Part shown: one piece after another, positions 1 through 50,089 of the stretch
How the letters are laid out: every line of letters begins with the position of its first letter
Numbering within the stretch: position 1 is the stretch's first letter
Assembly (NCBI GenBank): GCA_039821555.1
Contig: JBCBNX010000025.1
Location: 1-50,089 of the forward strand
From: Bacteroidota bacterium
GTDB taxonomy: Bacteria > Bacteroidota > Rhodothermia > Rhodothermales > Rubricoccaceae
Length of the DNA stretch: 50,089 bases
Direction: 5' to 3'
Notes under the pieces: generated by a model
Database searches by the model: none
Told to the model about the DNA's origin: nothing
What the model saw: the letters and a program-made list of their open reading frames with translations, nothing else
Position numbers and translations under genes: made by a program

Positions 1-10415: not shown

Positions 10416-11615
10416 TTACAGGCCGTCTGCGTCCCCCTCGCCCGACGTAGGCTCGGCGGGGGGCTCGGTCGGCACCCCGTTGGATGACGCCGCGCTGGGT
10501 GGCGCCGCGCTGGATGGCGTTTCCTCCGTAGGCATGGCTGCCTCGGCAGAGACCCCGTCGGCGGACGCGTTGTCGCTCGCCTGGCGGGTTTCGAGTTCTT
10601 GGCGCAGCGCTTCCAGGCGCTGTTCGAGTTCGTACAACTCGCGCGCGCGCTCCTCCAGCGACTCGTAGGTTTCCGAGAGCGCCCGCTCGCGGATCTCGAA
10701 GGGCGCCAGTTCGAGGTAGCCGCGGTCCTCGTAGTAGCCCTTGAACAGGAAGTTGTGCTTGAGCGCCTCCATGTTCTCGGCGAGCCTGAACATGGCGAGG
10801 TTGCCCCAGTTGGCTGCGTCCTCCGAGCGCTCCAGCACGAGCATGAGGTCGTTGGCGATGGACCCGAGGCGGGCCGTGGCGTCCTCCACGTTCTCGTAGA
10901 CGCTCGGGTCGTTGATGAAGCGCGCGAGCGTGCCGTCGCCCTCGTTGACCTTGCTGATGATCGACTCGATGTTGGCCGAGGCGGTCGCGGCGATCGTGAC
11001 GAGCGTGTCGGCCTGAGCAGTGATACCCCGGAGCGAGACGCGCGTCTCCTGGGCCGTCGCCACGAGGCCATCGTAGAGAGCGGGATCGTAGATGAAGCGG
11101 CCGAGGGTGCCCTCGCCCGTCTGGATGTCCTGCATGATGCTCGTGAGCGTGACCGTCACCGAGTCGAAGCGCGACACCGAGTCGAAGAGCCGGTCGGAGA
11201 CCTCGCTGAGGTCGAGCGGGTCCACGCCCGCGATGCTCCCGCCTTCCGCCACCGGGGGCTCTAGCTCAGAGCCCGCCGTGATCGAGACGATCACGCTGCC
11301 GACGAGGCCGTCGGTCTGGATGAGCGCGCGCGAGTCCTCACGGATGAGGTGCTGGGCGTCCTCGCGGATCTCCATCATCACCGTAATGGGCCCCCCGGGA
11401 CGTGCCGGAAGCTGTACGCGCTCCACGCGCCCAACGTTGATGCCTTGATACAACACCTGCCCGCCGCTGAGCAGGCCCGCCACGCGGCCAAACTCGGCCT
11501 GCACGCGGAAGGTGTCCGAGAAGAGGAACGTGCGGTTGGCGATGATGAACAGACCAAGCACGAACGCGGCAATCCCCGCGATCATGAGCAGTCCGAGCCG
11601 AGCCTGTCGAGACAT
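10416..11615 (-). CDS. mlaD: MCE/MlaD-family protein (outer-membrane lipid asymmetry/transport substrate-binding component) with a long acidic/low-complexity C-terminal tail
   Basis: N-terminal TM anchor MSRQARLGLLMIAGIAAFVLGLFI followed by an Mce/MlaD domain (FRVQAEFGRVAGLLSGGQVLYQGINVGRVERVQL). It is the last gene of a permease-ATPase-MCE operon. Confidence 0.8.
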   Translation of the reverse strand: MSRQARLGLLMIAGIAAFVLGLFIIANRTFLFSDTFRVQAEFGRVAGLLSGGQVLYQGINVGRVERVQLPARPGGPITVMMEIREDAQHLIREDSRALIQTDGLVGSVIVSITAGSELEPPVAEGGSIAGVDPLDLSEVSDRLFDSVSRFDSVTVTLTSIMQDIQTGEGTLGRFIYDPALYDGLVATAQETRVSLRGITAQADTLVTIAATASANIESIISKVNEGDGTLARFINDPSVYENVEDATARLGSIANDLMLVLERSEDAANWGNLAMFRLAENMEALKHNFLFKGYYEDRGYLELAPFEIRERALSETYESLEERARELYELEQRLEALRQELETRQASDNASADGVSAEAAMPTEETPSSAAPPSAASSNGVPTEPPAEPTSGEGDADGL

Positions 11616-11617
11616 GA

Positions 11618-11725
11618 GGGAAGGAAGAAGTAGGAAGTTAGAAGTGGAAGACTGTTTGGATGTTCGAGGTGGGTAGGACGCGTCGAGGAACCGTACTTCT
11701 CACTTCAAACTTTTCACTTCTCACC
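11618..11725. repeat. purine-rich palindromic intergenic repeat, copy 1 (between the mlaF-like stop and mlaD-like start)
   Basis: Left arm GGGAAGGAAGAAGTAGGAAGTTAGAAGTGGAAG. Right arm GTACTTCTCACTTCAAACTTTTCACTTCTCACCTC, an inverted complement. It starts directly after the TGA of the upstream gene. Confidence 0.6.
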
Positions 11726-12442
11726 TCAAGGCTCGTTGCCGAAGAACTCGCGGAGGGCGGGGTGCGACGAGTGTTTGAGTTGGTCCAGGCTCCCGCTCTC
11801 GGCGATTTGGCCGTCGTAGAGGAAGTGGGCGCGGTCGGTAATGATACTCGCCGCCAGGAGGTCGTGCGTGATCGCGAGCGACGAGATGCCGAGCGTGTCG
11901 CGCAGCTCGACGATGAGCTCGCTCACGACGCGCACGCTCACGGGGTCGAGGCCCGTCGTCGGCTCGTCGTAGAGGATGATCTCGGGCTTGAGGATGAGCG
12001 CGCGCGCCAGCCCGATGCGCTTCTTCTGGCCGCCGGAGAGCTCGGCCGGATACTGTGCCCCCTTCTCGGGCAGCTTCACCGCCGTGAGCAACTCGTCGAT
12101 GCGGTCGTCCTTTTCGCCCTTCGACATCTTCGTGTGGCGGTCGAGGAAGAAGCGCATGTTCTCGTAGACCGTCATCGAGTCGAAGAGCGCGCCGCCCTGG
12201 AAGAGGTAGCCGATGGCGAGACGGTTTCGGTCGAGCGCGTCGCCGGTGAGCAGGTCTACGCGCTCGCCCTTGACCCACACCTCGCCGGCGTCGGGCCGCA
12301 GCAGCCCGACGATGTGCTTCGTGAGCACGCTCTTGCCCGTGCCCGAGCCGCCGAGGATCACGCCCGACGTGCCGCGCTCCAACTCCACGCTCACGCCGCG
12401 CAGCACCTCCTTCGTCCCGAAGGCCTTGTGCACGTTCCGCAT
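11726..12442 (-). CDS. mlaF: ABC transporter ATP-binding protein, MlaF-like
   Basis: Walker A GGSGTGKS, ABC signature LSGGQKKRIGLARAL, Walker B ILYDEPTTGLDP. The start is taken at MRNVHKAFG. The upstream part of the track ORF (to 12595) is translation of the repeat element. Confidence 0.8.
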   Translation of the reverse strand: MRNVHKAFGTKEVLRGVSVELERGTSGVILGGSGTGKSVLTKHIVGLLRPDAGEVWVKGERVDLLTGDALDRNRLAIGYLFQGGALFDSMTVYENMRFFLDRHTKMSKGEKDDRIDELLTAVKLPEKGAQYPAELSGGQKKRIGLARALILKPEIILYDEPTTGLDPVSVRVVSELIVELRDTLGISSLAITHDLLAASIITDRAHFLYDGQIAESGSLDQLKHSSHPALREFFGNEP

Positions 12443-12528
12443 CGCCACGATGAGGTGATCCGACGGTGGCGGCGAGCCCCCCGTCACCGGAGCTTGGTCA
12501 ACGTCTTTGGCTTTAGCAAGCACAGCCG

Positions 12529-12640
12529 AGGTGGGAAGTTGGAGGTGAGAAGTTCGAAGTGGCGGCCATCTTGGAAGGTCGAAGAGAACGATCACGCAAC
12601 GCGCTAGCTCTCACTTCCTACTTCGACCTGCTCACTTCTG
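12529..12640. repeat. purine-rich palindromic intergenic repeat, copy 2 (between the mlaE-like stop and mlaF-like start)
   Basis: Left arm AGGTGGGAAGTTGGAGGTGAGAAGTTCGAAGTGG. Right arm AGCTCTCACTTCCTACTTCGACCTGCTCACTTCTG. The arm motif family matches copies 1 and 3. Confidence 0.6.
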
Positions 12641-13582
12641 CTAGACGGATTCGCTAACGTCGCCGAAGATCATCAGGGAGAGGCGGACGATGACCACGTC
12701 GGCGAGGATGATGAGGAGCGACGAGACGACGACGGCGCGCATCGCGGCCTGGCCGACTTCGCGGGTGCCGCCGCGCACGGTGTAGCCCAGGAAGCACGAC
12801 GTGATGCCGACCAGGAAGCCGAACACGCTCGTCTTCATCGTGTCGACGACGATGTCCACGAAGCGGAGGCTGGAAAACGCCTCGTCGATGAAGATGCGGT
12901 AGTCCATGCCGGTGGCGAAGCTGTTCTCGATGAACCCGCCGACGAGCGCCAGGAAGTCGGTCATCGCGGTCATGATCGGAAACATGATCACGCAGGCGAG
13001 CACGCGCGTCACCACGAGGTAGTGGTAGGGCTTGAGCGCTGCCACCTCCAGCGCGTCGATCTGCTCGCTCACCTTCATCGAGCCAATCTCGGCCCCGATG
13101 CCCGCGCCGAGCCGCCCGGCTAGCACGAGCGAGGTAAGCACCGGCCCGATCTCTTTGACGACGGAGAGCGCGAGCATGCTCGGGAGGAACATCTCCGCGC
13201 CGAAGCGGGCCATCGTGCCGCGGCTCTGCATCGAGAGCACGATGCCGATGGCGAAGCCCGTGGTGCCGGTGAGCAGGAAGCTCTTCGCGCCGACCTCGTC
13301 CATCTGCTTGAGCAACTCCTTCCACTCGAAGGGGCGCCGCCAGAAGCGGGCGAAGAAGTGCCAGCCGAACGCGAAGAAGTCGCCCGCTTGGTCGAGGAGG
13401 CCGTAGGCGTTGGCTTGCGACGCCTGCAGCCGCTCCGTGGCGCGCTCGGCGAGGCTCTTCTCCTGGAGAATCTTCTCGTTTGCGCGGGTACGCCGGGCAT
13501 CGCGCAGCCGCTGCGAAAGCGACGCCTCGGGCAGCGCATCGGAGGGCACGTCCTCGGTTGAGGCGTCGTCGTAGTCGGCCAT
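12641..13582 (-). CDS. mlaE: ABC transporter permease, MlaE-like
   Basis: MlaE-type core FLLTGTTGFAIGIVLSMQSRG...SEQIDALEVAALKPYHYLVVTRVLACVIMFPIMT with about 5 TM helices. It carries a ~60-aa acidic N-terminal extension. Confidence 0.8.
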   Translation of the reverse strand: MADYDDASTEDVPSDALPEASLSQRLRDARRTRANEKILQEKSLAERATERLQASQANAYGLLDQAGDFFAFGWHFFARFWRRPFEWKELLKQMDEVGAKSFLLTGTTGFAIGIVLSMQSRGTMARFGAEMFLPSMLALSVVKEIGPVLTSLVLAGRLGAGIGAEIGSMKVSEQIDALEVAALKPYHYLVVTRVLACVIMFPIMTAMTDFLALVGGFIENSFATGMDYRIFIDEAFSSLRFVDIVVDTMKTSVFGFLVGITSCFLGYTVRGGTREVGQAAMRAVVVSSLLIILADVVIVRLSLMIFGDVSESV

Positions 13583-13779
13583 CGGGGCGGCGAGAGGAGG
13601 CAGGGCAGAGGGGGGCGTTCCGTTTACGATACGACCTCCCGGAGGTTCATGCAGGAGCGATCGACGAACGGCGGAGGACGGCGGTGTGAAGGCGTGGACG
13701 TATGAGCGTGTGGGCGAAGAAGGGCCTCGTCCACACGCTTAGTCCTGCAGGCCTCCGCGCCCGGGAGCAGGGCGAGGTC

Positions 13780-16461
13780 TCAGTCCCGCCGCAGCGCGCG
13801 CGCGGGGTCGATGAGCGCCAACCGGACGGTGTGGTAGCTCACCGTGCCGAGCGCCAGCAGGAGCACCGCGATCGCGGGCCACAGGAACAGCCCCACGCTC
13901 AGGTCAATGCGCGCCGCATAGTCTTCCAGCCACCGCCCGACGCCCCACGCCATCAGCGGTACCGCGATCACAAGCGCGAGCGCCACGAGTTTGCCAATGT
14001 CGGTGAAGAGCAGCCGCGCGATCTCCGTCGGCTTGGCGCCGAGCACCTTGCGGACGCCCATCTCCTTCGTGCGCTGCCCGGCCGTGTACGCCGCCAGCCC
14101 GACCAGGCCCAGGCACGCCACCACGAGCGCGAAGCCCGCGAACACGCCGAAGAGCGTCCCGAAGCGCCGGTCGGCTTCGTAGAGTTGGTTGAACTGCTCG
14201 TCCACGAAGCGGTACTCGAACGGGTTGCCAGGAAACACCTCTTCGAAGGAGGCGCGCACGCTAGCGATGGTGCCACCGAGGTCCTCTGAAGCGACGCGGA
14301 GGGTAAACCATGCACCACCGTGCCTCGGGAAGAAAAAGAAGGGCGCGATCTCCTCGTGCGCCGACGCCCAGTAGATATTCTCGACGACGCCCACGATGGT
14401 GGCCTCGTTGTCCGAGCCTGCGCCGCCCATCAAGATGACCTGGCCGATGGCGAGTTCAGGCGACTCAAAGCCCAACCCGTCAACGGCGGCGCGGTTGAGG
14501 ACGAGGTCGCTCTCGCTGAACGCGTCCCCGAAGTTGCGCCCGGCGACAAACGTGAGCCCGTACACCTCCGCGAACTCGGCGCTGATCCACACGCCAGTGG
14601 CGTAGACTTCCTCGGTAGCAGGCGCGCCGCTGCGGAGAATGCTCGTGCCCCAGTTGTAGCCGTTGCCGGGCACGTTGTCCGACATTGCCACGCCCTGCAC
14701 AGCGCTCTGCTGTTCGATGCGCTGGGCGAGGGCCTGCATCATCCCCGTGCGCGTGTTCACGCTATCCGTTTCCACGGCGCTCGGACCGCTCACCAGCAGT
14801 AGCCGGTCTGCCTCATAGCCGAGGTCGATGGTGCGCAGGTGCTGGACCTGCTGGTAGACGGCATAGGTCCCGATCAGCAGCGCGAGCGACGCCGCGAACT
14901 GGAACACCACGAGCGCCCGCCGCAGTCGGTCCTTCGAGAACGCCGTGCCGAGGCCGTCCTTGAGCACCGTGATCGGGCGGAACGACGAGAGCACAAACGC
15001 CGGGTAGAGGCTCGCCAGGATCGCCCCCAGGACCAGCACGAGGAGCGCTATGGCCCAGAACGACGGCTGCGCCCAGATGGCGAATGTGATCTCGGTGCCC
15101 GCGAGCCGGTTGAGCAGCGGCAGTCCGAGCGCTGCGAGTCCCATCGCGAGGCCGAGCGCGATGCTGTTCACGAGCGTCGCCTCGACGAGGAACTGGCTCA
15201 CGAGCTGCCGCCGGAACGCCCCCGACGCCTTGCGCACGCCGACTTCGCGTGCGCGCTCCATCGCCCGCGCTGTGGTCAGGTTGACGTAGTTGACCCACGC
15301 AATTACGAGGATGAAGAGCGCCACGAGGCCGAAGACCCGTAGCATGCCGGGGTCGCCCGTCGGGAGCCAGCCGTTGGACTCGGTGAGGTACGCGTCGGCG
15401 ACGGGCAGGAAGACGTAGCGCATCTCGGTGCCGTTCTCAGCGAGGTCCTCGCCGTAGACCTCCATTGCGATGTCGGTCGCCTTGGCGGCAGCCTCCGCAA
15501 CGCTCGCGTTCGGCTCCAGGCTCGCGTAGGTCATAAAGTTGGTCCAGCCCCAGCCGTCGTTCTCGGCGTACTGCGGGTTGGTCGTGAGCAAGTCGTACAG
15601 GGGCAGCAGCATCTCCGCCTGGAGGTGCGAGTTGCCGGGCATGTCGGCGTACACCCCGCCGACGGTATAGTCGCGTCGCACCCACGAGCGGATCTCCAGC
15701 GGCTCGCCCACAGGGTTCTCCATGTCGAAATACTTCGCCGCGAGCGTCTCGGAGAGCCATAGCGTGCCTGGCGTGCCGAACGACCCGAGGTTACCGTGGA
15801 GCGCATCGAGAGCGAAGTGGTCCACGAACGCCGAGTCGACGTAGTAGGCCGACTCCTCCTCGCGAATGATGCGCCGCTCGCCCGCCTCGTCCTGTAGGAT
15901 GACCGTCATCGGGCCGTAGTTGGGGTGCACGCGGAACGCCACGTCGACTTCCGGCACGGTTGCGTTGATCTCTACCGCGAGCGCATACGGCGAGTGCTGC
16001 CCCTGCCCGGTTTCGCCATCAACGGTGCGCTGCGCGTCGACGCGGTAGAGCCGCTCAGCCTCGGGGTGATGGCGGTCGTAGCTCTGCTCGAAGGCGACGT
16101 ACTGGAAGATGAGCAGGCACACCGCCATGGCGATGGCGAGCCCGCCGATGTTGAGCGCGGAGTAGGACGGGCGCTTGCGGATATGGCGCAGCGCGAGACG
16201 TACGTAGGTGCCAAGCATAATCGAGCGGGTAAGTGAGCCGCGGAGGAGGAAGGAGGGGAGCGAGCGGACGAACTGGCCGACATACCACCGCGTCGCCAGC
16301 GCGGGCCCGTCGTCGAGCGCGCGGTCGGCGAAGCCCTCGGCGAAGTCGCCCAGGACAACCTCGCGGTCGGGCAGGGGCGCGAAGACGGCGACGAGCCGCT
16401 CAGCCCAGCGAGGAGGCTCTGGCGGGTGCTGGTCGGCGTTCGGTGTCGGGTCCATCGTCAT
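13780..16461 (-). CDS. MacB/FtsX-like ABC transporter permease (two FtsX domains, large periplasmic domains)
   Basis: About 890 aa. Two four-TM FtsX modules, each preceded by a large extracytoplasmic domain. Its N-terminus (MTMDPTPNADQHPPEPPRWAERL...LGDFAEGF) is typical of the Bacteroidetes PadR-associated permease family. The start ATG overlaps the PadR stop (ATGA). Confidence 0.8.
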   Translation of the reverse strand: MTMDPTPNADQHPPEPPRWAERLVAVFAPLPDREVVLGDFAEGFADRALDDGPALATRWYVGQFVRSLPSFLLRGSLTRSIMLGTYVRLALRHIRKRPSYSALNIGGLAIAMAVCLLIFQYVAFEQSYDRHHPEAERLYRVDAQRTVDGETGQGQHSPYALAVEINATVPEVDVAFRVHPNYGPMTVILQDEAGERRIIREEESAYYVDSAFVDHFALDALHGNLGSFGTPGTLWLSETLAAKYFDMENPVGEPLEIRSWVRRDYTVGGVYADMPGNSHLQAEMLLPLYDLLTTNPQYAENDGWGWTNFMTYASLEPNASVAEAAAKATDIAMEVYGEDLAENGTEMRYVFLPVADAYLTESNGWLPTGDPGMLRVFGLVALFILVIAWVNYVNLTTARAMERAREVGVRKASGAFRRQLVSQFLVEATLVNSIALGLAMGLAALGLPLLNRLAGTEITFAIWAQPSFWAIALLVLVLGAILASLYPAFVLSSFRPITVLKDGLGTAFSKDRLRRALVVFQFAASLALLIGTYAVYQQVQHLRTIDLGYEADRLLLVSGPSAVETDSVNTRTGMMQALAQRIEQQSAVQGVAMSDNVPGNGYNWGTSILRSGAPATEEVYATGVWISAEFAEVYGLTFVAGRNFGDAFSESDLVLNRAAVDGLGFESPELAIGQVILMGGAGSDNEATIVGVVENIYWASAHEEIAPFFFFPRHGGAWFTLRVASEDLGGTIASVRASFEEVFPGNPFEYRFVDEQFNQLYEADRRFGTLFGVFAGFALVVACLGLVGLAAYTAGQRTKEMGVRKVLGAKPTEIARLLFTDIGKLVALALVIAVPLMAWGVGRWLEDYAARIDLSVGLFLWPAIAVLLLALGTVSYHTVRLALIDPARALRRD

Positions 16462-16817
16462 CGGGAAAGGCCCAGGCCAGACAGAGAGAGCCCGAGGCGT
16501 TTCCAGGCGAGCTCGGGGAGCCGGGCCCACATCGCCTCGTGGAGGTCGCGGGCGGCGCGCAGCGCGGCGAACCCGGCAGAGGTGACGCGGTAGCGTCGGC
16601 GCGGGCGGCCCCGGCGCTTGGCCGTCGGCGCGCCCTCCTCTGTCTCCAGCAGCCCCTTGCGGACGAGCCGGTCGAGCGGGACGTAGACCCCGCCCACGGA
16701 GTAGCGCCGCCCCGTGACAGCCTCGATTTCGGCGCGGATGTCGGCGCCGTAGGCGTCGTCGCCGAGGCGGCAGGCGGCCAGCAGCAGCATCTCTTCGGTG
16801 CGGGTGATCGTCTCCAT
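16458..16817 (-). CDS. PadR-family transcriptional regulator
   Basis: 119 aa winged HTH, EEMLLLAACRLGDDAYGADIRAEIEAVTGRRYSVGGVYVPLDRLVRKGLLETEE. It overlaps the downstream permease by 4 nt. Confidence 0.8.
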   Translation of the reverse strand: METITRTEEMLLLAACRLGDDAYGADIRAEIEAVTGRRYSVGGVYVPLDRLVRKGLLETEEGAPTAKRRGRPRRRYRVTSAGFAALRAARDLHEAMWARLPELAWKRLGLSLSGLGLSR

Positions 16818-16908
16818 CCAGCTTCGGGGACTCGTGCGGCGTGGGGTGTTTTCTCTACGATATAGAGCAACGAGGTGCGCGCCGCTACGGAGGCCTCGTC
16901 AGTGGGTT

Positions 16909-16941
16909 ACGCTTTTTTCTACAACGCAGAGAAAAAAGCGT
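16909..16941. promoter_or_regulatory. AT-rich perfect palindrome upstream of the PadR gene (candidate operator, or terminator of the upstream gene)
   Basis: ACGCTTTTTTCT-ACAACGCAG-AGAAAAAAGCGT is a 12-bp stem. It lies about 90 nt upstream of the PadR start and about 110 nt downstream of the DUF2339-like gene stop. Confidence 0.3.
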
Positions 16942-17048
16942 CTGGCTAACCCATCGTCGATCCAGTCGCCATGCCGAGCGAGATCACGTCGAAGCGGTCT
17001 GGCTCGGGACTAAGGATCCGCGTCCAACACGTATGGCCGGAATCGCGG

Positions 17049-18998
17049 TCAGGGCGAGGCTGCGGCGGCGTCATCGCCGGACGTGTTGTCGTTGCTTGCC
17101 TTGCTGTGGTCCTCGTCGTCGCTGCGCCAGAGGCTCGGGACGAGGTAGCTCACGAGCATGAGCAGCGCGCCGAAGCCGAGGAAGAGCAGGATGCGCCAGA
17201 TCGCGTCCAACTCGGCGAGGTCGACCACGAACAGTTTGCCGACGACCACGAGCAGCGTCGCCAGCCCGACTCGGCGGACAAACTCACTGCGGCGCTGCCA
17301 GCCGAGCGCGAGCGCCCCGAGGGCCACCGCACCCCAGGCCACGCTCACGAGCGCCTGCCCGTTGCCGAGCGGCTCCAGTTCGCGCCAGAGCCAGCCGAGG
17401 CCGAGGACATACGTCCCCAGGAGGTACGCCGTCCGGGCACGCCCTTTTTTGAGCGTGGCGGCAGCGGCCCCGAGCAGCGCCAGCGCCGCGAGGTCGGCCA
17501 GCGCGTAGCCGGTCACGAACGGCGGCGGGGCGAGGCTACGCTCCAGACGCACGACGAGGAAGAGCACGAGCAACGCGCCGAAGCCGTGCCCGGTGACGCG
17601 GAGCCCCCGATCCCCCAGCCGGTAGGCCGCCGCATGCGTGGCCGCCATCACCAGCGAGAACGCAACGAGCCCGCCGGTGTCGTCGTCGAAGAAATAGCCG
17701 CAGCTTATCGCGGCCAGCAACACCGCCGCCACGCCGTGCGCTGAGCCGAGCCCGGGCTGCTCCTGGCTGCGCAGCCAGCCGAGCGCCCCCGCGTAGCCGG
17801 CCGCCGTGCCCAGCAGGATCAGCCCCTGGCCCCACTCTGGTGCCTCGAAGAGATCCTCGATGAACGCCCACGTCACGAGCGGCACGAGCACCGCAAGCAG
17901 GCGCGCTGGCTCCTCGGCCCACGCGCGGCCTTGGAACCAGCTCATCGCGGGACGCGGCCAGCGCTCCGGTGCGCGGTGGTACTGGACGGCTCGCCAGAGT
18001 GGCACGCCACCGAAGAGCAGCCCCGCGTAGACGACGCCCACAATCAGCACCGTGTGGTCCAAGCCGCGTGGCTGCGTGACGAAGAGGTCGATTAACTCCG
18101 CCCGTCCGATGCCGAGCACCAGCCAGCCGCCCACGATGGCGGTGACGAGGAGCGTCCGCCAGCCACGTAGCGCGTAGAGCGCAAAGGCACACGTCAGGAG
18201 CACGGACGTGTAGCCGACGAGCGCGGCAATGTCGCCGCTGCCGGTGTGGAGCAGGAACGGCGTGCTCAGCCCGCCCTGCGTCGCGACGACGGCCGCGAGT
18301 ACGTCGCCGCAGCGGTAGGCGAGCACGAAGCCGAGTGCCGTCACGCCGAGCATCGCCCCAAAGGCGACGGGGTAGCTCAGGAGGTCGTAGAGCTGGAAGG
18401 CGGCGAAGAGCGTCGTGTAGAGCACGGCGAGGCCGCCGCCCATGAGCGCCTGCCCATAGCGCAGCCGCTTCGGCCGCAGCCGCAAGCCGAGCACGATCAG
18501 CCCCGCCCCGAGCGCGACACCAAATCCGACGCGCACGAGCGGCCCCACCCAACCCTGCTCGATGCTGTAGCGGAAGAGGAACGCCAGCCCGATGAGCAGC
18601 AGCGCAATGCCGAGCCGGTTGAGCCAGTCCTCGCTCCGAAACACGAACGACGCTCGCTCGCGCACCTCGTTGATCAGGGAGGACTCGTTGATCAGCGAAG
18701 ACTCGTTGCCGGATGCACGTCGCTCGTCGGACACGGCTAGACGTGCACGTTCCTCACGAAGGCGCGGGCGTTCGGGGCTCCGCTCTGCCGGTCGCGAACG
18801 TTCAGGATCAGAGCGGCGAGGCTCGGAGCGCCGCCGTCCCGAGCGTCGCCCCTCCTGCCGGTCGTGGAGGTCCCGCACCACGTCCACGAGGCGGTCCACG
18901 CGCGCCTCCAGACGCGCCAAACGCTCCTCGACCGAGGGCTCTGGCGACGGTGCCGAGGTGGGGTCAGACGAATCCGGTGGTGGGGGGACCAAGGCCAT
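17049..18998 (-). CDS. large polytopic membrane protein, DUF2339-like
   Basis: 649 aa. Pro/Ser-rich N-terminus followed by the coiled segment EERLARLEARVDRLVDVVRDL, a basic linker, then more than 15 predicted TM helices. It contains an in-frame tandem duplication (ESSLINESSLINE). Confidence 0.55.
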   Translation of the reverse strand: MALVPPPPDSSDPTSAPSPEPSVEERLARLEARVDRLVDVVRDLHDRQEGRRSGRRRSEPRRSDPERSRPAERSPERPRLREERARLAVSDERRASGNESSLINESSLINEVRERASFVFRSEDWLNRLGIALLLIGLAFLFRYSIEQGWVGPLVRVGFGVALGAGLIVLGLRLRPKRLRYGQALMGGGLAVLYTTLFAAFQLYDLLSYPVAFGAMLGVTALGFVLAYRCGDVLAAVVATQGGLSTPFLLHTGSGDIAALVGYTSVLLTCAFALYALRGWRTLLVTAIVGGWLVLGIGRAELIDLFVTQPRGLDHTVLIVGVVYAGLLFGGVPLWRAVQYHRAPERWPRPAMSWFQGRAWAEEPARLLAVLVPLVTWAFIEDLFEAPEWGQGLILLGTAAGYAGALGWLRSQEQPGLGSAHGVAAVLLAAISCGYFFDDDTGGLVAFSLVMAATHAAAYRLGDRGLRVTGHGFGALLVLFLVVRLERSLAPPPFVTGYALADLAALALLGAAAATLKKGRARTAYLLGTYVLGLGWLWRELEPLGNGQALVSVAWGAVALGALALGWQRRSEFVRRVGLATLLVVVGKLFVVDLAELDAIWRILLFLGFGALLMLVSYLVPSLWRSDDEDHSKASNDNTSGDDAAAASP

Positions 18999-19070
18999 GG
19001 GCGTGAAAGGCAGGCCAGAAGAAGCTGGGAGCGATGCAAAGTAGGCGTCCGCCTGGATACGCCCAACGCC

Positions 19071-20324
19071 TCACCGAAACTGCCGCCGGTACGCGACCTC
19101 GGTGCGGAGCGTAGCAGCGAGCGCAAACACCGCCGCCGCAAGCAAGTCGAGTGCGATCCAGCCGCCGGTCATCGCCCACGTCGTATTGGGGTCGAGCCAG
19201 ACCGCGAGGACGAGCAGCAGCGCCAGCGGGAAGGCCCACCGCGCGCTCAGCCCGAAGCGCACCCACACCCACGCCGACGGTTGCTGCATCCACAAGTCGA
19301 ACGGGGCCGGGGCGATGCCGCGCCCTACCACCCGCAGCAGCGCCGCGTTCTTGAGCACCACGAACGCGCCGAGCGCAACGGTGAGCGTCTGCGCCGGCGC
19401 GTCGATCAGAAAGAGCACGGCGAGGAGCGCGAGCGCGAGAAAGACGAACCGCCCCAGCGGCAGCGTCCGGTCGAGCTGCGTGAGCGTGGCCCAGGTGGGC
19501 GGGCGCAGCGCGGAGGGCATCCAGTAGACCGCGTCATAGGGAGCCGCCGCGCGCCCCTCAGCGAGCACTACGTCTGGCTCGGCGAACGCTTCGGCGTAGA
19601 ATGCATGCGTGTGGTAGAACGCCGCGTCGAACGCGGCCCGCAGCCGGAGAAGCCGGGCGAGCGCGAGCGCGAGCAGGACGAGGCTCGGCGTCCACGACCA
19701 CAGGCCGAGGCCGCGCCCGTCGAGCGCCGTCGCCACGATCACCGCCGCCGAGCCGACGAGGAAGATGCGCCCCGTGGTGAAGAGGCCCGGCACGACGCCG
19801 TTGGGCACGAGGAAAGCGAAACCCGGCGCAGCGGCCTTGTACCGGCGGTAGAGGTGACCGGCTTGCCCTTCGCCCCAGGCTTGCGAGCGAGCACCGAGGT
19901 CTGCATAGCGCCCGAGGGCGTAGAGTCCGAGCCCGACCCCAAATAGTATCGCCTCTGCCACCCTCACGGCGACGAGGCTGCCCGGTGCCGTACCGAGTGC
20001 CCCGAGCGGCAGCACCGCCAGCGGCACCGCCGTGGCAACTACGACCGCACCCCAGCGACGCACAACCCGCCTGAGCAGCGCCGCAGGCGATGGGTTGGCG
20101 AGGTGGAGCGCTTCCGTTTCGGGGTCCGGGAAGAGCACGTGGGGTACCGCGATCGCAACGCCACCTGCGACGAGCAAGCCCACGTACCGCAACGCATACG
20201 CCCGCGCCGCGAGGTCCGCGCCTTCGACTGCGAGCGCCGCGACGTAGGCGAGCACGGCTACGACGCCGAGATACGCCAGCATCGCCCAGCGGGCTGAGGG
20301 CGTCGCAGGAATGGGATAGGCCAT
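19071..20324 (-). CDS. hypothetical polytopic membrane protein
   Basis: 417 aa with about 10 hydrophobic helices and no recognisable motif. It is co-directional with, and 72 nt upstream of, the DUF2339-like gene. Confidence 0.5.
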   Translation of the reverse strand: MAYPIPATPSARWAMLAYLGVVAVLAYVAALAVEGADLAARAYALRYVGLLVAGGVAIAVPHVLFPDPETEALHLANPSPAALLRRVVRRWGAVVVATAVPLAVLPLGALGTAPGSLVAVRVAEAILFGVGLGLYALGRYADLGARSQAWGEGQAGHLYRRYKAAAPGFAFLVPNGVVPGLFTTGRIFLVGSAAVIVATALDGRGLGLWSWTPSLVLLALALARLLRLRAAFDAAFYHTHAFYAEAFAEPDVVLAEGRAAAPYDAVYWMPSALRPPTWATLTQLDRTLPLGRFVFLALALLAVLFLIDAPAQTLTVALGAFVVLKNAALLRVVGRGIAPAPFDLWMQQPSAWVWVRFGLSARWAFPLALLLVLAVWLDPNTTWAMTGGWIALDLLAAAVFALAATLRTEVAYRRQFR

Positions 20325-20412
20325 GAGAGAGGGCGCGTGCTAGGGGAAGCACGAACGTACGCGCGACGAGGCGCCGCGTTACCTCGTTCGCCTCATTTCC
20401 TCACGCGATTCT

Positions 20413-20991
20413 CTACCGCAGCGTGCCGAGGTACTGTGTACCGTTGGGGAAGCCCGCACGGGCGTCGCGGGGCAGGCGGTCCGCAAGGCCTTCGGGATAG
20501 AGCCGGAGGTGCCTTAGGTCGTCGAGTGGGATGAACCGCGCTTCCTGGAGCAGCTGTACGCCGTCGGCGAGGAGCTCGGGGTCGGTGCCGGTGCGAAGGC
20601 GGCTTTCGAGGTCTGCGTAGTCACCATCGGCGGGGTAGACGCGGAAGTAGAACGACACCGCGTGCAGCGGGGGGCGGACGAAGTCGAGCACGTAGGCGGG
20701 CTCGCCCACGCGCACCGAGAGCCCCGCTTCCTCCTCGAACTCTCGGCGGACGCCCTCGCTGAGCGCTTCGCCAAACTCGATGGCGCCGCCCGGGGGCGAC
20801 CAGAACGGCCCGTCGTCCCACAGCCCGTCGTGCTTCAGCAGCAGCACGCGCTCCGGGTTCTCGGCGCGGTCGAAGAGCAGCCCAGCGGCGCGGACGCGAA
20901 CGCGGTGCCCGAAGGCCCGCTCGACCGCCTCGCTCGCCAGGGTGGCGCTGCGGAGTTTCGTAGCGGCAACGGGGTCAGTCGGGACCTGCAT
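20413..20991 (-). CDS. NUDIX hydrolase
   Basis: Nudix box GGAIEFGEALSEGVRREFEEEAGL (GX5EX7REUXEEXGU). Confidence 0.8.
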   Translation of the reverse strand: MQVPTDPVAATKLRSATLASEAVERAFGHRVRVRAAGLLFDRAENPERVLLLKHDGLWDDGPFWSPPGGAIEFGEALSEGVRREFEEEAGLSVRVGEPAYVLDFVRPPLHAVSFYFRVYPADGDYADLESRLRTGTDPELLADGVQLLQEARFIPLDDLRHLRLYPEGLADRLPRDARAGFPNGTQYLGTLR

Positions 20992-21235
20992 GGGACGCGG
21001 AATCCGGTGAAAGAGAACGGCGCGAGACGGCCTACGTGTCGCCCTTAAGATATCGGGGAAACCTGCAAGGCTCGTGCCGGGCTACCCGAGACCGACGAAT
21101 CAGCGCAATCTGAATACGGCCAATTCGACCGGCGACGAAGAAAAAAGCTGCCTGCTGGCCCAACCAAACCCGCGCGATTTTCCGACGTAGCAGCGTCCCT
21201 GCTCCGTTCTCATTCCGTCCTTCCGACCCGTAGCT

Positions 21236-22948
21236 ATGCGCATCGCGCTCTGCCAGATCAACCCCACGGTCGCCGACCTCGACGGCAACGTCGAGCGTAT
21301 CCTCGGCTGGGCGCGCTGTGCCGCCGAAGACGGGGCCGACCTTGCCGTCTTCCCCGAGCTGTGCCTCACCGGCTATCCCCCGCTCGACCTTCTCGACAGC
21401 CCCGGGTTCATCGCCGACGTGCAGGCCGCGCTCGATCGCCTCGCTGTGGACCTGCCGCCCGAGCTCGGCGTGATCGTGGGCGCGCCGGTGCCGAACACCG
21501 ACCACACCGGCAAGCGGCTCTACAACGCCGCGCTGCTCTTCGACGGCGGCGCCATCGTGGCGCAGGTCAACAAGACGCTGCTGCCGACCTACGACGTGTT
21601 CGACGAGTACCGCTACTTCGAGCCCGCCCCGCAACGACGCGTGGTGACGTGGCGCGGGCGACGGCTTGGCCTCCACATCTGCGAGGACATGTGGAATAAC
21701 GAGGAGCACGCCGACTACCACCTCTACGACGAGAACCCCATCGACGAACTCGCCGAGCAGGGGGCCGAACTGTTCGTCAACATCAGCGCGAGCCCGTTCT
21801 CGATGACGAAGCAGGCTACGCGCCGCCAGATCCTCGTCGACGCCTGCCGCGAGCACGGCCTGCCGTTCGTGTTCGTCAACCAGATCGGCGCGAACACCGA
21901 GATCATCTTCGACGGCGACAGCCGCGTACTCGATGCCAACGGTACGCCGCTCGTCACGCTCTCCAGCTTTGCGGAAGGCTATGCTGTCTGGGACTGGACG
22001 AGTGCGGCGGAGAACGGTGCAGCCCCCTCACGGCAGAACGGCCACACGGCAGAACAGCCGCACGCGGAGGCCTCCATCGCCGACCTCCACGACGCGCTCG
22101 TGCTCGGCATCCGCGACTACTTCGCCAAGACGCCGGTCTTCGCTAAGACGCTCATCGGGCTCTCCGGCGGCATCGACTCGGCGGTGACGTGCGCGCTCGC
22201 GGCGAACGCGCTTGGGCCGGAGCGGGTCGTCGGGATCACGATGCCGTCGGCCTACTCGTCGTCGGGCTCGGTCTCTGATTCGCAGGCGCTCGCCGACGCG
22301 CTCGGCATCGAGTTCCACGAGGTCTCGATCCGCCCGGCCGTGGACGCTTTCGGGACGATGCTCACGGACGTCTTCGCGGGCACGGAGGAGAACGTCGCCG
22401 AGGAGAACATCCAGGCGCGCGCGCGCGGGCTGACGCTGATGGCGGTGTCGAACAAGTTCAACTACCTCCTCCTCACGACCGGCAACAAGTCGGAGATGGC
22501 GGTCGGCTACGCGACGCTCTACGGCGATATGTCGGGCGGGCTGGCCGTGCTCTCGGACGTGTTCAAGCAGGAGGTCTATGCCCTCGCGCGGCACATCAAC
22601 GAGCGCGCGGGCCGCGAGGTCATCCCGTCGACCACGATCACGAAGCCGCCGTCCGCCGAACTCAAGCCGGGCCAGCAGGACTCCGACAGCCTCCCGCCCT
22701 ACGACGTCCTCGACCACATCCTACGCTGCTACATCGAGGACCACCTCCCGCTGGACACCATCGTGGCGCAGACGGGCTACGACGCCGCGCTCGTCGGGCG
22801 CATCCTGCGCATGGTGGACCGCAACGAGTACAAGCGCCGCCAGGCTGCGCCGGGCCTCCGCGTCACCACGAAGGCGTTCGGCCTCGGTCGCCGCATGCCC
22901 ATCGTGATGAAGCGCACGCACACAACAACGGCCGATGTGGCTGCGTAG
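21236..22948 (+). CDS. nadE: glutamine-dependent NAD+ synthetase
   Basis: N-terminal CN-hydrolase domain (MRIALCQINPTVADLDGNV...) fused to an NAD-synthetase domain with the PP-loop LIGLSGGIDSAV. 570 aa. Confidence 0.9.
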   Translation: MRIALCQINPTVADLDGNVERILGWARCAAEDGADLAVFPELCLTGYPPLDLLDSPGFIADVQAALDRLAVDLPPELGVIVGAPVPNTDHTGKRLYNAALLFDGGAIVAQVNKTLLPTYDVFDEYRYFEPAPQRRVVTWRGRRLGLHICEDMWNNEEHADYHLYDENPIDELAEQGAELFVNISASPFSMTKQATRRQILVDACREHGLPFVFVNQIGANTEIIFDGDSRVLDANGTPLVTLSSFAEGYAVWDWTSAAENGAAPSRQNGHTAEQPHAEASIADLHDALVLGIRDYFAKTPVFAKTLIGLSGGIDSAVTCALAANALGPERVVGITMPSAYSSSGSVSDSQALADALGIEFHEVSIRPAVDAFGTMLTDVFAGTEENVAEENIQARARGLTLMAVSNKFNYLLLTTGNKSEMAVGYATLYGDMSGGLAVLSDVFKQEVYALARHINERAGREVIPSTTITKPPSAELKPGQQDSDSLPPYDVLDHILRCYIEDHLPLDTIVAQTGYDAALVGRILRMVDRNEYKRRQAAPGLRVTTKAFGLGRRMPIVMKRTHTTTADVAA

Positions 22949-22984
22949 CGACGCACAGATGACACCGACTGTGCCTAGGTTTGA

Positions 22985-23764
22985 TTGTTGCTGAGGTCAG
23001 ATAGTCTACCTCATTTTGCTGACGTTGAGGCACTTTCGAGTCTTCGGTACGTTTCGCCTCTTCCATACAGTCGGCTTTTCTCCATGCCTCCCTTTGACCT
23101 ATACGGCGGCCGCGACCCTCGGCACATCCCGCTTTACGCGCAGCGGGAGGCCGCTCACATCGTAGGCGTATCACACTCTACGCTTCGAAGCTGGGTGCAG
23201 GAGCAGACCGACTCCGAAGGCATGATGCCTCCGCTAATTCGTCGACCCGATGAAGCAGACTCGCGTCTCTCGTTCAGCAACCTTGTCGAAGCGTTCGTGC
23301 TCCGAGCGCTTCGTGAGCGCTACCGTGTTCCCATGAAGGCCATCCGTCAGGCGGTAGCCTACGCAGAGGCTGAGTTGGACGTAAAGCACCTCCTGCTCCG
23401 CCGAGAGTTGCGTGTGTCCGGAGATCTGTTCTGGGATCGGCTGGGGCAGCTCATTAACCTGTCGCAGTCTGGCCAGTTGGCCATTCGACACGTTCTCGAA
23501 AGCTATCTCGAACGTATTGAATGGGACGAACAGACCAACCTGCCGACTCGCTTCTTTCCGCTACCAGACGCAGGCGTTGCTACGAAGTCAGTGGTAGTTG
23601 ACCCCCGCGTTGCCTTTGGACATCCAACGCTGTCCGGGACGGGCATTAGTACTGAGGTGGTTAAACGCCGGATCGATATCGGGGAGACCGTAGAGGAGTT
23701 AGCTGAGGACTACCAGGTCTCGATCAAACAGGTCAAAGACGCGCTCCTCTACGAGAGGCCGTAG
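22985..23764 (+). CDS. HTH + DUF433 domain protein (antitoxin-like). The true start may be the internal Met at about 23084.
   Basis: The C-terminal ~60 aa (VVVDPRVAFGHPTLSGTGISTEVVKRRIDIGETVEELAEDYQVSIKQVKDALLYE) fit DUF433. The N-terminal part has an HTH-like REAAHIVGVSHSTLRSWVQ. The gene has lower GC than its neighbours. Confidence 0.55.
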   Translation: MLLRSDSLPHFADVEALSSLRYVSPLPYSRLFSMPPFDLYGGRDPRHIPLYAQREAAHIVGVSHSTLRSWVQEQTDSEGMMPPLIRRPDEADSRLSFSNLVEAFVLRALRERYRVPMKAIRQAVAYAEAELDVKHLLLRRELRVSGDLFWDRLGQLINLSQSGQLAIRHVLESYLERIEWDEQTNLPTRFFPLPDAGVATKSVVVDPRVAFGHPTLSGTGISTEVVKRRIDIGETVEELAEDYQVSIKQVKDALLYERP

Positions 23765-23765
23765 G

Positions 23766-24182
23766 GTGAGCGATACTGAGCCGACCTTTTTCATTGATCG
23801 ATGCCTTGGTGCGCGCTTTCCCAGCATGCTCGAAGCTGCAGGCATTCGCGTAGTGCGTCATCGCGACCACTTCGTAGACACAGCTCCCGACGAGGAGTGG
23901 TTAGCGTGGGTAGCAGAGCATGGCTATGTGGCTCTCTCCAACGATCGCAACGTGTACCGTCGGCCTGCACAACGCGAGGCAGTACTTCGGGCCAGGCTTG
24001 CGTATTTCGTGCTGAGCGCCAACGCAAAGACGGACGAATTAGCTCGCGCGTTTATTGACTCCTATCCGAAGGTGAAGCAGCTTCTCATTGAGCACCAACT
24101 CCCGTTCATCGCTAGCATTCAGCGGCCTAGCGCTCCTGGTAGGTCAGGTCGCATCCGCTTACTCTATCCAAAGGAGGGCTGA
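23766..24182 (+). CDS. DUF5615-like (Mut7-C/PIN-like) protein, putative toxin partner of the DUF433 protein
   Basis: FFIDRCLGARFPSMLEAAGIRVVRHRDHFVDTAPDEEWLAWVAEHGYVALSNDRNV matches the DUF5615 pattern (FLxDENL...L...G..V......g....D.ei...A...g.vlvT.D.dF). It starts 2 nt after the DUF433 gene. Confidence 0.5.
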   Translation: MSDTEPTFFIDRCLGARFPSMLEAAGIRVVRHRDHFVDTAPDEEWLAWVAEHGYVALSNDRNVYRRPAQREAVLRARLAYFVLSANAKTDELARAFIDSYPKVKQLLIEHQLPFIASIQRPSAPGRSGRIRLLYPKEG

Positions 24183-24194
24183 CGATGACAGCCG

Positions 24195-24890
24195 ATGCGT
24201 CTGCCTAGCCCCCTGCTTGCCCTTCTGCTCACAGTCCCAGCGTGGGCGCAGGACGACGCATCAGACGACATGCCGCTCGTGCCGCTCGCCCAGGTCGCGC
24301 CGAGCATCGTGCAAGACGTGCGCTATGCGACCAGCGAGAATTTCGTCGGCACCCGCATAGACGGCTACGAGGCGCCGTCGTGCTGGCTGACGCGTCCGGC
24401 GGCCGAGGCGCTCGCAGCGGCGCAGGCCGAGGCAGCGGCGTTCGGGCTCACGCTGGTCGTGTTCGACTGCTACCGCCCGCAGCGCGCCGTGGACCACTTC
24501 GTACGCTGGGCGTCCGTGCCCGCCGACACGCTGATGAAGGCGCGCTACTACCCCGCCGTGCCGAAGGACTCGCTCTTCGCCTACGGCTACATCGCCGCGC
24601 GCTCGGGCCACAGTCGCGGCAGCACCGTCGACCTCACGCTCGCGGACGCCGCTACCGGCCAACCGCTCCCGATGGGCACACGCTACGACTTCTTCGACGC
24701 CCTCGCCCATACCGAGAACCCGGAGGCCAACACCGAGGCGCGGCGCAACCGGCTGCTCCTGCGTACGCTGCTCGACCGCCACGGCTTCCGCAACTACGCC
24801 CGCGAGTGGTGGCACTTCACCCTCCGCGACGAGCCGTTCCCGGACACGTTCTTCGACGTGCCGATTCGCGAGAGCACAGTGAACGACTGA
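24195..24890 (+). CDS. ddpX: D-alanyl-D-alanine dipeptidase, VanX-like M15 metallopeptidase
   Basis: Signal peptide, then VanX-family motifs SGHSRGSTVDL, and EWWHF near the C-terminus. Confidence 0.8.
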   Translation: MRLPSPLLALLLTVPAWAQDDASDDMPLVPLAQVAPSIVQDVRYATSENFVGTRIDGYEAPSCWLTRPAAEALAAAQAEAAAFGLTLVVFDCYRPQRAVDHFVRWASVPADTLMKARYYPAVPKDSLFAYGYIAARSGHSRGSTVDLTLADAATGQPLPMGTRYDFFDALAHTENPEANTEARRNRLLLRTLLDRHGFRNYAREWWHFTLRDEPFPDTFFDVPIRESTVND

Positions 24891-24893
24891 CCG

Positions 24894-25535
24894 TCACGCC
24901 CCTGGCTTCTTCCACACCACCCGCGTGAGCGCGGCGAGACCTTGGTGATACGGCCCCTCGTCGAGCACGGCCTCGACCGTATCGAGCACGAGGAGCCCCG
25001 CATTGTCGCGCGGATCGCGCCCGAAGTGGGCGAGCACCTCGTCCGAGGACACCGTCATCGTCACGTCTCTTGGCCCGCCGCTCGTGTAGCCGCCAGTGAT
25101 TTGCTCGGGGCGGTACCACTCCGCGATGAACAGGCCGCTGGGCCGCAGCGCGCGACGGGCAAGGGCATAGACCGCCGGGCGAACAGCCTCGGGAAGATGC
25201 AGAAACGTCGCCACGACGGCGTCCCACTCCTGAGGCGGGTCCCACGCCGTCACGTCCGCCTGTGCGGTGGCGACCGTGACGCCATGCTCAGCTGCTAACG
25301 CGTTGGTTTTGGCGAGGCCCTCTGCGGCAAAGTCGAGGGCGGTGACGCCATAGCCCCGGGTTGCCATCCACACCGCATTGCGGCCTTCGCCTGCGGCAAG
25401 TTCGAGGACGGTCGAGCCCGGAGCGACGTGCGTCGGGACGGCCTCGGCAACGAAGGCGTTGGGCGCGGTCCCGTAGGCGAACGCCTCAGCGCCGAAGCGC
25501 ACGTTCCAGAAAGCAGGATCAGACGGAGTCGGCAT
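24894..25535 (-). CDS. class I SAM-dependent methyltransferase
   Basis: Motif I VLELAAGEGRNAVWMATRGYGVTALDFA, about 213 aa. Confidence 0.75.
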   Translation of the reverse strand: MPTPSDPAFWNVRFGAEAFAYGTAPNAFVAEAVPTHVAPGSTVLELAAGEGRNAVWMATRGYGVTALDFAAEGLAKTNALAAEHGVTVATAQADVTAWDPPQEWDAVVATFLHLPEAVRPAVYALARRALRPSGLFIAEWYRPEQITGGYTSGGPRDVTMTVSSDEVLAHFGRDPRDNAGLLVLDTVEAVLDEGPYHQGLAALTRVVWKKPGA

Positions 25536-25663
25536 CGGTCAGCGAGACGGTTGGTTGACAGGAAAGGGAAGCGGCGAAGCAACCCTAAGATCACCCCGCC
25601 GCTCAGACCAGTGCGGTGTCGGACGTGCTACTTCAGCCTTCGCACTTCAGCCGTCGCACTTCG

Positions 25664-26410
25664 CTACGCGGTCATCCCGCCGTCGACGGCAATCTGCGCG
25701 CCGGAGACGTAGCTGGCCTCGGGCGAGGCGAGGAACGCGACGACGCTGGCGATTTCCTCGGCGGTCCCGTAGCGGCCGAGGGCGGTCGCGCCGGCCATCA
25801 TGCCCGCAGCCGGGTTCACGTCGGGATCGCCGGGGTTCATCTCCGTGTCGATGGGGCCGGGGTGGACTGTGTTAACGGTGATGCCCTTGGCGCCGAACTC
25901 CTTCGCCGCCGAAGCTGTGATCGCGCCGACGCTGGCCTTCGTGGCGCTGTAGATCGACGCGCCCGGGAAGCCGACGAAGGCGACGACGCTGCCGATGTTG
26001 ATGACGCGGCCGTTCTCACGGAGGTGAGGCGCGGCAGCCCGGAGCGTGGCGAACACGCCGCGCACGTTCACGTCGATGCTCTGGTCAAACTCGGCGTCCG
26101 AGAACTCGGCGATAGGGCCGACGAGGTAGACGCCCGCGTTGTTGACGAGGATGTCGAGCCCGCCGAAGCGCTCGACGACCTGCGCGACGAGGGCATTGGC
26201 CGCGTCGGCATCGGCGGCGTTGGCCTGGAATGCGGCGGCGGTACCACCGGCCGCTTCGATGGTCGCGAGGACTTGGTTAGCGCGGTCGGGCGAGGAGTTA
26301 TAGGAGATCGCCACGGTCGCGCCGTCGGCGGCGAGACGCTGGGCGGTCGCGGCGCCGATACCGCGGCTGCCACCGGTGACGAGGGCGACTTTGCCAGAGA
26401 GGGAGGCCAT
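25664..26410 (-). CDS. SDR-family oxidoreductase (3-oxoacyl-ACP reductase-like)
   Basis: Start at MASLSGKVALVTGGSRGIGAA (TGxxxGxG). NNAG and the catalytic YxxxK region (YSATKASV) are present. The upstream part of the track ORF is non-coding. Confidence 0.8.
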   Translation of the reverse strand: MASLSGKVALVTGGSRGIGAATAQRLAADGATVAISYNSSPDRANQVLATIEAAGGTAAAFQANAADADAANALVAQVVERFGGLDILVNNAGVYLVGPIAEFSDAEFDQSIDVNVRGVFATLRAAAPHLRENGRVINIGSVVAFVGFPGASIYSATKASVGAITASAAKEFGAKGITVNTVHPGPIDTEMNPGDPDVNPAAGMMAGATALGRYGTAEEIASVVAFLASPEASYVSGAQIAVDGGMTA

Positions 26411-26572
26411 GAGAGGAGTGGGTTGGGCTGATTGAAAAGCGTGATGGCCCGTTGAAACATGTATCGGAACGAATGTTCCAGAATGGAGCAGGAGAAAATC
26501 TGAGCGGTTACGGAGGCAGCCCGGAGCTACGGCATTTTGACTGGACATACCACACCCAGCGCTGCACCTTTT

Positions 26573-26629
26573 CGACCCTCGACCCTCGACCCTCGACCCT
26601 CGACCCTCGACCCTCGACCCTCGACCCCT
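26573..26629. repeat. heptanucleotide tandem repeat (CGACCCT)x7 plus one imperfect unit; (GGGTCGA)n on the minus (coding) strand
   Basis: Read directly: CGACCCTCGACCCTCGACCCT... through 26629. It begins immediately after, and overlaps, the TGA of the TetR gene. It lies about 165 nt upstream of the SDR start. Confidence 0.9.
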
Positions 26630-27204
26630 CAGCCGAGCAACTGCATCGTCTGGTCCACCACGTCGTCGAGGACCGCGCGGTCGGGGCTCACGCGAGCGGT
26701 CACCCGGAGGCCGTAGACCGTGTTGGCGAGGAGCCGCGCCAGCGCCGTTGGGTTGCGGTCGGCGCCGATCTCGCCCTGCGCCTGCGCCTGCCGGACGGCG
26801 CGTTCGAAGCGGGCCTGGAGCACCGTGAGGCTCTCAGCCGTCCGCTCGGCCGTCTCCGGATCGTGCGGGGCACGCTCAGCGGTGGCGTTGACTACAAAGC
26901 AGCCGAGACAGTTTGCGGCAGCATCGTCCACGACGGCGCGGAGGTAGGCTTCAATGCCTGCGCGGGGCGAGCCGAGTGCGTCGCCCAACTGCTGGAGCGG
27001 GTCTACCTCAGTACCACGGTAGCGGTCGAGCGCGGCGAGGTAGAGTGCCTGCTTGCCGCCGAACGTGTCGTAGAGGCTGCTGCGGCTCAGGCCGAGGTGG
27101 TCCACGAGGTCCTGGATCGACACGGCCTCATAGCCCCGGTCCCAGAAGAGGGCTGCGGCGCGTTCCAGGACAGCGGCTTCGTCGAAGGCTTTGGCGCGGG
27201 GCAT
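26629..27204 (-). CDS. TetR/AcrR-family transcriptional regulator
   Basis: N-terminal HTH AAALFWDRGYEAVSIQDLVDHLGLSRSSLYDTFGGKQALYLAAL. 191 aa. Confidence 0.85.
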   Translation of the reverse strand: MPRAKAFDEAAVLERAAALFWDRGYEAVSIQDLVDHLGLSRSSLYDTFGGKQALYLAALDRYRGTEVDPLQQLGDALGSPRAGIEAYLRAVVDDAAANCLGCFVVNATAERAPHDPETAERTAESLTVLQARFERAVRQAQAQGEIGADRNPTALARLLANTVYGLRVTARVSPDRAVLDDVVDQTMQLLG

Positions 27205-27338
27205 GGCGGACGCAGGCAGGCTCGTGACATCGTTCGTGTTCTGGAACGGACGATCCGTGACCGGGTTGCGCGGCCTGTAGATGGCCTACTCTTCGGCCTG
27301 ACCAGAGACGCCTCTGGACTGCTAGGGAGCCATCGCCG

Positions 27339-28607
27339 TCAATCGAACCCGACGACGAGGGCAAAGCGGAAGATGTGGTGCGTCTTGGGCATCGCCGTGT
27401 TGACGAACTGGGCGCCCTCGGCAATGGCTGCGTCGATCACGCTCTGGGGGAGGCGCGGGGGGTCGTTGTCATAGGCGATCGTGTAGACGGGCGCGATGCT
27501 CACCGAGCCGCTCGACCCGATGTCGGCGAGTCGGAAGGTCAGGCGCGCGGTCGCGTCGATGCGATAGTTGCACCGCCCTTCGCCCGAGCCGCAGCCGTCG
27601 AAGTCGTAGAGTGGGAATTTGAAGTAGGGCCGGAGGTCGAAGCGGACGCGCTCAAAGGCGTCGCGTAGCGTGAGCGTCGGGCGCACCTCGAAGCGTGGAA
27701 TCGTGCTGCCGCCTAACTCCACGTCGACGCTGGTGGTGTCCATCCCGAGCACGCGGCGAGCCGTGACGGTCGACTGCTCGAACTCGAAGAAGGGCCCGGC
27801 GAGGAGGCCAAGCCGGAGGATGGTGTGGCGCTTCCGAACCACACGCTCGGCAAACGTCGCATAGGGCCGAAGGGCATCGAGGTCGGCGAGGACGCCTGCC
27901 AGGAGCGCGCCCTGCGTGGTCGAGTCGGCGTGGGCGGCAGCAAGGCAGCGGAACCAGTCGGTCTCGGCAAGGGCGGCGGCGGCGGCTGCCCGCGCGCTAT
28001 CGCCCTCGGCCGTGACGTAGCTCGGCAGGTTGTCCAGGCGCTTGCGCAGGGCCGTCCGCTTGCGGGTGTCCCACGTGTACGTCTGCCCGATCAGCCCCCC
28101 TCCGATTTCGTAGCGCTGGTCGATGCCGAGAAAGTTGTCGGTGTCGCGCTTGACGAAGGCGTAGGTCTCGAAGTTGGGCGAGAGGTGGTGGTCGTAGGAG
28201 AGCGTGAGCGACGAGACATTCTCCTGGACGGTCCCATCCTGAAGTGTGACGTCGGTGGCCGCGCTGAAGTTGATCTCGCCGGGATATTCGCCGCGGTCGA
28301 GGCTCACGCCGACGGCGAGCCGGTAGAGGGAGCGCTCGTCGGTGGCGTCGCTGGCGAAACTGGCCCGGGCCCGACCGGAGAGAGCGCGCTGCTGGCGCTC
28401 TTCCGCCTCGATGAGGGCGAGCGCGCTCCACACCCCGTTGCCTGTGGCGGCTGAGCATCCATCGACCCGCGCCATCATCCCGTCAAGGGGCGGCGCGAGC
28501 AGCCGCAGCCGGGCGAGTGCGGCATCGAGGTCTTGTGCGACCACAGGCGGCACGCTGAGCGCGACAACGGTGAGCAGCAAGGCGAAAAGCGAGAGGCGAC
28601 GGAGCAT
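27339..28607 (-). CDS. hypothetical secreted / outer-membrane beta-barrel-like protein
   Basis: Signal peptide MLRRLSLFALLLTVVALSVPPVVAQ. Alternating hydrophobic beta-strand pattern and an aromatic-rich C-terminus (HIFRFALVVGFD). No confident family assignment. Confidence 0.5.
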   Translation of the reverse strand: MLRRLSLFALLLTVVALSVPPVVAQDLDAALARLRLLAPPLDGMMARVDGCSAATGNGVWSALALIEAEERQQRALSGRARASFASDATDERSLYRLAVGVSLDRGEYPGEINFSAATDVTLQDGTVQENVSSLTLSYDHHLSPNFETYAFVKRDTDNFLGIDQRYEIGGGLIGQTYTWDTRKRTALRKRLDNLPSYVTAEGDSARAAAAAALAETDWFRCLAAAHADSTTQGALLAGVLADLDALRPYATFAERVVRKRHTILRLGLLAGPFFEFEQSTVTARRVLGMDTTSVDVELGGSTIPRFEVRPTLTLRDAFERVRFDLRPYFKFPLYDFDGCGSGEGRCNYRIDATARLTFRLADIGSSGSVSIAPVYTIAYDNDPPRLPQSVIDAAIAEGAQFVNTAMPKTHHIFRFALVVGFD

Positions 28608-28735
28608 TGGGGCGCGGGGACGGAGGAGAAAGGCCAGCGGCATCCTAGCGCCGCTGCCCGTATCCGCGCAAGCCGTGCGCGTCGAGGATCACAGATCCGC
28701 CTGGGTCCGGCCAGCACCGACGCGAGGCCTGCGTG

Positions 28736-30532
28736 CTACCGCGCCAGCGTCATCTTGTGCGTGATGCTCGTCTGCGGCGTCGAGAGGCGCACGAAGTAGA
28801 CGCCGCTCGGCAGATCGCGTGCGTCGAATGGAATCTCATGCGCCCCTGCGGCCACCTCGCGGTCGACCAGCAGCGCGACCTGGTGGCCCGAGACGTCCCA
28901 CACCGAGAGCTCCGCGCGCTGTGCCGAAGGGACTTCGAAGCGGATGAGCGTCCGGTCGGGAAAGGGGTTGGGCGAGTTCACGAGCGTGAGGGGCAACTCG
29001 CCATCGGTCGCGCCGAGGCCTAGCTTGACTGCTCCTGAGATGCGATCCGGACCCTCGCCGAAGACCTGCCGAACGCGGTAGTAGAGCACTTGCCCAGCGG
29101 GAGGTAGGTCCGTGTAGCCGAAGCGCATCGCGCCGTTGGCTGCCTCCGCGATGCGGTCGCTCAGTTCAAGGCGCGTGACGGCGGTGAACGTCTCGCCGTC
29201 GGGCGAGCGTTCGACCACGAAGGCTTCGTTTTCGCGGTCCTGCGTTTCCCACGACAGATTGACGAAGCCATCCTGCGCCTGAGCGTCAAGGCGCTCGATG
29301 GGGAACGAGAACGTCAGGTCGCCGCGCTCGGTGGGCCACGCGTCCAGGTCGCGTGCGAGCAGACGGGGCGGCGGGACGGCGTCGAAGCCGAGGCGAACCA
29401 CGCCGCGCGGGACGTCGGTGAGTTGGCGCCGCATGGTGCGCCGAAGCTGCGTCTCGGTGCGTGCCTGGGGCCACACGCGCACCTCATCCAAGAGACCTGT
29501 GTAGCCAGCCGCTTGGGCGTTGGCTTCCTGTGCTAGGAGGCGCTGGCCGAGCGTGAGGGGGTGGTCGTTGTCGGTGCGTGCTGCGATGCGCAGCGAGTCC
29601 GCCGACGCTCCGTCGAGGTAGAGCCGTGACCAGCCTCCGCGTGGGTCTTGAACGATGGCCAGGTGGTGCCACTGCCCGTCGGCGACGGGCGCGGGGGTGC
29701 GCATACCGTGATGGCGGTCGCGGGCGCCGCTGTAGAAGAGGAGGTGACCGTCGTCGGCCACAGTCAGTTCGAGCGGGTAGGGTGCGCCGTCGAGACCATT
29801 CCAGGTGGAGAGCACGACCTCGTCGGTGCTGACCGTCTGCATCCAGAGTTCGAGCGTGAACGGCATGCCGGCATCGAGTGCGGGGAGCGCGTCTCGGCGC
29901 AGCGACAGAGGGGTGCGTTCTCGGGCGGGACGCAGCGCCGCGTTGCGCCGACTTGTCTCGATGACATAGGGTTGCCAGACGCGCCGCCGTGTTTCGAGGG
30001 CTCGCACGCGCTCGCTCTCCTGGACAAGCGGTACGAGGGGAACGCGCTCGGGACCGCGAGTGACTCCGACCTCGAAGCGCAGCGCGACGCGGAGCCGGCC
30101 TCGCAGCGGGCGGGCCGCCGTGGCTAGGATGCGCCCTTGCTCATCGGTGGTGAGTGCGAGGGGCATCTGAGCGCCATCGCGGCCGGTGGCCCAGGCATCG
30201 CGGAGTTCCCATCCGACGGGAAGCTCCGTGCGCACTCCTGCGAACGGCTGCGAACCGGTCCAGTCGAAGAACGCTGTCGCGGCTTGCCCAGCACTGAGGC
30301 GCTCTGCTGGGGCGACCGCCTCCCACTGCGCCTGGACATCAGGCGCTGCAACCAAGCCCACGAGGAGCGCCATGCCAAAGAGCAGGGCGCGCAGACGCAG
30401 TCCGAGCCAGAGGGGTAGCAGTCGGCGCAAGAACGCGGGTGGTGGGTCAGCAGGGGCGACAGGGCAGCCAAGGTAGACGTGCGCTGCGGAAGGAGTCAAA
30501 CCGTATGGGAAGTCGGTCGTTCCGACCTTCAC
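28736..30532 (-). CDS. LamG/concanavalin-like domain protein with C-terminal T9SS sorting domain (start uncertain)
   Basis: Laminin-G-like jelly-roll signature (FTLELWMQTVSTDEVVLSTWNG...GQWHHLAIVQDP...SRLYLDG...LDEVRVW). The C-terminal ~80 aa (LVNSPNPFPDRTLIRFEVPS...SGVYFVRLSTPQTSITHKMTLAR) is T9SS CTD-like. Confidence 0.7.
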   Translation of the reverse strand: MKVGTTDFPYGLTPSAAHVYLGCPVAPADPPPAFLRRLLPLWLGLRLRALLFGMALLVGLVAAPDVQAQWEAVAPAERLSAGQAATAFFDWTGSQPFAGVRTELPVGWELRDAWATGRDGAQMPLALTTDEQGRILATAARPLRGRLRVALRFEVGVTRGPERVPLVPLVQESERVRALETRRRVWQPYVIETSRRNAALRPARERTPLSLRRDALPALDAGMPFTLELWMQTVSTDEVVLSTWNGLDGAPYPLELTVADDGHLLFYSGARDRHHGMRTPAPVADGQWHHLAIVQDPRGGWSRLYLDGASADSLRIAARTDNDHPLTLGQRLLAQEANAQAAGYTGLLDEVRVWPQARTETQLRRTMRRQLTDVPRGVVRLGFDAVPPPRLLARDLDAWPTERGDLTFSFPIERLDAQAQDGFVNLSWETQDRENEAFVVERSPDGETFTAVTRLELSDRIAEAANGAMRFGYTDLPPAGQVLYYRVRQVFGEGPDRISGAVKLGLGATDGELPLTLVNSPNPFPDRTLIRFEVPSAQRAELSVWDVSGHQVALLVDREVAAGAHEIPFDARDLPSGVYFVRLSTPQTSITHKMTLAR

Positions 30533-30615
30533 GGCTTCCGACCGTCGTCCGGCGGTCTGTGGCTACTACCTGCGCCGTTCTTGCGCGTCGGCCGTCGAGT
30601 AGCGTCTGCGCAGGG

Positions 30616-31263
30616 CTAGCGGGGGCGCTGACCGTTGGCCTTGCGAATGACGCGCGTATTAGAAGCCCGGCTACGCGGTGCACTGTCGCCCTGAGAGCCA
30701 TTGCTCGGGGCGCTACCGCGCTGCGAACCGTCCCCGTGCACACCACCGAACGGGTCTGCTGGGGGGCGCTCGTTGTGGGGGCCCTGGCGCGTCGTGCGCT
30801 GGGGCTCGGGGAGGTACTTCGCCGGGACCCGTGGGGGAGATGCGAACCGCCCGCGCTCGTCGAGCGCCACCCACTGCGCTGGCATCGAATAGAGGTAGCG
30901 GCCGATGCCCCACTGCACGGCGGCCCGCTTGAGCGCGCCGGATAGGCCACCCTTGACCGATTCGAACTCGGTGTTCTCGGCGCCGTCCCACTTGGTCACC
31001 CACTCTGGCGCGTTAGCTCCCTCGCGGTGCACGAGAATGGAGAGGCCGCACAGGACGCCCCCCTCGGGCCCCGGTGCGAATTCGTTCCGCCAGTTGCCTG
31101 GCCCGCACACCTCGTCCAGGCGGTCCTGGATGGCGCGACTCGTGAGGTAGGCCATCGCTAGACCTTTTTTGCGGTCACGCGTGGTCGCCCCGGGCTTCCA
31201 CTCAATGTCGTCGTTGGGAAAGGGGGCGCTGAGGCGGCGGAGATCGTCTGGAGAGACAGCCAT
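30616..31263 (-). CDS. Rad52/Rad22-family single-strand annealing protein (DdrA/Sak-like)
   Basis: ATG at 31263 gives MAVSPDDLRRLSAPFPNDDIEWKPGATTRDRKKGLAMAYLTSRAIQDRLDEVCGPGNWRNEF, which matches the conserved Rad52 N-terminal annealing domain. The C-terminal tail is Gly/Ser/Arg-rich and looks disordered. Confidence 0.7.
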   Translation of the reverse strand: MAVSPDDLRRLSAPFPNDDIEWKPGATTRDRKKGLAMAYLTSRAIQDRLDEVCGPGNWRNEFAPGPEGGVLCGLSILVHREGANAPEWVTKWDGAENTEFESVKGGLSGALKRAAVQWGIGRYLYSMPAQWVALDERGRFASPPRVPAKYLPEPQRTTRQGPHNERPPADPFGGVHGDGSQRGSAPSNGSQGDSAPRSRASNTRVIRKANGQRPR

Positions 31264-31579
31264 AGGACAAGCTGGGCACGTCGATGGAACAGGTACTCCA
31301 CCAAGGATCGCCCCATTGAGTGACACCACTCTGTCACTCAATGGGGCGTGCTCCTGTAGGCTCGTGTAATGTGAAGAAACGTTGGGGATGTTCAGTTTTT
31401 CGACGGGAAAATCGAAGAAGAAAGCGCTTTTTATTTAGATCCTGATGTTGCTCGCATAAATGAGGTGAAACGATATGGCTCAATGCCTTGAATTCCTAAG
31501 GGTGGCCTCCTATGTTTTATCCCGTCGCACCTGGTGCGATTGGTCTTCTAGCGTTCACCGGCGGTTCCGCCGGTGCGCC

Positions 31580-31625
31580 TGGGGCCGCAGCTCTTGGGGG
31601 AGAAGCTGCGGCCCCATTCTTTTGT
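31580..31625 (+). terminator. orphan intrinsic terminator on the + strand in the gap between two minus-strand genes
   Basis: Perfect 12-bp stem GGGGCCGCAGCT / AGCTGCGGCCCC with an 11-nt loop, followed by ATTCTTTTGTG. There is no annotated + strand gene upstream. Confidence 0.5.
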
Positions 31626-31708
31626 GCCACACCTGTGTCGGCAAGGCCTCTGGATATCCTGGGTTAAAGTGGCGCCGTATGGATCGGGCCTCGCTGTAGG
31701 AATCGGGC

Positions 31709-32383
31709 CTATGGCGCAGGCTGACCTTCCGCGGTCTCTTCGATTCCGACGACGCCCTGGAGCCGCGTGATGAAGTCAGCATAGGCCTCCACCGTCGAAT
31801 CCACGGCCAAGCCCGCCTGCATGGCCTCAAGAGCGTCAGCGTAGCGGAGCGACGCGATGAGGGAGTCGGCACGGGCCTTCACCTCCTCGGCAAAGGCAGA
31901 CGGCTCGGGCGGAGGCTGCTCCTCCGGCGGCTCGGGCTGGTCGCCGTCCAGCTGCCGCTTTACGAGTTCGTAGTTGACCTTCGCTTCGGCGTAGCGCGGG
32001 TCGAGCAGGAGCGCCTGGCGGAGGTGGTCGAGTGCCGCCTCGAAGTCCTGCGCGAGGGCGGCGGCGGTCCCGGCGTTGTAGCGCGCCCGCGCCTGCGCCC
32101 GCCGCGTCGGCGCGATCTGCGCCGCTTGCTCGAAGAGGTCGATAGCAGCCTCGGCGTCGCCTTCCTCGTGGCGCACGAGGCCGAGGTCGTAGAGCAGCCG
32201 CGCGCGCACGTCGAGGTCGGCGTCGGGCGTGTCTGTGGCTTGCAGGCCCTCGCCGAAGGCGACCGCCGCTGTTTCGAGGTCGCCCGCGAGGTAGGCGTCG
32301 AGGCCGCGCTGGCCCTCGCGCGCGCCATCGGGGGTGCATCCCGTCAGGAGCAGGAGGGCGAGCAGGATCCAGGGCCGGGTCAT
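31709..32383 (-). CDS. TPR-repeat lipoprotein
   Basis: Lipoprotein signal MTRPWILLALLLLTGC. Three to four TPR-like repeats (AYLAGDLETAAVAFGEGLQ..., LLYDLGLVRHEEGDAEAAIDLFEQAAQIAP, ARYNAGTAAALAQDFEAALDHLRQALLLDP). Confidence 0.7.
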   Translation of the reverse strand: MTRPWILLALLLLTGCTPDGAREGQRGLDAYLAGDLETAAVAFGEGLQATDTPDADLDVRARLLYDLGLVRHEEGDAEAAIDLFEQAAQIAPTRRAQARARYNAGTAAALAQDFEAALDHLRQALLLDPRYAEAKVNYELVKRQLDGDQPEPPEEQPPPEPSAFAEEVKARADSLIASLRYADALEAMQAGLAVDSTVEAYADFITRLQGVVGIEETAEGQPAP

Positions 32384-32810
32384 CCGAAAAAATACCGCCG
32401 TTGCGTCTCAGCAGAGGGCGGTCTCCACGGAGGGCAACGGCGGTAGGAGCGCCCCTGTGTGCGCGGGGCGACTCAGAAAGACCCGCGCTCTCACGAAGGG
32501 GATGTGTACGGGTGGTACGGTTCGTCCCATGTGTGCAGGCGACAGCGAGAGGCGTAGAGGATGCGGAGGCGAGCGATCAAGCGGCGCATGGGTGAGCGGG
32601 GAAGCGTGGGTGAGCGTGGGTGCAGACTCCACCGCGGGCGGAGAGCCTGGTGCCACCCGGCATTCCCAGGACCATGCCAAACCCAGAACCGCCTCCCAGG
32701 CCTGCAGGGCCATACCGTGCAGGCCTCGCTGTTAGATTTTCAGAGAGCGTCGACCCGATGCGCGATTCTGGAACTTGGTCGCGGTCGGGCGCTTGGGGCT
32801 CCAGCGCGCC

Positions 32811-35327
32811 CTAGAAGTCCGTCGACTCGTCGCCGCCGCCTTGTCCGCGACCGCCGCGCTGGCGGTCGGGACGCCGCTGTGGTTGCTGGCCGAACGTGTA
32901 GTTGAACGTGAACGTCAGGAAGCGTGCCTGCCAGCGCCGCTCGCCCACCCGGTCGCTGAAGCGGTCACGGATGGCGAACTCGAAGCCGGCCGTGTCAAAC
33001 ACGTCGCCCATCGTCACGGCGAGGCTCGCGCGGTCGTCGAGCAGCTTCTGGCGGACCGAGAGGTTCGTGAACGAGAACGCCTCGATGAGGCCGTTGGGGA
33101 TGTCGCGCGGTGCGCGGTAGAAGCCGAAGAACTGCACCGCCGTCCCGGTCGGGAAGTTGTAGGACAGGTTGCCGCGCAAGCTCCACTGGAAGCCGTTGGC
33201 CGCGAGGTCGGTGTCGGCGTTTTGCCCGTCCGTCTGGAACTGGTAGGCGCTCAGCGTCACGAAGCTGCTGAAGCGCTGGCCAAAGCGGAGGCTGCCGACG
33301 GTCTCGACGCCGTAGTTCTCCTCCGTGTCGAAGTTGACGAACGTGCGCACGGTGCGGCCGTTGTCGTCGGGCGGGGTAGAGAAGCGCGTGATGGCGTCCG
33401 TGGTGCGGCGATAGAACGGCGTGACGGTGAGCGTCGTCTTCGGCGTAAACCAGGTGAGGCCGACCTCATACGAGTCCGTGTATTCGGGCTGCAGACCCGG
33501 ATTGCCGACGCGCACGTTGAGGGGGTCCTCGCGGTTTTCGAACGGATTGAGCGCGCGCGTCGACGGGCGGTTGATGCGGCGACTATAGCTGGCCTGTGCG
33601 GAGACGCCGTCGGTGAACTGGTAGGTGGCGAAGGCGCTCGGGAAGACGCTGAAGTAGTCGTTGTCGAAAGCACCCGAATCGTCCTGACCCGGCGCGGGCT
33701 GTGCGAGGTCGAACGTGGTGAAGGCCTGCTCCAGACGCGCGCCGGCCTTGAGGCTGAGCGGGCCGAAGCTGCGGCTGAGGAGGCCGTAGACGGCGTGGAC
33801 CTGCTCGTCGAACACGAAGCTGTTCGAGAGTTCGCCGACCGACTGGAAGGCGTCGAGCGCGAGGGTGTCGACCACGAAGTCGTCGTCGGTGCGGGTGAAC
33901 TCGCTGCGGAAGCCGGTTTCGAGGCTGAGATCGCCGAGAGGCTTCACCCAGTCGAGTTGAAGCGAGCCCTCCTGTTTGAAGCGGTCGGTCGTGTTGCGCT
34001 CGGTCACCGTCGGCGAGGCGACGGCGCCGTCGACAAGGGCTGAGCCTTCCGTGAACACGCTGAAGTCGTCGCGGGCGTCGGCGGTGTAGCGGGCCTCGAC
34101 GGTGAGCTCGTCCGTAGAGCGTGCCTGCACGCGTGAGAACGTGAGCGCCAGGTCGCCGTTGAGGTCATCCTCGTCCTCATCGCTGAGGCGGAAGGACTGC
34201 AGGCGGTTGCCGTCGTCGAAGAGTTCGTTGCGGAAGTTGACTTCTTCGTCGCTGCCGAACCCGAGGCTGAGGCGGCCCGAGGCCGAGAGCGTCATCTTGG
34301 GTGAGAGCTTGTAGTCCGCCGAGGCGCTCAGGAGGTGGCCGAGGCTCTGGCTCTCGCCATCGTCGTCGGTGAATCGGGTGTCGAGCCGCGGGGTCCCGTC
34401 TTCGGCGAGCGGGAGGGTGAAGTCGGCGTCATTGATGCCGCCGGACTCGCGGACGTTGCGGCGGAGCCCGTAGGTCACGAACGTGGTCCACGGCCCGCGC
34501 TGGTAGCCGACGTTGCCCGAGACGTTGTAGCCGCCGATGGTTTCGGCCGCCGCCGTGAGGCCGCCCGAGAGGCCGAGGTCGGTGTTCTCCTTCAGGATGA
34601 TGTTGATGATGCCGCCGAGGCCCTCCGGCTCGTACTTCGCGCTCGGGTTGGGGATCACCTCGACGCGCTCGACGCTCGACGCGGGCAGCTGCTGGAGGTA
34701 GCTCGCTAGGAACGCACCCGTGATCGGGACCGGCCGGCCGTTGATCTGGACGGCGACGTTCTGGTTGCCGCGCAGGCTGATGTTGCCGTCGATGTCGACC
34801 TCGATGGCCGGGACGTTGCGCAGGAGATCCGTCACCGAGCCGACGTCGGCCGCGATCTGGTCGGCGGTGTTGAAGACGGTGCGATCCACCTGCACCTCGA
34901 TGTCGTCACGGATGCCTTCCACCTGGACGCCCTCCAGGAGCGCCGCGTCCGGGACGAGTTCGAGGGTACCGAGGTCGGCGACGAGGCTGCCGGGTCGCAG
35001 TGCGAGGTCGTCGATGCGCTGGTTGACGTAGCCGACGTAGGTGAGCGTGAGGTAGTAGCGCCCCGGCCGCAGCGGGCGGATGTCGAAGCCGCCCTCGGCG
35101 TCGGTGAGCGCGCCCGTCACGAGCGACGAGTCGCGTGCGCTCCACACGGTCGCCGTGGCGAGCTCGACGGGTTGCCCCGTGTCGGCGTCGATGACGGTGC
35201 CGGTGATGGCGCCGCCGCGCATCTGTCCGGGCGGGCCGCCGGGACGTCCGCCGGGGCGCTGGGCAAAGACCGGGAGGGCGAGCGCTCCGACGAGGAGCAG
35301 CAGGAGCAGGCGCGTACCGATGCGCAT
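32811..35327 (-). CDS. TonB-dependent outer-membrane receptor with an N-terminal carboxypeptidase-regulatory-like domain
   Basis: Start at MRIGTRLLLLLLVGALALPVFAQ. CarbopepD_reg-like ITGTVIDADTGQPVELATATVW...YYLTLTYVGY. Plug and barrel regions follow. C-terminal F (..GGDESTDF). Confidence 0.85.
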   Translation of the reverse strand: MRIGTRLLLLLLVGALALPVFAQRPGGRPGGPPGQMRGGAITGTVIDADTGQPVELATATVWSARDSSLVTGALTDAEGGFDIRPLRPGRYYLTLTYVGYVNQRIDDLALRPGSLVADLGTLELVPDAALLEGVQVEGIRDDIEVQVDRTVFNTADQIAADVGSVTDLLRNVPAIEVDIDGNISLRGNQNVAVQINGRPVPITGAFLASYLQQLPASSVERVEVIPNPSAKYEPEGLGGIINIILKENTDLGLSGGLTAAAETIGGYNVSGNVGYQRGPWTTFVTYGLRRNVRESGGINDADFTLPLAEDGTPRLDTRFTDDDGESQSLGHLLSASADYKLSPKMTLSASGRLSLGFGSDEEVNFRNELFDDGNRLQSFRLSDEDEDDLNGDLALTFSRVQARSTDELTVEARYTADARDDFSVFTEGSALVDGAVASPTVTERNTTDRFKQEGSLQLDWVKPLGDLSLETGFRSEFTRTDDDFVVDTLALDAFQSVGELSNSFVFDEQVHAVYGLLSRSFGPLSLKAGARLEQAFTTFDLAQPAPGQDDSGAFDNDYFSVFPSAFATYQFTDGVSAQASYSRRINRPSTRALNPFENREDPLNVRVGNPGLQPEYTDSYEVGLTWFTPKTTLTVTPFYRRTTDAITRFSTPPDDNGRTVRTFVNFDTEENYGVETVGSLRFGQRFSSFVTLSAYQFQTDGQNADTDLAANGFQWSLRGNLSYNFPTGTAVQFFGFYRAPRDIPNGLIEAFSFTNLSVRQKLLDDRASLAVTMGDVFDTAGFEFAIRDRFSDRVGERRWQARFLTFTFNYTFGQQPQRRPDRQRGGRGQGGGDESTDF

Positions 35328-36190
35328 GGCGGTGGGGAGTCGAAGGGGAGAAGGGCGAAGGAGAAGGGGAGCGGAGCACCTGGTGGACAGGCACGTACCG
35401 GCGCGCGGTGAGACCCGTGGCAACGTTCGTAGCTCCAAGGGTATACCCTGCAGTGCTTCTATGTGTCACACCGGGGTGTCGGTTGCGTGAAGTGTGCGCG
35501 CAGCCCGTGGACGACCGGAGCACTACGCAGGTTCGCGCGGCTCCGTTGCATGCGGTCGTTGTCACATCCTGCCGTCTGTGCGGAGGGGCTACGGAAGCAG
35601 GCTCACGGAGACAGATCGGTGCCCTCCATGTCGCCGCTCGGGGCCGCTGGCGACCGCTCGTCTACCCACAAACACCGCTCGCGGTCACGGCAGCCGGTTG
35701 CCCCACGCAGCCTCGGCTACCCTGTGGGTGTCTACTCAGCAAGGTTGGCGCGCACGCGAGTGCGCCCTCGCCTGTAGGTAACAAATGCCATCGGCGCATC
35801 GGCGTTGACGTAGCGACTTGCTGACGCAACGACTTTGGCGGAGGAGTGTGCCGTCGCCCGAAAGCGGCTCGTGGGGACGTGGCGCATCTACGAGGGCGAC
35901 GGCACCCTCCGCCCTACACTGCCCGGTGCAGTGACCAACGGGCACCCGGTGGAGAGCCAGCGCCTGGGCGATGTACACCATGGTTATGCTAGGCGCTTTA
36001 AAATGCTTGGATAGGGCACAATCGGAAGCGCTCCCGTAACCAGACGGGTAGGTTGCGTATACCACCGGTGTCTTTCGGCAACGCCCGCGGATGCTGGACT
36101 CCACGAGGGGGTCCGCGTTATCCTTGCGGGCCGTCGCCCCCACTGGCGCTGCGCCCGAATGAGGGTCTGTAGCGCCGAGCCGAGCCGCTC

Positions 36191-36835
36191 ATGCTGGAGT
36201 TTCTATCCTCGGGCCCGCTGCTGCCCCTCACGGTCCTCCTCGCCATCGTCGGGGTCTACTGGCTGTTCGTCATCCTGGGCGCGCTCGACCTCGACTTCCT
36301 CGACGTGGACTTCGACGCGACGGACGCGGACGTGGACCTCGACTTCGAAGTCGATGCGGATGTGGATACCGGACTCTCGGGGTGGCAGCAGGCGCTGTCG
36401 TTCCTGCACCTCGGCATCGTGCCGTTCATGGTCGTCTTCAGCGTGTTCGTGCTGAGCTGGTGGACGGCCGCCGCCATCGGGTTCTTCGTGCTCGGCCTCG
36501 GTGCGCTCGTCGGGCTAGGCGGCAGCGCTTTGCTGGCCATCCTCGCGACGAAGGTGCTCACATGGCCGCTCGCGGTCCTCTTCCGCAAGCTCAAAGCCGC
36601 AGAGGCTCCGGTGCAGATTATCGGGCGCGTCTGCACGGCGCTCACCGCCATCGACCACGAGCGGCTCGGGCAGGCCGAGCTCGCCACCGACGGCGCGCCG
36701 CTGCTGCTCACCGTCAAGACCACCCAGCCCGGCGAGCGGGTCGCGCGCGGAGAACGCGCCCTCGTGGTCGCCCGCAGCGACGACGGGCAGGTCTACCTCG
36801 TAGATCCCGTCGCCGTCCAGCAGGCCACGGTCTGA
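36191..36835 (+). CDS. NfeD/YqiJ-like membrane protein (flotillin-associated, C-terminal OB-fold)
   Basis: N-terminal TM helix, an unusual acidic D-rich segment (LDLDFLDVDFDATDADVDLDFEVDADVD) and two more TM helices. A C-terminal beta-rich OB-like domain (IGRVCTALTAIDHERLGQAELATDGAPLLLTVKT...ALVVARSDDGQVYLVDPV) follows. It sits immediately upstream of the flotillin gene, as in yqiJ-yqiK and nfeD-floT pairs. Confidence 0.6.
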   Translation: MLEFLSSGPLLPLTVLLAIVGVYWLFVILGALDLDFLDVDFDATDADVDLDFEVDADVDTGLSGWQQALSFLHLGIVPFMVVFSVFVLSWWTAAAIGFFVLGLGALVGLGGSALLAILATKVLTWPLAVLFRKLKAAEAPVQIIGRVCTALTAIDHERLGQAELATDGAPLLLTVKTTQPGERVARGERALVVARSDDGQVYLVDPVAVQQATV

Positions 36836-36838
36836 TCC

Positions 36839-39058
36839 TTGCGGCTCGCTGCCGCCCTCCAGTTTCAACGTTTTTCTGGCCCCACCCTCTCTGTCATGGA
36901 AGCATTCTATAACATCGCCGCGGTCGTTGTCGGCTTTGTCGCGCTTATATCCCTTGGGCTAATTGCCCTGGTCGCCAAGTTTTACAAAAAGGTCGAGCAA
37001 GGCCGTGCCCTCGTGCGCACCGGTGTCGGCGGCACGAAGGTCGCCTTCTCGGGGATGTACGTCTTCCCGGTGGTCCACCGCTCCGAGCTGATGGACATCT
37101 CGCTCAAGCGCGTCGAGATCTCGCGCACGGGCAAGAACGGCCTCATCTGCAAGGACAACATGCGCGCCGACATCCAGGTGGCCTTCTTCGTGAAGGTCAA
37201 CAAGGACGAGCAGAGCGTGCAGACCGTCGCCGAGTCCATTGGCACCGTGCGTGCCTCGGACCCGCAGGCGCTCATCGAGCTGTTCGACGCCAAGTTCTCG
37301 GAGGCGCTCAAGACGGTCGGCAAGAACTACGACTTCGTCGACCTCTACAACAGCCGCGAGACGTTCAAGGAGGACATCCTCAACGTGATCGGCACTGACC
37401 TGAGCGGCTACGCGCTCGAAGACGCGGCCATCGACTACCTGGAGCAGACGCCCGTCGAGACGCTCGACCCGGACAACATCCTCGACGCGGAGGGCATCAA
37501 GAAAATCACCGACCTGACGGCGCGGCAGGCCGTGCTCGCCAACGAGATCAACCGCGAGAAGGAGAAGACGCTCAAGAAGCAGGACGTGGAGGCCCGCGAG
37601 GCCATCCTCGAACTGGAACGCCAGCTTGCGGAAAAAGAGGCGAGCCAGCGCCGTGAAGTCGAGACCGTACAGGCGCGCGAGACTGCCGAGACGGAGCGCG
37701 TACGCCAGGAGGAGCGCCTCAAAGCTGAGCGCGCCCGCATCCAGACCGACGAGGAGGTCGAGGTTGCCGAGCAGAACAAGCAGCGGCAGGTGCTCGTCGC
37801 GGAGAAGAACCGCCTGCGCACTGATGCCGTCGAGACGGAGCGCGTGGAGAAGGACCGCCAGCTCGAAGCCACCGAGCGCGAGCGCGTGGTCGAGCTCGCC
37901 CGCATCGAGAAGGAGAAGGCGCTCGAAGAGGAGCGCAAGACGATCCAGACCGTGATCCGCGAGCGCGTGATGGTCGAGAAGTCGGTCGTCGAGGAGGAGG
38001 AAAAGATCAAGGACACCCGCGCCACCGCCGAGGCCGAGCGCACGAAGTCGGTCGCGCTGACGTATGCCGAGCAGCTCGCCGAAGAGGCGAAGGTGCAGGA
38101 GACGAAAGCCGCCGAGGCGAAGCGCCTCGCCGCCGTCGAGGCCGCGCAGCAGCGCGTCGTCGAGGCCGAGGCTGAGCAGGAGGCCGCCGAGAAGGAGGCC
38201 GCCGCTATGAAGACGCTCGCCGCCGCGCGCGCCGAGGAGGAAGCCACCGTGGGCCTCTCGGAGGTCCGCGTGATGGAGGCCCGCGCCGCCGCCGTCCGCG
38301 AGGAGGGCACCGCCGAGGCCGACGTGCTCAAGCTGAAAGCCAGCGCCGAGGCGGAGGCCATCCAGGCCAAAGCGCTCGCCGAGGCCGAGGGCAAGAAGGC
38401 CCTCGCCGATGCTACGGAGGCGCAGGGCTCCGCCGAAGCGGAGGTCATGAGCCGGAAGTACGCCGCCGAAGCCGACGGCATCCGCCAGAAGGCCGAGTCG
38501 ATGAAGGTGCTCGACGGCGTCGGCAAGGAGCACGAGGAGTTCAAGCTCCGCCTGGAGAAGGACAAGGAGGTCGAGCTGGCGCAGATCGCCGTCCAGAAGG
38601 ACATCGCGCTGGCGCAGGCCGAGGTGCTCCGCGCCGGCCTCGAAGCGGCCAACATCGACATCGTCGGTGGGGAGTCGATGTTCTTCGAGAAGATCGTCGG
38701 GGCGATCACGCAAGGCCGGTCGGTGGACCGCCTCGTGGACGGCTCGGACGTGCTCAGCGAGGTCAAGGAGGCGTTCCTCTACGGCGAGGGCGCGCTCGGC
38801 GGCGGTGCGCTCGGCGACGGCGCCGACGGCGGTGTCCCGATGCTGGGCGACGGGCTCATCGCCCGCGTGCGCGGCCTCGTGGCGCAGACTGGCCTGGGCA
38901 CGGACGACGTGAAGAACCTCACGCTCTCGGCGCTACTCGTGAAGCTGATGGCGCAGACCGAGGACGCCGCCGACGCGACGGCGCTAGAGCAGATGCTCCG
39001 CACCGTGCGCCAGCTCGGTCTCGGCGACCAGAAGGCCAGCACGCTCGGGCTGAAGTAG
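36839..39058 (+). CDS. flotillin-like SPFH/band-7 protein with a very long coiled-coil region (YqiK/FloT-like)
   Basis: N-terminal TM anchor plus SPFH domain (ALVRTGVGGTKVAFSGMYVFPVVHRSELMDISLKRVEISRTGKNGLICKDNMRADIQVAFFVKV). About 400 aa of E/A/R/K-rich heptad-like coiled coil follows. 739 aa. Confidence 0.85.
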   Translation: MRLAAALQFQRFSGPTLSVMEAFYNIAAVVVGFVALISLGLIALVAKFYKKVEQGRALVRTGVGGTKVAFSGMYVFPVVHRSELMDISLKRVEISRTGKNGLICKDNMRADIQVAFFVKVNKDEQSVQTVAESIGTVRASDPQALIELFDAKFSEALKTVGKNYDFVDLYNSRETFKEDILNVIGTDLSGYALEDAAIDYLEQTPVETLDPDNILDAEGIKKITDLTARQAVLANEINREKEKTLKKQDVEAREAILELERQLAEKEASQRREVETVQARETAETERVRQEERLKAERARIQTDEEVEVAEQNKQRQVLVAEKNRLRTDAVETERVEKDRQLEATERERVVELARIEKEKALEEERKTIQTVIRERVMVEKSVVEEEEKIKDTRATAEAERTKSVALTYAEQLAEEAKVQETKAAEAKRLAAVEAAQQRVVEAEAEQEAAEKEAAAMKTLAAARAEEEATVGLSEVRVMEARAAAVREEGTAEADVLKLKASAEAEAIQAKALAEAEGKKALADATEAQGSAEAEVMSRKYAAEADGIRQKAESMKVLDGVGKEHEEFKLRLEKDKEVELAQIAVQKDIALAQAEVLRAGLEAANIDIVGGESMFFEKIVGAITQGRSVDRLVDGSDVLSEVKEAFLYGEGALGGGALGDGADGGVPMLGDGLIARVRGLVAQTGLGTDDVKNLTLSALLVKLMAQTEDAADATALEQMLRTVRQLGLGDQKASTLGLK

Positions 39059-39120
39059 CCGCCGAGCCGCAGCGTGCTCGGACGGCTCCCCCCGCTTGAC
39101 GCGCCTCGACGGCGGTCAAG

Positions 39121-39148
39121 CTGTCCCCCTCACCCGTGAGGGGGACAG
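39121..39148 (+). terminator. perfect 12-bp GC-rich hairpin between the flotillin gene and the giant ATPase gene (candidate attenuator or partial terminator)
   Basis: CTGTCCCCCTCA-CCCG-TGAGGGGGACAG. The downstream U-tract is weak (TTCGAAG). Confidence 0.3.
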
Positions 39149-39285
39149 TTCGAAGAGCGAAGCGTCGTCAGACGCGGAGGCGATGAGAACGGGGGGAGCC
39201 GAGCAGCGCTGGGTGCTCGAACTAGTCCAGAGCGTCTTGCTGCCGCCAGCCTTAGCCCATCTCCAACACTCCGTCCCATCCCCGT

Positions 39286-42200
39286 ATGGAACCGGCTCGC
39301 CCCTCCGCTCCCGACCTCGCGCCCGTCGCTGGCAACGACGTGCCGCCCAGCGGCGCGTCCGGCGACGGCGCCCCGGCTGGCACTGCGCCGAACGCGACGC
39401 CTGCGCTCGAAGGCGGCACGTACGAGTTGCTCCGCGACCGCCTCGCACAGCACGCCCGTACGCTCCAGACGCGCCTCCAGACGCTCGACGAGGCCCGCCG
39501 CGCCGTCTTCGGCAGCACCGACCTCGCGCTGATCGGCACGGCCGCGATCGCCACGCACCACAACGCCGTCGTGCGCGACCTCGTGGAGGTGCCCGGCCCC
39601 GACGGCCCGCGCCTGCTCGTCGGCTGCCACGTGCACCTCGGTCTGAAAACCGAGACGACGCTCGACGACGTGTTCGCGGCGTATGCCTTCGACGGCGACA
39701 CGGCGACCTACCGCGAGGCCCCGCTCGACGTGCTCGCCGACGAGCGCTTCGCGGAGGACTTCGCCAACCTCCATCGCTACTACAAGCAGGCGCGCTTTGC
39801 CCGCTTCGCCGAGCGCGGGCCGCACCTCTTCATGGTCTTCCAAGTCGGACAGCGCGCGGACGACATCAAGGTCTTCAAGTGGCTGCGCGGCGACGACGGG
39901 CTGCAGTACCTCGACAACCGCTCCGAGCACACCTTCGTCTACCCGACGCAGCAGGCCTTCCGCTGGCAGCGCACCACGCGCGACATGCACCGCGACGGCG
40001 CGCACCCGCACGTCTCCATCGAGGACCGCGTCTTCGTGGAGGCCGTCGGCGGCGACCTCACGGTGAAGGTGGAGGACAACACCGACAGCGGCCTCGGCGT
40101 CTACGCGGAGCCCGTCGACCACGCCGACCAAACACTCGACGACGCGGAGGTGCACTACGCCACCGCGGGGCCGCTTATCCTGATGCGCATTCGGCCCTAC
40201 CAGGAGGAGACGACGCGGCAGCTACTCTTCAACGAGAAGACGCAGGCCGTTCATCGCCTCGACGCGCTCGCACACGCGACGGTAGCGCTGCCCGAAGACC
40301 ACGGCATCGTCTACCCCGACGGCTTCGCGCTCGCAGCGGGCGGCGTCAAGCGCTTCGACGGCGTCCCGGCCGCCACCCGCTTCGAGCGGCAGATCGCCGC
40401 GCCCAACGGCGAGGACTTCCTCTTCGTTTTCCACGACGTCCAGACGGGCGAGTACGTCCTGCTGTCGTACAACCTCATCACGCAGGAGGTCGCCACGCCG
40501 GTCCGCTGCGGCGGCTACGCGCTGCGCCCCGACGGCGAACTCGTCTACGTGCGCCCCGAGCCCGAGCCGAGCAAGCACCACACGCTCCAGCGCTGGCGCT
40601 CGCCCTACCGCAGCCGCAACGGCGCCCCTCTTGCTGGCGAGGCACCCAGACAACAGGACGCGTACCTCTTCAAGGTGGGCAACAAGGACATCGTCCGCGC
40701 GCTCAGCGAGGGCTACGCGATCCTCAACCTCCTCGGCCGCGACGACGGCTACGTGGGCCTCTACGCCGACCTCGTCAAGGAGACGACGGGTCTGCTCGAC
40801 GCGACGTTCTGGCTCGACCACGAGGAGGCGGGCAACGTGGCCGAGGTGCTGCGCGGCATTCGCGAGACGGCGCAGCGAGCCCTCGCCGAGTTCGACAAGG
40901 TGCGCCGCCTCCGCCAGACGGCTCGGGAGCGCACGCAGGCCGCTGCGGCCGAGACGCAAGCGCTCCTCCAAACCGTCGAGCGGCGGACGTTCGAGTCAGT
41001 AGAGCAGTTTGTCGATGCGCTCGCAGAATTAAGAGCGGTGCGCGGGCGGCTGATCGCCCTGCGCGAGGTGCGCTACGCCGACGTGGCGCTCGCCGAGGCG
41101 CTCGAAACCGAGGCCGCCGAGGCGTCGGAGCGGCTGGCCCGCCGCATGGTCGAGTTCCTCCTCCGCGACGACGCCCTCGCGCCGTACGAGGCGCAGGTCG
41201 CCGAGGCCGCCGCGGCCATCGACGCGCTCGACACCGTCGCTGAGGCGCGCGGTGTGGCTGAGCGGTTCGACACCGCCGCCAGCGCGCTCGACCTGCTCAT
41301 CGAAACCGTCTCGAACCTCCAGATCGACGACGCGACGCAGACGACGCGCATCATCGACGCGGTCTCCGGGCTCTACGCGACGCTCAACGCCGAGCGCGCC
41401 CGCCTGAAGCGCCGCCGCGACCAGCTTGCCGAGACCGAGGGCGCGGCCGAGTTCGCCGCGCAGCTCAAGCTCCTCGAACAGGCCGTCACGAGCTACCTCG
41501 ACGTGGCCGAGACGCCCGAGGCGTGCGAGCAATACCTCACCCGCGCGATGGTGCAGGTGTCGGAATTGGAGAGCCGCTTCGCCGAGGCCGACCGCTTCAT
41601 CGAAGTGCTGTCCGAGCGCCGCGAGGAGGTCTACGCCGCGTTCGAGCAGAAGCGGCTCGCGCTCGTGGAGGCGCGCAGCCAGCGCACCGCCGCGCTCGAA
41701 CGCGCCGCCGAGCGCATCCTCGACGGCGTCCGCAGCCGCCTCGACCGCTTCGACACGGTCGAGGAGATCAACGGCTACCTCGCCGCCGACCTCATGGTGG
41801 CGAAGGTCCGCGACACCGTAGCCCAGCTCCGCGACCTCGGCGACGCGACCAAGGCCGACGGCCTCCAGACGGCGCTCAAGGCCGCACGCGAGCAAGCGAT
41901 CCGCCAGCTCAAGGACCGGAAAGAGCTGTTCGTCGACGGCCAGCCGATCCTGCGCCTCGGCACGCACCGCTTCGCCGTCAACACGCAGCCGCTCGACCTC
42001 ACAACGGTCCTCCGCGACGAGCGCCTCCACCTGCACCTCACTGGCACCGGCTTCTTCGAGCCGCTCGACGACCCCGCCATTGAGGCCGCGCGTTACCTCT
42101 GGACGCAGGAAGTCGTCTCCGAGACGGACGACGTCTACCGCGCGGAGTACCTCGCCTACCTCGTCTACCAGGCATCGCTCGTCGGGCAGTCGGAGATCCC

Positions 42201-44430
42201 GCCGCCCACGGCGCTACTCGCTGAGCCAGAGGACGACGAAGCACCTGATGCCGTGCTCGCCTCTGTACAGCGGTTCATGGCTCCGCGCTACGGCGAGGGC
42301 TACGTCAAGGGTGTGCACGACCACGACGCCGCGACGATCCTCCGCGCGCTGCTACGCCTCCACGCCGATGCCGGGCTGCTGCGCTATGGCCCCGCCGCCC
42401 GTGCTTGCGCGCTCGTCTGGTGGCACTGCTTCGCCGACGACGCGACGCGGACCCGCTTCGAGGCGCGGCTGCGCGGCCTCGGCACCGTCCAGCGGCTGTT
42501 TTCGAATGGCGAACACGATCTCGATGCCGCCACCGCCGCTCTCGCCATACCGCTCGTGGCGTTCGTCAACGACACCGGACTGTTCGAGGTCAGCATCGCG
42601 GAGCAAGCTGCGGCCTACCTCGCCCGCGAACTCGCGCAGGACGACCCGACCCGCTTCGTCGCCAGCCCCGAGGCTGTGACGTTGCTCGACGGCTTCGCCA
42701 AGGCGCTCGCCAAGCCAAAGGCAACGAAGGCGTTTGGCGACGCACTCGACCGTCTTATTGATGATCCTGCCGGCCAGGTCGCGCTCCTCCGCGATGCCCT
42801 TTCCACCTTTGCGAACCAGCAACACACGGCCTCAACGTTGAAAAGGAGTTCCCCTCCTGGACAGAGTCTTGCCCCCGCGCAGGCGGGGGAGGGGACAGGG
42901 GTGGTGGATCGAGCCGGGCATAAACCCGACAGGACTGACTCCGACCTCGTCGACGAAGCCGCCGCGATTCGCCTGGCCGATCTCCGCGAGAACGTGGATG
43001 TAGGCGCGACCGAGACGCGTGTCGAGTTGGCCGACCTGCGCGGGAGCCATGCGCGCGTGGACGATGGCACGTACCGCCTCGACTTCGCGGCCTTCCTCGA
43101 CCGGCTCGGCGCGTTCGCCAGGGAGCGCGTGCCCGCGTTCGCTGCGTTTGCCGCGCGCAAGCATGAGCGCATCCAGGCGCGGAAGGCCGAACTGCGCCTC
43201 GACGAACTCAAGCCGCGCGTCTTCTCGGGCTTCGTCCGCAACCGCCTCATCGACCGCGTCTTCCTCCCGCTCATCGGCGACAACCTCGCCAAGCAGCTCG
43301 GCACGGCGGGCGATACGACGCGCACGGACCGGCAAGGTCTGCTGCTGCTGATCTCGCCGCCGGGCTACGGCAAGACGACGCTCATGGAGTACCTCGCCGA
43401 CCGGCTGGGGCTCACGTTCGTCAAGATCAACGGCCCGGCCATCGGCCACGACGTGACGGCGCTCGACCCGGAGTCTGCACCCAACGCCGCCGCGCGCGAG
43501 GAGCTCGTCAAGCTCAACCTCGCCTTTGAGATTGGCGACAACCTGATGCTGTACGTCGACGACATCCAGCACTGCCACCCGGAGTTCTTGCAGAAGTTCA
43601 TCGCGCTCTGCGACGCCCAGCGGCGCGTCGAGGGCGTGTGGCGCGGGCAGCCGCGCACCTACGACCTGCGCGGCAAGAAGGTGGCCGTGGTGATGGCGGG
43701 CAACCCCTACACCGAGAGCGGCGCCCGCTTCCGCGTCCCGGATATGCTCGCCAACCGCGCCGACACCTATAACCTCGGCGACGTGATCGGCGAGACGGCG
43801 GACGCCTTCGCCAGCTCCTACCTCGAAAACGCGATGGGCGCCAACCCCGTCCTCGACGCCGTGGCGAGCCGCGCGCCCGACGACCTCCACGCGCTCGTCC
43901 AGGCTGCCGAGACCGACCGCCGCGACGGACTCGACCTCCAGGGCAACTATGCCCCCGACGAACTCGACGAGATCCTCGCCGTGCTGCGCCACCTGATCGC
44001 GCTGCGCGACGTGGTGCTGGGCGTCAACCAGGAGTACATCGCCAGCGCCGCGCAGAACGATGCCTACCGTACGCGCCCACCGTTCCTGCTCCAGGGCTCC
44101 TACCGCAACATGAACCGGCTCGCCGAGAAGGTCCTGCCCGCCATGACCGACGCCGAGCGCGACACGCTCGTGCGCAGCCACTACGAGCAGGAGGCGCAGC
44201 TTCTCACGAGCGGGGCCGAAGCCAACCTGCTGCGGCTCAAGGAACTGATGGGCTGGCTCACGCCCGACGAGGCCGCCCGCTGGGCCGAGATGCAGGCGAC
44301 GTTCCAGAAGAACCAGGCGTTCGCGGGCCTCGCCGACGGCGACCAAGTGGCGCAGGTGCTCGCGCAGCTTGCCGCCCTCACCGACGGCCTCGCCGCCATC
44401 CGCGATGTGCTGGCGCGCGGTGACGACTAG
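39286..44430 (+). CDS. giant (1714 aa) multidomain protein with a C-terminal MoxR/AAA_5-like AAA+ ATPase domain; function unknown
   Basis: Continuous ORF; ATG at 39286. Near residues 1340-1500: Walker A LLLISPPGYGKTTLMEYLADRLG, Walker B LMLYVDDIQHCHPEFLQKFIALCDAQRRV (MoxR-like DEINRA...-type), then VAVVMAGNPYTES. The central ~800 aa are strongly alpha-helical and A/L/E/R-rich. The N-terminal ~450 aa are of unknown fold. Confidence 0.8.
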   Translation: MEPARPSAPDLAPVAGNDVPPSGASGDGAPAGTAPNATPALEGGTYELLRDRLAQHARTLQTRLQTLDEARRAVFGSTDLALIGTAAIATHHNAVVRDLVEVPGPDGPRLLVGCHVHLGLKTETTLDDVFAAYAFDGDTATYREAPLDVLADERFAEDFANLHRYYKQARFARFAERGPHLFMVFQVGQRADDIKVFKWLRGDDGLQYLDNRSEHTFVYPTQQAFRWQRTTRDMHRDGAHPHVSIEDRVFVEAVGGDLTVKVEDNTDSGLGVYAEPVDHADQTLDDAEVHYATAGPLILMRIRPYQEETTRQLLFNEKTQAVHRLDALAHATVALPEDHGIVYPDGFALAAGGVKRFDGVPAATRFERQIAAPNGEDFLFVFHDVQTGEYVLLSYNLITQEVATPVRCGGYALRPDGELVYVRPEPEPSKHHTLQRWRSPYRSRNGAPLAGEAPRQQDAYLFKVGNKDIVRALSEGYAILNLLGRDDGYVGLYADLVKETTGLLDATFWLDHEEAGNVAEVLRGIRETAQRALAEFDKVRRLRQTARERTQAAAAETQALLQTVERRTFESVEQFVDALAELRAVRGRLIALREVRYADVALAEALETEAAEASERLARRMVEFLLRDDALAPYEAQVAEAAAAIDALDTVAEARGVAERFDTAASALDLLIETVSNLQIDDATQTTRIIDAVSGLYATLNAERARLKRRRDQLAETEGAAEFAAQLKLLEQAVTSYLDVAETPEACEQYLTRAMVQVSELESRFAEADRFIEVLSERREEVYAAFEQKRLALVEARSQRTAALERAAERILDGVRSRLDRFDTVEEINGYLAADLMVAKVRDTVAQLRDLGDATKADGLQTALKAAREQAIRQLKDRKELFVDGQPILRLGTHRFAVNTQPLDLTTVLRDERLHLHLTGTGFFEPLDDPAIEAARYLWTQEVVSETDDVYRAEYLAYLVYQASLVGQSEIPPPTALLAEPEDDEAPDAVLASVQRFMAPRYGEGYVKGVHDHDAATILRALLRLHADAGLLRYGPAARACALVWWHCFADDATRTRFEARLRGLGTVQRLFSNGEHDLDAATAALAIPLVAFVNDTGLFEVSIAEQAAAYLARELAQDDPTRFVASPEAVTLLDGFAKALAKPKATKAFGDALDRLIDDPAGQVALLRDALSTFANQQHTASTLKRSSPPGQSLAPAQAGEGTGVVDRAGHKPDRTDSDLVDEAAAIRLADLRENVDVGATETRVELADLRGSHARVDDGTYRLDFAAFLDRLGAFARERVPAFAAFAARKHERIQARKAELRLDELKPRVFSGFVRNRLIDRVFLPLIGDNLAKQLGTAGDTTRTDRQGLLLLISPPGYGKTTLMEYLADRLGLTFVKINGPAIGHDVTALDPESAPNAAAREELVKLNLAFEIGDNLMLYVDDIQHCHPEFLQKFIALCDAQRRVEGVWRGQPRTYDLRGKKVAVVMAGNPYTESGARFRVPDMLANRADTYNLGDVIGETADAFASSYLENAMGANPVLDAVASRAPDDLHALVQAAETDRRDGLDLQGNYAPDELDEILAVLRHLIALRDVVLGVNQEYIASAAQNDAYRTRPPFLLQGSYRNMNRLAEKVLPAMTDAERDTLVRSHYEQEAQLLTSGAEANLLRLKELMGWLTPDEAARWAEMQATFQKNQAFAGLADGDQVAQVLAQLAALTDGLAAIRDVLARGDD

Positions 44431-44437
44431 CGCACTC

Positions 44438-44929
44438 ATGGCGAAGACGCTTAACCAGATTGAAGGGCGCGGGCCTCAGCCTATGCCACCCGAGGTGAAG
44501 GGCCTGATAGCCAACGCTGAGCGGCTGATGGGCACACCTATCGATCAGTTTAGCGTGGGCGACCTGCGGCTCATGATCGGGCAGAACATGGGCACAGAAC
44601 ACCTGATGCCCAGAGCGCTCGGTGTGCTCGAATTGAATCCCCTCGTGTGCGGGACGTTCTTCCCTGGCGATCTGCTGAAGGCAACGTTCCGGCTCCCAGC
44701 AGTGTACTGGACGCAGCATCCGGCGCACCATGAGCGTGCGCTCGCCATCGCCCGCCAAGCACTAGACATCCTCGAAGCTCGCTGCGCCCGCTCGAAAGCG
44801 CGCTTCTATAAGCGGTACGGTACGCACCTCAACGAAGAGGAATGTTTGGATATCGACGAGCGTGACGTTAAGCAGTGGTGTCTGGATTTTCTCGCGAGCT
44901 ACGATGGGAGCGGCGTGGCAACCCGCTGA
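44438..44929 (+). CDS. small conserved-looking hypothetical protein, translationally coupled to the giant ATPase gene
   Basis: ATG at 44438, 8 nt after the TAG of the giant gene. 163 aa, MAKTLNQIEGRGPQPMPPEVKGLIANAERLMGTPIDQFSVGDLRLMIGQNMGTEHLMPRALGVLELNPLVCGTFFPGDLLKATF... I recognise no family. Confidence 0.6.
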   Translation: MAKTLNQIEGRGPQPMPPEVKGLIANAERLMGTPIDQFSVGDLRLMIGQNMGTEHLMPRALGVLELNPLVCGTFFPGDLLKATFRLPAVYWTQHPAHHERALAIARQALDILEARCARSKARFYKRYGTHLNEEECLDIDERDVKQWCLDFLASYDGSGVATR

Positions 44930-44951
44930 CCGCTCTTGCGTTTAGGCGAGC
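44930..44951. repeat. direct repeat, copy 1 (GCTCTTGCGTTTAGGCGAGC), left flank of the hicBA cassette
   Basis: Exact 20-nt match to 45504-45523. The extended imperfect match is GGCAACC(N8)GCTCTTGCGTTTAGGCGAGC. Confidence 0.75.
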
Positions 44952-44972
44952 ACATTCTAGCCCTACGACTGC

Positions 44973-45203
44973 ATGTCCAGACTCATCAAGATCATCGTCG
45001 AGAAGCACTCAGATGGGTACGTTGCCTACCCAGTTGGGTTGAAGGGCGTCGTCGTGGGACAGGGCGATAGCTATGAGGAGGCGCTTGCGGATGCGCGGAG
45101 TGCGGTGGCGTTCCACATCGAAACGTTCGGGCCGGAGGTGCTCGATAGCGATGACGGTCCCGTCTTGGAGGTGTTCGTAGCTGAAGCGACCGTAGCCGCC
45201 TGA
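44973..45203 (+). CDS. hicB: HicB-family antitoxin
   Basis: 76 aa, MSRLIKIIVEKHSDGYVAYPVGLKGVVVGQGDSYEEALADARSAVAFHIETFG. This is the HicB/UPF0150 RNase-H-like fold pattern. Confidence 0.8.
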   Translation: MSRLIKIIVEKHSDGYVAYPVGLKGVVVGQGDSYEEALADARSAVAFHIETFGPEVLDSDDGPVLEVFVAEATVAA

Positions 45204-45448
45204 TGTCGGAGCGCTTTCCCCGGGATGCCCCGCTGCGTCGCGTACTGGCGTCGCTCGAAGCGCTCGGCTTCCGGATCGTGCGCGAAGGCAACCACATCGC
45301 GATGCTGCATGAGGATGAGGACGGCACCCGGACGCCGCTGACGCTCCCCAACCATCGCACGATCAAAGGTTCTACCTTGCGCGCCATCCTCCGGCAAAGT
45401 GGCATTGGGCGGGACGAGTTTTTGAAGGTCTACCGCCGCGCCAAGTAG
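45203..45448 (+). CDS. hicA: HicA-family mRNA interferase toxin
   Basis: 81 aa, LRRVLASLEALGFRIVREGNHIAMLHEDEDGTRTPLTLPNHRTIKGSTLRAILRQSGI (YcfA/HicA dsRBD-like). The start overlaps the hicB stop (TGATG). Confidence 0.8.
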   Translation: MSERFPRDAPLRRVLASLEALGFRIVREGNHIAMLHEDEDGTRTPLTLPNHRTIKGSTLRAILRQSGIGRDEFLKVYRRAK

Positions 45449-45501
45449 CACGCCTCTGTGCGCCCAGACTGGATAGCACTTTCCACCGGGCAACCGACGG
45501 A

Positions 45502-45523
45502 CGGCTCTTGCGTTTAGGCGAGC
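45502..45523. repeat. direct repeat, copy 2, right flank of the hicBA cassette, about 20 nt upstream of the relA/spoT start
   Basis: GGCTCTTGCGTTTAGGCGAGC; see copy 1. Confidence 0.75.
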
Positions 45524-45543
45524 CCGTTGCACCAGGTCCCGCT

Positions 45544-47832
45544 ATGATCCAGGCCTCCGCCCACCTCGACGCGCAGCTTCGCGAACTCAAAGTCGACGCG
45601 AAGTACCGGCGCGGGCTGCGGGTACTGATCGAGCACGCCCGGCGGCGGCTGCCGAGCGTGGACGAGCAGCTGCTCCGCCGCGCCTTCCAGGTGGCCTACT
45701 GGGCGCACCGAAACGACCGCCGCGCCGACGGCTCGCTCTACATCGCGCACCCGCTCGAAGTCGCCACCATCGCCGCGCGGGACATCGCCTTCGACGACGT
45801 GACCGTGGTCGCCGCGCTGCTGCACGACACCGTCGAGGACACCGACATCTCGCTCGACTTCTTGGAGGCTGAGTTTGGAGCCGAGCTCGCGCAGGTCGTG
45901 GACGGCGTCACCAAGATCGACCACGTCTTCGAGAGCAAAAAGCTAGGCCGCGACGAGAACGTGCGCAAGCTCATGCTCTCGATGGCGAGCGACATCCGTG
46001 TCATCCTGGTGAAGTTCGCCGACCGGCTGCACAACATGCGGACGCTAGAGAGCCTCCCGCAGGCGAAGCAACTCCGCATCGCTTCGGACACGCTCGCGCT
46101 CTTTGCGCCGTTGTCGCACCGCTTCGGCCTCAACGCCATCAAGACGGAGTTGGAGGACCTCTGCCTGAAATACATCGACCCGGAGCGCTACCAGCACATC
46201 ACGACGGGGCTGAAGGCCAACCGGCGGCAGCGCGAGACGTACCTCCGCCGCTTCATCGAGCCCGTCCAGAAGGAGCTCGAAGGCGCGGGTCTGACGTTCG
46301 AGATCACCGGGCGCCCGAAGTCGATCTACTCGATCTACCGGAAGATGAAGGCGCAGGATAAAGACCTCGACGAGATCTACGACCTGCTCGCCATTCGCAT
46401 CATCCTGGAGAGCGAAGGCCGCCAGGGCCGCGAGGATTGCTGGCGCGTCTACTCGATCCTCACGGACCTCTACCCGCCCATTCCCGAGCGCTTCCGCGAC
46501 TTTATCTCGCTGCCGAAGTCGAACGGCTACCAGAGCCTCCACACGACCGTCATCGGGCCGAAGGGGCGGCGCATCGAGATCCAGGTGCGCACGCAGGAGA
46601 TGCACGAGATCGCCGAGCGCGGCGTGGCGGCGCACTGGAAGTACAAGGAGAAGAACGCCGACGGCTCCCGGAACAGCCCGCGCGCCGACGAGCGCCTCGA
46701 CTCGCTCTACTCGTGGGTGCGCGACATGCTCGAAAACCCGCAGCCCGACGCGGCGAGCGACTTCGTGCAGGAGTTCTCGCTCAACCTCTACGCCGAGGAG
46801 ATCTACGTCTTCACGCCCGCTGGCGACCTGCTCACGCTCCCGCGCGGCGCTACGCCCGTCGACTTCGCCTACCAGGTGCACACCGAGGTCGGCAACCGCT
46901 GCATCGGCGCTAAGGTCAACGGCAAGATGGTCCCGCTTTCGCACAAGCTGGCCTCCGGCGACCAGGTTGAGATCCTCACGTCGAAGAAGCAGTCGCCCAA
47001 CCCAGACTGGGCGAACTTCGTGGTCACGACGAAGGCGAAGGCCCGCATCCGGCAGCACATCAACGAGAAGCGCCGCAAGGCCGTCGACCAGGGCCGCGCC
47101 GTGTTTGAGAAGCGCCTCGCGAAGGCGGGCGTCGAGATCGACCAGCAGGCCATCGCGCGCACAGCGGCGAAGCTGAAGTTTCCCGACTCGCAGCAGGTCT
47201 TCTACGAGATCGGCACCGGCGCGTACGACGCCGACACGTTTATCACAGCGCTGCGCCGCGGTGCCGAGGCAGCCCGGGTCGAAACCGAACAGGCTAACGC
47301 CGAGACCGCCGAGGCGCAGGCGCGCTACCTCGACCAGGAGGCCACGCGCGTCACGCGCCAGGCCCGCGAGGCCAACCTCCCCGCGCTCATCGTCGACGGC
47401 GAGCCGATGTCGGACCTCGCCACGCGCTACGCCAACTGCTGCAACCCGATCCCCGGCGACGAGGTGGTCGGGTTCGCGAGCAAGACGGGCGCCATCACGA
47501 TCCACCGCGGCACGTGCCGCAACGCGCTCCACCTGATGGCCGAGCAGCCCGAGCGCATCCTGCCCGTGGACTGGAGCCGCCAAAAGGATGCGCAGTTCAT
47601 CGTCGGCCTGCGCATCATCGGCGAGGACCGCGTCGGCATCGTGAGCGACCTCACCACGATGATCTCGAAGAACCAGCGCACCAACATCCGCTCGATCACG
47701 GTCGAGAGCGAGGACGGCATGTTCGAGGGCAACCTCGTGCTCTTCGTGAGCGACCTCAAGCACCTGCAGCGGCTGATGGACCGCATGCGACAGATCGACG
47801 GCATCTTCGGCGTCTATCGGTTTGAAGAGTAG
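45544..47832 (+). CDS. spoT: bifunctional (p)ppGpp synthetase/hydrolase, RelA/SpoT family
   Basis: HD hydrolase domain (HPLEVATIAARDIAFDDVTVVAALLHDTVEDT), synthetase domain (RPKSIYSIYRKM...DLLAIRIIL...GYQSLHTTV), then TGS and C-terminal ACT. Start at MIQASAHLD. Confidence 0.9.
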   Translation: MIQASAHLDAQLRELKVDAKYRRGLRVLIEHARRRLPSVDEQLLRRAFQVAYWAHRNDRRADGSLYIAHPLEVATIAARDIAFDDVTVVAALLHDTVEDTDISLDFLEAEFGAELAQVVDGVTKIDHVFESKKLGRDENVRKLMLSMASDIRVILVKFADRLHNMRTLESLPQAKQLRIASDTLALFAPLSHRFGLNAIKTELEDLCLKYIDPERYQHITTGLKANRRQRETYLRRFIEPVQKELEGAGLTFEITGRPKSIYSIYRKMKAQDKDLDEIYDLLAIRIILESEGRQGREDCWRVYSILTDLYPPIPERFRDFISLPKSNGYQSLHTTVIGPKGRRIEIQVRTQEMHEIAERGVAAHWKYKEKNADGSRNSPRADERLDSLYSWVRDMLENPQPDAASDFVQEFSLNLYAEEIYVFTPAGDLLTLPRGATPVDFAYQVHTEVGNRCIGAKVNGKMVPLSHKLASGDQVEILTSKKQSPNPDWANFVVTTKAKARIRQHINEKRRKAVDQGRAVFEKRLAKAGVEIDQQAIARTAAKLKFPDSQQVFYEIGTGAYDADTFITALRRGAEAARVETEQANAETAEAQARYLDQEATRVTRQAREANLPALIVDGEPMSDLATRYANCCNPIPGDEVVGFASKTGAITIHRGTCRNALHLMAEQPERILPVDWSRQKDAQFIVGLRIIGEDRVGIVSDLTTMISKNQRTNIRSITVESEDGMFEGNLVLFVSDLKHLQRLMDRMRQIDGIFGVYRFEE

Positions 47833-47877
47833 GCCAGCGGTTTGAAGAGTAGGCCAGCGGTTTGAGGAGGAGGCCGG
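47818..47877. repeat. three tandem 20-bp units, CGGTTTGAAGAGTAGGCCAG x2 plus a diverged third, spanning the relA/spoT stop codon
   Basis: Read directly: ...TATCGGTTTGAAGAGTAGGCCAGCGGTTTGAAGAGTAGGCCAGCGGTTTGAGGAGGAGGCCGG. The first unit encodes the last codons (RFEE*) of the gene. Confidence 0.8.
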
Positions 47878-48305
47878 TTCGGGATGAGGCACACTCGGGA
47901 GCGGAAAGGGTTGCCTGTTGCGTATCGGAGCGAGGCCAACACGCACGGCGCCACACGTCCTCACCTATCCAACCCCGACGCCTCGAAGGCCCATGAGGCT
48001 GTAGAAGGCCGGCCGCGTTGGTTCCATATCCTGCACATGTCGTGAAACTTCGCTGAACGGCGTTCACCTGGGTGGCATCTCTGGAACCAACAGCCGGGGC
48101 GTCGGTTGGGGCGGGGCTTCGGCCTCTGTCAGCAAACTCAATTGCTTAGGACAAGAGCCGGGGTGTTACCTTCCCGCCGCCCTCGACGGCTGAGCATGCC
48201 GAACCGCGTCCCCACGCGGGCCTGCTGAGCTGCCCCTGGCGTGCTGATATGCCGCGCCGGTTCTCCGGCTGGCATCTCCCTTCCACCACCACACTGAGAT
48301 CCCCC

Positions 48306-48686
48306 ATGGAAACCAAGCGTGTCGAGACGCTCACCAAGAAAGACGTCTCCCGCCGGGTCGCCCAGTTGATGGACGAGCCGATCTACAAGAGCGAGCCCTG
48401 GGTCAACGCCGTCATCGAAGCGCTGGGCGCGCTCATGCTCGAAGCCGACCCGGAGGTCCGCATCGAGCTGCGCGACTTCGGCGTCTTCGAGGTCAAGAAG
48501 ACCAAAGCCAAGCCCAAGGCCCGCAACCCGAAGACCAACGAGACGGTCTTCATCCCGAGCCGCCGCAAGACCCACTTCAAGCCGAGCAAGCGCCTCAAGG
48601 AAGAACTCCAGCGCCCGCTCGCCGACCTGGGCTATGCCATCCCCGAGGGCAGCGCCGACTCGCCGCACCTCAACGGCAAGCACTAG
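48306..48686 (+). CDS. HU/IHF-family DNA-binding protein with a C-terminal extension
   Basis: Start METKRVETLTKKDVSRRVAQLM. DNA-binding arm RDFGVFEVKKTKAKPKARNPKTNETVFIPSRRKTHFKPSKRLKEEL. Confidence 0.85.
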   Translation: METKRVETLTKKDVSRRVAQLMDEPIYKSEPWVNAVIEALGALMLEADPEVRIELRDFGVFEVKKTKAKPKARNPKTNETVFIPSRRKTHFKPSKRLKEELQRPLADLGYAIPEGSADSPHLNGKH

Positions 48687-48902
48687 GCGACACGGATCGC
48701 ACTACGACGGAGAGGCCGGGGGCAACCTCGGCCTTTTCTTGTTGGGTGTCCGTAGTCTGTCGTGTGCTGTCCGTAGCAGACGGAGGTCTGCACCGCCTCG
48801 GTAGCAAAGTCACCGTCTGTGGTAAACCTCCTCCACGAACCACAGCGGGCAAAGCGCGCGTCCCACAAGCGAGCCGGAGGCGAACGAACAACGGACCATC
48901 TT

Positions 48903-49328
48903 ATGCCCCGTATCGCTGCTGTTGACTATGGCACCAAGCGCGTCGGCCTCGCCGTGACGGATCCGCTCGGCCTGTTCGCGCAGCCCATCGGCACGTTCGA
49001 CGCGAAGGGCGCGGTGGACGAGCTGCGGCGGCTGGCACAGGGCACCGGCACCGAGGAGCTCACGCTCGTGCTCGTCGGCTGGCCGCTGCTGCCTGACGGC
49101 ACGGAAGGCGCGATGGTCGAGAAGGTGCGTCCCTACCTCAACCGCCTCCGGAACGCGCTCCCCAGCGTGCGCGTGGAGCCCTACGACGAGCGGACCACGT
49201 CGCGCCGCGCCCAGCGTGCGCTGCTCGCCGCAGGCGCGTCGAAGAAAGGCCGCCGCGACAAGGCCCGCCTCAACGCCGCCGCCGCCGCCGTCCTCCTCCA
49301 AGACTACCTCGATGAAGTGGGAGGGTAG
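48903..49328 (+). CDS. ruvX: Holliday-junction resolvase-like RuvX/YqgF (pre-16S rRNA nuclease)
   Basis: MPRIAAVDYGTKRVGLAVTDPLG... is the conserved YqgF N-terminus. 141 aa. Confidence 0.85.
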   Translation: MPRIAAVDYGTKRVGLAVTDPLGLFAQPIGTFDAKGAVDELRRLAQGTGTEELTLVLVGWPLLPDGTEGAMVEKVRPYLNRLRNALPSVRVEPYDERTTSRRAQRALLAAGASKKGRRDKARLNAAAAAVLLQDYLDEVGG

Positions 49329-49409
49329 AAGTAGGAAGCTAGAAGTGGTTCTCGTAAGCCACTCTAGTCTCTCGACTTCTAACTTCTCACCTCGCACTTC
49401 CTACTTCGA
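49326..49409. repeat. purine-rich palindromic intergenic repeat, copy 3 (between ruvX and def)
   Basis: Left arm TAGAAGTAGGAAGCTAGAAGTGG. Right arm ACTTCTAACTTCTCACCTCGCACTTCCTACTTCG. Confidence 0.55.
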
Positions 49410-49413
49410 CCCC

Positions 49414-50016
49414 ATGGTGCTTTCCATCTACACGCTCGGCCAGCCCGTCCTGCGCCAGGAAACCGCGCTCGTTGAGGCCGACTCGCCCGAGCTGCAGCAG
49501 CTCATCGACGACATGATCGAGACGATGCATGGCGCGAGCGGCATCGGACTGGCAGCCCCGCAGGTGGGGCGTACGGAGCGGCTCTTCGTGGTGGACCTCA
49601 GCCACCTCGCCGACGACCTGATGGAGGACCTCGGCCTGACCGACCCCGCTGACCTGCCGACCTGGGCGCGCGGCCCGCAGGCGTTCATCAATCCCGAGAT
49701 CGAACCCGTCGAGCCGGACGTGACGAGCGAGTTCGAAGAAGGCTGCCTTTCGATCCCCGACCTCCGCGAGGACGTGACGCGCCCCGACTCGGTCCGCGTG
49801 CGCTACCTCGACCGCCACCTCGCCGAGCAGGAAGTCCTCGCCACCGGCATGCTCGCGCGCGTCGTGCAGCACGAGAACGACCACCTCGACGGGGTGCTGT
49901 TCGTGGACCACCTCTCGCCGCTCAAGAAGCGCCTCCTCAAGCGCCGCCTCCGCCGCATGGCCGAGGGTGACGTCGAGGCCGATTACCCGCTCGCCATCCC
50001 GCAACAGGCGACTTAG
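49414..50016 (+). CDS. def: peptide deformylase
   Basis: Motifs GIGLAAPQVG, EGCLSIPD and the metal-binding HENDHLDG. Start at MVLSIYTLGQPVLRQ. Confidence 0.9.
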   Translation: MVLSIYTLGQPVLRQETALVEADSPELQQLIDDMIETMHGASGIGLAAPQVGRTERLFVVDLSHLADDLMEDLGLTDPADLPTWARGPQAFINPEIEPVEPDVTSEFEEGCLSIPDLREDVTRPDSVRVRYLDRHLAEQEVLATGMLARVVQHENDHLDGVLFVDHLSPLKKRLLKRRLRRMAEGDVEADYPLAIPQQAT

Positions 50017-50089
50017 AGCCTATCCCAATAGGTAGTCGTCGGACGTGAGAGGGCAACGCCGCCACACGATCACCGCGCACGCCAGGTGA

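Follow-up and report, generated by a model that had tools for sequence, protein, structure and literature searches.

The window, as the whole analysed stretch of 50,089 nucleotides is called here, comes from a Rubricoccaceae (Rhodothermales) MAG species. It carries mlaE-, mlaF- and mlaD-like genes on the reverse strand and the ruvX and def genes on the forward strand (Table 1). Three hairpin-forming spacers are found in the mlaF/mlaD, mlaE/mlaF and ruvX/def gaps, one element per gap, filling intergenic distances of 110, 117 or 85 nt. Over about 59 kb (window and extension) the inventory comprises three copies plus one degenerate copy, with no further copy in the 9.3 kb beyond the window. Allowing up to two mismatches, GAAGTNNGAAGTNNGAAGT matches 18 times in the window, against 0.04 on average, and never more than 1, in 100 dinucleotide shuffles; 16 of these matches fall inside the three elements and two in the one-armed array at 25630-25662. 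The three elements pointed out in the preliminary description thus form a real family of purine-rich/pyrimidine-rich inverted repeats.

Table 1 Genes and heptamer-array features of the window.
Feature	Coordinates	Strand	Evidence
mlaD-like protein, downstream gene of copy 1	10416..11615	-	Pfam MlaD
Copy 1, heptamer-array hairpin, mlaF-to-mlaD gap	11616..11727	-	motif count, chain scan, TRF
Copy 1, GAAGTNN arm, 4 units (GAAGGAA GAAGTAG GAAGTTA GAAGTGG)	11620..11647	+	chain scan
Copy 1, NNACTTC arm, 5 units	11693..11727	+ (as read)	chain scan; TRF period 7, 4.3 copies
mlaF-like ABC ATPase	11726..12523	-	Pfam ABC ATPase
Copy 2, heptamer-array element, mlaE-to-mlaF gap, one arm degenerate	12524..12640	-	motif count, chain scan, TRF
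Copy 2, GARGTNN arm, 5 units (GAGGTGG GAAGTTG GAGGTGA GAAGTTC GAAGTGG)	12528..12562	+	chain scan; TRF period 14
Copy 2, degenerate NNACTTC arm (CTAGCTC TCACTTC CTACTTC GACCTGC TCACTTC)	12604..12638	+	motif count
mlaE-like permease, upstream gene of copy 2	12641..13582	-	Pfam MlaE, 2e-66
Possible degenerate fourth member, one-armed array (GAAGTGC GAMGGCT alternating, 14-nt period)	25630..25662	-	motif count, TRF
ruvX	48903..49328	+	Pfam RuvX; 141-aa form on record in 11 contigs
Copy 3, heptamer-array hairpin, last four ruvX codons to def ATG	49314..49413	+	motif count, chain scan, TRF
Copy 3, 5' arm, 5 units, two degenerate (GAAGTGG GAGGGTA GAAGTAG GAAGCTA GAAGTGG)	49314..49348	+	TRF period 14
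Copy 3, 3' arm, 5 units (CGACTTC TAACTTC TCACCTC GCACTTC CTACTTC)	49373..49407	+	chain scan
def (peptide deformylase), downstream gene of copy 3	49414..50016	+	Pfam peptide deformylase

The arms consist of tandem heptamers, GAAGTNN on one side and NNACTTC on the other, as detected by a period-7 chain scan and TRF. All six arms give period-7 chains of 3-5 units and a TRF period of 7 or 14. Each arm holds 4-5 heptamers, and the opposed pairing of arrays, a potential stem-loop, is present in all three elements. The centres, spanning 24-46 nt between the arms, do not align to one another, in agreement with their first description as non-conserved, and what the copies have in common is limited to the core and a few recurring variable bases. 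A 21-mer common to copies 1 and 3 was considered as a trace of copy-and-paste kinship and rejected, because 16% of shuffles also yield a run of three identical variable dinucleotides between two arms. Six conspecific assemblies (99.7-99.9% identity) carry copies 1 and 2 without any difference, and three further assemblies carry an identical copy 3; slippage is therefore not visible in the window species at this level of identity.

Each copy sits exactly in its intercistronic gap and starts at the stop codon, as had been reported. In copy 1, the transcript 5' end of the element overlaps the mlaF stop codon by 2 nt, so that the mRNA 5' GARGU arm begins within this codon. Its mRNA 3' arm (NNACUUC) ends 4 nt before the mlaD ATG at the chain-scan boundary (GGAAG, 11620-11624), or 11 nt before it when counted from the last exact ACUUC unit. 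In copy 2, the degenerate arm begins on the mRNA 2 nt past the mlaE stop, and the 3' arm finishes 4 nt short of the mlaF GTG at 12523. In copy 3, the ruvX stop codon TAG (49326-49328) arises within the array itself, while 6 nt separate the end of the 3' arm from the def ATG. The one-armed array starts 1 nt past the stop of a short-chain dehydrogenase gene.

This arrangement affects gene calls, generating false N-terminal extensions (mlaF) and array-encoded C-termini (ruvX). A 289-aa GTG open reading frame of mlaF (start 12595) extends 24 codons into copy 2, whereas public gene calls place the start at 12523 and give 265 aa. The earlier remark that copy 2 produces a spurious extension therefore holds, and mlaF probably begins at the GTG at 12523. 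An SD-like 4-mer occurs upstream of only 3 of 50 genes in Rubricoccaceae loci, whose leaders contain 46% C and 20% G. The window organism makes no use of Shine-Dalgarno sequences, and a reduction of the elements to generic purine-rich ribosome-binding regions, named at the outset as the case against them, does not apply.

The RNA fold prediction proposed in the preliminary description sets two copies apart from shuffled sequences and leaves the third among them. The sense RNA of copy 1 folds with -34.5 kcal/mol (z -3.09) and that of copy 3 with -41.9 kcal/mol (z -3.89), whereas the fold of copy 2 does not stand out from those of shuffled sequences (z 0.03). The arms of the window copies show poor complementarity at the variable bases, and the antisense folds of copies 1 and 2 are about 9 kcal/mol better than the sense folds. 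Across 37 co-directional elements, sense and antisense RNA do not differ (22 vs 15, p = 0.33), and nothing in this comparison shows selection on the sense RNA. The idea of such selection acting through G-U pairs is rejected, as the strand asymmetry is absent. Rfam at gathering threshold matches only 23S and 5S rRNA and none of the elements, and a permissive search of 11500-12800 returns chance-level matches only (E >= 4).

In Rubricoccaceae relatives, the mla gaps measure 97-165 nt and hold other short-period purine/pyrimidine repeats; these orthologous gaps are equally long and lack GAAGTNN-type units. Folds at the mla junctions of three relatives reach z < -1.5 at only 2 of 6 junctions, and a fourth relative, folded without shuffle controls, has long mla gaps devoid of arrays. 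Conservation of a hairpin at these junctions is therefore, on these modelled folds, only suggestive.

Beyond the window, the strict inverted pattern is matched by 8 stretches of viral and at least 120 of metagenome DNA, on contigs with a GC content of 33 to 70%. The hairpins are present in tailed-phage modules (terminase, portal, head and tape-measure genes) and at many junctions of Desulfonema-like ribosomal-protein operons. A one-armed 5-unit pattern in genome contigs corresponds to generic heptamer microsatellites of many phyla, with an inverted partner in 8 of 120 loci among the matches listed. Permuted cores build an identical architecture in 10 stretches (GATRG), 3 stretches (GTARG) or none (AGRTG), and AATTGAG, TCAGCTT and GGGGTTC also form such arrays, sometimes within one operon. 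Across 205 arm ends, the core GAAGT is more than 95% conserved, with positions 6-7 free.

For the 107 related elements, gene contexts at metagenome loci come from heuristic gene calls. Measured from the stop codon, element positions gather between -10 and +10 nt, close to the codon. Neighbouring gene pairs are co-directional in 35 cases, convergent in 18 and divergent in 1, against a baseline at those loci of 125, 29 and 44 (chi-square p = 1.3e-4). Convergent gene pairs are thus enriched in elements, and divergent pairs hardly ever contain one. One-armed arrays lie a median of 0 nt from the stop and 44 nt from the start, with a sense-strand bias of 38 vs 8. In hosts that use SD sequences, the element stops before an exposed SD.

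Both arms change, and they do so in concert. The variable dinucleotides of the two arms agree at 0.62, compared with 0.305 +/- 0.03 when arms are swapped among elements. Two strains with flanks 99% identical (L304 and L344) differ by two heptamers in one arm, which shows slippage directly. In a more distant pair with flanks about 83% identical (L282 and L341), the hairpin is kept at one stop/start junction, with variable bases and unit numbers differing in both arms. At the L18/S5 junction, Desulfonema magnum carries AATTGAG units and a relative AAGTGAG units. The ribosomal-protein junctions include arrays gained in one lineage where the relatives' junctions are compact, and no arrays are found at the equivalent junctions of Desulfococcus and Desulfonema ishimotonii.

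These properties place the elements among the heptameric simple-sequence repeats (SSRs) already known from bacteria, of which they are a new sequence variety. The (GGGANTN)n repeats of Xanthomonas and GGGGAYT of Nostoc are heterogeneous heptameric SSRs with conserved and variable positions, arrays of 2-26 units and, in Xanthomonas, 70-75 inverted pairs per genome that could form stem-loops (Rehm et al. 2015, PMC4692102). They are 89-93% intergenic, lie 28 nt from the upstream and 160 nt from the downstream ORF, are under-represented between divergent genes, and occupy the same gene gaps in related species with varying length and sequence; their function is given as unknown and slippage as the proposed origin (PMC4692102). 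The heptamer LSSRs of Mrázek et al. 2007, as they are cited in that paper (PMC4692102), are part of the same background. The present elements share the 7-nt unit with fixed and variable positions, the intergenic location near an upstream stop and the inverted pairs. They differ in the unit (GAAGTNN), in the host (Rubricoccaceae), in starting at the stop codon itself and in the strand preference of one-armed arrays, which is 38:8 here and about equal on both strands in Xanthomonas. The STRR heptanucleotide repeats of Calothrix and Nostoc, reportedly described by Mazel et al. in 1990 and cited in PMC4692102, are tandem heptamers in non-coding DNA, also within operons, with genome-specific units. 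Tandem heptamers are common to both systems, while STRR units differ (e.g. CCCCAGT) and are mostly described as direct arrays.

The TAACTGA direct repeats of marine Beggiatoaceae, cyanobacteria and some Bacteroidetes are likewise intergenic, orientation-biased relative to genes, located inside ribosomal-protein operons and scattered across phyla, their mechanism being unknown (MacGregor 2015, PMC4679880). All these traits recur in the present arrays; the difference is that TAACTGA repeats are direct, with one inverted case, and end one to a few nucleotides upstream of a start, whereas the elements described here are inverted pairs at stop codons. The preliminary view that the motif family is not a described one stands for the unit, with no paper found on it (searches for GAAGT repeat strings return only PCR primers), no Rfam match and no description of such repeats in the literature around Rhodothermus, Salinibacter and Desulfonema. 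It does not stand for the kind, inverted heptameric SSRs downstream of ORFs being on record (PMC4692102).

Such hairpins are readily mistaken for REPs or MITEs, the structures to which they had first been likened. REP, BIME and REPIN elements have conserved units of 20-40 nt with a GTAG/CGTC head and are associated with RAYT (PMC3116915, PMC3733652). The extragenic, imperfectly palindromic form and the location 3' of genes and inside operons are common to both, but the arms here are heptamer arrays of variable number, with no conserved head or position outside the heptamers, GTAG being just one option among several at the variable bases, and the window genes scanned include no RAYT. REPs reportedly stabilise mRNA and interfere with termination when within about 15 nt of the stop codon (Newbury 1987; Liang & Deutscher 2015). 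MITEs such as Correia, ERIC, RUP and Nezha have a conserved body, end in defined terminal inverted repeats and are flanked by target-site duplications. The elements resemble them as short inverted repeats in intergenic DNA, where MITEs are often co-transcribed, and all three hallmarks are absent here. In phage T7 mRNAs, intercistronic RNase III hairpins also form long stem-loops exactly between co-directional genes, a setting shared with the phage late operons; the T7 sites are unique sequences, whereas these are simple-sequence arrays for which cleavage is only hypothetical. The GAAGTNN hairpins therefore match the heptameric SSR class of Xanthomonas, Nostoc and Calothrix and neither REP/RAYT nor MITEs, and their identity and origin as heptamer hairpins built by slippage is very likely.

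The best overall explanation, with a probability of roughly 0.55, is a slippage-built heptamer hairpin that is tolerated or selected in transcribed 3' flanks and may serve as an intercistronic stem-loop. The element consists of two opposed tandem arrays of a 7-nt unit, with the core GAAGT and two variable bases, around an arbitrary centre. Its arrays, as the strain pair illustrates, would lengthen and shorten by replication slippage, whole heptamers at a time, and the likeness of the arms may be maintained through template switching from one arm to the other (concerted evolution) or because pairing is selected for. Arrays persist only at sites that can bear a non-triplet repeat and a strong hairpin without harm, that is, in the transcribed stretch directly past a stop codon, up to the next initiation region or the stop of a convergent gene. 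Published heptamer repeats with like properties provide a precedent (PMC4692102, PMC4679880). Several features weigh against this explanation: the lack of strand asymmetry in the folds, the chance-level sense fold of copy 2, the poor arm complementarity of the window copies, their invariance among conspecific assemblies and the 15-nt flanking direct repeat of one element (L065). A single dominant unit per genome at many junctions also looks like dispersal, which pure in-situ slippage does not explain.

A role as an intercistronic or 3'-end stem-loop can be put forward only tentatively. The polycistronic mRNA would form a long interrupted stem-loop with its base at the stop codon, which could act as a barrier to 3' exonucleases, as an entry site for a double-strand RNase, or as both. 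Neighbouring cistrons would thereby differ in stability and translation, and at some junctions the stem-loop might mask the downstream initiation region.

The hairpins may also have no function whatsoever, being a mutational by-product of slippage and quasi-palindrome correction that accumulates where it is harmless. This is a serious possibility, if not a probable one. The indifference of folding to the strand, the chance-level fold of copy 2 and the free turnover of units and lengths among relatives all speak for it, as does the ability of Desulfococcus and Desulfonema ishimotonii to manage without arrays. Avoidance of harm is by itself enough to account for the rarity between divergent genes, in line with the argument of Rehm et al. 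(PMC4692102). Opposed to this are the persistence of the elements in size-constrained phage structural operons and highly expressed ribosomal-protein operons, their retention at orthologous junctions whose flanks have diverged by about 17%, where the two arms have changed in step, the very tight fit from stop codon to initiation region, and the strong sense bias of the one-armed arrays. It is conceivable, though unlikely, that the elements represent a cross-phylum class of stop-codon-anchored intercistronic elements, either spreading by an unknown mechanism that leaves no target-site duplication or maintained for a conserved RNA-level activity, which might consist in processing, stability or control of termination-reinitiation. 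If such an activity is real, heptamer slippage would provide a built-in tuning knob for stem length.

Dispersal as a non-autonomous mobile element of the REP/REPIN (RAYT-mobilised) or MITE kind, spreading by transposition next to stop codons, is distinctly unlikely. It would accommodate the palindromic, extragenic location 3' of genes, the single dominant unit per genome across many junctions (GAAGTGA at at least 11 junctions in L388) and the arrays gained in one lineage. It would also fit GAAGTAG, which contains GTAG and occurs in 4 of 6 window arms, although not always as the outermost unit. Movement of the IS200/RAYT type leaves no target duplication, and one outlier (L065) does have a 15-nt flanking direct repeat. 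Direct repeats are nonetheless not in excess among the 107 elements, the longest averaging 4.65 nt vs 4.51 +/- 0.10 for swapped flanks, and the 205 arm ends have no conserved terminus beyond the heptamers, the first base of the outer unit being already degenerate. Similarity between the window copies beyond the core lies within chance, centres are unrelated and lengths variable, and the orthologous gaps in relatives are equally long without the unit. Strain differences consist of whole heptamers inside an arm, not of whole elements. No transposase or RAYT is present among the scanned window genes (Pfam, precomputed Pfam hits) or in the next ~9 kb. The element is probably not moved by a transposase.

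A translational-coupling device adapted to an SD-less organism is also quite improbable. Here the 3' arm would be a pyrimidine-rich leader masked by the 5' arm, and a ribosome terminating at the stop codon in the stem base would melt the outer heptamers and free it. The arms do abut stop and start codons, and the SD-less, C-rich and G-poor Rubricoccaceae leaders resemble the ACTTC arm. For copy 1, keeping the stop-codon region unpaired lowers the computed opening cost of the initiation region from 18.6 to 5.0 kcal/mol; for copy 2 the calculation gives no such relief (8.9 to 11.2), and for copy 3 the gain is marginal (7.8 to 6.1). One third of the classifiable elements lie between convergent genes, without a downstream start; in SD-using hosts the SD remains exposed beyond the element; and one-armed arrays sit near the stop, not the start. 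Stem-melting coupling as a general role is accordingly rejected, having thermodynamic support in copy 1 only and being contradicted by the convergent contexts.

An array of binding sites for a single-strand nucleic-acid-binding protein (cold-shock-domain or S1-like), with one heptamer per monomer, or a weak SD-like row, has been proposed for the TAACTGA repeats, and CspB binds heptamer repeats (PMC4679880). For the present elements this is very unlikely. The conserved 5-nt core with two variable bases at strict 7-nt spacing across phyla, the sense bias of the one-armed arrays and the agreement of GAGGTGA units with the SD consensus would be expected. The other cores (GATRG, GTARG, AATTGAG, TCAGCTT, GGGGTTC) give the same architecture, however, so that no single recognition sequence is conserved; in addition, hairpin units are paired rather than single-stranded, and the window organism is SD-less. 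Intrinsic (Rho-independent) terminators, suggested by hairpins at gene 3' ends and their enrichment between convergent genes, are highly improbable, given that no terminator-like match occurs at the window elements, a T-rich tail (>=5 of 8) is found behind just 3 of the 35 co-directional element ends and 4 of the 36 convergent ones, the stems are not GC-rich, and the window copies lie within operons whose downstream genes need expression.

To our knowledge, no other long simple-sequence repeats are as over-represented in bacterial intergenic DNA as those with a heptanucleotide unit, and we know of no reason established for this in 35 years. The present elements bear on this question through their occurrence in phage late and ribosomal-protein operons, where useless DNA should be costly, and through arms that change together over evolutionary time. 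Stop-codon anchoring and the sense bias of one-armed arrays indicate a constraint connected with transcription or translation. The GAAGTNN units have no G-tract and do not provide four or more runs of three or more G, so that a G-quadruplex is impossible and only the hairpin remains. The G-quadruplex idea proposed for Xanthomonas therefore cannot account for inverted heptamer arrays in general. At 26572-26627 of the window, TRF detects a separate array, (GGGTCGA)x8, that would qualify as G-quadruplex-forming.

The three elements of the window, all found where the preliminary description had placed them, are formed by inverted tandem arrays. Each arm consists of three to five tandem heptamers (period-7 chain scan and Tandem Repeats Finder) with a conserved GA(A/G)GT core and two free bases, and the opposite arm is the reverse complement of the array, NNACYTC; as tandem arrays, these arms differ from those of ordinary palindromes. 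The centres between the arms, 24-46 nt in length, do not align among the copies, as had been described. The repeat family is real: with up to two mismatches, the pattern GAAGTNNGAAGTNNGAAGT has 18 matches in the window, compared with the 0.04 predicted by shuffling; 16 of them lie inside copies 1-3 and the remaining two at 25630-25662. According to Pfam, the flanking genes encode MlaE, an ABC ATPase (MlaF-like), MlaD, RuvX and peptide deformylase.

Position of the three heptamer-array elements relative to their flanking genes
Copy	Gap	Coordinates	Upstream boundary	Downstream boundary
1	mlaF/mlaD	11616-11727	overlaps mlaF stop by 2 nt	mlaD ATG 4 nt beyond chain-scan boundary, 11 nt beyond last exact ACUUC unit
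2	mlaE/mlaF	12524-12640	begins 2 nt past mlaE stop	ends 4 nt short of mlaF start
3	ruvX/def	49314-49413	begins within last four ruvX codons	ends 6 nt short of def ATG

Each element starts at a stop codon, in line with the earlier statement: copy 2 just past it, copies 1 and 3 overlapping it, and the ruvX stop codon (TAG) is made by the copy 3 array itself. The spurious N-terminal extension of mlaF attributed to copy 2 is borne out, with the long GTG ORF extending 24 codons into the element and the public gene calls starting 72 nt downstream of that GTG. The sense RNA folds clearly better than shuffled sequences in copies 1 and 3 (z -3.1 and -3.9), but copy 2 shows no gain (z 0.0). The predicted stems consist of 5-bp helices broken up by the variable dinucleotides, and in copies 1 and 2 the antisense RNA folds more stably than the sense RNA. 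No Rfam family matches the copies, and no terminator-like site was found at them. Copies 1 and 2 carry no SNP or indel across six assemblies of the species, and three further assemblies have copy 3 unchanged. In one conspecific assembly (L392:5777-6634), def is immediately followed by a DDE transposase gene (DDE_Tnp_1) and gene order downstream is altered, which marks a strain-specific rearrangement just past copy 3; the copy itself is unaltered.

Copies 1-3 are known heptameric-SSR hairpins in a new sequence flavour and a new lineage. The published kind is the heterogeneous heptameric SSR (GGGANTN)n of Xanthomonas (Rehm et al., PMC4692102), present as 70-75 inverted pairs per genome, 89-93% intergenic, with mean distances of 28 nt to the upstream ORF and 160 nt to the downstream one, scarcer than expected between divergent genes, and kept in the same gene gaps of two species with varying length and sequence. 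The properties of our elements match this kind, and the window elements have the defining features of the class; the family, not recognised earlier as a described one, is new in its GAAGT flavour and its lineage. The same source cites the Calothrix heptanucleotides (STRR repeats) and relays Mrázek's idea that polymerase slippage is favoured by a length of 7 nt, and TAACTGA heptamer arrays, some inside ribosomal-protein operons, were reported by MacGregor (PMC4679880). The REP/MITE-like label of the preliminary description is wrong for arms built as heptamer arrays; the elements lack the conserved unit and head of REPs and the defining features of MITEs, intrinsic terminators and G-quadruplex repeats, and no transposase or RAYT gene lies among the window genes scanned or in the next 9 kb. 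The Xanthomonas GGGAATC repeats are G-quadruplex-capable, whereas the GAAGT unit is not. A separate perfect (TCGACCC)x8 array at 26572-26627, directly 3' of the stop of a TetR-family gene (26629-27204) and without an inverted partner, reads (GGGTCGA)x8 on the transcribed minus strand and shares the G-quadruplex capacity of the Xanthomonas repeats.

The same MlaE and RuvX proteins, identical in sequence, are encoded by several MAGs (for example GCA_039817495 and GCA_038525005) that align to the window gap-free at 99.7-99.9% identity; the closest other MlaE relatives, at ~70-74%, belong to Rubricoccaceae such as Rubrivirga and Rubricoccus. The locus encodes T9SS-sorted proteins and TonB receptors. 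In the window and the Rubricoccaceae loci L001 and L247-L249, translation starts without Shine-Dalgarno sequences, from C-rich, G-poor leaders (46% C, 20% G) such as ...ccctctctc and ...cttccttccctc, and an SD-like 4-mer precedes only 3 of 50 genes; copies 1-3 are therefore not generic ribosome-binding regions. In composition, the pyrimidine-rich arm is similar to the usual leaders of the lineage. The mla junctions of four Rhodothermales relatives match those of the window in length (64-178 nt) and are filled with different sequences, among them GRGGGATY octamers accompanied by an inverted arm, AAGGAGC x3 and GACGAGY x3. A clear long hairpin is predicted at only some of these junctions. In one of the relatives, Rubricoccus marinus (L248:10943-11990), both mlaE-F-D junctions hold a perfect palindrome, GGCCTCTGGCGCCAGAGGCC, which is partly repeated once more in the mlaF/mlaD gap; this REP-like repeat is distinct from the heptamer arrays.

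The properties of the class were drawn from 107 related elements, with gene contexts from heuristic gene calls. The classifiable elements lie between co-directional (35), convergent (18) and divergent (1) genes, against 125, 29 and 44 element-free gaps of at least 40 nt in the same loci (chi-square p = 1.3e-4). The elements are confined to transcribed 3' flanks. They are anchored at stop codons, the first heptamer clustering at -10 to +10 nt from the upstream stop, with a median of ~14 nt from the element to the downstream start. One-armed arrays likewise begin at the stop (median 0 nt), 44 nt from the next start, and their GAAGT strand is the sense strand in 38 of 46. The two arms co-vary: their variable dinucleotides agree at 0.62, compared with 0.305 +/- 0.03 for arms exchanged between elements. 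Heptamers are gained and lost as whole units: L304 and L344, with 99% identical flanks, have one arm that is two heptamers longer in one locus than in the other. L282 and L341, whose flanks are ~83% identical, have both kept a hairpin at a shared stop/start junction, and both of its arms have changed in variable bases and number of units. At the L18/S5 junction of two Desulfonema-like genomes, a single-base change distinguishes AAGTGAG from AATTGAG units in both arms. A T-rich tail is present at only ~10% of element ends, and sense and antisense RNA do not differ in fold stability among 37 co-directional elements (22 vs 15, p = 0.33).

Inverted arrays of this architecture are not restricted to the GAAGT core, as permuted cores gave 10 (GATRG), 3 (GTARG) and 0 (AGRTG) viral stretches. 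The strict inverted GAAGT pattern (3+3 units, 10-40 nt spacing) occurs in 8 viral and at least 120 metagenome stretches, with contig GC from 33 to 70% among the matches listed. The one-armed pattern is matched at least 120 times in viral contigs (4 units) and at least 120 times in species-representative genomes (5 units); the 5-unit matches listed are mostly isolated heptamer microsatellites from many phyla, with an inverted partner in 8 of 120 loci, including Brocadiaceae, Raineyaceae, Akkermansia and Phycisphaerales. Three contigs (L059, L064, L065) are structural modules of tailed phages, encoding terminase, portal, head and tape-measure proteins; their GAAGT hairpins are placed exactly between co-directional genes. 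In the spc/alpha ribosomal-protein operon of 'Desulfobacteraceae bacterium IS3' (L278), GAAGTGA hairpins occupy five junctions, and at least 11 in a relative with 94% SecY identity; the same junctions hold other units in Desulfonema magnum (AATTGAG, TCAGCTT, ATTTGGG) and are compact, without arrays, in Desulfonema ishimotonii and Desulfococcus. This wider pattern of stop-codon anchoring, sense bias, presence in phages and ribosomal-protein operons, and a unit without G-quadruplex capacity is of greater interest than the three window copies alone. A Desulfonema-like MAG (L388:2505-3110 and 9495-9840) has five copies of a ~65-nt palindromic element, GGTGGGCAGAGCGCAGATCAGGCAGTTAC...GCTGCGCTCTGCCCACCCT, in gaps of its ribosomal-protein operons; each is inserted between or beside GAAGTGA heptamers, resembling the small dispersed repeats found inserted in Nostoc heptamer arrays.

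The arrays would arise by slippage, and the likeness of the arms may reflect template-switch homogenisation or selection for pairing. In a polycistronic mRNA the hairpin would form an intercistronic or 3'-end stem-loop, which could shield the upstream cistron, serve as a target of double-strand RNases or mask the downstream leader. A purely neutral origin is a serious rival to such roles. The elements may also have a mobile origin, kept in play because one unit dominates many junctions within a single genome; element ends show no conserved positions outside the heptamers and no excess of flanking direct repeats (4.65 vs 4.51 +/- 0.10). The sole exception among 97 elements is a GAAGTCA hairpin (L065:5046-5170) bounded by a 15-nt direct repeat, GGTGGAGGATGAGTA, which duplicates the stop-codon/Shine-Dalgarno junction of that phage contig; the appearance is that of one isolated insertion or duplication. 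Translational coupling was evaluated by holding the stop-codon region open and comparing the energy needed to open the initiation region, which drops from 18.6 to 5.0 kcal/mol in copy 1 but barely in copy 3 (7.8 to 6.1) and not in copy 2 (8.9 to 11.2); since one third of the classifiable elements also have no downstream start, coupling is at best a local by-use of stem-loops of the heptameric-SSR kind.

Several further features were noticed in the window. Its left edge (1-857) is occupied by rRNA genes: 23S, represented by its 3' end (1-640), and 5S, present in full (747-857). At 47818-47875, 2.9 repeats of a 20-nt unit, CGGTTTGAAGAGTAGGCCAG, run from the last relA/spoT codons (stop 47832) into intergenic DNA as another stop-codon-anchored tandem repeat. 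A Rad52/Rad22-family gene (30616-31341; region 30616-31708) adjoins a 367-nt intergenic region with two strong GC-rich hairpins, its 54% GC being atypical of the 66% GC genome. Three co-directional genes at 36191-44430 encode two proteins without a Pfam match (214 and 739 aa) and one of 1714 aa with DUF3686 ('ATPase involved in DNA repair'), DUF7902 and AAA_5; together with the CdiI_3 immunity-like gene (~44438-44929, public calls) and HicA toxin pair (44973-45448) that follow, they may constitute a defence or repair island.

Follow-up and report, generated by a model that had tools for sequence, protein, structure and literature searches.

A run of eight identical heptamers, (GGGTCGA)8, separates the stop codon of a tetR gene from a co-directional gene for a short-chain dehydrogenase/reductase (SDR), and the question raised by this locus is what such a repeat does there: whether it controls SDR, marks the end of tetR, or has no function at all. 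We examined it in the context of the whole stretch of DNA that was analysed (50,089 nt, hereafter the window) and of related genomes; the features of the locus are given in Table 1. The reading that we favour, with a probability of roughly 0.4, is that the array would be the first transcribed tract of a weak antisense unit and would mark the 3′ end of tetR with a strand-asymmetric boundary.

Table 1. Coordinates of the features discussed at the tetR–SDR locus, counted from the first nucleotide of the window.
Feature	Position	Strand	Evidence or remark
(GGGTCGA)8, perfect heptamer array	26572..26627	−	TRF; shuffle control; + strand reading (TCGACCC)8
tetR stop TGA (26631–26629) plus one extra G (26628) linking it to the array	26628..26631	−	TAG C here in the sister species
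Promoter-like box: TTGACT (26537–42) overlapping TGGACA (26542–47), 17-nt spacer (26548–64), CACCTT (26565–70), T (26571)	26537..26571	+	Shared with lineage arrays
tetR, TetR/AcrR-family repressor gene, 191 aa	26629..27204	−	Pfam TetR_N 5.7e-14, TetR_C_13 1.7e-12
SDR gene, 248 aa	25664..26410	−	Pfam adh_short; adh_short_C2 6.2e-66
Operator-like palindrome TTCTGGAACATTCGTTCCGA (core TTCTGGAACATTCGTTCC, 26466–26483)	26464..26483	−	Between array and SDR start; conserved in relatives
TTCTGGAAC half-site within an imperfect inverted repeat upstream of tetR	27239..27247	+	9-mer recurrence
Second purine-rich imperfect repeat, period 7/14, right behind the SDR stop	25630..25662	−	TRF period 14, 2.4 copies, 94% matches

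TRF reported the array as TCGACCC × 8.0 on the + strand, with 100% matches and a score of 112, the highest in the window, and among perfect repeats with at least four copies of a 4–12 nt unit it stood alone in the 50 kb. On the minus strand the context reads ...CTC GGC TGA G (GGGTCGA)8 AAAAGG, and the G-rich strand is the sense strand for both tetR and SDR. A 21-nt probe made of three units, allowed up to two mismatches, found six matches in the window, all of them within the array, and matched none of 100 dinucleotide shuffles. An Rfam search of positions 25000–28000 at a permissive threshold returned three chance-level matches to snoRNA and viral families (E ≥ 0.26, far under the gathering scores), none of them on the array, and a literature search with the exact repeat sequence found no relevant paper. 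The earlier note on this DNA had recognised the tandem (GGGTCGA)8 next to the TetR stop codon, from which a single base separates it; the array is real, while the limits given for it (26573–26629) have been corrected to those in Table 1, and what had been counted as seven perfect units and an imperfect one are eight perfect units plus the extra G. It had also correctly placed SDR downstream in the same direction, at about 165 nt; the distance is 161 nt to the ATG at 26410, which we take as the SDR start because the 248-aa gene calls in four other assemblies and the alignment of the orthologs agree on it.

G-rich heptamer SSRs of the types GGGNATC and GGGGAYT have been described in Xanthomonas and Nostoc, where arrays of 2–26 units differ in length from one related genome to the next (Rehm et al. 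2015, PMC4692102). Their oligonucleotides form G-quadruplexes (G4) in vitro and the repeats are mostly transcribed; no function was found for them, and phase variation was judged unlikely (PMC4692102). Their placement follows a rule, according to which the G strand is either the non-coding strand just upstream of an ORF or the coding strand just past a stop codon (PMC4692102). The array studied here is likewise built of 7-nt units that combine a G3 tract with a 4-nt loop, repeated in tandem beyond the four tracts that define the class and variable in length; like most members it is intergenic, between co-directional ORFs and mostly metabolic neighbours, and it obeys the same rule, since it lies on the coding strand 1 nt past the tetR stop. 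It differs in its unit, GGGTCGA with a palindromic TCGA loop, in its host, which belongs to an uncultured high-GC lineage of Bacteroidota (Rhodothermales-like), and in that the arrays of this lineage are tied to a TTGAC-N17-CACCTT box, of which PMC4692102 reports none. The array also resembles the LSSR of prokaryotes, among which heptamers are the commonest (Mrazek et al. 2007, summarised in PMC4679880), in being perfect, built of a 5–11 nt unit, far beyond chance and located in a GC-rich genome, features that are put down to polymerase slippage; LSSR is a descriptive category without a mechanism, silent on a flanking box and on an ORF-boundary rule. Judged by its sequence, the array is a slippage-driven heptanucleotide VNTR of the known G-rich (G3N4) heptamer SSR class.

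That the repeat is slippage-prone had been proposed before, together with a comparison of copy number among strains, and this proposal held. Among conspecific MAGs, eight copies are present in the window and in GCA_039822845.1, and seven in GCA_039816685.1, which also has several SNPs in the flank; in GCA_039817495.1 a scaffold gap of 100 N falls within the array, with six units on either side. The number of units at one intergenic site therefore differs between related genomes, as read from short-read MAG assemblies, and sister species carry four and three. The eight copies may be a lower bound, because 56 nt is the output that a k=55 de Bruijn assembly gives for any longer array of whole units. 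Four Logan short-read contigs each end or begin within the array; they were dropped as additional alleles because copy number is not readable from contigs that break inside it.

The two closest TetR homologs, with 79–80% identity, are encoded in two other species-level MAGs (L137 and L138). Both have the tetR–SDR–methyltransferase block of the window, and in both a heptamer array begins one base past the tetR stop: L137 reads TAG C (GGGTCGA)4, and L138 reads TAG C GGGTCGA AGGTCGA AGGTCGA, that is, three degenerate copies with a single GGG run. Because four and three copies are found at the same spot, the site of the array is conserved and its length is not. A more distant ortholog (L139/L140, 64% identity, with the same SDR) has neither array nor box; there, the tetR stop is followed by about 30 nt, two operator-like palindromes, CTGGAACATTCGTTCCAAC and CGGAACGAATGTTCCAAAAC, and the SDR start. 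These comparisons indicate that the array and its flank, approximately 110–125 nt, were gained in the common ancestor of the three species, and that the array appears to have expanded, contracted and partly decayed afterwards.

In the window, the palindrome TTCTGGAACATTCGTTCC lies downstream of the array, 55–73 nt ahead of the SDR ATG, and its extended form TTCTGGAACATTCGTTCCGA is the presumed TetR site governing SDR. Identity to L137 and L138 is 87% and 83% in this operator, 74% and 66% in the box, and 51% and 49% in the adjacent spacer; over the 35 positions compared among three related sequences, the box (66–74%) exceeds the background of about 50% by a moderate margin only. Since the palindromes are retained in the array-less L139/L140, the control region of SDR, which is located downstream of the array, predates it and is independent of it. 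By this comparison, the array does not appear to be part of the SDR promoter or operator. The 9-mer TTCTGGAAC occurs five times in the window against 0.21 expected, and its half-site upstream of tetR is a presumed autoregulation site.

Scans for conventional signals were negative at the locus. We found no intrinsic terminator (GC-rich hairpin followed by a U-tract) between 25400 and 27500, where the array is followed by AAAAGG, and an E. coli-type sigma-70 promoter scan called nothing around the locus; over the whole window, the counts of both kinds of site equalled the shuffle expectation (26 terminators vs. about 24 expected). The RNA fold of the whole tetR–SDR spacer gave z = +0.21, with 115 of 200 shuffles folding equally well. 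A regulatory RNA structure joining the array to the SDR start was rejected on this basis, as the spacer has no advantage in folding over its shuffled versions.

A scan of species-representative genomes for (GGGTCGA)3GGG matched at least 120 genome stretches. Among the matches listed, the unit occurs in Gemmatimonadota, Verrucomicrobiota, Planctomycetota, Pseudomonadota and others, and five "Bacteroidota bacterium" MAGs, which share an accession block with the relatives of the window, carry the flank of the window's array; the TetR homologs suggest that the lineage of these five is related to the Rhodothermales. The positional rule was evaluated on 48 tracts among the matches listed (at least three units, genomes with at least 60% GC, both neighbours callable), with gene calls made by a codon-position GC heuristic that may be wrong in single cases. 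In 42 of the 48 (p = 1e-7), the nearer ORF was the one that lies 5′ of the G strand, with a median distance of 11 nt vs. 101.5 nt. Again among the matches listed, a start codon follows 21 arrays at a distance of at most 15 nt, the C-rich strand being the sense strand, and 16 of 112 arrays in other genomes lie within 15 nt past a stop codon, with the polarity seen in the window.

In the lineage of the window, the C-rich strand of the flank reads TTGAC(N), 17–18 nt, CACCTT(T), and then (TCGACCC)n. TTGAC stands exactly 17–18 nt before CACCTT in 11 of 15 lineage arrays, and the array begins 0–1 nt later. Related species have at least two to four array loci each, and the 50-kb window has one. In nine independent lineage genes among the matches listed, the array ends 1–14 nt before the start codon with its C-rich strand as the sense strand; the array-led genes include lepA, purB, dapF, nuoA, an SDR gene, HAD-like and nadC-like genes, and genes for membrane proteins. 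A metagenome scan with box plus array gave three lineage matches, all of them alleles of the HAD-like gene, with 3, 2+1+3 and 6 units. The same box also precedes (TCGACCT)6 and (CACGACC)5, and the units without GGG still keep the asymmetry of C over G. In this lineage, SD motifs were found in 2 of 27 genes, the leaders are C-rich (GC skew −0.22 at −20..−1), and the sequence right behind stop codons is slightly G-rich. From this arrangement we infer that box and array form a putative promoter with a repeat-built, C-rich, unstructured leader; in the usual orientation of the module, the C-rich sense strand reaching the start codon would be the leader of an SD-less mRNA.

Two other interpretations of the module were rejected. 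The box does not serve the lineage as a generic promoter: of 69 upstream regions without an array, 2 scored at least 12 bits with its PWM, vs. 1 of 79 coding controls. A mobile element or MITE was likewise dismissed, as far as recent transposition is concerned: apart from the orthologs, neither the window nor the fetched loci contain a second copy of the 161-nt flank, and the box spacers differ between loci of one genome.

The box can be compared with the sigma-A promoter of Bacteroidetes, which consists of −33 TTTG and −7 TAnnTTTG, the latter revised to TAHHTTTG (PMC6847099). CACCTTT(T) agrees with TAHHTTTG at A−11, H−10, H−9, T−8, T−7 and T−6, that is, at four of the six near-invariant positions and at both H positions, but it has C for T at −12 and lacks the G at −5, and a sigma-70-like TTGAC at 17–18 nt takes the place of TTTG at 19–21 nt. 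If the box is read with the Bacteroidetes −7 geometry, the transcription start would fall in the first repeat unit (about +1).

As to the arrays that adjoin a start codon, their closest analogue is the TAACTGA heptamer, located just upstream of the starts of many SD-less genes in marine Beggiatoaceae, cyanobacteria and some Bacteroidetes (MacGregor 2015, PMC4679880). Like TAACTGA, the arrays before lepA, purB and dapF are tandem heptamers in a consistently forward orientation, ahead of unrelated SD-less genes that include essential ones, and this placement was found for nine sister arrays. The window copy, in contrast, is reversed and past a stop codon, and the TAACTGA repeats are A/T-rich, non-G4 and have no box described. 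A second comparison is offered by the (ATCTTTC)n repeat in the 5′-UTR of hmw1A and hmw2A of H. influenzae, a transcribed leader whose copy number grades expression (PMC8262952; PMC12721329). It shares with the lineage module a pyrimidine-rich heptamer SSR between promoter and start codon. The hmw repeat, however, forms a long hairpin with a downstream G-rich segment that is cleaved by RNase III, and it serves an adhesin of a host-adapted pathogen (PMC12721329), whereas the tetR–SDR spacer has no significant structure and its array is not in the 5′-UTR of a protein gene.

At the tetR–SDR locus the module is inverted. Its box faces the 3′ end of tetR in the antisense direction, and the array runs directly into the tetR stop. 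The sister boxes read TTGACG-N17-CACCTT in L137 and TTGGCG-N17-CACATT in L138, the −35 element being degenerate in the window (TGGACA) and in L138 (TTGGCG), and the window box is not called by the E. coli-type promoter scan. In the antisense reading that we favour, the putative box would drive transcription into tetR, with the array as the initial transcribed region. RNA entering tetR from downstream would then contain the array as a C-rich, G-poor and unstructured tract, and read-through RNA from tetR would contain it as a G-rich, structure-prone one. The repeat number would tune the effect by degrees, without on/off switching, and the action would be independent of a conserved G-quadruplex and separate from the SDR promoter and operator. 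Because the asymmetry of C over G is common to all the lineage arrays, including those without GGG, we favour a role at the RNA level, of the leader type, over one that depends on a quadruplex.

The + strand beyond the array contains no start codon, gene or conserved small ORF, and inspection of the alignment for a small ORF or an SD-like use of AAAGGTG past the array revealed no conserved ORF in L137 or L138. Any antisense product would need to work as RNA or by transcriptional interference. Promoter activity of the box, antisense transcription and an effect on the expression of tetR or SDR are the steps that we infer. The boundary and promoter roles may be unrelated, since the arrays found past stop codons in other phyla show no shared box. 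It is also conceivable, as a speculation, that the array acts as a rut-like tract for the loading of Rho.

A broader version of this reading would couple a lineage promoter type, TTGAC-N17-CACCTT, in a systematic way to arrays that start at the transcription start site, yielding a genome-wide set of length-tunable, C-rich, SD-less leaders, by which housekeeping genes would have their expression set as by a rheostat. At tetR this device would be present in reverse, so that a repeat-tuned antisense RNA or a Rho-loading tract sets the level of TetR and hence the induction threshold of SDR and the methyltransferase. We regard this extension as a long shot; if true, it would give a mechanistic explanation for the ORF-boundary rule of Xanthomonas and Nostoc.

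A different explanation, possible although rather unlikely in our judgement, is that the module landed or was inverted in the tetR–SDR spacer and is a functionless relic, kept homogeneous and variable by slippage. Its persistence would be explained, with similar doubt, if a position beside the upstream stop, remote from the next start codon, were the only one in which a G-rich sense tract is tolerated. A persistent microsatellite indeed needs no selection, because slippage can keep an array homogeneous, and the distant ortholog with the same operator and SDR does without the array. The decay of the L138 array, in which common G-to-A changes are spread over the units, the lack of significant structure in the spacer RNA (z = +0.21) and the conclusion of Rehm et al. 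(PMC4692102), who found no function for the class and considered phase variation unlikely, are all consistent with such a relic. So is the G-rich sense orientation, which is atypical within the lineage (1 locus vs. 9) given that nine genes use the opposite one, and the general composition of leaders and trailers accounts for the tolerated polarity. Against it, position, unit and box have been kept in three species while neutral spacer went down to about 50% identity; the positional rule observed across phyla (42/48, among the matches listed) is hard to obtain by slippage alone; and the occurrence of several post-stop tandem repeats in the same 50 kb suggests that the position is used and not merely tolerated.

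The G-richness of the array raises the possibility that a quadruplex acts at the end of tetR. The earlier description of the array as a textbook G4 motif agrees with its sequence: it is a canonical G3N4 motif, the longest of the five G3+N1-7 × 4 motifs in the window, and the G4 score that had been suggested as a check gave a predicted G4Hunter mean of 1.39 and a maximum of 1.72 (25-nt window). The local RNA fold improved from −30.5 to −34.9 kcal/mol when quadruplex energies were included, a gain of 4.4. G-richness alone is not unusual here, because 16 regions exceed a G4Hunter value of 1.5 in this window of 67% GC. We considered whether, as the polymerase leaves tetR, a G4 or G-loop forms from the G-rich non-template DNA strand or from the nascent (GGGUCGA)n RNA; this would cause pausing or termination, or stabilise the 3′ end of the tetR mRNA, and would shield SDR from read-through. 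The absence of a hairpin-plus-U terminator at the locus is in line with this idea, as are the fold energies, the location of the array at one of the two favoured positions of the Rehm class, whose oligonucleotides form G4 in vitro (PMC4692102), and the arrays elsewhere that lie within 15 nt past a stop with the same polarity (16/112, among the matches listed). What makes such a terminator improbable is that L138 retains a single GGG run and L137 no more than the four that are required, that lineage arrays with AGGTCGA or GGTCGTG units are unfit for a three-tetrad G4, that the self-complementary TCGA loops compete with G4 folding, and that G4Hunter-positive stretches are so common in the window. 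The predicted quadruplex potential of the array is, on this comparison, not conserved.

The earlier note had gone further and proposed a phase-variable, G4-dependent contingency switch that turns SDR on or off by repeat number; the copy number does vary among strains and species, and SDR lies downstream of the array in the same direction, yet we consider this switch very improbable, since the array lies 161 nt from the ATG, in no reading frame, outside and upstream of the conserved SDR control region, which an array-less ortholog keeps intact, and since the G-runs are lost in L138 and absent from the TCGACCT and CACGACC arrays, no RNA structure connects the array to the SDR start (z = +0.21), and in nine other lineage genes repeat and box run the opposite way, C-rich, at the start codon. 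Contingency loci have their repeats between promoter elements or inside the controlled frame and affect surface, restriction-modification or host-interaction genes, whereas this array follows the tetR stop, with TetR, SDR and a methyltransferase as neighbours; the array-linked genes of the lineage are housekeeping or metabolic, as are those of the Rehm class (PMC4692102). The further suggestion of the note, a modulation of read-through from tetR, may hold and is in keeping with where the published class places its arrays.

Several bacterial phyla abound in G-rich heptamer repeats, whose placement at ORF boundaries was described ten years ago; what is new here is the GGGTCGA unit and its new host lineages, in at least 120 genome stretches. 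The orthologous loci provide a natural series at one site, with 0, 3 (G-runs lost), 4, 7, 8 and possibly more copies, which would allow G4-dependent effects to be told apart from G4-independent ones. The one new lead is the tight association with the box, which points to arrays that serve as transcribed leaders and not as DNA switches. Proof that the box is a promoter would open the class to experiment; should it not be one, the locus amounts to an ordinary hypervariable microsatellite, of use mainly for marking strains and for warning of assembly breaks.

Other repeats were observed in the same DNA. The purine-rich repeat behind the SDR stop has the polarity of the array behind tetR, and the sister species have GAAGGCA-like heptamers at the same SDR junction. 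Several further tandem repeats are located immediately past stop codons within the same 50 kb, and a hairpin of the hmw type is present elsewhere in the window, at 11616–11727.

Because a heptamer array follows the tetR stop codon and an imperfect repeat follows that of the short-chain dehydrogenase/reductase (SDR) gene, both intercistronic junctions of the tetR–SDR–methyltransferase block carry post-stop repeats. In the two sister species (loci L137 and L138), the SDR–methyltransferase junction carries GAAGGCA-like heptamers. The 20-nt repeat near the end of the window appears to be a further purine-rich tandem repeat at the 3' end of a gene; by eye, the TAG of the upstream ORF appears to lie at 47831-47833, within the first copy, although the ORF call closes this frame at 47832, which makes the stop position provisional. 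The coordinates of these and the remaining features are collected in the table.

The 9-mer TTCTGGAAC, which is half of the operator-like palindrome, occurs five times in the whole window vs 0.21 times expected, a count that was reached in none of 100 shuffles. Two of the five sites flank tetR and SDR, and a third coincides with the opening codons of the methyltransferase gene; the other two lie elsewhere. The five sites may represent a small TetR regulon, or else a coincidence with FWN codons. The promoter-like box of L137 has the position expected of a TetR-repressed SDR promoter. The window sequence aligned to this box, CTGCCT ... CTGCTCC, is a much poorer match, so the strength of the putative SDR promoter may vary from species to species. 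Across the whole window, neither hairpin-plus-U terminator-like sites (26 vs approximately 24 expected) nor promoter-like sites of the E. coli-type consensus (3 vs approximately 3 expected) were enriched over shuffled sequences, and a single terminator was convincing. The organism probably uses other start and stop signals.

Coordinates of repeats, boxes and signals in the window and in related loci
Feature	Location	Strand	Context
Paired heptamer-repeat spacer	window 11616-11727	minus	between two co-directional genes
(TTCTCCC) x ~3.4, pyrimidine-rich on sense strand	window 35346-35368		leader of minus-strand gene starting at 35327
Period-14 C-rich repeat, pyrimidine-rich on sense strand	window 12527-12562		leader, upstream of minus-strand gene starting at 12442
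Imperfect purine-rich repeat, period 7/14 (window); GAAGGCA-like heptamers (L137, L138)	window 25630-25662; L137 ~5654-5695; L138 ~5515-5550		directly 3' of SDR stop codon (window); same junction (L137, L138)
20-nt unit CGGTTTGAAGAGTAGGCCAG x2.9 (TRF score 102)	window 47818-47875		
9-mer TTCTGGAAC sites	window 25503, 26475, 27239, 32766, 44301		
Box TTGACT-N18-CAGCTT	L137 4802-4831	sense	directly upstream of operator palindrome
Sole convincing terminator	window 865-893	+	
Perfect array (ACGGTTG)8, equivalently (TTGACGG)n	L118 3634-3689		related MAG
Two tandem box copies, 99 nt apart, each beginning TTGACGCGCCCGT	L030 4698 and 4797	minus	upstream of lepA

In the paired heptamer-repeat spacer, purine-rich heptamers (GGTGAGA AGTGAAA AGTTTGA AGTGAGA) stand immediately 3' of the upstream gene's stop codon, and pyrimidine-rich heptamers (CTTCTAA CTTCCTA CTTCTTC) lead into the downstream gene's ATG at 11615. 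Base pairing between the two sets is predicted to yield a long hairpin, within which the start region also falls (MFE −39.5 kcal/mol, z = −4.0, 0/200 shuffles); it is similar to the leader hairpin of H. influenzae hmw. In other phyla, some (GGGTCGA)n arrays are inverted pairs (L014, L064, L075, L121 and L127), in which a G-rich and a C-rich tract lie on the same strand, separated by 50-100 nt; such pairs could form long hairpins, and Rehm et al. (PMC4692102) likewise noted possible long hairpins for their own heptamer repeats. Among the related MAGs, the repeat unit of the L118 array itself contains the −35-like TTGAC, and of the two L030 boxes 5' of lepA only the proximal one is accompanied by an array.

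Follow-up and report, generated by a model that had tools for sequence, protein, structure and literature searches.

Flotillin operons with a giant ATPase

Bacterial operons of the form CesT/Tir–PspA–YqiJ/YuaF–Band-7/flotillin–ATPase, in which the last gene encodes a beta-propeller, a coiled coil and an AAA+ domain, have been described with Dokdonia donghaensis ANH61663.1 as the prototype (Ravi et al, 2024; PMC11237479). Abbreviated operons limited to the flotillin, the YqiJ/YuaF protein and the AAA+ ATPase occur widely; they may cooperate with a PspA encoded elsewhere (PMC11237479). A studied example is bacABCDEF of Pseudomonas aeruginosa (PA3732–PA3727), for which RT–PCR showed co-transcription of bacA to bacF and inactivation of bacA raised expression of all partners 6- to 13-fold (Wallart, 2024; PMC10948618). 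Osmotic shock induces PA3731, the PspA homologue, which is required for biofilm formation, swarming, rhamnolipid production and virulence (Mace, 2008; PMC2587700). Single and multiple deletions of P. aeruginosa SPFH genes, including PaFlo3/BacD, gave no pronounced laboratory phenotype (PMC13086221). The pairs YqiJ–YqiK of Escherichia coli and YuaF–FloT of Bacillus subtilis likewise place an NfeD-like protein before a flotillin of the same domain type (PMC2636767), but they have no third gene.

The DNA analysed here, referred to as the window, is a stretch of 50,089 nucleotides from a Bacteroidota metagenome-assembled genome (MAG). Within it, positions 36191–44430 encode a three-gene membrane module comprising a YqiJ/NfeD-like protein, a flotillin and a giant ATPase. 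An earlier note on this sequence had taken a four-gene arrangement at 36191–44929 to be undescribed. However, three of its four genes constitute the widespread bacterial membrane module introduced above, previously described but poorly understood. The trio corresponds to the operon of Ravi et al (2024) in its abbreviated version, although in the Bacteroidota loci examined the full version is frequent. The three downstream proteins of that operon have identical domain architectures to those encoded here.

The trio is orthologous to bacC–bacD–bacE and has the same order and orientation. In P. aeruginosa these genes encode a short NfeD protein of 213 aa, the SPFH protein PaFlo3 of 688 aa and a 1746-aa protein with DUF3686, DUF7902 and AAA domains; the giant of the window is 41% identical to the latter (BacE, PA3728) over 1675 aa. 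The P. aeruginosa locus lies beside recJ and lasB and reads DUF2170–PspA–213 aa–688 aa–giant–PLDc_2–YaeQ–RecJ–Peptidase_M4. The window differs in lacking bacA (DUF2170, CesT/Tir-like), bacB (PspA) and bacF (a PLD hydrolase), and its host is a member of the Bacteroidota rather than a gammaproteobacterium. The orthology thereby connects the DUF3686/DUF7902 family with the comparative-genomic work of Ravi et al and with the bac operon, which affects biofilm, swarming and virulence. For the window itself the outcome is in the main a correction: three genes are part of a module already known, while the fourth gene and a toxin–antitoxin cassette are accessory insertions.

Layout and conservation of the three genes

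All four open reading frames of the 36191–44929 locus lie on the + strand, at the positions at which the earlier note had placed them. The upstream gap, about 860 nt in that note, runs to a divergent gene for a TonB-dependent receptor; measured to the longest possible start of this gene (35438) it is 752 nt, and the larger figure would require a later start. The intergenic region (35439–36190), presumed to contain the promoter of the module, has no open reading frame with a Pfam match and no Rfam family match, and a scan for the sigma-70 consensus found nothing on its + strand.

The first gene (36191–36835) encodes a 214-aa YqiJ/YuaF (short NfeD)-like membrane protein, the orthologue of BacC, with an N-terminal transmembrane helix, an acidic D-rich loop, further transmembrane helices and a C-terminal beta-rich (OB-like) domain. 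Its match to YqiJ_N is weak (E=0.007) and falls under the Pfam cutoff; the same domain is matched by 16 of 40 orthologues, at best with E=3.6e-8. When a profile of the family was compared with the PDB, B. subtilis YuaF (2k14) was the only match (E=0.55).

The second gene (36896–39058) encodes a flotillin-type SPFH protein of 720 aa, the orthologue of BacD/PaFlo3. This length is counted from the first ATG, and the reading frame opens at a TTG at 36839. The Band_7 domain was detected (E=1e-6) only when the N-terminal ~300 aa were scanned alone; 35 of 40 orthologues match it, and the Pfam Flot C-terminal domain was not detected in the protein (E=4.6). An N-terminal membrane anchor is followed by the Band-7 domain, a coiled coil of ~400 aa, a conserved C-terminal 'IVGG' region and a tail. 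Because lysines (KFYKK) directly follow the single N-terminal transmembrane helix, the remainder of the protein is probably cytoplasmic. YqiK and FloT are ~553 and ~509 aa long, respectively, so that the flotillin of the window exceeds them by ~200 aa, and it carries a conserved extra C-terminal tail. Across phyla, the frequency of the commonest residue, averaged over blocks of 30 residues, is mostly 0.6–0.8.

Synteny was assessed at 66 independent loci from other genomes with at least 3.5 kb of sequence upstream of the giant. At 63 of them the giant is immediately preceded by a flotillin gene on the same strand, and at 57 an NfeD-like gene is detectable upstream of the flotillin; at three the giant occurs without a nearby flotillin. 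The sampled genomes include Bacteroidota, Planctomycetota, Verrucomicrobiota, Desulfobacterota, Clostridia and one acidobacterium. These results bear out the proposal that the NfeD-like protein, flotillin and giant ATPase form a discrete, conserved and co-directional unit; the same neighbourhood comparison gave no such linkage for the 163-aa open reading frame that the earlier note had counted as the fourth member.

At 20 of 65 loci the operon extends upstream to YbjN/CesT_Tir and PspA_IM30 genes and a divergent HTH regulator, and the full CesT/Tir and PspA form is present in Hymenobacter, Leeuwenhoekiella, Tenacibaculum and others. A tblastn search of the 50-kb window with Hymenobacter and L004 queries found neither PspA nor YbjN (CesT/Tir), so that a PspA connection in the host genome is hypothetical. 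Plasmids also carry versions of the locus: pQBR103 has YjfI–PspA–...–SPFH–'DNA repair ATPase' and a Streptomyces plasmid has hypothetical–flotillin–ATPase.

The giant ATPase and its possible role

The third gene (39286–44430) encodes a soluble, cytoplasmic protein of 1714 aa, the orthologue of BacE/PA3728, that comprises from N- to C-terminus a DUF3686 beta-propeller, a ~370-aa helical stalk, a helical middle domain and a single MoxR-clade AAA+ module. DUF3686 (residues 60–507, E=1e-167; 39463–40806) consists of an N-terminal helix and a divergent beta-propeller, and the structure model of the N-terminal part is propeller-like with a pLDDT of 89. The stalk spans approximately residues 510–880; its composition favours helix and it includes the DUF7902 segment (residues 629–712, E=3e-26; 41170–41421). 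The AAA+ core (AAA_5/AAA, residues 1353–1476; 43342–43713) has a Walker A motif GYGKTT, a Walker B motif VDD, a sensor-1 residue N1473 and NR1491, and is followed by a sensor-2-like GSYR at residues 1604–1607. The structure models are confident, with fold matches to propeller and MoxR proteins, and the AAA+ fold is nearest to members of the MoxR/dynein/midasin clade, in agreement with the earlier assignment as a MoxR-type ATPase.

The residues of the nucleotide-binding motifs are invariant among homologues of the giant. Its Walker B motif is LYVDDIQH, with DD in place of the canonical hhhhDE, and D1425 and D1426 are invariant both in 15 and in 40 homologues; because every homologue has DD rather than DE, catalytic competence is not certain. 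MoxR AAA+ ATPases such as CbbQ, NorQ and RavA are ~250–500 aa long and are normally accompanied by a VWA-domain partner. The giant differs from them in its size, in having its own propeller and stalk, in its Walker B DD versus DE, and in having no VWA gene nearby: none was seen among the Pfam matches of the four genes, in the flanking genes scanned, or in the neighbour lists of homologues, including that of P. aeruginosa.

The giant has more than 2500 homologues and occurs in at least 600 bacterial species from many phyla. NCBI names these homologues 'DNA repair ATPase' and the Pfam entry for DUF3686 reads 'ATPase involved in DNA repair', labels that would make the giant a coiled-coil ATPase of the SMC/Rad50 kind that works on DNA. 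Its long helical stalk fits such an activity, and recJ is the third gene downstream of it in P. aeruginosa. However, the giant has a single C-terminal MoxR-clade AAA+ module and no split ABC head, Pfam detects no nuclease or DNA-binding domain in it, and the genes conserved beside it encode membrane proteins and PspA. The DUF3686 family name is not used in the literature, and the giant lacks a curated NCBIfam model. The database name is thus probably wrong, and of the explanations considered here we regard an action on DNA as the least credible.

We consider the best explanation to be that the conserved trio is a membrane-stress module in which ATP drives remodelling of a scaffold, with the 163-aa gene outside it, and we assign this reading a probability of roughly 0.55. 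By analogy, the most likely role would be to remodel, at the expense of ATP, a scaffold of flotillin/NfeD (and PspA) when the membrane is under stress; this mechanism is suggested by gene linkage and by the resemblance to MoxR and Vps4. According to the model, the flotillin and the NfeD-like protein would assemble an oligomeric scaffold or cage at the cytoplasmic face of the inner membrane. The giant would form an AAA+ ring, and the propellers borne on its stalks would attach either to the scaffold or to a PspA/ESCRT-III-like polymer whose gene lies in another part of the genome. Hydrolysis of ATP might then assemble or disassemble the scaffold, or clear clients from it, under membrane or osmotic stress, much as MoxR ATPases act on their targets or Vps4 recycles ESCRT-III. 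The analogy with Vps4–ESCRT-III and PspF–PspA lies in the genetic coupling of an AAA+ ATPase to a membrane-remodelling polymer (PMC11237479), although the AAA+ domain of the giant belongs to the MoxR clade rather than to the classic or NtrC clades and the protein has no MIT domain.

A more specific version, which we put forward tentatively and think more doubtful than the general reading, is that the DUF3686 giant uses ATP specifically to remodel flotillin/NfeD cages, as well as PspA/ESCRT-III polymers in those bacteria that have them. In this view it would be a hexamer of the MoxR clade that holds the dome with six propellers, each on its stalk, and a bacterial functional counterpart of Vps4. 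If true, no energy-consuming partner of flotillin-type (YqiK/FloT) SPFH scaffolds would have been known before the giant, and its activity would explain the turnover of their assemblies. The orthology with the bac operon offers a tractable organism, P. aeruginosa, together with a concrete hypothesis for the energy-dependent step of flotillin scaffolds.

The variable islet upstream of relA/spoT

Downstream of the giant lies the 163-aa open reading frame (44438–44929, + strand), which the earlier note had regarded as translationally coupled. The stop codon of the giant (TAG, 44428–44430) is followed 7 nt later, on the same strand, by the ATG of this frame, and the arrangement is kept in a 94% identical relative (L006). 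These observations would be compatible with a single coupled machine of four gene products in which the giant has the 163-aa protein as its adaptor or regulator. Its sequence, however, identifies it as a confident member of the Pfam CdiI_3 family (E=7e-20; 71.3 bits against a cutoff of 28), named at NCBI 'contact-dependent growth inhibition system immunity protein'. It adjoins the giant only in the source MAG and in two close relatives, L006 and L088, and is absent downstream of the giant at all 78 other loci with an examinable flank. Even in L088 a different 166-aa frame intervenes between the giant and the homologue of the 163-aa frame, and nucleotide identity to L088 is 81% for the 163-aa frame as against 94% for the giant and 92% for relA. 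More distant homologues adjoin polysaccharide-export or type III secretion genes and no giant. Synteny thus largely refutes the four-gene machine, which we judge very improbable: the 163-aa gene is unrelated to the module and adjacent to it in one lineage only. No cognate CdiA or toxin gene was found directly upstream; because the upstream gene is the giant ATPase, in which Pfam detects no toxin domain, the 163-aa frame is an orphan immunity gene.

The insertion of a toxin–antitoxin cassette downstream (44973–45448, + strand), noted earlier, is confirmed. It consists of a 76-aa upstream frame (44973–45203), putatively HicB-like and without a Pfam match of its own, and an overlapping HicA toxin gene (45203–45448; HicA_toxin, E=4e-13). 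A 40-nt direct repeat bounds the insertion, with its left copy at 44917–44956 and its right copy, 85% identical, at 45489–45528 just upstream of relA/spoT (both + strand). In L088 the cassette is missing and the repeat is present in a single copy. The stretch from the module to relA/spoT is a variable islet that holds the CdiI_3 gene and into which the putative HicAB cassette was inserted later.

The presence of an immunity gene and of the putative HicAB cassette just downstream of the module could mark a defence islet, in which an SPFH scaffold and a giant NTPase sense infection or envelope attack by phages or competitors. In keeping with this, the distribution of the module is patchy and includes large plasmids (pQBR103 and linear plasmids of Streptomyces) as well as Deinococcus, and proteobacterial versions carry an additional PLD-family hydrolase, a common type of effector (PMC11237479). 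The immunity and toxin–antitoxin genes are, however, specific to this lineage and absent from other loci, and the flanking genes of the locus are housekeeping genes (TonB-dependent receptor and relA/spoT). None of the four proteins matched PADLOC-DB 2.0 at E<=0.01, and no phage homologues were found. A role in phage defence, as the earlier note had suggested, is thus unlikely. The partners that do recur, PspA (20/65 loci) and the CesT/Tir chaperone, point instead to membrane stress, and the cross-phylum conservation, with ~50% identity for the giant and flotillin block means mostly in the range given above, appears at odds with the fast divergence that defence genes usually show.

A conserved-looking locus of membrane proteins and a giant ATPase

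The earlier note described four co-directional ORFs, and all were found on the forward strand of the window. The first encodes an NfeD-like protein (36191-36835; 214 aa) and is followed by a flotillin gene (36896-39058; 720 aa counted from the first ATG), the gene for the giant ATPase (39286-44430; 1714 aa) and a small ORF (44438-44929; 163 aa). Because the G+C content of the window is ~67%, many of the overlapping antisense ORFs are probably spurious. Upstream of the trio formed by the first three genes lies a divergent TonB-dependent receptor gene (32811-35438, reverse strand), and the intervening gap of ~750 nt contained no Pfam-recognisable ORF and no Rfam family (Rfam scan). A promoter scan that does not cover Bacteroidota promoters detected no sigma-70-type promoter on the forward strand of this gap, and a terminator scan gave nothing bearing on the trio. 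The setting is ordinary chromosome. The contig is from a Bacteroidota MAG, in keeping with T9SS sorting domains in other genes. It opens within a 23S rRNA gene, of which the 3′ 650 nt are present, and a 5S rRNA gene comes next (1-857). A 241-aa ORF on the reverse strand (30616-31341) matches the Rad52/Rad22 single-strand-annealing protein family (E=8e-16) and adjoins a local G+C dip (0.61 versus ~0.68; 1-kb composition window 31001-32000); together they may be a prophage or mobile-element remnant. The minimum G+C of the window falls at 23001-24000 (0.578 versus ~0.67 on both sides), where an ORF spans 22985-23764.

None of the four proteins could be placed in an informative family with NCBIfam or PADLOC, NCBIfam having no model for the giant. 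Full-length flotillin gave no Pfam match even at E≤10, possibly owing to masking by its coiled-coil composition, while its N-terminal 300 residues scanned alone matched Band_7 (E=1e-6), as did 35 of 40 flotillin orthologues; a profile of this region retrieved nothing from PDB sequences at E≤0.01. The protein has a single N-terminal hydrophobic helix with KFYKK directly after it, suggesting that the remainder is cytoplasmic, and its conservation across phyla is strong and extends to the coiled coil, a C-terminal ‘IVGG...’ region and the tail. The NfeD-like protein alone matched YqiJ_N weakly (E=0.007), with matches in 16/40 orthologues (best 3.6e-8), and the only PDB sequence touched by the family profile was B. 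subtilis YuaF (E=0.55).

In the giant, Pfam recognised DUF3686 at residues 60-507 (E=1e-167), DUF7902 at residues 629-712 and, weakly, AAA_5/AAA_22/AAA at residues 1348-1476; the stretch from the propeller to residue ~880 is rich in helix. A PDB sequence search found no solved structure of a close relative, returning only uninformative Walker-A-level matches to p97/VAT. Two pieces of the protein were modelled from 40-sequence alignments. In the model of residues 881-1714 (pLDDT 84), a small beta domain is accompanied by a helical domain, a disordered linker and an AAA+ module that is extended by helices at its C-terminus. The Walker A motif GYGKTT, sensor-1 N1473, N1490-R1491 and G1604-S-Y-R1607 are invariant (15-40 homologues). 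The Walker B motif reads DD rather than the usual DE (residues 1425-1426; window 43558-43563) in 40/40 aligned homologues, which may point to slow hydrolysis, to an ATPase that acts as a switch or to displacement of the catalytic residue.

DUF3686 was represented by 668 clusters among 1.84 billion proteins. Every full-length match was a protein of 1600-1900 aa with the domain at its N-terminus, making DUF3686 a one-architecture family, and the literature searched yielded no mention of DUF3686, PF12458, DUF7902 or PF25472. The giant carries the label ‘DNA repair ATPase’, which appears to be inherited and without support: its one AAA+ module is C-terminal and MoxR-type, it has no DNA-related domain and the neighbours of its gene encode membrane proteins. 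The family is large and probably misnamed.

Gene order across genomes and correspondence to the bac operon

A scan with one genome per species gave at least 600 giant-encoding stretches, of which 80 loci, with a few further ones, were examined by tblastn, the queries being the window proteins together with the neighbours in three further versions. Flotillin lay directly upstream of the giant on the same strand in 63 of 66 independent loci with at least 3.5 kb of upstream sequence, and an NfeD-like gene was detectable just before flotillin in 57 of these 66, so that the proposed association of both genes with the giant was borne out. Three genomes (L022, L044 and L048) encode the giant with neither flotillin nor an NfeD-like gene in 7.7-10 kb of upstream flank; both genes were likewise missing from the downstream flanks of L022 and L048 (L044 has no downstream flank). 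An upstream extension of YbjN/CesT_Tir, PspA_IM30 and a divergent HTH(-peptidase S24) regulator was present in 20 of 65 loci with at least 7 kb upstream, all 20 from Bacteroidota. The trio without PspA occurred in Planctomycetota, Verrucomicrobiota, Desulfobacterota, Clostridia, Kiritimatiellota, Omnitrophota and one acidobacterium, and the trio was also carried on large plasmids of Streptomyces, Deinococcus, Hymenobacter and P. fluorescens (pQBR103).

The flotillin-giant junction tolerates insertions, since in some Bacteroidota small unrelated genes sit there (L003, 7488-7916; L004, 7076-7999): one locus has a gene resembling DUF559 endonucleases, another a DUF3784 gene together with a 157-aa ORF. 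On pQBR103 (L086, 1-13190) the module is joined to a polyamine-type PspA operon in the order YjfI-PspA-rhomboid-DUF2491-DUF350-DUF1190-glutathionylspermidine synthase-hypothetical-SPFH-giant, uniting two operon classes that were kept separate by Ravi et al.

The earlier note did not recognise the four-gene arrangement as a described system; the architecture of the trio is reported by Ravi et al, 2024 (mSystems, PMC11237479), who found operons joining CesT/Tir-PspA with three further genes, including a YqiJ/YuaF-type transmembrane protein. Their Table S3 lists a Dokdonia example with this architecture, and some proteobacterial versions include a PLD hydrolase (PMC11237479). We identify the module as a YqiJ-flotillin-giant trio with a probability of about 0.9. 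The window trio is the abbreviated form, lacking CesT/Tir-PspA, of a module that is known from computation and only marginally characterised.

A search seeded with the pQBR103 giant led to a P. aeruginosa protein of 1746 aa in a cluster of 3222 sequences. Its locus encodes, in order, DUF2170, PspA_IM30, a 213-aa protein, a 688-aa protein, the giant, PLDc_2, YaeQ, RecJ and Peptidase_M4. This locus is PA3732-PA3727, the bacABCDEF operon, and it adjoins recJ and lasB. Given this order and the 41% identity between the window and P. aeruginosa giants over 1675 aa, the window trio corresponds to bacC-bacD-bacE. PA14_16160 has been termed a short NfeD and PA14_16180 is PaFlo3 (PMC13086221); PA3728 (BacE) appears, as an ‘ATPase’, among genes mutated repeatedly in cystic fibrosis isolates (PMC8190622). 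Osmotic shock induces PA3731, the PspA homologue, and biofilm, swarming, rhamnolipid production and virulence all depend on it (PMC2587700). The Arc2 antagonism-resistance cluster of P. aeruginosa was considered as the same locus and rejected, being PA4317-23; PA3729 appears in the Arc2 paper only as immunoprecipitation background. The bac-operon papers and Ravi et al do not describe biochemistry of the giant; the link to this operon makes the family testable.

A possible role in remodelling a membrane scaffold

Gene linkage, domain architecture, ATPase fold class and conservation of the nucleotide-binding motifs are established for the module. Co-transcription and co-regulation are established in one orthologous operon: bacA-F are transcribed together, and a bacA mutant shows a 6-13-fold rise in all of them (PMC10948618). 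According to a tentative model, to which we give somewhat less than even odds, flotillin and the NfeD-like protein would assemble into an oligomeric scaffold at the cytoplasmic side of the membrane, in the manner of other SPFH-NfeD pairs (cited in PMC13086221). The giant would oligomerise through its AAA+ module, with its propellers, held out on long stalks, serving for binding; it would in effect supply the adaptor itself, a task that falls to the VWA partner in MoxR ATPases. ATP turnover would then drive assembly, dismantling or clearing of the scaffold, or of a PspA polymer, under membrane stress. Counting against this model are the DD Walker B motif, the three loci without flotillin, the derivation of the interaction from linkage and the finding that deleting SPFH genes in P. 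aeruginosa has mild effects (PMC13086221).

The earlier note had also raised the possibility of a defence module. For a role of the trio against phage or competitors, its carriage on plasmids and the PLD partner of some versions could be cited. However, the four proteins had no PADLOC matches, no phage homologues were found, the flanking genes are housekeeping genes and the proteins are highly conserved across phyla, leaving the defence reading with no positive support.

A variable islet downstream of the giant gene

The small ORF had been counted in a four-gene module, of which the NfeD-like, flotillin and giant genes stand and the small ORF is excluded by synteny. Clustering of the ORFs that lie up to 600 nt past the giant at 78 loci gave families of at most four members and hence no conserved 3′ gene; only the window and L006, a close relative (about 91% nucleotide identity), carry a CdiI_3-like ORF right after the giant. 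The giant stop codon (TAG, 44428-44430) is separated by 7 nt from the ATG of the small ORF, a spacing that is compatible with co-transcription or translational coupling and says nothing on shared function. The ORF is a confident CdiI_3 member (Pfam, 71 bits versus a cutoff of 28), and its relatives bear NCBI names that denote immunity proteins of contact-dependent growth inhibition. Homologues are few (20 at E≤1e-3); two remoter ones, neither of them near a giant, lie beside polysaccharide-export genes and beside a type III secretion cluster.

Downstream of the small ORF, a 76-aa ORF overlaps a HicA toxin gene (44973-45448), followed by relA/spoT (45508-47832). This HicB-like/HicA cassette is flanked by a 40-nt direct repeat (44917-44956 and 45489-45528; copies 85% identical). 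L088 is another close relative, in which the giant gene is followed by an unrelated 166-aa ORF, CdiI_3 and relA/spoT; HicAB is absent, and a single copy of the repeat sequence sits exactly at the CdiI_3/relA junction. The cassette thus appears to have been inserted cleanly, a target or recombination site being duplicated in the process. The 166-aa ORF had no Pfam match and no similarity to the small ORF or the window. Nucleotide identity between the window and L088 is 94% at the 3′ end of the giant gene and 92% from relA onwards, and only 81% in the CdiI_3 gene; L006 carries ~650 nt extra between its CdiI_3 gene and HicB. Among these three close relatives the giant-relA/spoT interval holds CdiI_3 and HicAB in the window (44431-45507), the 166-aa ORF and a divergent CdiI_3 in L088 (1313-2463), and CdiI_3, ~650 nt and HicB in L006 (~7333-8531). 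Such differing contents point to a small variable islet, or hot spot, for immunity and toxin-antitoxin genes.

Follow-up and report, generated by a model that had tools for sequence, protein, structure and literature searches.

The closest described relative of the locus studied here is a PSP-associated operon in which a YqiJ/YuaF gene is followed by genes for a Band-7, coiled-coil and flotillin protein and for a beta-propeller, coiled-coil and AAA+ ATPase, exemplified by the neighbourhood of ANH61663.1 in Dokdonia donghaensis (Ravi et al. 2024, mSystems 9:e00847-23, PMC11237479). The same paper explicitly names abbreviated forms of the operon that lack PspA. Homologues of the first two genes also form operons that stop after the flotillin and contain no ATPase gene, namely yqiJK in E. 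coli, yuaF-floT in B. subtilis and SO1376-SO1377 in S. oneidensis, the last described as a two-gene operon without an ATPase (PMC1468410). Giant SPFH2 flotillins have been mentioned in the literature, without an ATPase partner (Hinderhofer et al. 2009). SPFH cages are partners of AAA+ machines in HflK/C-FtsH (cited in PMC13086221; PMC13220708). For unfolded proteins, S. aureus FloA-NfeD serves as a holdase that does not depend on ATP (PMC11222466), and an SPFH protein of B. subtilis ties PspA to the membrane (PMC8581546).

The YqiJ-flotillin-ATPase locus

The window, by which we mean the whole 50,089-nucleotide stretch of the Bacteroidota (Rubricoccaceae) contig JBCBNX010000025.1 that was analysed, carries three genes in the order YqiJ-like, flotillin and giant ATPase:

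36191..36835, + strand: YqiJ/NfeD-like small membrane protein, first gene of the trio (214 aa; hhalign)
36896..39058, + strand: YqiK-type flotillin, SPFH/band-7 (about 720 aa; hhalign)
39286..44430, + strand: giant gene (1714 aa plus stop) of the DUF3686-DUF7902-AAA+ family, named 'DNA repair ATPase' by NCBI

No terminator-like sites were found between these genes. Both the gene order and the three protein architectures are those of the operon of Ravi et al. 2024. The full form of that operon also contains a CesT-PspA pair, whereas in the window neither PspA_IM30 nor CesT was matched among the scanned open reading frames or by tblastn. Because it lacks this pair, the window is an abbreviated form of the PspA-linked operon.

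The giant gene runs from an ATG to a stop codon at the 1714-aa length originally proposed for it and is a genuine gene rather than a chance high-GC open reading frame, since its product matches DUF3686 (PF12458) over the full profile at 558.4 bits (cut-off 25; E 1e-167, aa 60-507), has more than 2500 homologues that are collinear along 97-98% of their length and is identical to a protein already held by NCBI (P0001). A second match, to DUF7902 (PF25472), covers aa 629-712 (91.8 bits; cut-off 26; E 3e-26). Collinearity with more than 100 full-length proteins extends over 97-98% of its length at 48-57% identity, and the protein shows no structural difference from the Pfam DUF3686/DUF7902 proteins. 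The family is patchily distributed (641 clusters at 50% identity) and is found in organisms that can be cultured, among them Proteus, Vibrio, Streptomyces and Hymenobacter, as well as on plasmid pQBR103. The YqiJ-like protein and the flotillin both carry membrane segments, whereas the giant protein has no hydrophobic segment and is therefore predicted to be cytoplasmic.

Both upstream genes were identified by profile comparison with E. coli. The 214-aa product of the first gene, which has hydrophobic segments at its N-terminus, an acidic loop rich in D and a soluble part at its C-terminus, matches Pfam YqiJ_N weakly (E 0.007), while a 14-sequence profile (A5) aligns with E. coli YqiJ in hhalign at a probability of 92.3 (E 5.6e-7, 181 columns). 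It is a YqiJ homologue with a predicted multi-pass membrane N-terminus. The second open reading frame (739 aa) opens at a TTG at 36839, the likely start being the ATG at 36896, and its product shows an N-terminal membrane anchor, an SPFH domain, a coiled coil of about 370 aa rich in E and A, and a conserved G/L-rich C-terminal domain, a layout with which composition and hydrophobicity agree. This protein was recognised by none of Pfam (including Band_7), NCBIfam, PDB phmmer and a PDB profile search. Its profile (A4) aligns with E. coli YqiK (from NC_000913) in hhalign at a probability of 99.96 (E 4.5e-39, 33% identity, 401 columns), and the assignment, which bears out the flotillin named by the first-pass annotation, came solely from that comparison. 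Source annotations of its homologues read 'flotillin family protein' or YqiK. At about 720 aa, it is longer than the 553 aa found in two-gene flotillin operons.

In every locus with upstream DNA, the flotillin gene lies directly upstream of the ATPase gene, and in nearly all of them it is preceded by the YqiJ-like gene. This synteny was observed in 19 Bacteroidota/Verrucomicrobiota loci, in Acidobacteriota, Planctomycetota, Calditrichota and one Clostridiaceae MAG, and on the Pseudomonas plasmid pQBR103 and one Streptomyces plasmid; three distant members (28-35% identity) keep it as well. The identities of flotillin and ATPase also move together, values of about 50% in one accompanying about 50% in the other, and 27-41% accompanying 28-35%. 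A functional link between the giant ATPase and the flotillin is strongly supported because the gene order is invariant across phyla, and not because their helical regions are alike. The first-pass annotation had considered these regions similar in character, but BLASTP revealed no similarity between their sequences (E 0.13 over 16 aa), and they differ in composition (E/A/K-rich in the flotillin coiled coil, A/L/E/R-rich in the rods of the giant protein), so that the proposed similarity was rejected. The flotillin can do without the ATPase, since neither the closely related pair of long flotillin and YqiJ in one locus (L033) nor E. coli yqiJK is accompanied by an ATPase gene.

Domain anatomy of the giant protein

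The features of the giant protein upstream of its catalytic module are as follows:

39526..40599, + strand: all-beta N-terminal domain (aa 81-438, inside DUF3686, aa 60-507; AF2 model)
40663..41925, + strand: long-helix rod region (aa 460-880; DSSP of the AF2 model, pLDDT about 80-90)
41170-41421, + strand: DUF7902 within the rod region (aa 629-712; Pfam)
41947..42822, + strand: small beta unit (aa 888-926), then a conserved helical bundle (aa 953-1179; AF2 model)
42826..43005, + strand: low-complexity variable linker (aa about 1181-1240; composition and alignment)

The N-terminal domain, previously listed as unknown, falls within Pfam DUF3686 and is predicted to be all-beta, with about 28 strands in groups of four (AF2 model m226e89d1c42c, pLDDT >90 in the domain), preceded by a 33-aa helix at aa 43-75. 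Foldseek searches against the PDB matched it to the propeller proteins Elp1, Ski8, CyRPA, WDR91, a sialidase and oligopeptidase propellers at probabilities of 0.99-1.00 and E values of 7e-6 to 1e-3, with TM-scores of no more than 0.35. On this modelled fold, the domain is probably a six- to seven-bladed beta-propeller, and Ravi et al. 2024 label it 'Betapropeller'.

Between this domain and the AAA+ module, the stretch described in the first-pass annotation as a helical stalk of some 800 aa is not one continuous helix, being made up of the long helices of the rod region, the beta unit, the bundle, the disordered linker and a final pair of helices. Individual helices of the rod region span 20-58 residues, and A, L, E and R make up 53% of its sequence. 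The beta unit, modelled at low confidence, and the bundle contain conserved residues that include a VHDHD motif in the family alignment, and no Pfam match was obtained for aa 888-1179. Within the linker the family consensus has no majority residue, and the end of the linker (aa 1235-1240) is represented in model mbcfef0fa33bc by residues of which 1-3 have a pLDDT below 50. Two helices (aa 1267-1338) lie immediately N-terminal to the AAA+ core.

The catalytic part of the protein comprises:

43339..43914, + strand: AAA+ core and lid (aa 1352-1543; AF2 model mbcfef0fa33bc, pLDDT 82; Pfam AAA_5, 31 bits)
43357-43380, + strand: Walker A, SPPGYGKTT, with K1363 (PPGYGKTT is aa 1358-1365)
43549-43572, + strand: Walker B, LYVDDIQH, with D1425/D1426 (aa 1422-1429)
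aa 1447-1460, + strand: predicted pre-sensor-1 beta-hairpin (AF2 model)
43693-43713, + strand: sensor 1, N1473 (MAGNPYT is aa 1470-1476)
43750-43764, + strand: putative Arg finger, R1491 (invariant column)
43954..44421, + strand: C-terminal helical extension (aa 1557-1712; AF2 model)
44092-44112, + strand: QGSYR motif with R1607, putative sensor 2 (invariant columns; QGSYR in 185 of 186 members)

The quoted motifs PPGYGKTT, QRRV (aa 1445-1448) and MAGNPYT are all located in the C-terminal part, and conservation of the catalytic motifs extends to the orthologues, as the earlier proposal to check the Walker residues had asked. K1363, N1473, R1491 and R1607 are invariant among 75 aligned sequences, and SPPGYGKT, DDIQH, GNPY and QGSYR are present in 180-185 of the 186 full-length family members; R1607 is assigned as putative sensor 2 from its position and the G-S-x-R pattern. 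Given these invariant residues and a fold nearest to CbbQ and NorQ, the AAA+ module looks functional. In all members inspected, Walker B reads DD and the canonical DE is absent, which may mean slow hydrolysis or a nucleotide-switch role for the domain. In some AAA+ proteins, hydrolysis can still take place with Asp as the catalytic residue of Walker B.

The AAA+ domain belongs to the MoxR/AAA_5 clade. Its fold is closest to the solved MoxR remodelling ATPases CbbQ and NorQ (about 15% identity to MoxR structures), and it shares with MoxR proteins (CbbQ, NorQ, RavA) an AAA_5-type profile and a GNPxxE...PDxLxxR pattern. Pfam matches in aa 1300-1714 at E values up to 10 were limited to AAA_5, AAA_22, AAA and RuvB_N; the MoxR-specific AAA_3 (PF07726) was not matched in this range. 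As to the pre-sensor-1 hairpin and helix-2 insert of MoxR proteins, the model has a predicted hairpin (model residues 213-218 and 221-226) just before the sensor-1 strand and no strands between beta2 and alpha2. A PDB sequence search was uninformative for the clade, its matches being confined to the Walker A region in p97-like proteins. MoxR proteins are usually stand-alone proteins of about 300-350 aa, whereas the window protein is 5-6 times longer, with an N-terminal extension of about 1340 aa, and further differs in its DD Walker B, in the missing AAA_3 match and in having no VWA partner gene, VWA/MIDAS being matched neither among the scanned open reading frames of the window nor among the called genes of related loci. 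The architecture is unusual among MoxR proteins, as the first-pass annotation held, but it is the norm for the named family and had already been published (Ravi et al. 2024).

Candidate roles of the module

We somewhat favour a reading in which the product of the giant gene is the ATPase subunit within a conserved membrane module of three genes and remodels a flotillin assembly in stress. The flotillin and its YqiJ partner would form a large oligomeric SPFH scaffold at the cytoplasmic face of the inner membrane. The soluble giant protein would self-assemble through its MoxR-like AAA+ domain, probably into a hexamer, and would reach the scaffold by way of long helical arms and of the propeller-like domains at its N-terminus. 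ATP binding and hydrolysis would then remodel the flotillin assembly, or the proteins that it holds, during envelope or membrane stress. In favour of this reading are the synteny, the absence of terminator-like sites between the three genes, the PspA genes ahead of the trio in four loci and the PspA/yjf-type cluster ahead of it on pQBR103, an AAA+ module that looks functional, a soluble ATPase beside two membrane partners, and the precedents from HflK/C-FtsH, FloA-NfeD and the B. subtilis SPFH protein. Against it stand the DD at Walker B, the flotillin and YqiJ pairs that have no ATPase, and the lack of a PspA gene among the scanned open reading frames of the window. HflK/C-FtsH and the prohibitin-m-AAA protease offer a functional analogy, as each pairs a band-7/SPFH scaffold with a membrane AAA+ enzyme; in the present case the pairing is genetic. 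Unlike its counterpart in HflK/C-FtsH, the window ATPase has neither a protease domain nor a transmembrane segment and is of the MoxR-like rather than the classical AAA+ clade, and the SPFH protein is flotillin-type and cytoplasmic where HflK/C faces the periplasm. A more specific version, which we offer tentatively and regard as doubtful, makes the protein a 'Vps4 for flotillin', dedicated to remodelling bacterial flotillin cages at the expense of ATP: six propeller-tipped helical arms extending from a MoxR-like ring would grip the flotillin dome and open, disassemble or load it under membrane stress. If true, it would be the first regulator of an SPFH scaffold known to use energy without proteolysis.

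It is unlikely that the ATPase instead acts in a Vps4-like manner on PspA/ESCRT-III-like polymers, with the flotillin as a mere membrane platform. CesT_Tir_1 and PspA_IM30 genes do directly precede the trio in four loci (L013, L018, L023 and L025), whose homologues of the window protein are full-length at 42-46% identity, the trio lies downstream of a PspA/yjf-type cluster on pQBR103, and AAA+ partners of PspA/Snf7 are discussed by Ravi et al. 2024. However, PspA adjoins the trio in a minority of loci and flotillin in all, the AAA+ domain is of the MoxR/AAA_5 rather than the classical Vps4 clade, and no MIT-like domain was detected with Pfam.

The DD at Walker B in all members is also what would be expected if the AAA+ domain served not as a motor but as an assembly switch that binds nucleotide, in a mainly structural protein, coat- or spectrin-like, beneath flotillin domains. 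We consider this distinctly improbable, because sensor 1, Arg finger and sensor 2 are invariant, as expected of a hydrolysing enzyme.

The occurrence of the trio on megaplasmids (pQBR103 and plasmids of Streptomyces and Deinococcus), its patchy distribution, and the TelA, TerD and CdiI-like genes close by in some loci could point to a mobile stress or anti-phage defence module acting through membrane perturbation and abortive infection. Such a role appears very unlikely: PADLOC-DB v2 models match the three proteins at noise level only (E 0.013-0.018), a search of 50,697 phage records gave no match, the trio contains no recognisable effector, housekeeping genes surround it in the window, and, for defence genes, about 50% identity between phyla along 1700 aa would be unusually strong conservation.

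That the protein is a DNA-repair ATPase is hardly credible, as nothing speaks for it directly except the name given in databases (PF12458 'ATPase involved in DNA repair'; NCBI 'DNA repair ATPase'), accompanied by two incidental neighbours, a Rad52/22-family gene 8 kb off in the window and, in one locus (L032), a RecQ gene close to the trio, whereas the literature searched contains no mention of DUF3686/PF12458 and no experiment tied to the name, Pfam detected no DNA-binding or nuclease domain, and the only conserved neighbours are membrane proteins, the DNA-related ones varying between loci. The first-pass annotation had anticipated that the protein might belong to a known family such as a characterised DNA-repair ATPase; the family does bear that name, but no characterisation was found behind it. 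Nor did the literature searched hold anything relevant that links flotillin to 'DNA repair ATPase' or to MoxR. The database name is probably misleading, and flagging it has practical value as the label is propagating through genome annotations.

Implications for flotillin biology

The family is widespread, and its architecture and operon are already known from the 2024 comparative-genomics paper (Ravi et al. 2024), which contains no AAA+ clade assignment, motif analysis or experiments. To that description we add the MoxR-type fold, the invariant DD Walker B and a flotillin synteny that is obligatory even at 28-35% identity, details that supply concrete mutants and constructs for testing. As the function of bacterial flotillins is debated, an ATPase that always stands beside one flotillin subfamily offers an experimental handle. 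The pairing of ATPase and flotillin predicts active remodelling of the scaffold and ties flotillins to the PspA envelope-stress machinery.

The giant gene and the anatomy of its product

The 1714-aa reading frame and sequence motifs described in the first-pass annotation were all found again, on an ORF of 1714 codons that runs from ATG to stop at 39286-44430 on the forward strand. The window DNA is ~68% G+C and contains numerous spurious long ORFs on both strands. Despite this background, the Pfam matches (DUF3686 at aa 60-507, E 1e-167; DUF7902 at aa 629-712, E 3e-26) and collinear homologues indicate that the ORF is a real gene. More than 2500 database proteins match its product, the best 120 at 48-57% identity and collinear over 97-98% of its length, and one identical entry is labelled 'MAG: DNA repair ATPase [Bacteroidota bacterium]'. 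Among 1.84 billion representatives searched, the N-domain is confined to the N-terminus of ~1600-1900-aa proteins (641 clusters, E < 1e-3), and shorter matches look like fragments. The giant protein genuinely belongs to a known family; its architecture and operon are not new, having already been described in Pfam, NCBI annotation and one comparative-genomics paper.

Structure prediction in two pieces, with 75-sequence alignments as input, gave models of aa 41-1180 (mean pLDDT 84.0) and aa 1235-1714 (mean pLDDT 82.3), with the following domain order.

Domains of the giant protein
aa 1-40, disordered head, Ala/Pro-rich
between head and all-beta domain, helix of 33 residues
aa 81-438, predicted all-beta domain of ~28 strands in four-strand groups, pLDDT > 90
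aa 460-880, long helices of 20-58 residues each, A+L+E+R 53%
aa 888-926, small beta unit, poorly predicted
aa 953-1179, helical bundle
aa about 1181-1240, variable, low-complexity linker
aa 1245-1338, beta-hairpin and two helices
aa 1352-1543, AAA+ core and lid
aa 1557-1712, helical C-terminal extension

This order bears out the earlier description of an 800-aa helical stalk in that the region is mostly helical, but the predicted stalk is segmented and interrupted. A sequence scan of all 1714 aa found no hydrophobic segment.

The AAA+ domain and its Walker B motif

Motifs of the ATPase domain
aa 1358-1365, PPGYGKTT
aa 1422-1429 (window 43549-43572, forward strand), LYVDDIQH, Walker B
aa 1445-1448, QRRV
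aa 1470-1476, MAGNPYT

Pfam AAA_5, a dynein/MoxR/McrB-type model, covers the whole ATPase domain above cut-off, and in the predicted model a hairpin directly precedes the sensor-1 strand. The original designation 'MoxR-like' holds at the level of fold. In several other respects the giant ATPase departs from MoxR proteins: it has no match to the MoxR-specific Pfam AAA_3 in this domain, no VWA partner among the ORFs scanned and a DD rather than DE Walker B, and it is far larger.

Walker A and B are conserved across orthologues: K1363 (Walker A), D1425-D1426 (Walker B) and N1473 (sensor 1) are invariant in the 75 aligned homologues, as are the putative Arg finger R1491 and the putative sensor-2 residue R1607. 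The motifs occur in 180-185 of 186 full-length family members, ~30%-identity representatives included, and the seeming exceptions carry the same DDIQH on visual inspection. Walker B reads DD, never DE, in every member inspected, again down to ~30% identity; throughout the family, Asp takes the place of the canonical catalytic Glu.

Obligatory synteny with flotillin and YqiJ-like genes

Genes upstream of the giant gene
36191-36835, forward strand, YqiJ/NfeD-like membrane protein gene, profile aligned to E. coli YqiJ
36896-39058, forward strand, flotillin gene, profile aligned to E. coli YqiK

No terminator-like site was found within the trio that these two genes form with the giant gene. A 30-sequence flotillin profile matched E. 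coli YqiK (probability 99.96, E 4.5e-39), and that of the small upstream protein matched YqiJ (probability 92.3, E 5.6e-7). The SPFH domain of the window flotillin was missed by Pfam Band_7 and by PDB sequence or profile searches, and in its subfamily was detected only by profile-profile comparison with E. coli YqiK, so domain-based surveys may undercount this subfamily.

In all loci with upstream DNA the gene immediately before that of the ATPase encodes the flotillin and is in turn preceded, in nearly all of them, by a YqiJ-like gene. The comparison covered 19 Bacteroidota and Verrucomicrobiota loci, together with Sulfidibacter (Acidobacteriota), one Planctomycetaceae genome, a Calditrichia MAG, a Clostridiaceae MAG, three distant members (28-35% identity), the P. 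fluorescens SBW25 plasmid pQBR103 and one Streptomyces plasmid. The converse fails: a Cloacimonetes locus (L033, 7235-11042) has a YqiJ-like gene and a long flotillin (58% identical) followed by a DUF547 gene in place of the AAA+ gene, indicating that the flotillin subfamily can exist without the ATPase. E. coli yqiJK likewise comprises two genes and no ATPase.

Membrane-stress or tellurite-type genes recur beside the trio in scattered lineages, namely TelA (L034 13502-14608; L035 11001-12221), TerD (L038 16131-16664), PspC (L032 4996-5196) and rhomboid (L036 2192-2857; L037 427-981). Near-full-length copies also appear under eukaryotic labels, the ATPase in a EukProt entry (P0031, 49% identity) and the flotillin on a 5.4-kb 'Laminaria digitata' contig (P0371); both probably derive from bacterial sequence contaminating the eukaryotic assemblies.

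Other genes in the window
30616-31341, reverse strand, Rad52/Rad22-family protein gene, Pfam E 7.6e-16
44369-44929, forward strand, CdiI_3-domain ORF ('CDI immunity protein'), Pfam E 8e-20
45508-47832, forward strand, full-length RelA/SpoT gene (HD, RelA_SpoT, TGS and ACT domains)

None of the flanking genes, which upstream include a TonB-dependent receptor gene and others, is conserved with the trio. The CdiI_3-like ORF overlaps the final 62 nt of the giant gene, and is kept only in near-identical MAG contigs (L001, L005, L017); no CdiA-like toxin gene was seen near it. Linkage of the giant gene to RelA/SpoT, ~1 kb downstream of it, is found only in the closest relatives. A contig binned as Myxococcota (L027, 1-1589) matches the window's giant-gene 3' end and RelA/SpoT at 94-99% protein identity (tblastn), which suggests a binning conflict between MAGs of one sample series. 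The Rad52/Rad22-family gene is unusual in a bacterial chromosome; the family is more characteristic of single-strand annealing proteins in phages.

PspA-linked operons and a proposed role

Operons joining CesT/Tir-PspA with three components, one of them a YqiJ/YuaF membrane protein, have been described, and the Dokdonia donghaensis neighbourhood has exactly that order (Ravi et al. 2024, mSystems, PMC11237479; Table S3). In four of the loci compared (L013, L018, L023, L025), full-length homologues of the window ATPase are preceded by genes with Pfam matches to CesT_Tir_1 (E from about 1e-51 to 1e-56) and to PspA_IM30 (E from about 1e-40 to 1e-43), which identifies the family with that of Ravi et al. 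On pQBR103 the trio comes after a PspA/yjf-type cluster. Scanned ORFs and tblastn revealed no PspA or CesT gene in the window, which therefore carries the abbreviated operon form.

The first-pass observation was confirmed and its interpretation partly supported. Coupling of ATPase to flotillin had been argued from the alike composition of their helical regions, which in fact differ in composition and share no sequence similarity; it is synteny that supports the conclusion. We propose that the soluble ATPase may oligomerise via its MoxR-like ring, that its helical arms and propeller-like heads would dock on a flotillin/YqiJ scaffold on the cytoplasmic side of that membrane in which its two partners sit, the inner membrane, and that ATP turnover would remodel the scaffold or its clients in envelope stress. 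There is precedent in the pairing of SPFH cages with AAA+ enzymes, as for HflK/C-FtsH (PMC13086221, PMC13220708), in S. aureus FloA-NfeD, an ATP-independent holdase for unfolded proteins (PMC11222466), and in a B. subtilis SPFH protein that ties PspA to the membrane (PMC8581546).

Vps4-like action of the ATPase on PspA is the foremost alternative, albeit an unlikely one. The DD Walker B suggests a structural or nucleotide-switch role, which we consider slightly less likely still. That the trio is a defence module appears improbable; its proteins had no PADLOC match, and the ATPase family none in a phage collection. DNA repair has the least support and is very improbable, a literature search having found neither a basis for the name 'DNA repair ATPase' nor experimental work on the protein. 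The trio system bears on the role of bacterial flotillins and is present in tractable bacteria.

What the first reader, a model, noticed from the sequence alone, without database searches (positions are those of the whole stretch)
44930..45523. hicBA toxin-antitoxin cassette bracketed by a perfect 20-bp direct repeat, inserted between the flotillin-ATPase locus and relA/spoT
GCTCTTGCGTTTAGGCGAGC occurs at 44932-44951 and again at 45504-45523. With extended imperfect identity, GGCAACC-N8-GCTCTTGCGTTTAGGCGAGC, the match is about 35 nt. The first copy starts right after the stop of the 163-aa ORF. The second lies just before the relA/spoT start codon. The ~550 bp between the copies holds exactly hicB-hicA. 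This looks like a site-specific or duplicative insertion of a TA cassette. Removing the cassette plus one repeat copy would restore a plausible ancestral junction. Flanking repeats of this length are unusual for simple TA genes. They may mark an unrecognised small mobile cassette type or integron-like capture.
Basis: seen in the sequence. Interest (0 to 1): 0.6.

Follow-up and report, generated by a model that had tools for sequence, protein, structure and literature searches.

The report
HicBA cassette between duplicated relA leaders
A small toxin-antitoxin gene pair sits just upstream of the stress-alarm gene relA, bracketed by two copies of a 36-38-base piece of relA's own upstream leader; close relatives carry a single copy and no cassette, so the gain/loss polymorphism is real, but nothing found here points to a new kind of mobile element.

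Summary
GCTCTTGCGTTTAGGCGAGC occurs exactly twice in the window, at 44932-44951 and 45504-45523. It is the core of a 36-38-nt unit, R (44917-44953 and 45489-45525), which brackets hicB-hicA. Relatives (RelA 96-99% identical) give at least eight arrangements of the DUF3686-relA junction. One R always lies about 20 nt before the relA ATG. A second R occurs only where hicBA is present. L019, L092, L099, L100 and L101 are empty sites with one R. The interval is a small low-GC variable islet of single immunity-like genes (CdiI_3, SUKH, DUF1877, an unassigned ORF) plus hicBA. The 20-mer was found nowhere else: not in the metagenome collection, the viral contigs, or about 297 kb of related DNA. The window has no integrase or transposase, and R is not attC-like. 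Related hicBA pairs elsewhere lack flanking repeats. The 20-mer is invariant while cassettes differ by 8-12%, and the relA leader aligns with that of distant relatives. Best reading: R is native relA leader DNA, duplicated so that hicB and relA each carry a copy. Presence and absence arise from recombination between R copies or between the conserved flanks. A trans-acting site-specific system is not excluded. Interest is moderate to low.

The parts
39286..44430 (+). DUF3686/DUF7902/AAA ATPase gene (1714 aa). It is the conserved left flank of the variable islet, which begins right after its stop codon.
   Evidence: Pfam PF12458 E=1e-167. 91-94% nt identity to L019/L020 up to the stop codon.
44438..44929 (+). 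CdiI_3-family immunity-like gene (163 aa, 'long' allele). Its last four codons and its stop codon lie inside repeat copy R1.
   Evidence: PF18616 E=7e-20. Alleles of 71-84% identity occur in relatives. GC3 is 0.73 against about 0.9 in the flanks.
44917..44953 (+). R1, the left copy of the 36-38-nt repeat unit (G-GCAACCCGCTGACC-20mer-AC).
   Evidence: CM hit 49.1 bits.
44932..44951 (+). Invariant 20-mer core, copy 1. It ends 21 nt before the hicB ATG.
44973..45203 (+). hicB-like antitoxin gene (76 aa, short form without a DNA-binding domain). Its stop overlaps the hicA start (TGATG).
   Evidence: More than 8000 homologues, which NCBI/JGI name HicB family. Pfam match is only weak (PF15919, E=0.025). 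PDB 2yzt, E=0.21.
45203..45448 (+). hicA toxin gene (81 aa).
   Evidence: PF07927 E=4.3e-13, above the gathering score.
45489..45525 (+). R2, the right copy of the repeat unit (G-GCAACCGACGGACG-20mer-CC). It is orthologous to the single copy in the empty-site relatives.
   Evidence: CM hit 57 bits.
45504..45523 (+). Invariant 20-mer core, copy 2. It ends 20 nt before the relA ATG.
   Evidence: Zero changes across the five relA-proximal haplotypes scored, against 4.7 expected.
45544..47832 (+). Bifunctional RelA/SpoT (762 aa), the conserved right flank.
   Evidence: TIGR00691 E=7e-204. Pfam HD_4, RelA_SpoT, TGS, ACT.

Best explanation
The interval between the DUF3686 ATPase stop codon and relA is a small hypervariable islet. 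It holds one to three unidirectional accessory genes: orphan immunity-like CdiI_3, SUKH/SMI1_KNR4, DUF1877, an unassigned ORF, and hicBA. R (36-38 nt, with the invariant 20-mer at its core) is native relA upstream leader DNA and marks the conserved right edge of the islet. In one old event hicBA came to lie between two copies of R, so hicB and relA each have the same element 20-21 nt before their ATG. I infer that the 20-mer is a cis-acting expression signal (promoter, operator or 5'-leader element) kept by selection at both genes; losing antitoxin expression or relA expression would be harmful. Presence and absence of the cassette among strains would then arise in two ways: homologous recombination in the conserved flanks, which replaces the whole islet, and recombination between the two R copies, which gives precise loss or Campbell-type re-insertion of an R+hicBA circle. 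No element-encoded recombinase is needed. Shown: the anatomy, the empty sites, the uniqueness of R, the conservation pattern, and the absence of a local recombinase. Inferred: the regulatory role of the 20-mer, the direction of the events and the recombination pathway.
For: (1) One R lies before relA in every haplotype: window, L019, L020, L092, L095, L099, L100, L101. A second R appears only with hicBA: window, L020/L093, L095. (2) The empty-site breakpoints coincide with R: window 45488 corresponds to L019 2409. (3) The 20-mer shows 0 changes in five relA-proximal haplotypes. The relA third-position rate predicts 4.7 changes (P about 0.01). There is 1 change in three hicB-proximal copies, although the cassettes differ by 8-12%. 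The adjacent 14 nt of R do vary and keep R1-specific (GACAGAC) and R2-specific (GACGGRC) variants, so wholesale gene conversion is unlikely. (4) The 42-nt relA leader, including the 20-mer, aligns with the relA leaders of Rubricoccaceae MAGs L025, L027 and L029 (RelA about 66% identical, no islet). It does so better than 491-500 of 500 shuffles, so R2 is native. (5) The spacing to the ATG is the same at both genes, 21 and 20 nt. (6) R is unique to this locus: metagenome scan 2 hits, both this locus; viral 0; covariance-model search of 297 kb finds nothing else at E<=10. (7) The window has no integrase or transposase. (8) A second cassette of the same islet (ORF-Y in L019/L092) is bracketed by a different direct repeat, a duplicated DUF3686 3' end of about 45-70 nt. 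This points to a homology-based or sequence-independent process, not one specific att site. (9) The islet has low GC (0.55-0.62 against 0.69-0.71) and lower GC3.
Against: No promoter, terminator or stable hairpin could be shown in R. The sigma-70 and terminator scans found 0 sites. The 20-mer hairpin is only -5.7 kcal/mol, z -1.15. No Bacteroidota-type -7 box (TAnnTTTG) is visible by eye in R or the leaders; no scan for it was run. At least six different left-hand contexts join R at the same nucleotide (G|GCAAC). Random illegitimate events explain this less easily than a site-specific process, unless the ancestral spacer between the DUF3686 stop and R was only a few nt. A 36-nt homology is near the lower limit for RecA-type recombination. 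How the duplication first arose is not explained. Whole genomes could not be scanned, so 'unique to this locus' rests on 50 kb plus related loci and on collection scans.
Confidence: 0.5

Rival explanations
1. R is the attachment site of a trans-acting site-specific recombination system (IMEX/dif-like, attI-like, or rAID/integron-like). That system inserts and excises small cassettes immediately to the left of R, and hicBA is a cassette that kept a good second site.
For: At least six or seven unrelated left contexts abut R at exactly the same base, both at the relA copy and at the hicB copy. They are CdiI_3 reading into R, the hicA flank, the MITE/DUF1877 flank, ORF-Z, DUF1877, SUKH stop + 3 nt, and the L099 context. 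R is a discrete unit with sharp edges. In R2-type contexts it reads as an imperfect palindrome, ACGGCTCTTGC-GTTTAG-GCGAGCCCGT, with roughly the 11-6-10 geometry of tyrosine-recombinase core sites (read directly from the sequences). The cargo is typical of captured arrays: orphan immunity genes and a TA pair, one orientation, tightly packed, low GC.
Against: No recombinase gene lies in the 50-kb window or next to the islet in any haplotype. Junctions between the other cassettes lack R (CM search). The ORF-Y cassette is bracketed by a different repeat, the DUF3686 3' end. R has no RYYYAAC/GTTRRRY pair, and 36-38 nt is well below attC length (attC architecture cited from own knowledge). R has no resemblance to the known dif consensus (own knowledge). 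GC skew does not switch at R. The cassette is old and stable.
Confidence: 0.2
2. The repeats are a long target-site duplication. A single staggered-cut or end-joining insertion of a 516-537-bp foreign fragment produced them, they have no function of their own, and their identity reflects recency or chance.
For: The structure is a direct duplication of target sequence around an insert of lower GC. The cassette ends show no terminal inverted repeats (read).
Against: The cassettes of window, L020 and L095 are 8-12% diverged, yet the 20-mer is unchanged in five of six copies while the neighbouring repeat bases have diverged. The repeats are therefore neither recent nor neutral. To my knowledge, target duplications of 36-38 bp are not produced by known transposases.
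Confidence: 0.1
3. The 20-mer acts at the RNA level as a 3'-end or processing hairpin that insulates neighbouring cassettes, not as a 5' expression signal. It was duplicated because it travels with the upstream gene.
For: It forms a 5-bp stem with a 6-nt loop. In the window and L019 it follows the CdiI_3 stop codon directly.
Against: The fold is not better than shuffles (z -1.15) and has no U-tract, and the terminator scan found 0 sites. R stays with relA whatever gene lies upstream. The leader similarity to relatives that lack the islet ties it to relA.
Confidence: 0.1

Closest known systems
Type II HicAB toxin-antitoxin modules
   Same: The HicA toxin domain scores above the Pfam threshold. 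A small HicB-family partner overlaps it by one base. The family is widespread and highly conserved, with 75-89% identical HicB proteins in several phyla.
   Different: The gene order is hicB then hicA. HicB is a 76-aa short form with no recognisable DNA-binding domain, so autoregulation by HicB binding an operator is doubtful. The operon sits behind a copy of a host gene's leader.
Integron gene cassettes (TA cassettes are common in chromosomal super-integrons; own knowledge)
   Same: Small promoter-poor cassettes in one orientation, a TA pair as cargo, repeats at the cassette borders, and presence/absence polymorphism with a single-site empty state.
   Different: There is no IntI. The repeat is 36-38 nt without attC architecture or a stable fold. 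Only one cassette carries it, and the site lies in front of a housekeeping gene.
IMEX elements and dif/pdif modules that use host XerC/D (own knowledge)
   Same: No element-encoded recombinase. Direct repeats of a unique chromosomal site flank small inserts. Variable DNA accumulates on one side of the site. TA genes are frequent cargo of pdif modules.
   Different: R does not resemble dif sequences. There is no sign of a replication terminus. The other cassettes lack any second site.
rAID-1 orphan-immunity arrays of Bacteroidales (Ross et al., bioRxiv 10.1101/471110)
   Same: The phylum is Bacteroidota in the broad sense. There are arrays of orphan immunity-family genes (CdiI_3, SUKH, DUF1877), skewed GC and repeated intergenic sequence.
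   Different: The defining XerD-like recombinase is absent. The islet has only 1-3 genes, and the repeat is limited to the hicBA borders.
Integrative elements that duplicate the 3' end of their target gene (tRNA genes; icd for e14/phage 21; own knowledge), and recombination hot spots between core genes
   Same: The direct repeats are copies of local target sequence. In the window and L019 the upstream copy completes the CdiI_3 reading frame. ORF-Y is likewise bracketed by a duplicated DUF3686 3' end. The islet lies between two conserved core genes with sharp borders.
   Different: The inserts are one or two genes with no integrase, and different cassettes use different repeats.

Membership tests
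HicAB type II toxin-antitoxin | HicA toxin domain (PF07927) | tested here: met
   E=4.3e-13, 49.6 bits against a cut-off of 27.
HicAB type II toxin-antitoxin | Adjacent HicB-family antitoxin | tested here: inconclusive
   No Pfam or NCBIfam hit above threshold (PF15919 E=0.025). However, cluster neighbours are named HicB family by NCBI and JGI, there is a weak PDB hit to TTHA1756, and the gene overlaps hicA.
HicAB type II toxin-antitoxin | Toxicity of HicA and its neutralisation by HicB | not testable with these tools
   Needs expression experiments.
Integron cassette array | IntI tyrosine recombinase next to the array | tested here: not met
   No Phage_integrase-type hit among the window ORFs. 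The neighbours in all haplotypes are DUF3686 and relA.
Integron cassette array | attC site (about 55-140 nt, R''/L''-L'/R' imperfect palindrome with RYYYAAC...GTTRRRY) at the 3' end of every cassette | tested here: not met
   R is 36-38 nt. There is no conserved RYYYAAC/GTTRRRY pair. The fold is not better than shuffles. Other cassette junctions lack R. No attC covariance model was available.
IMEX / dif module | Site resembles the 28-bp dif (11-6-11) and lies at the replication terminus | tested here: inconclusive
   In some contexts R has an imperfect 11-6-10 palindrome, but no similarity to the dif consensus (own knowledge). GC skew does not switch at R, though the skew in the window follows gene strand.
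IMEX / dif module | Recombination by host XerC/D | not testable with these tools
   The whole genome is not available.
rAID-1 (recombinase-associated acquired interbacterial defence) | Conserved XerD-family recombinase at one end | tested here: not met
   Absent in the window and in all haplotypes. Feature list taken from 10.1101/471110.
rAID-1 (recombinase-associated acquired interbacterial defence) | Array of orphan immunity-family genes with skewed GC | tested here: met
   CdiI_3, DUF1877, SMI1_KNR4/SUKH. GC 0.55-0.62 against 0.69-0.71. No toxin gene lies adjacent.
rAID-1 (recombinase-associated acquired interbacterial defence) | Repetitive intergenic sequence between all cassettes | tested here: not met
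   R occurs only before hicB and relA.
Transposon / IS / MITE | Terminal inverted repeats, a short target duplication, a transposase | tested here: not met
   The cassette ends are unrelated. The duplication is 36-38 nt. There is no transposase. A true MITE with 13-bp TIRs sits next to R in L020 and L092 and looks quite different.
Genome-wide repeat (REP-like) or common promoter motif | Many dispersed copies | tested here: not met
   Two copies in 50 kb, both here. There are 2 metagenome contigs, both from this locus, and 0 viral contigs. The CM search of 297 kb found no further hits. A complete genome was not scanned.

The most novel reading that the evidence does not exclude
R is a dedicated capture site. 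A recombinase encoded elsewhere in these uncultured Rhodothermales-like bacteria would insert single immunity and toxin-antitoxin genes precisely at the left edge of a 36-38-nt site in front of relA. That would make a recombinase-remote, integron-like acquisition locus wired to the stringent-response gene.
Probability: 0.15. Interest if true: 0.65.

Novelty: new variant of a known kind. Interest (0 to 1): 0.35.

Why it matters
If the best reading holds, this is a tidy natural example of two things. First, a toxin-antitoxin pair can settle in front of an essential regulator by duplicating that gene's leader, so that neither gene loses its expression signal. Second, a tiny intergenic hot spot between two core genes can turn over orphan immunity genes without any local mobile-element machinery. 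It also places a HicA mRNA-interferase operon 95 nt upstream of, and co-oriented with, relA/spoT, which invites a test of transcriptional coupling between a TA module and (p)ppGpp metabolism. If the rival site-specific reading holds, it would add a new kind of cassette-capture site. Either way the effect is local to one uncultured lineage and the components are known, so the general impact is modest.

Tried and rejected
1. Genome-wide motif: rejected.
2. Integrase or transposase nearby: none found.
3. Sigma-70 promoter or intrinsic terminator in R: none found.
4. Stable hairpin: not better than shuffles.
5. R copies at every cassette junction (array model): rejected by the CM search.
6. Tandem 'R-left-like' remnants upstream of each R: not significant, except the SUKH tail in L100 (0.7% of background, 11 tests).
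7. Repeat extending through the whole leader to the ATG: not significant; the best pair was 2% of shuffles among 12 tests.
8. dif/terminus: no skew switch.
9. Other TA pairs of the genome flanked by repeats: the DUF433/PIN_10 pair, the Fic/MazE pair and the DUF433/DUF5615 pair in L014 show none.
10. Related hicBA in other contexts flanked by repeats: none in L096 or L098.
11. Cassette on known plasmids or phages: no nucleotide match.
12. Known defence-system membership of the neighbouring DUF3686 locus or of the islet genes: no PADLOC or NCBIfam hits.
13. My first guess that the organism was Salinibacter ruber was wrong. The records are 'Bacteroidota bacterium' MAGs whose RelA is 58-69% identical to Rubricoccaceae/Rhodothermales MAGs.
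14. A literature search for Rhodothermales promoter consensus found nothing usable.

Full report
OBSERVATION

The 20-mer GCTCTTGCGTTTAGGCGAGC is present at 44932-44951 and 45504-45523. It occurs nowhere else in the window within three mismatches, and none of 100 dinucleotide shuffles gave two matches. The similarity extends leftwards to GGCAACC, giving 40 nt at 85% identity.

- DUF3686/AAA ATPase, 39286-44430.
- A 163-aa ORF, 44438-44929, which is a CdiI_3 immunity-family protein (PF18616, E=7e-20).
- hicB, 44973-45203.
- hicA, 45203-45448 (PF07927, E=4e-13).
- relA/spoT, 45544-47832 (TIGR00691, E=7e-204).

HicB has no family hit above threshold (best PF15919, E=0.025). It belongs to a very large, highly conserved cluster that NCBI and JGI name HicB family. 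The two-copy structure recurs in at least 14 independently assembled contigs.

COMPARATIVE EVIDENCE

The source is an uncultured 'Bacteroidota bacterium' lineage. Its RelA is 58-69% identical to Rubricoccaceae/Rhodothermales MAGs. Relatives with RelA 96-99% identical give at least eight arrangements of the interval between the DUF3686 stop codon and relA:

| Haplotype | Locus | Order between DUF3686 and relA |
|---|---|---|
| H1 | window | CdiI_3 (long), R1, hicBA, R2 |
| H2 | L019 | ORF-Y, CdiI_3 (long), R |
| H3 | L092 | ORF-Y, CdiI_3 (short), MITE, R |
| H4 | L020/L093 | CdiI_3 (short), DUF1877, R1, hicB, truncated hicA, MITE, R2 |
| H5 | L095 | another ORF, R1, hicBA, R2 |
| H6 | L094 | CdiI_3, DUF1877, partial MITE, R (contig ends) |
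| H7 | L100/L101 | SMI1_KNR4/SUKH, R |
| H8 | L099 | unknown left context, R |

Every haplotype therefore has one repeat unit just before relA. A second unit occurs only where hicBA is present. The blastn breakpoints of the empty site coincide with the repeat: window 45488 corresponds to L019 2409.

THE REPEAT UNIT

Aligning eight copies defines R as G-GCAACCGAC[T/G/A]G[A/G]C[N]-20mer-[A/C]C, 36-38 nt, with sharp edges. In the window and L019 the CdiI_3 'long' allele reads into R and uses its TGA. In the other haplotypes the upstream gene has its own stop.

R is unique to this locus in all the data I could reach:
- The exact 20-mer found only two contigs in the metagenome collection, both from this locus.
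- It found none in the viral contigs.
- A sequence-only covariance model found no further copy at E<=10 in 297 kb of window plus related loci.

AGE AND CONSTRAINT

The 537-nt cassette of the window and that of L095 have the same length but differ at 11% of positions (21-35% at third codon positions). relA of the same two genomes differs at 4.5%. Window against L020 differs by 7.9% over the shared 355 nt. The cassette with both repeats is therefore at least as old as the split of these haplotypes, and the 'empty' state of L019 or L092 may be a loss.

Across five relA-proximal haplotypes the 20-mer has no change. The relA third-position rate predicts 4.7 changes (P about 0.01). The three hicB-proximal copies have one change. 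The 14 nt to the left of the 20-mer do vary and keep variants specific to R1 (GACAGAC) and to R2 (GACGGRC). Wholesale gene conversion is therefore unlikely, and selection on the 20-mer at both positions is the simpler reading.

The 42-nt relA leader, including most of the 20-mer, aligns with the relA leaders of Rubricoccaceae MAGs L025, L027 and L029. Those MAGs have no islet and different upstream genes. The alignment is better than 491-500 of 500 shuffles. So the relA-proximal copy is native leader DNA and the hicB-proximal copy is the duplicate. Both 20-mers end 20-21 nt before an ATG.

WHAT IT IS NOT

- No integrase, recombinase or transposase is encoded in the window or next to the islet in any haplotype.
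- R lacks attC length and architecture, and its hairpin is weak (-5.7 kcal/mol, z -1.15).
- No sigma-70 promoter or intrinsic terminator is predicted.
- GC skew does not switch at R.
- Junctions between the other cassettes lack R.
- Related hicBA pairs (HicB 87-89% identical) sit in other housekeeping contexts, such as before rpsO in L096, without flanking repeats.
- Other TA pairs of this genome have no flanking repeats.
- There is no nucleotide match in plasmid or phage collections.

A SECOND CASSETTE WITH A DIFFERENT REPEAT

In L019 and L092, ORF-Y is bracketed by the true 3' end of the DUF3686 gene and a degenerate second copy of its last 45-70 nt, which lies just before CdiI_3. The DUF1877 cassette of L020 may be bracketed in the same way by CdiI_3 3'-end remnants, but that similarity is weak. 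Different cassettes bracketed by duplications of whatever lay upstream argue for a homology-driven or sequence-independent process, not one att site.

BEST EXPLANATION (confidence about 0.5)

The DUF3686-relA spacer is a small hypervariable islet of orphan immunity-like genes and a TA pair. Its GC is 0.55-0.62 against 0.69-0.71 in the flanks.

R is relA's conserved leader and the fixed right border of the islet. In one old event hicBA came to lie between two copies of R, so each operon keeps the element.

Presence and absence arise through homologous replacement of the islet via the conserved flanks, and through R x R recombination.

The regulatory role of the 20-mer, the direction of the events and the pathway are all inferred.

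MAIN RIVAL (about 0.2)

R could be a site for a trans-acting recombinase. The strongest argument is that at least six unrelated left contexts meet R at the same base, at both copies. In some contexts R also reads as an 11-6-10 imperfect palindrome.

Against this stand the absence of any recombinase, the absence of second sites at the other junctions, the different repeat around ORF-Y, and the age of the cassette. The shared junction base could also result if the ancestral spacer between the DUF3686 stop and R was only a few nucleotides.

COMPARISON WITH KNOWN SYSTEMS

The genes are a HicAB module. The HicA domain test is met, HicB is inconclusive by profile, and activity is untested.

The arrangement resembles integron TA cassettes, IMEX/dif modules and the rAID-1 immunity arrays of Bacteroidales (features from 10.1101/471110). 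It fails a defining feature of each: no IntI and no attC; no dif-like sequence or terminus signal; no XerD-like gene and no repeats between all cassettes.

It is closest in logic to integration events that duplicate the target's local sequence, and to recombination hot spots between core genes.

VERDICT

The 'new mobile cassette / integron-like' reading is not supported by any test I could run, but it is not fully excluded. I rate it as a new variant of a known kind, of moderate to low interest (0.35).

Noticed in passing
L019 1271-1312 and 1882-1925; L092 about 170-232 and 795-840: A second cassette of the same islet (ORF-Y, 166-206 aa, no family hit) is bracketed by a direct repeat. The repeat consists of the true 3' end of the DUF3686 gene and a degenerate duplicate of its last 45-70 nt, just before CdiI_3.
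   Followed up: partly
L092 1368-1487; L020 7783-7902; partial copy in L094 about 1230-1315: A MITE-like element of about 120 bp lies just left of R. It has perfect 13-bp terminal inverted repeats (GTCATCCYGAGCG) and, in L092, a 4-bp AGGT target duplication. In L020 it is joined to a hicA truncated after about 35 codons.
   Followed up: partly
window 22985-24182 (+): Another toxin-antitoxin-like pair lies in a lower-GC stretch: an HTH+DUF433 protein (259 aa) followed by a PIN_10/DUF5615 protein (138 aa). It has no flanking direct repeats.
   Followed up: partly
window 30616-31341 (-): A stand-alone Rad52/Rad22-family single-strand-annealing protein (PF04098, E=8e-16). To my knowledge such proteins work with homologies of about 35-50 nt, the size range of the repeats seen in the islet. 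Any link is speculative.
   Followed up: no
window 26572-26627: A perfect tandem array, 8 copies of the 7-nt unit TCGACCC, lies in the spacer between the divergent short-chain dehydrogenase gene (start at 26548, - strand) and the TetR-family regulator gene (end at 26629).
   Followed up: no
window 36191-44430 (+): A conserved three-gene block precedes the islet: a 214-aa YqiJ_N-like membrane protein, a 739-aa protein with no family hit, and the 1714-aa DUF3686/DUF7902/AAA_5 ATPase. It has no PADLOC or NCBIfam match and its function is unknown.
   Followed up: partly
L096 6001-6482: A related hicBA pair (HicB 87% identical) in another Bacteroidota MAG from the same study series lies inside the infB-rbfA-truB-ribF...rpsO-pnp housekeeping cluster, just before rpsO. 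This is again in front of a translation/stress-related gene, but without flanking repeats.
   Followed up: partly
L020 7965-8003: In L020 the stretch between R and the relA ATG is longer. It contains a local duplication, ctGATCCAGGCCgtcctATGATCCAGGCC, which repeats the first codons of relA.
   Followed up: no
L091 (minus-strand reading, contig positions about 770 down to 1): The metagenome contig carrying hicA-R-relA breaks off inside relA into unrelated low-GC sequence that ends in CCCTAA-type telomere-like repeats. It is probably a chimeric assembly.
   Followed up: no
L100 676-690; L101 106-120: The last codons of the SUKH gene (GCAGACCGCTGAC) resemble the left part of R (GCAACCCGCTGAC in window R1) and lie directly next to R. 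This was the only upstream context to pass a background test (0.7%, 11 tests), so it may be chance.
   Followed up: partly
window 1-857: The window begins with the 3' end of a 23S rRNA gene and a 5S rRNA gene.
   Followed up: no
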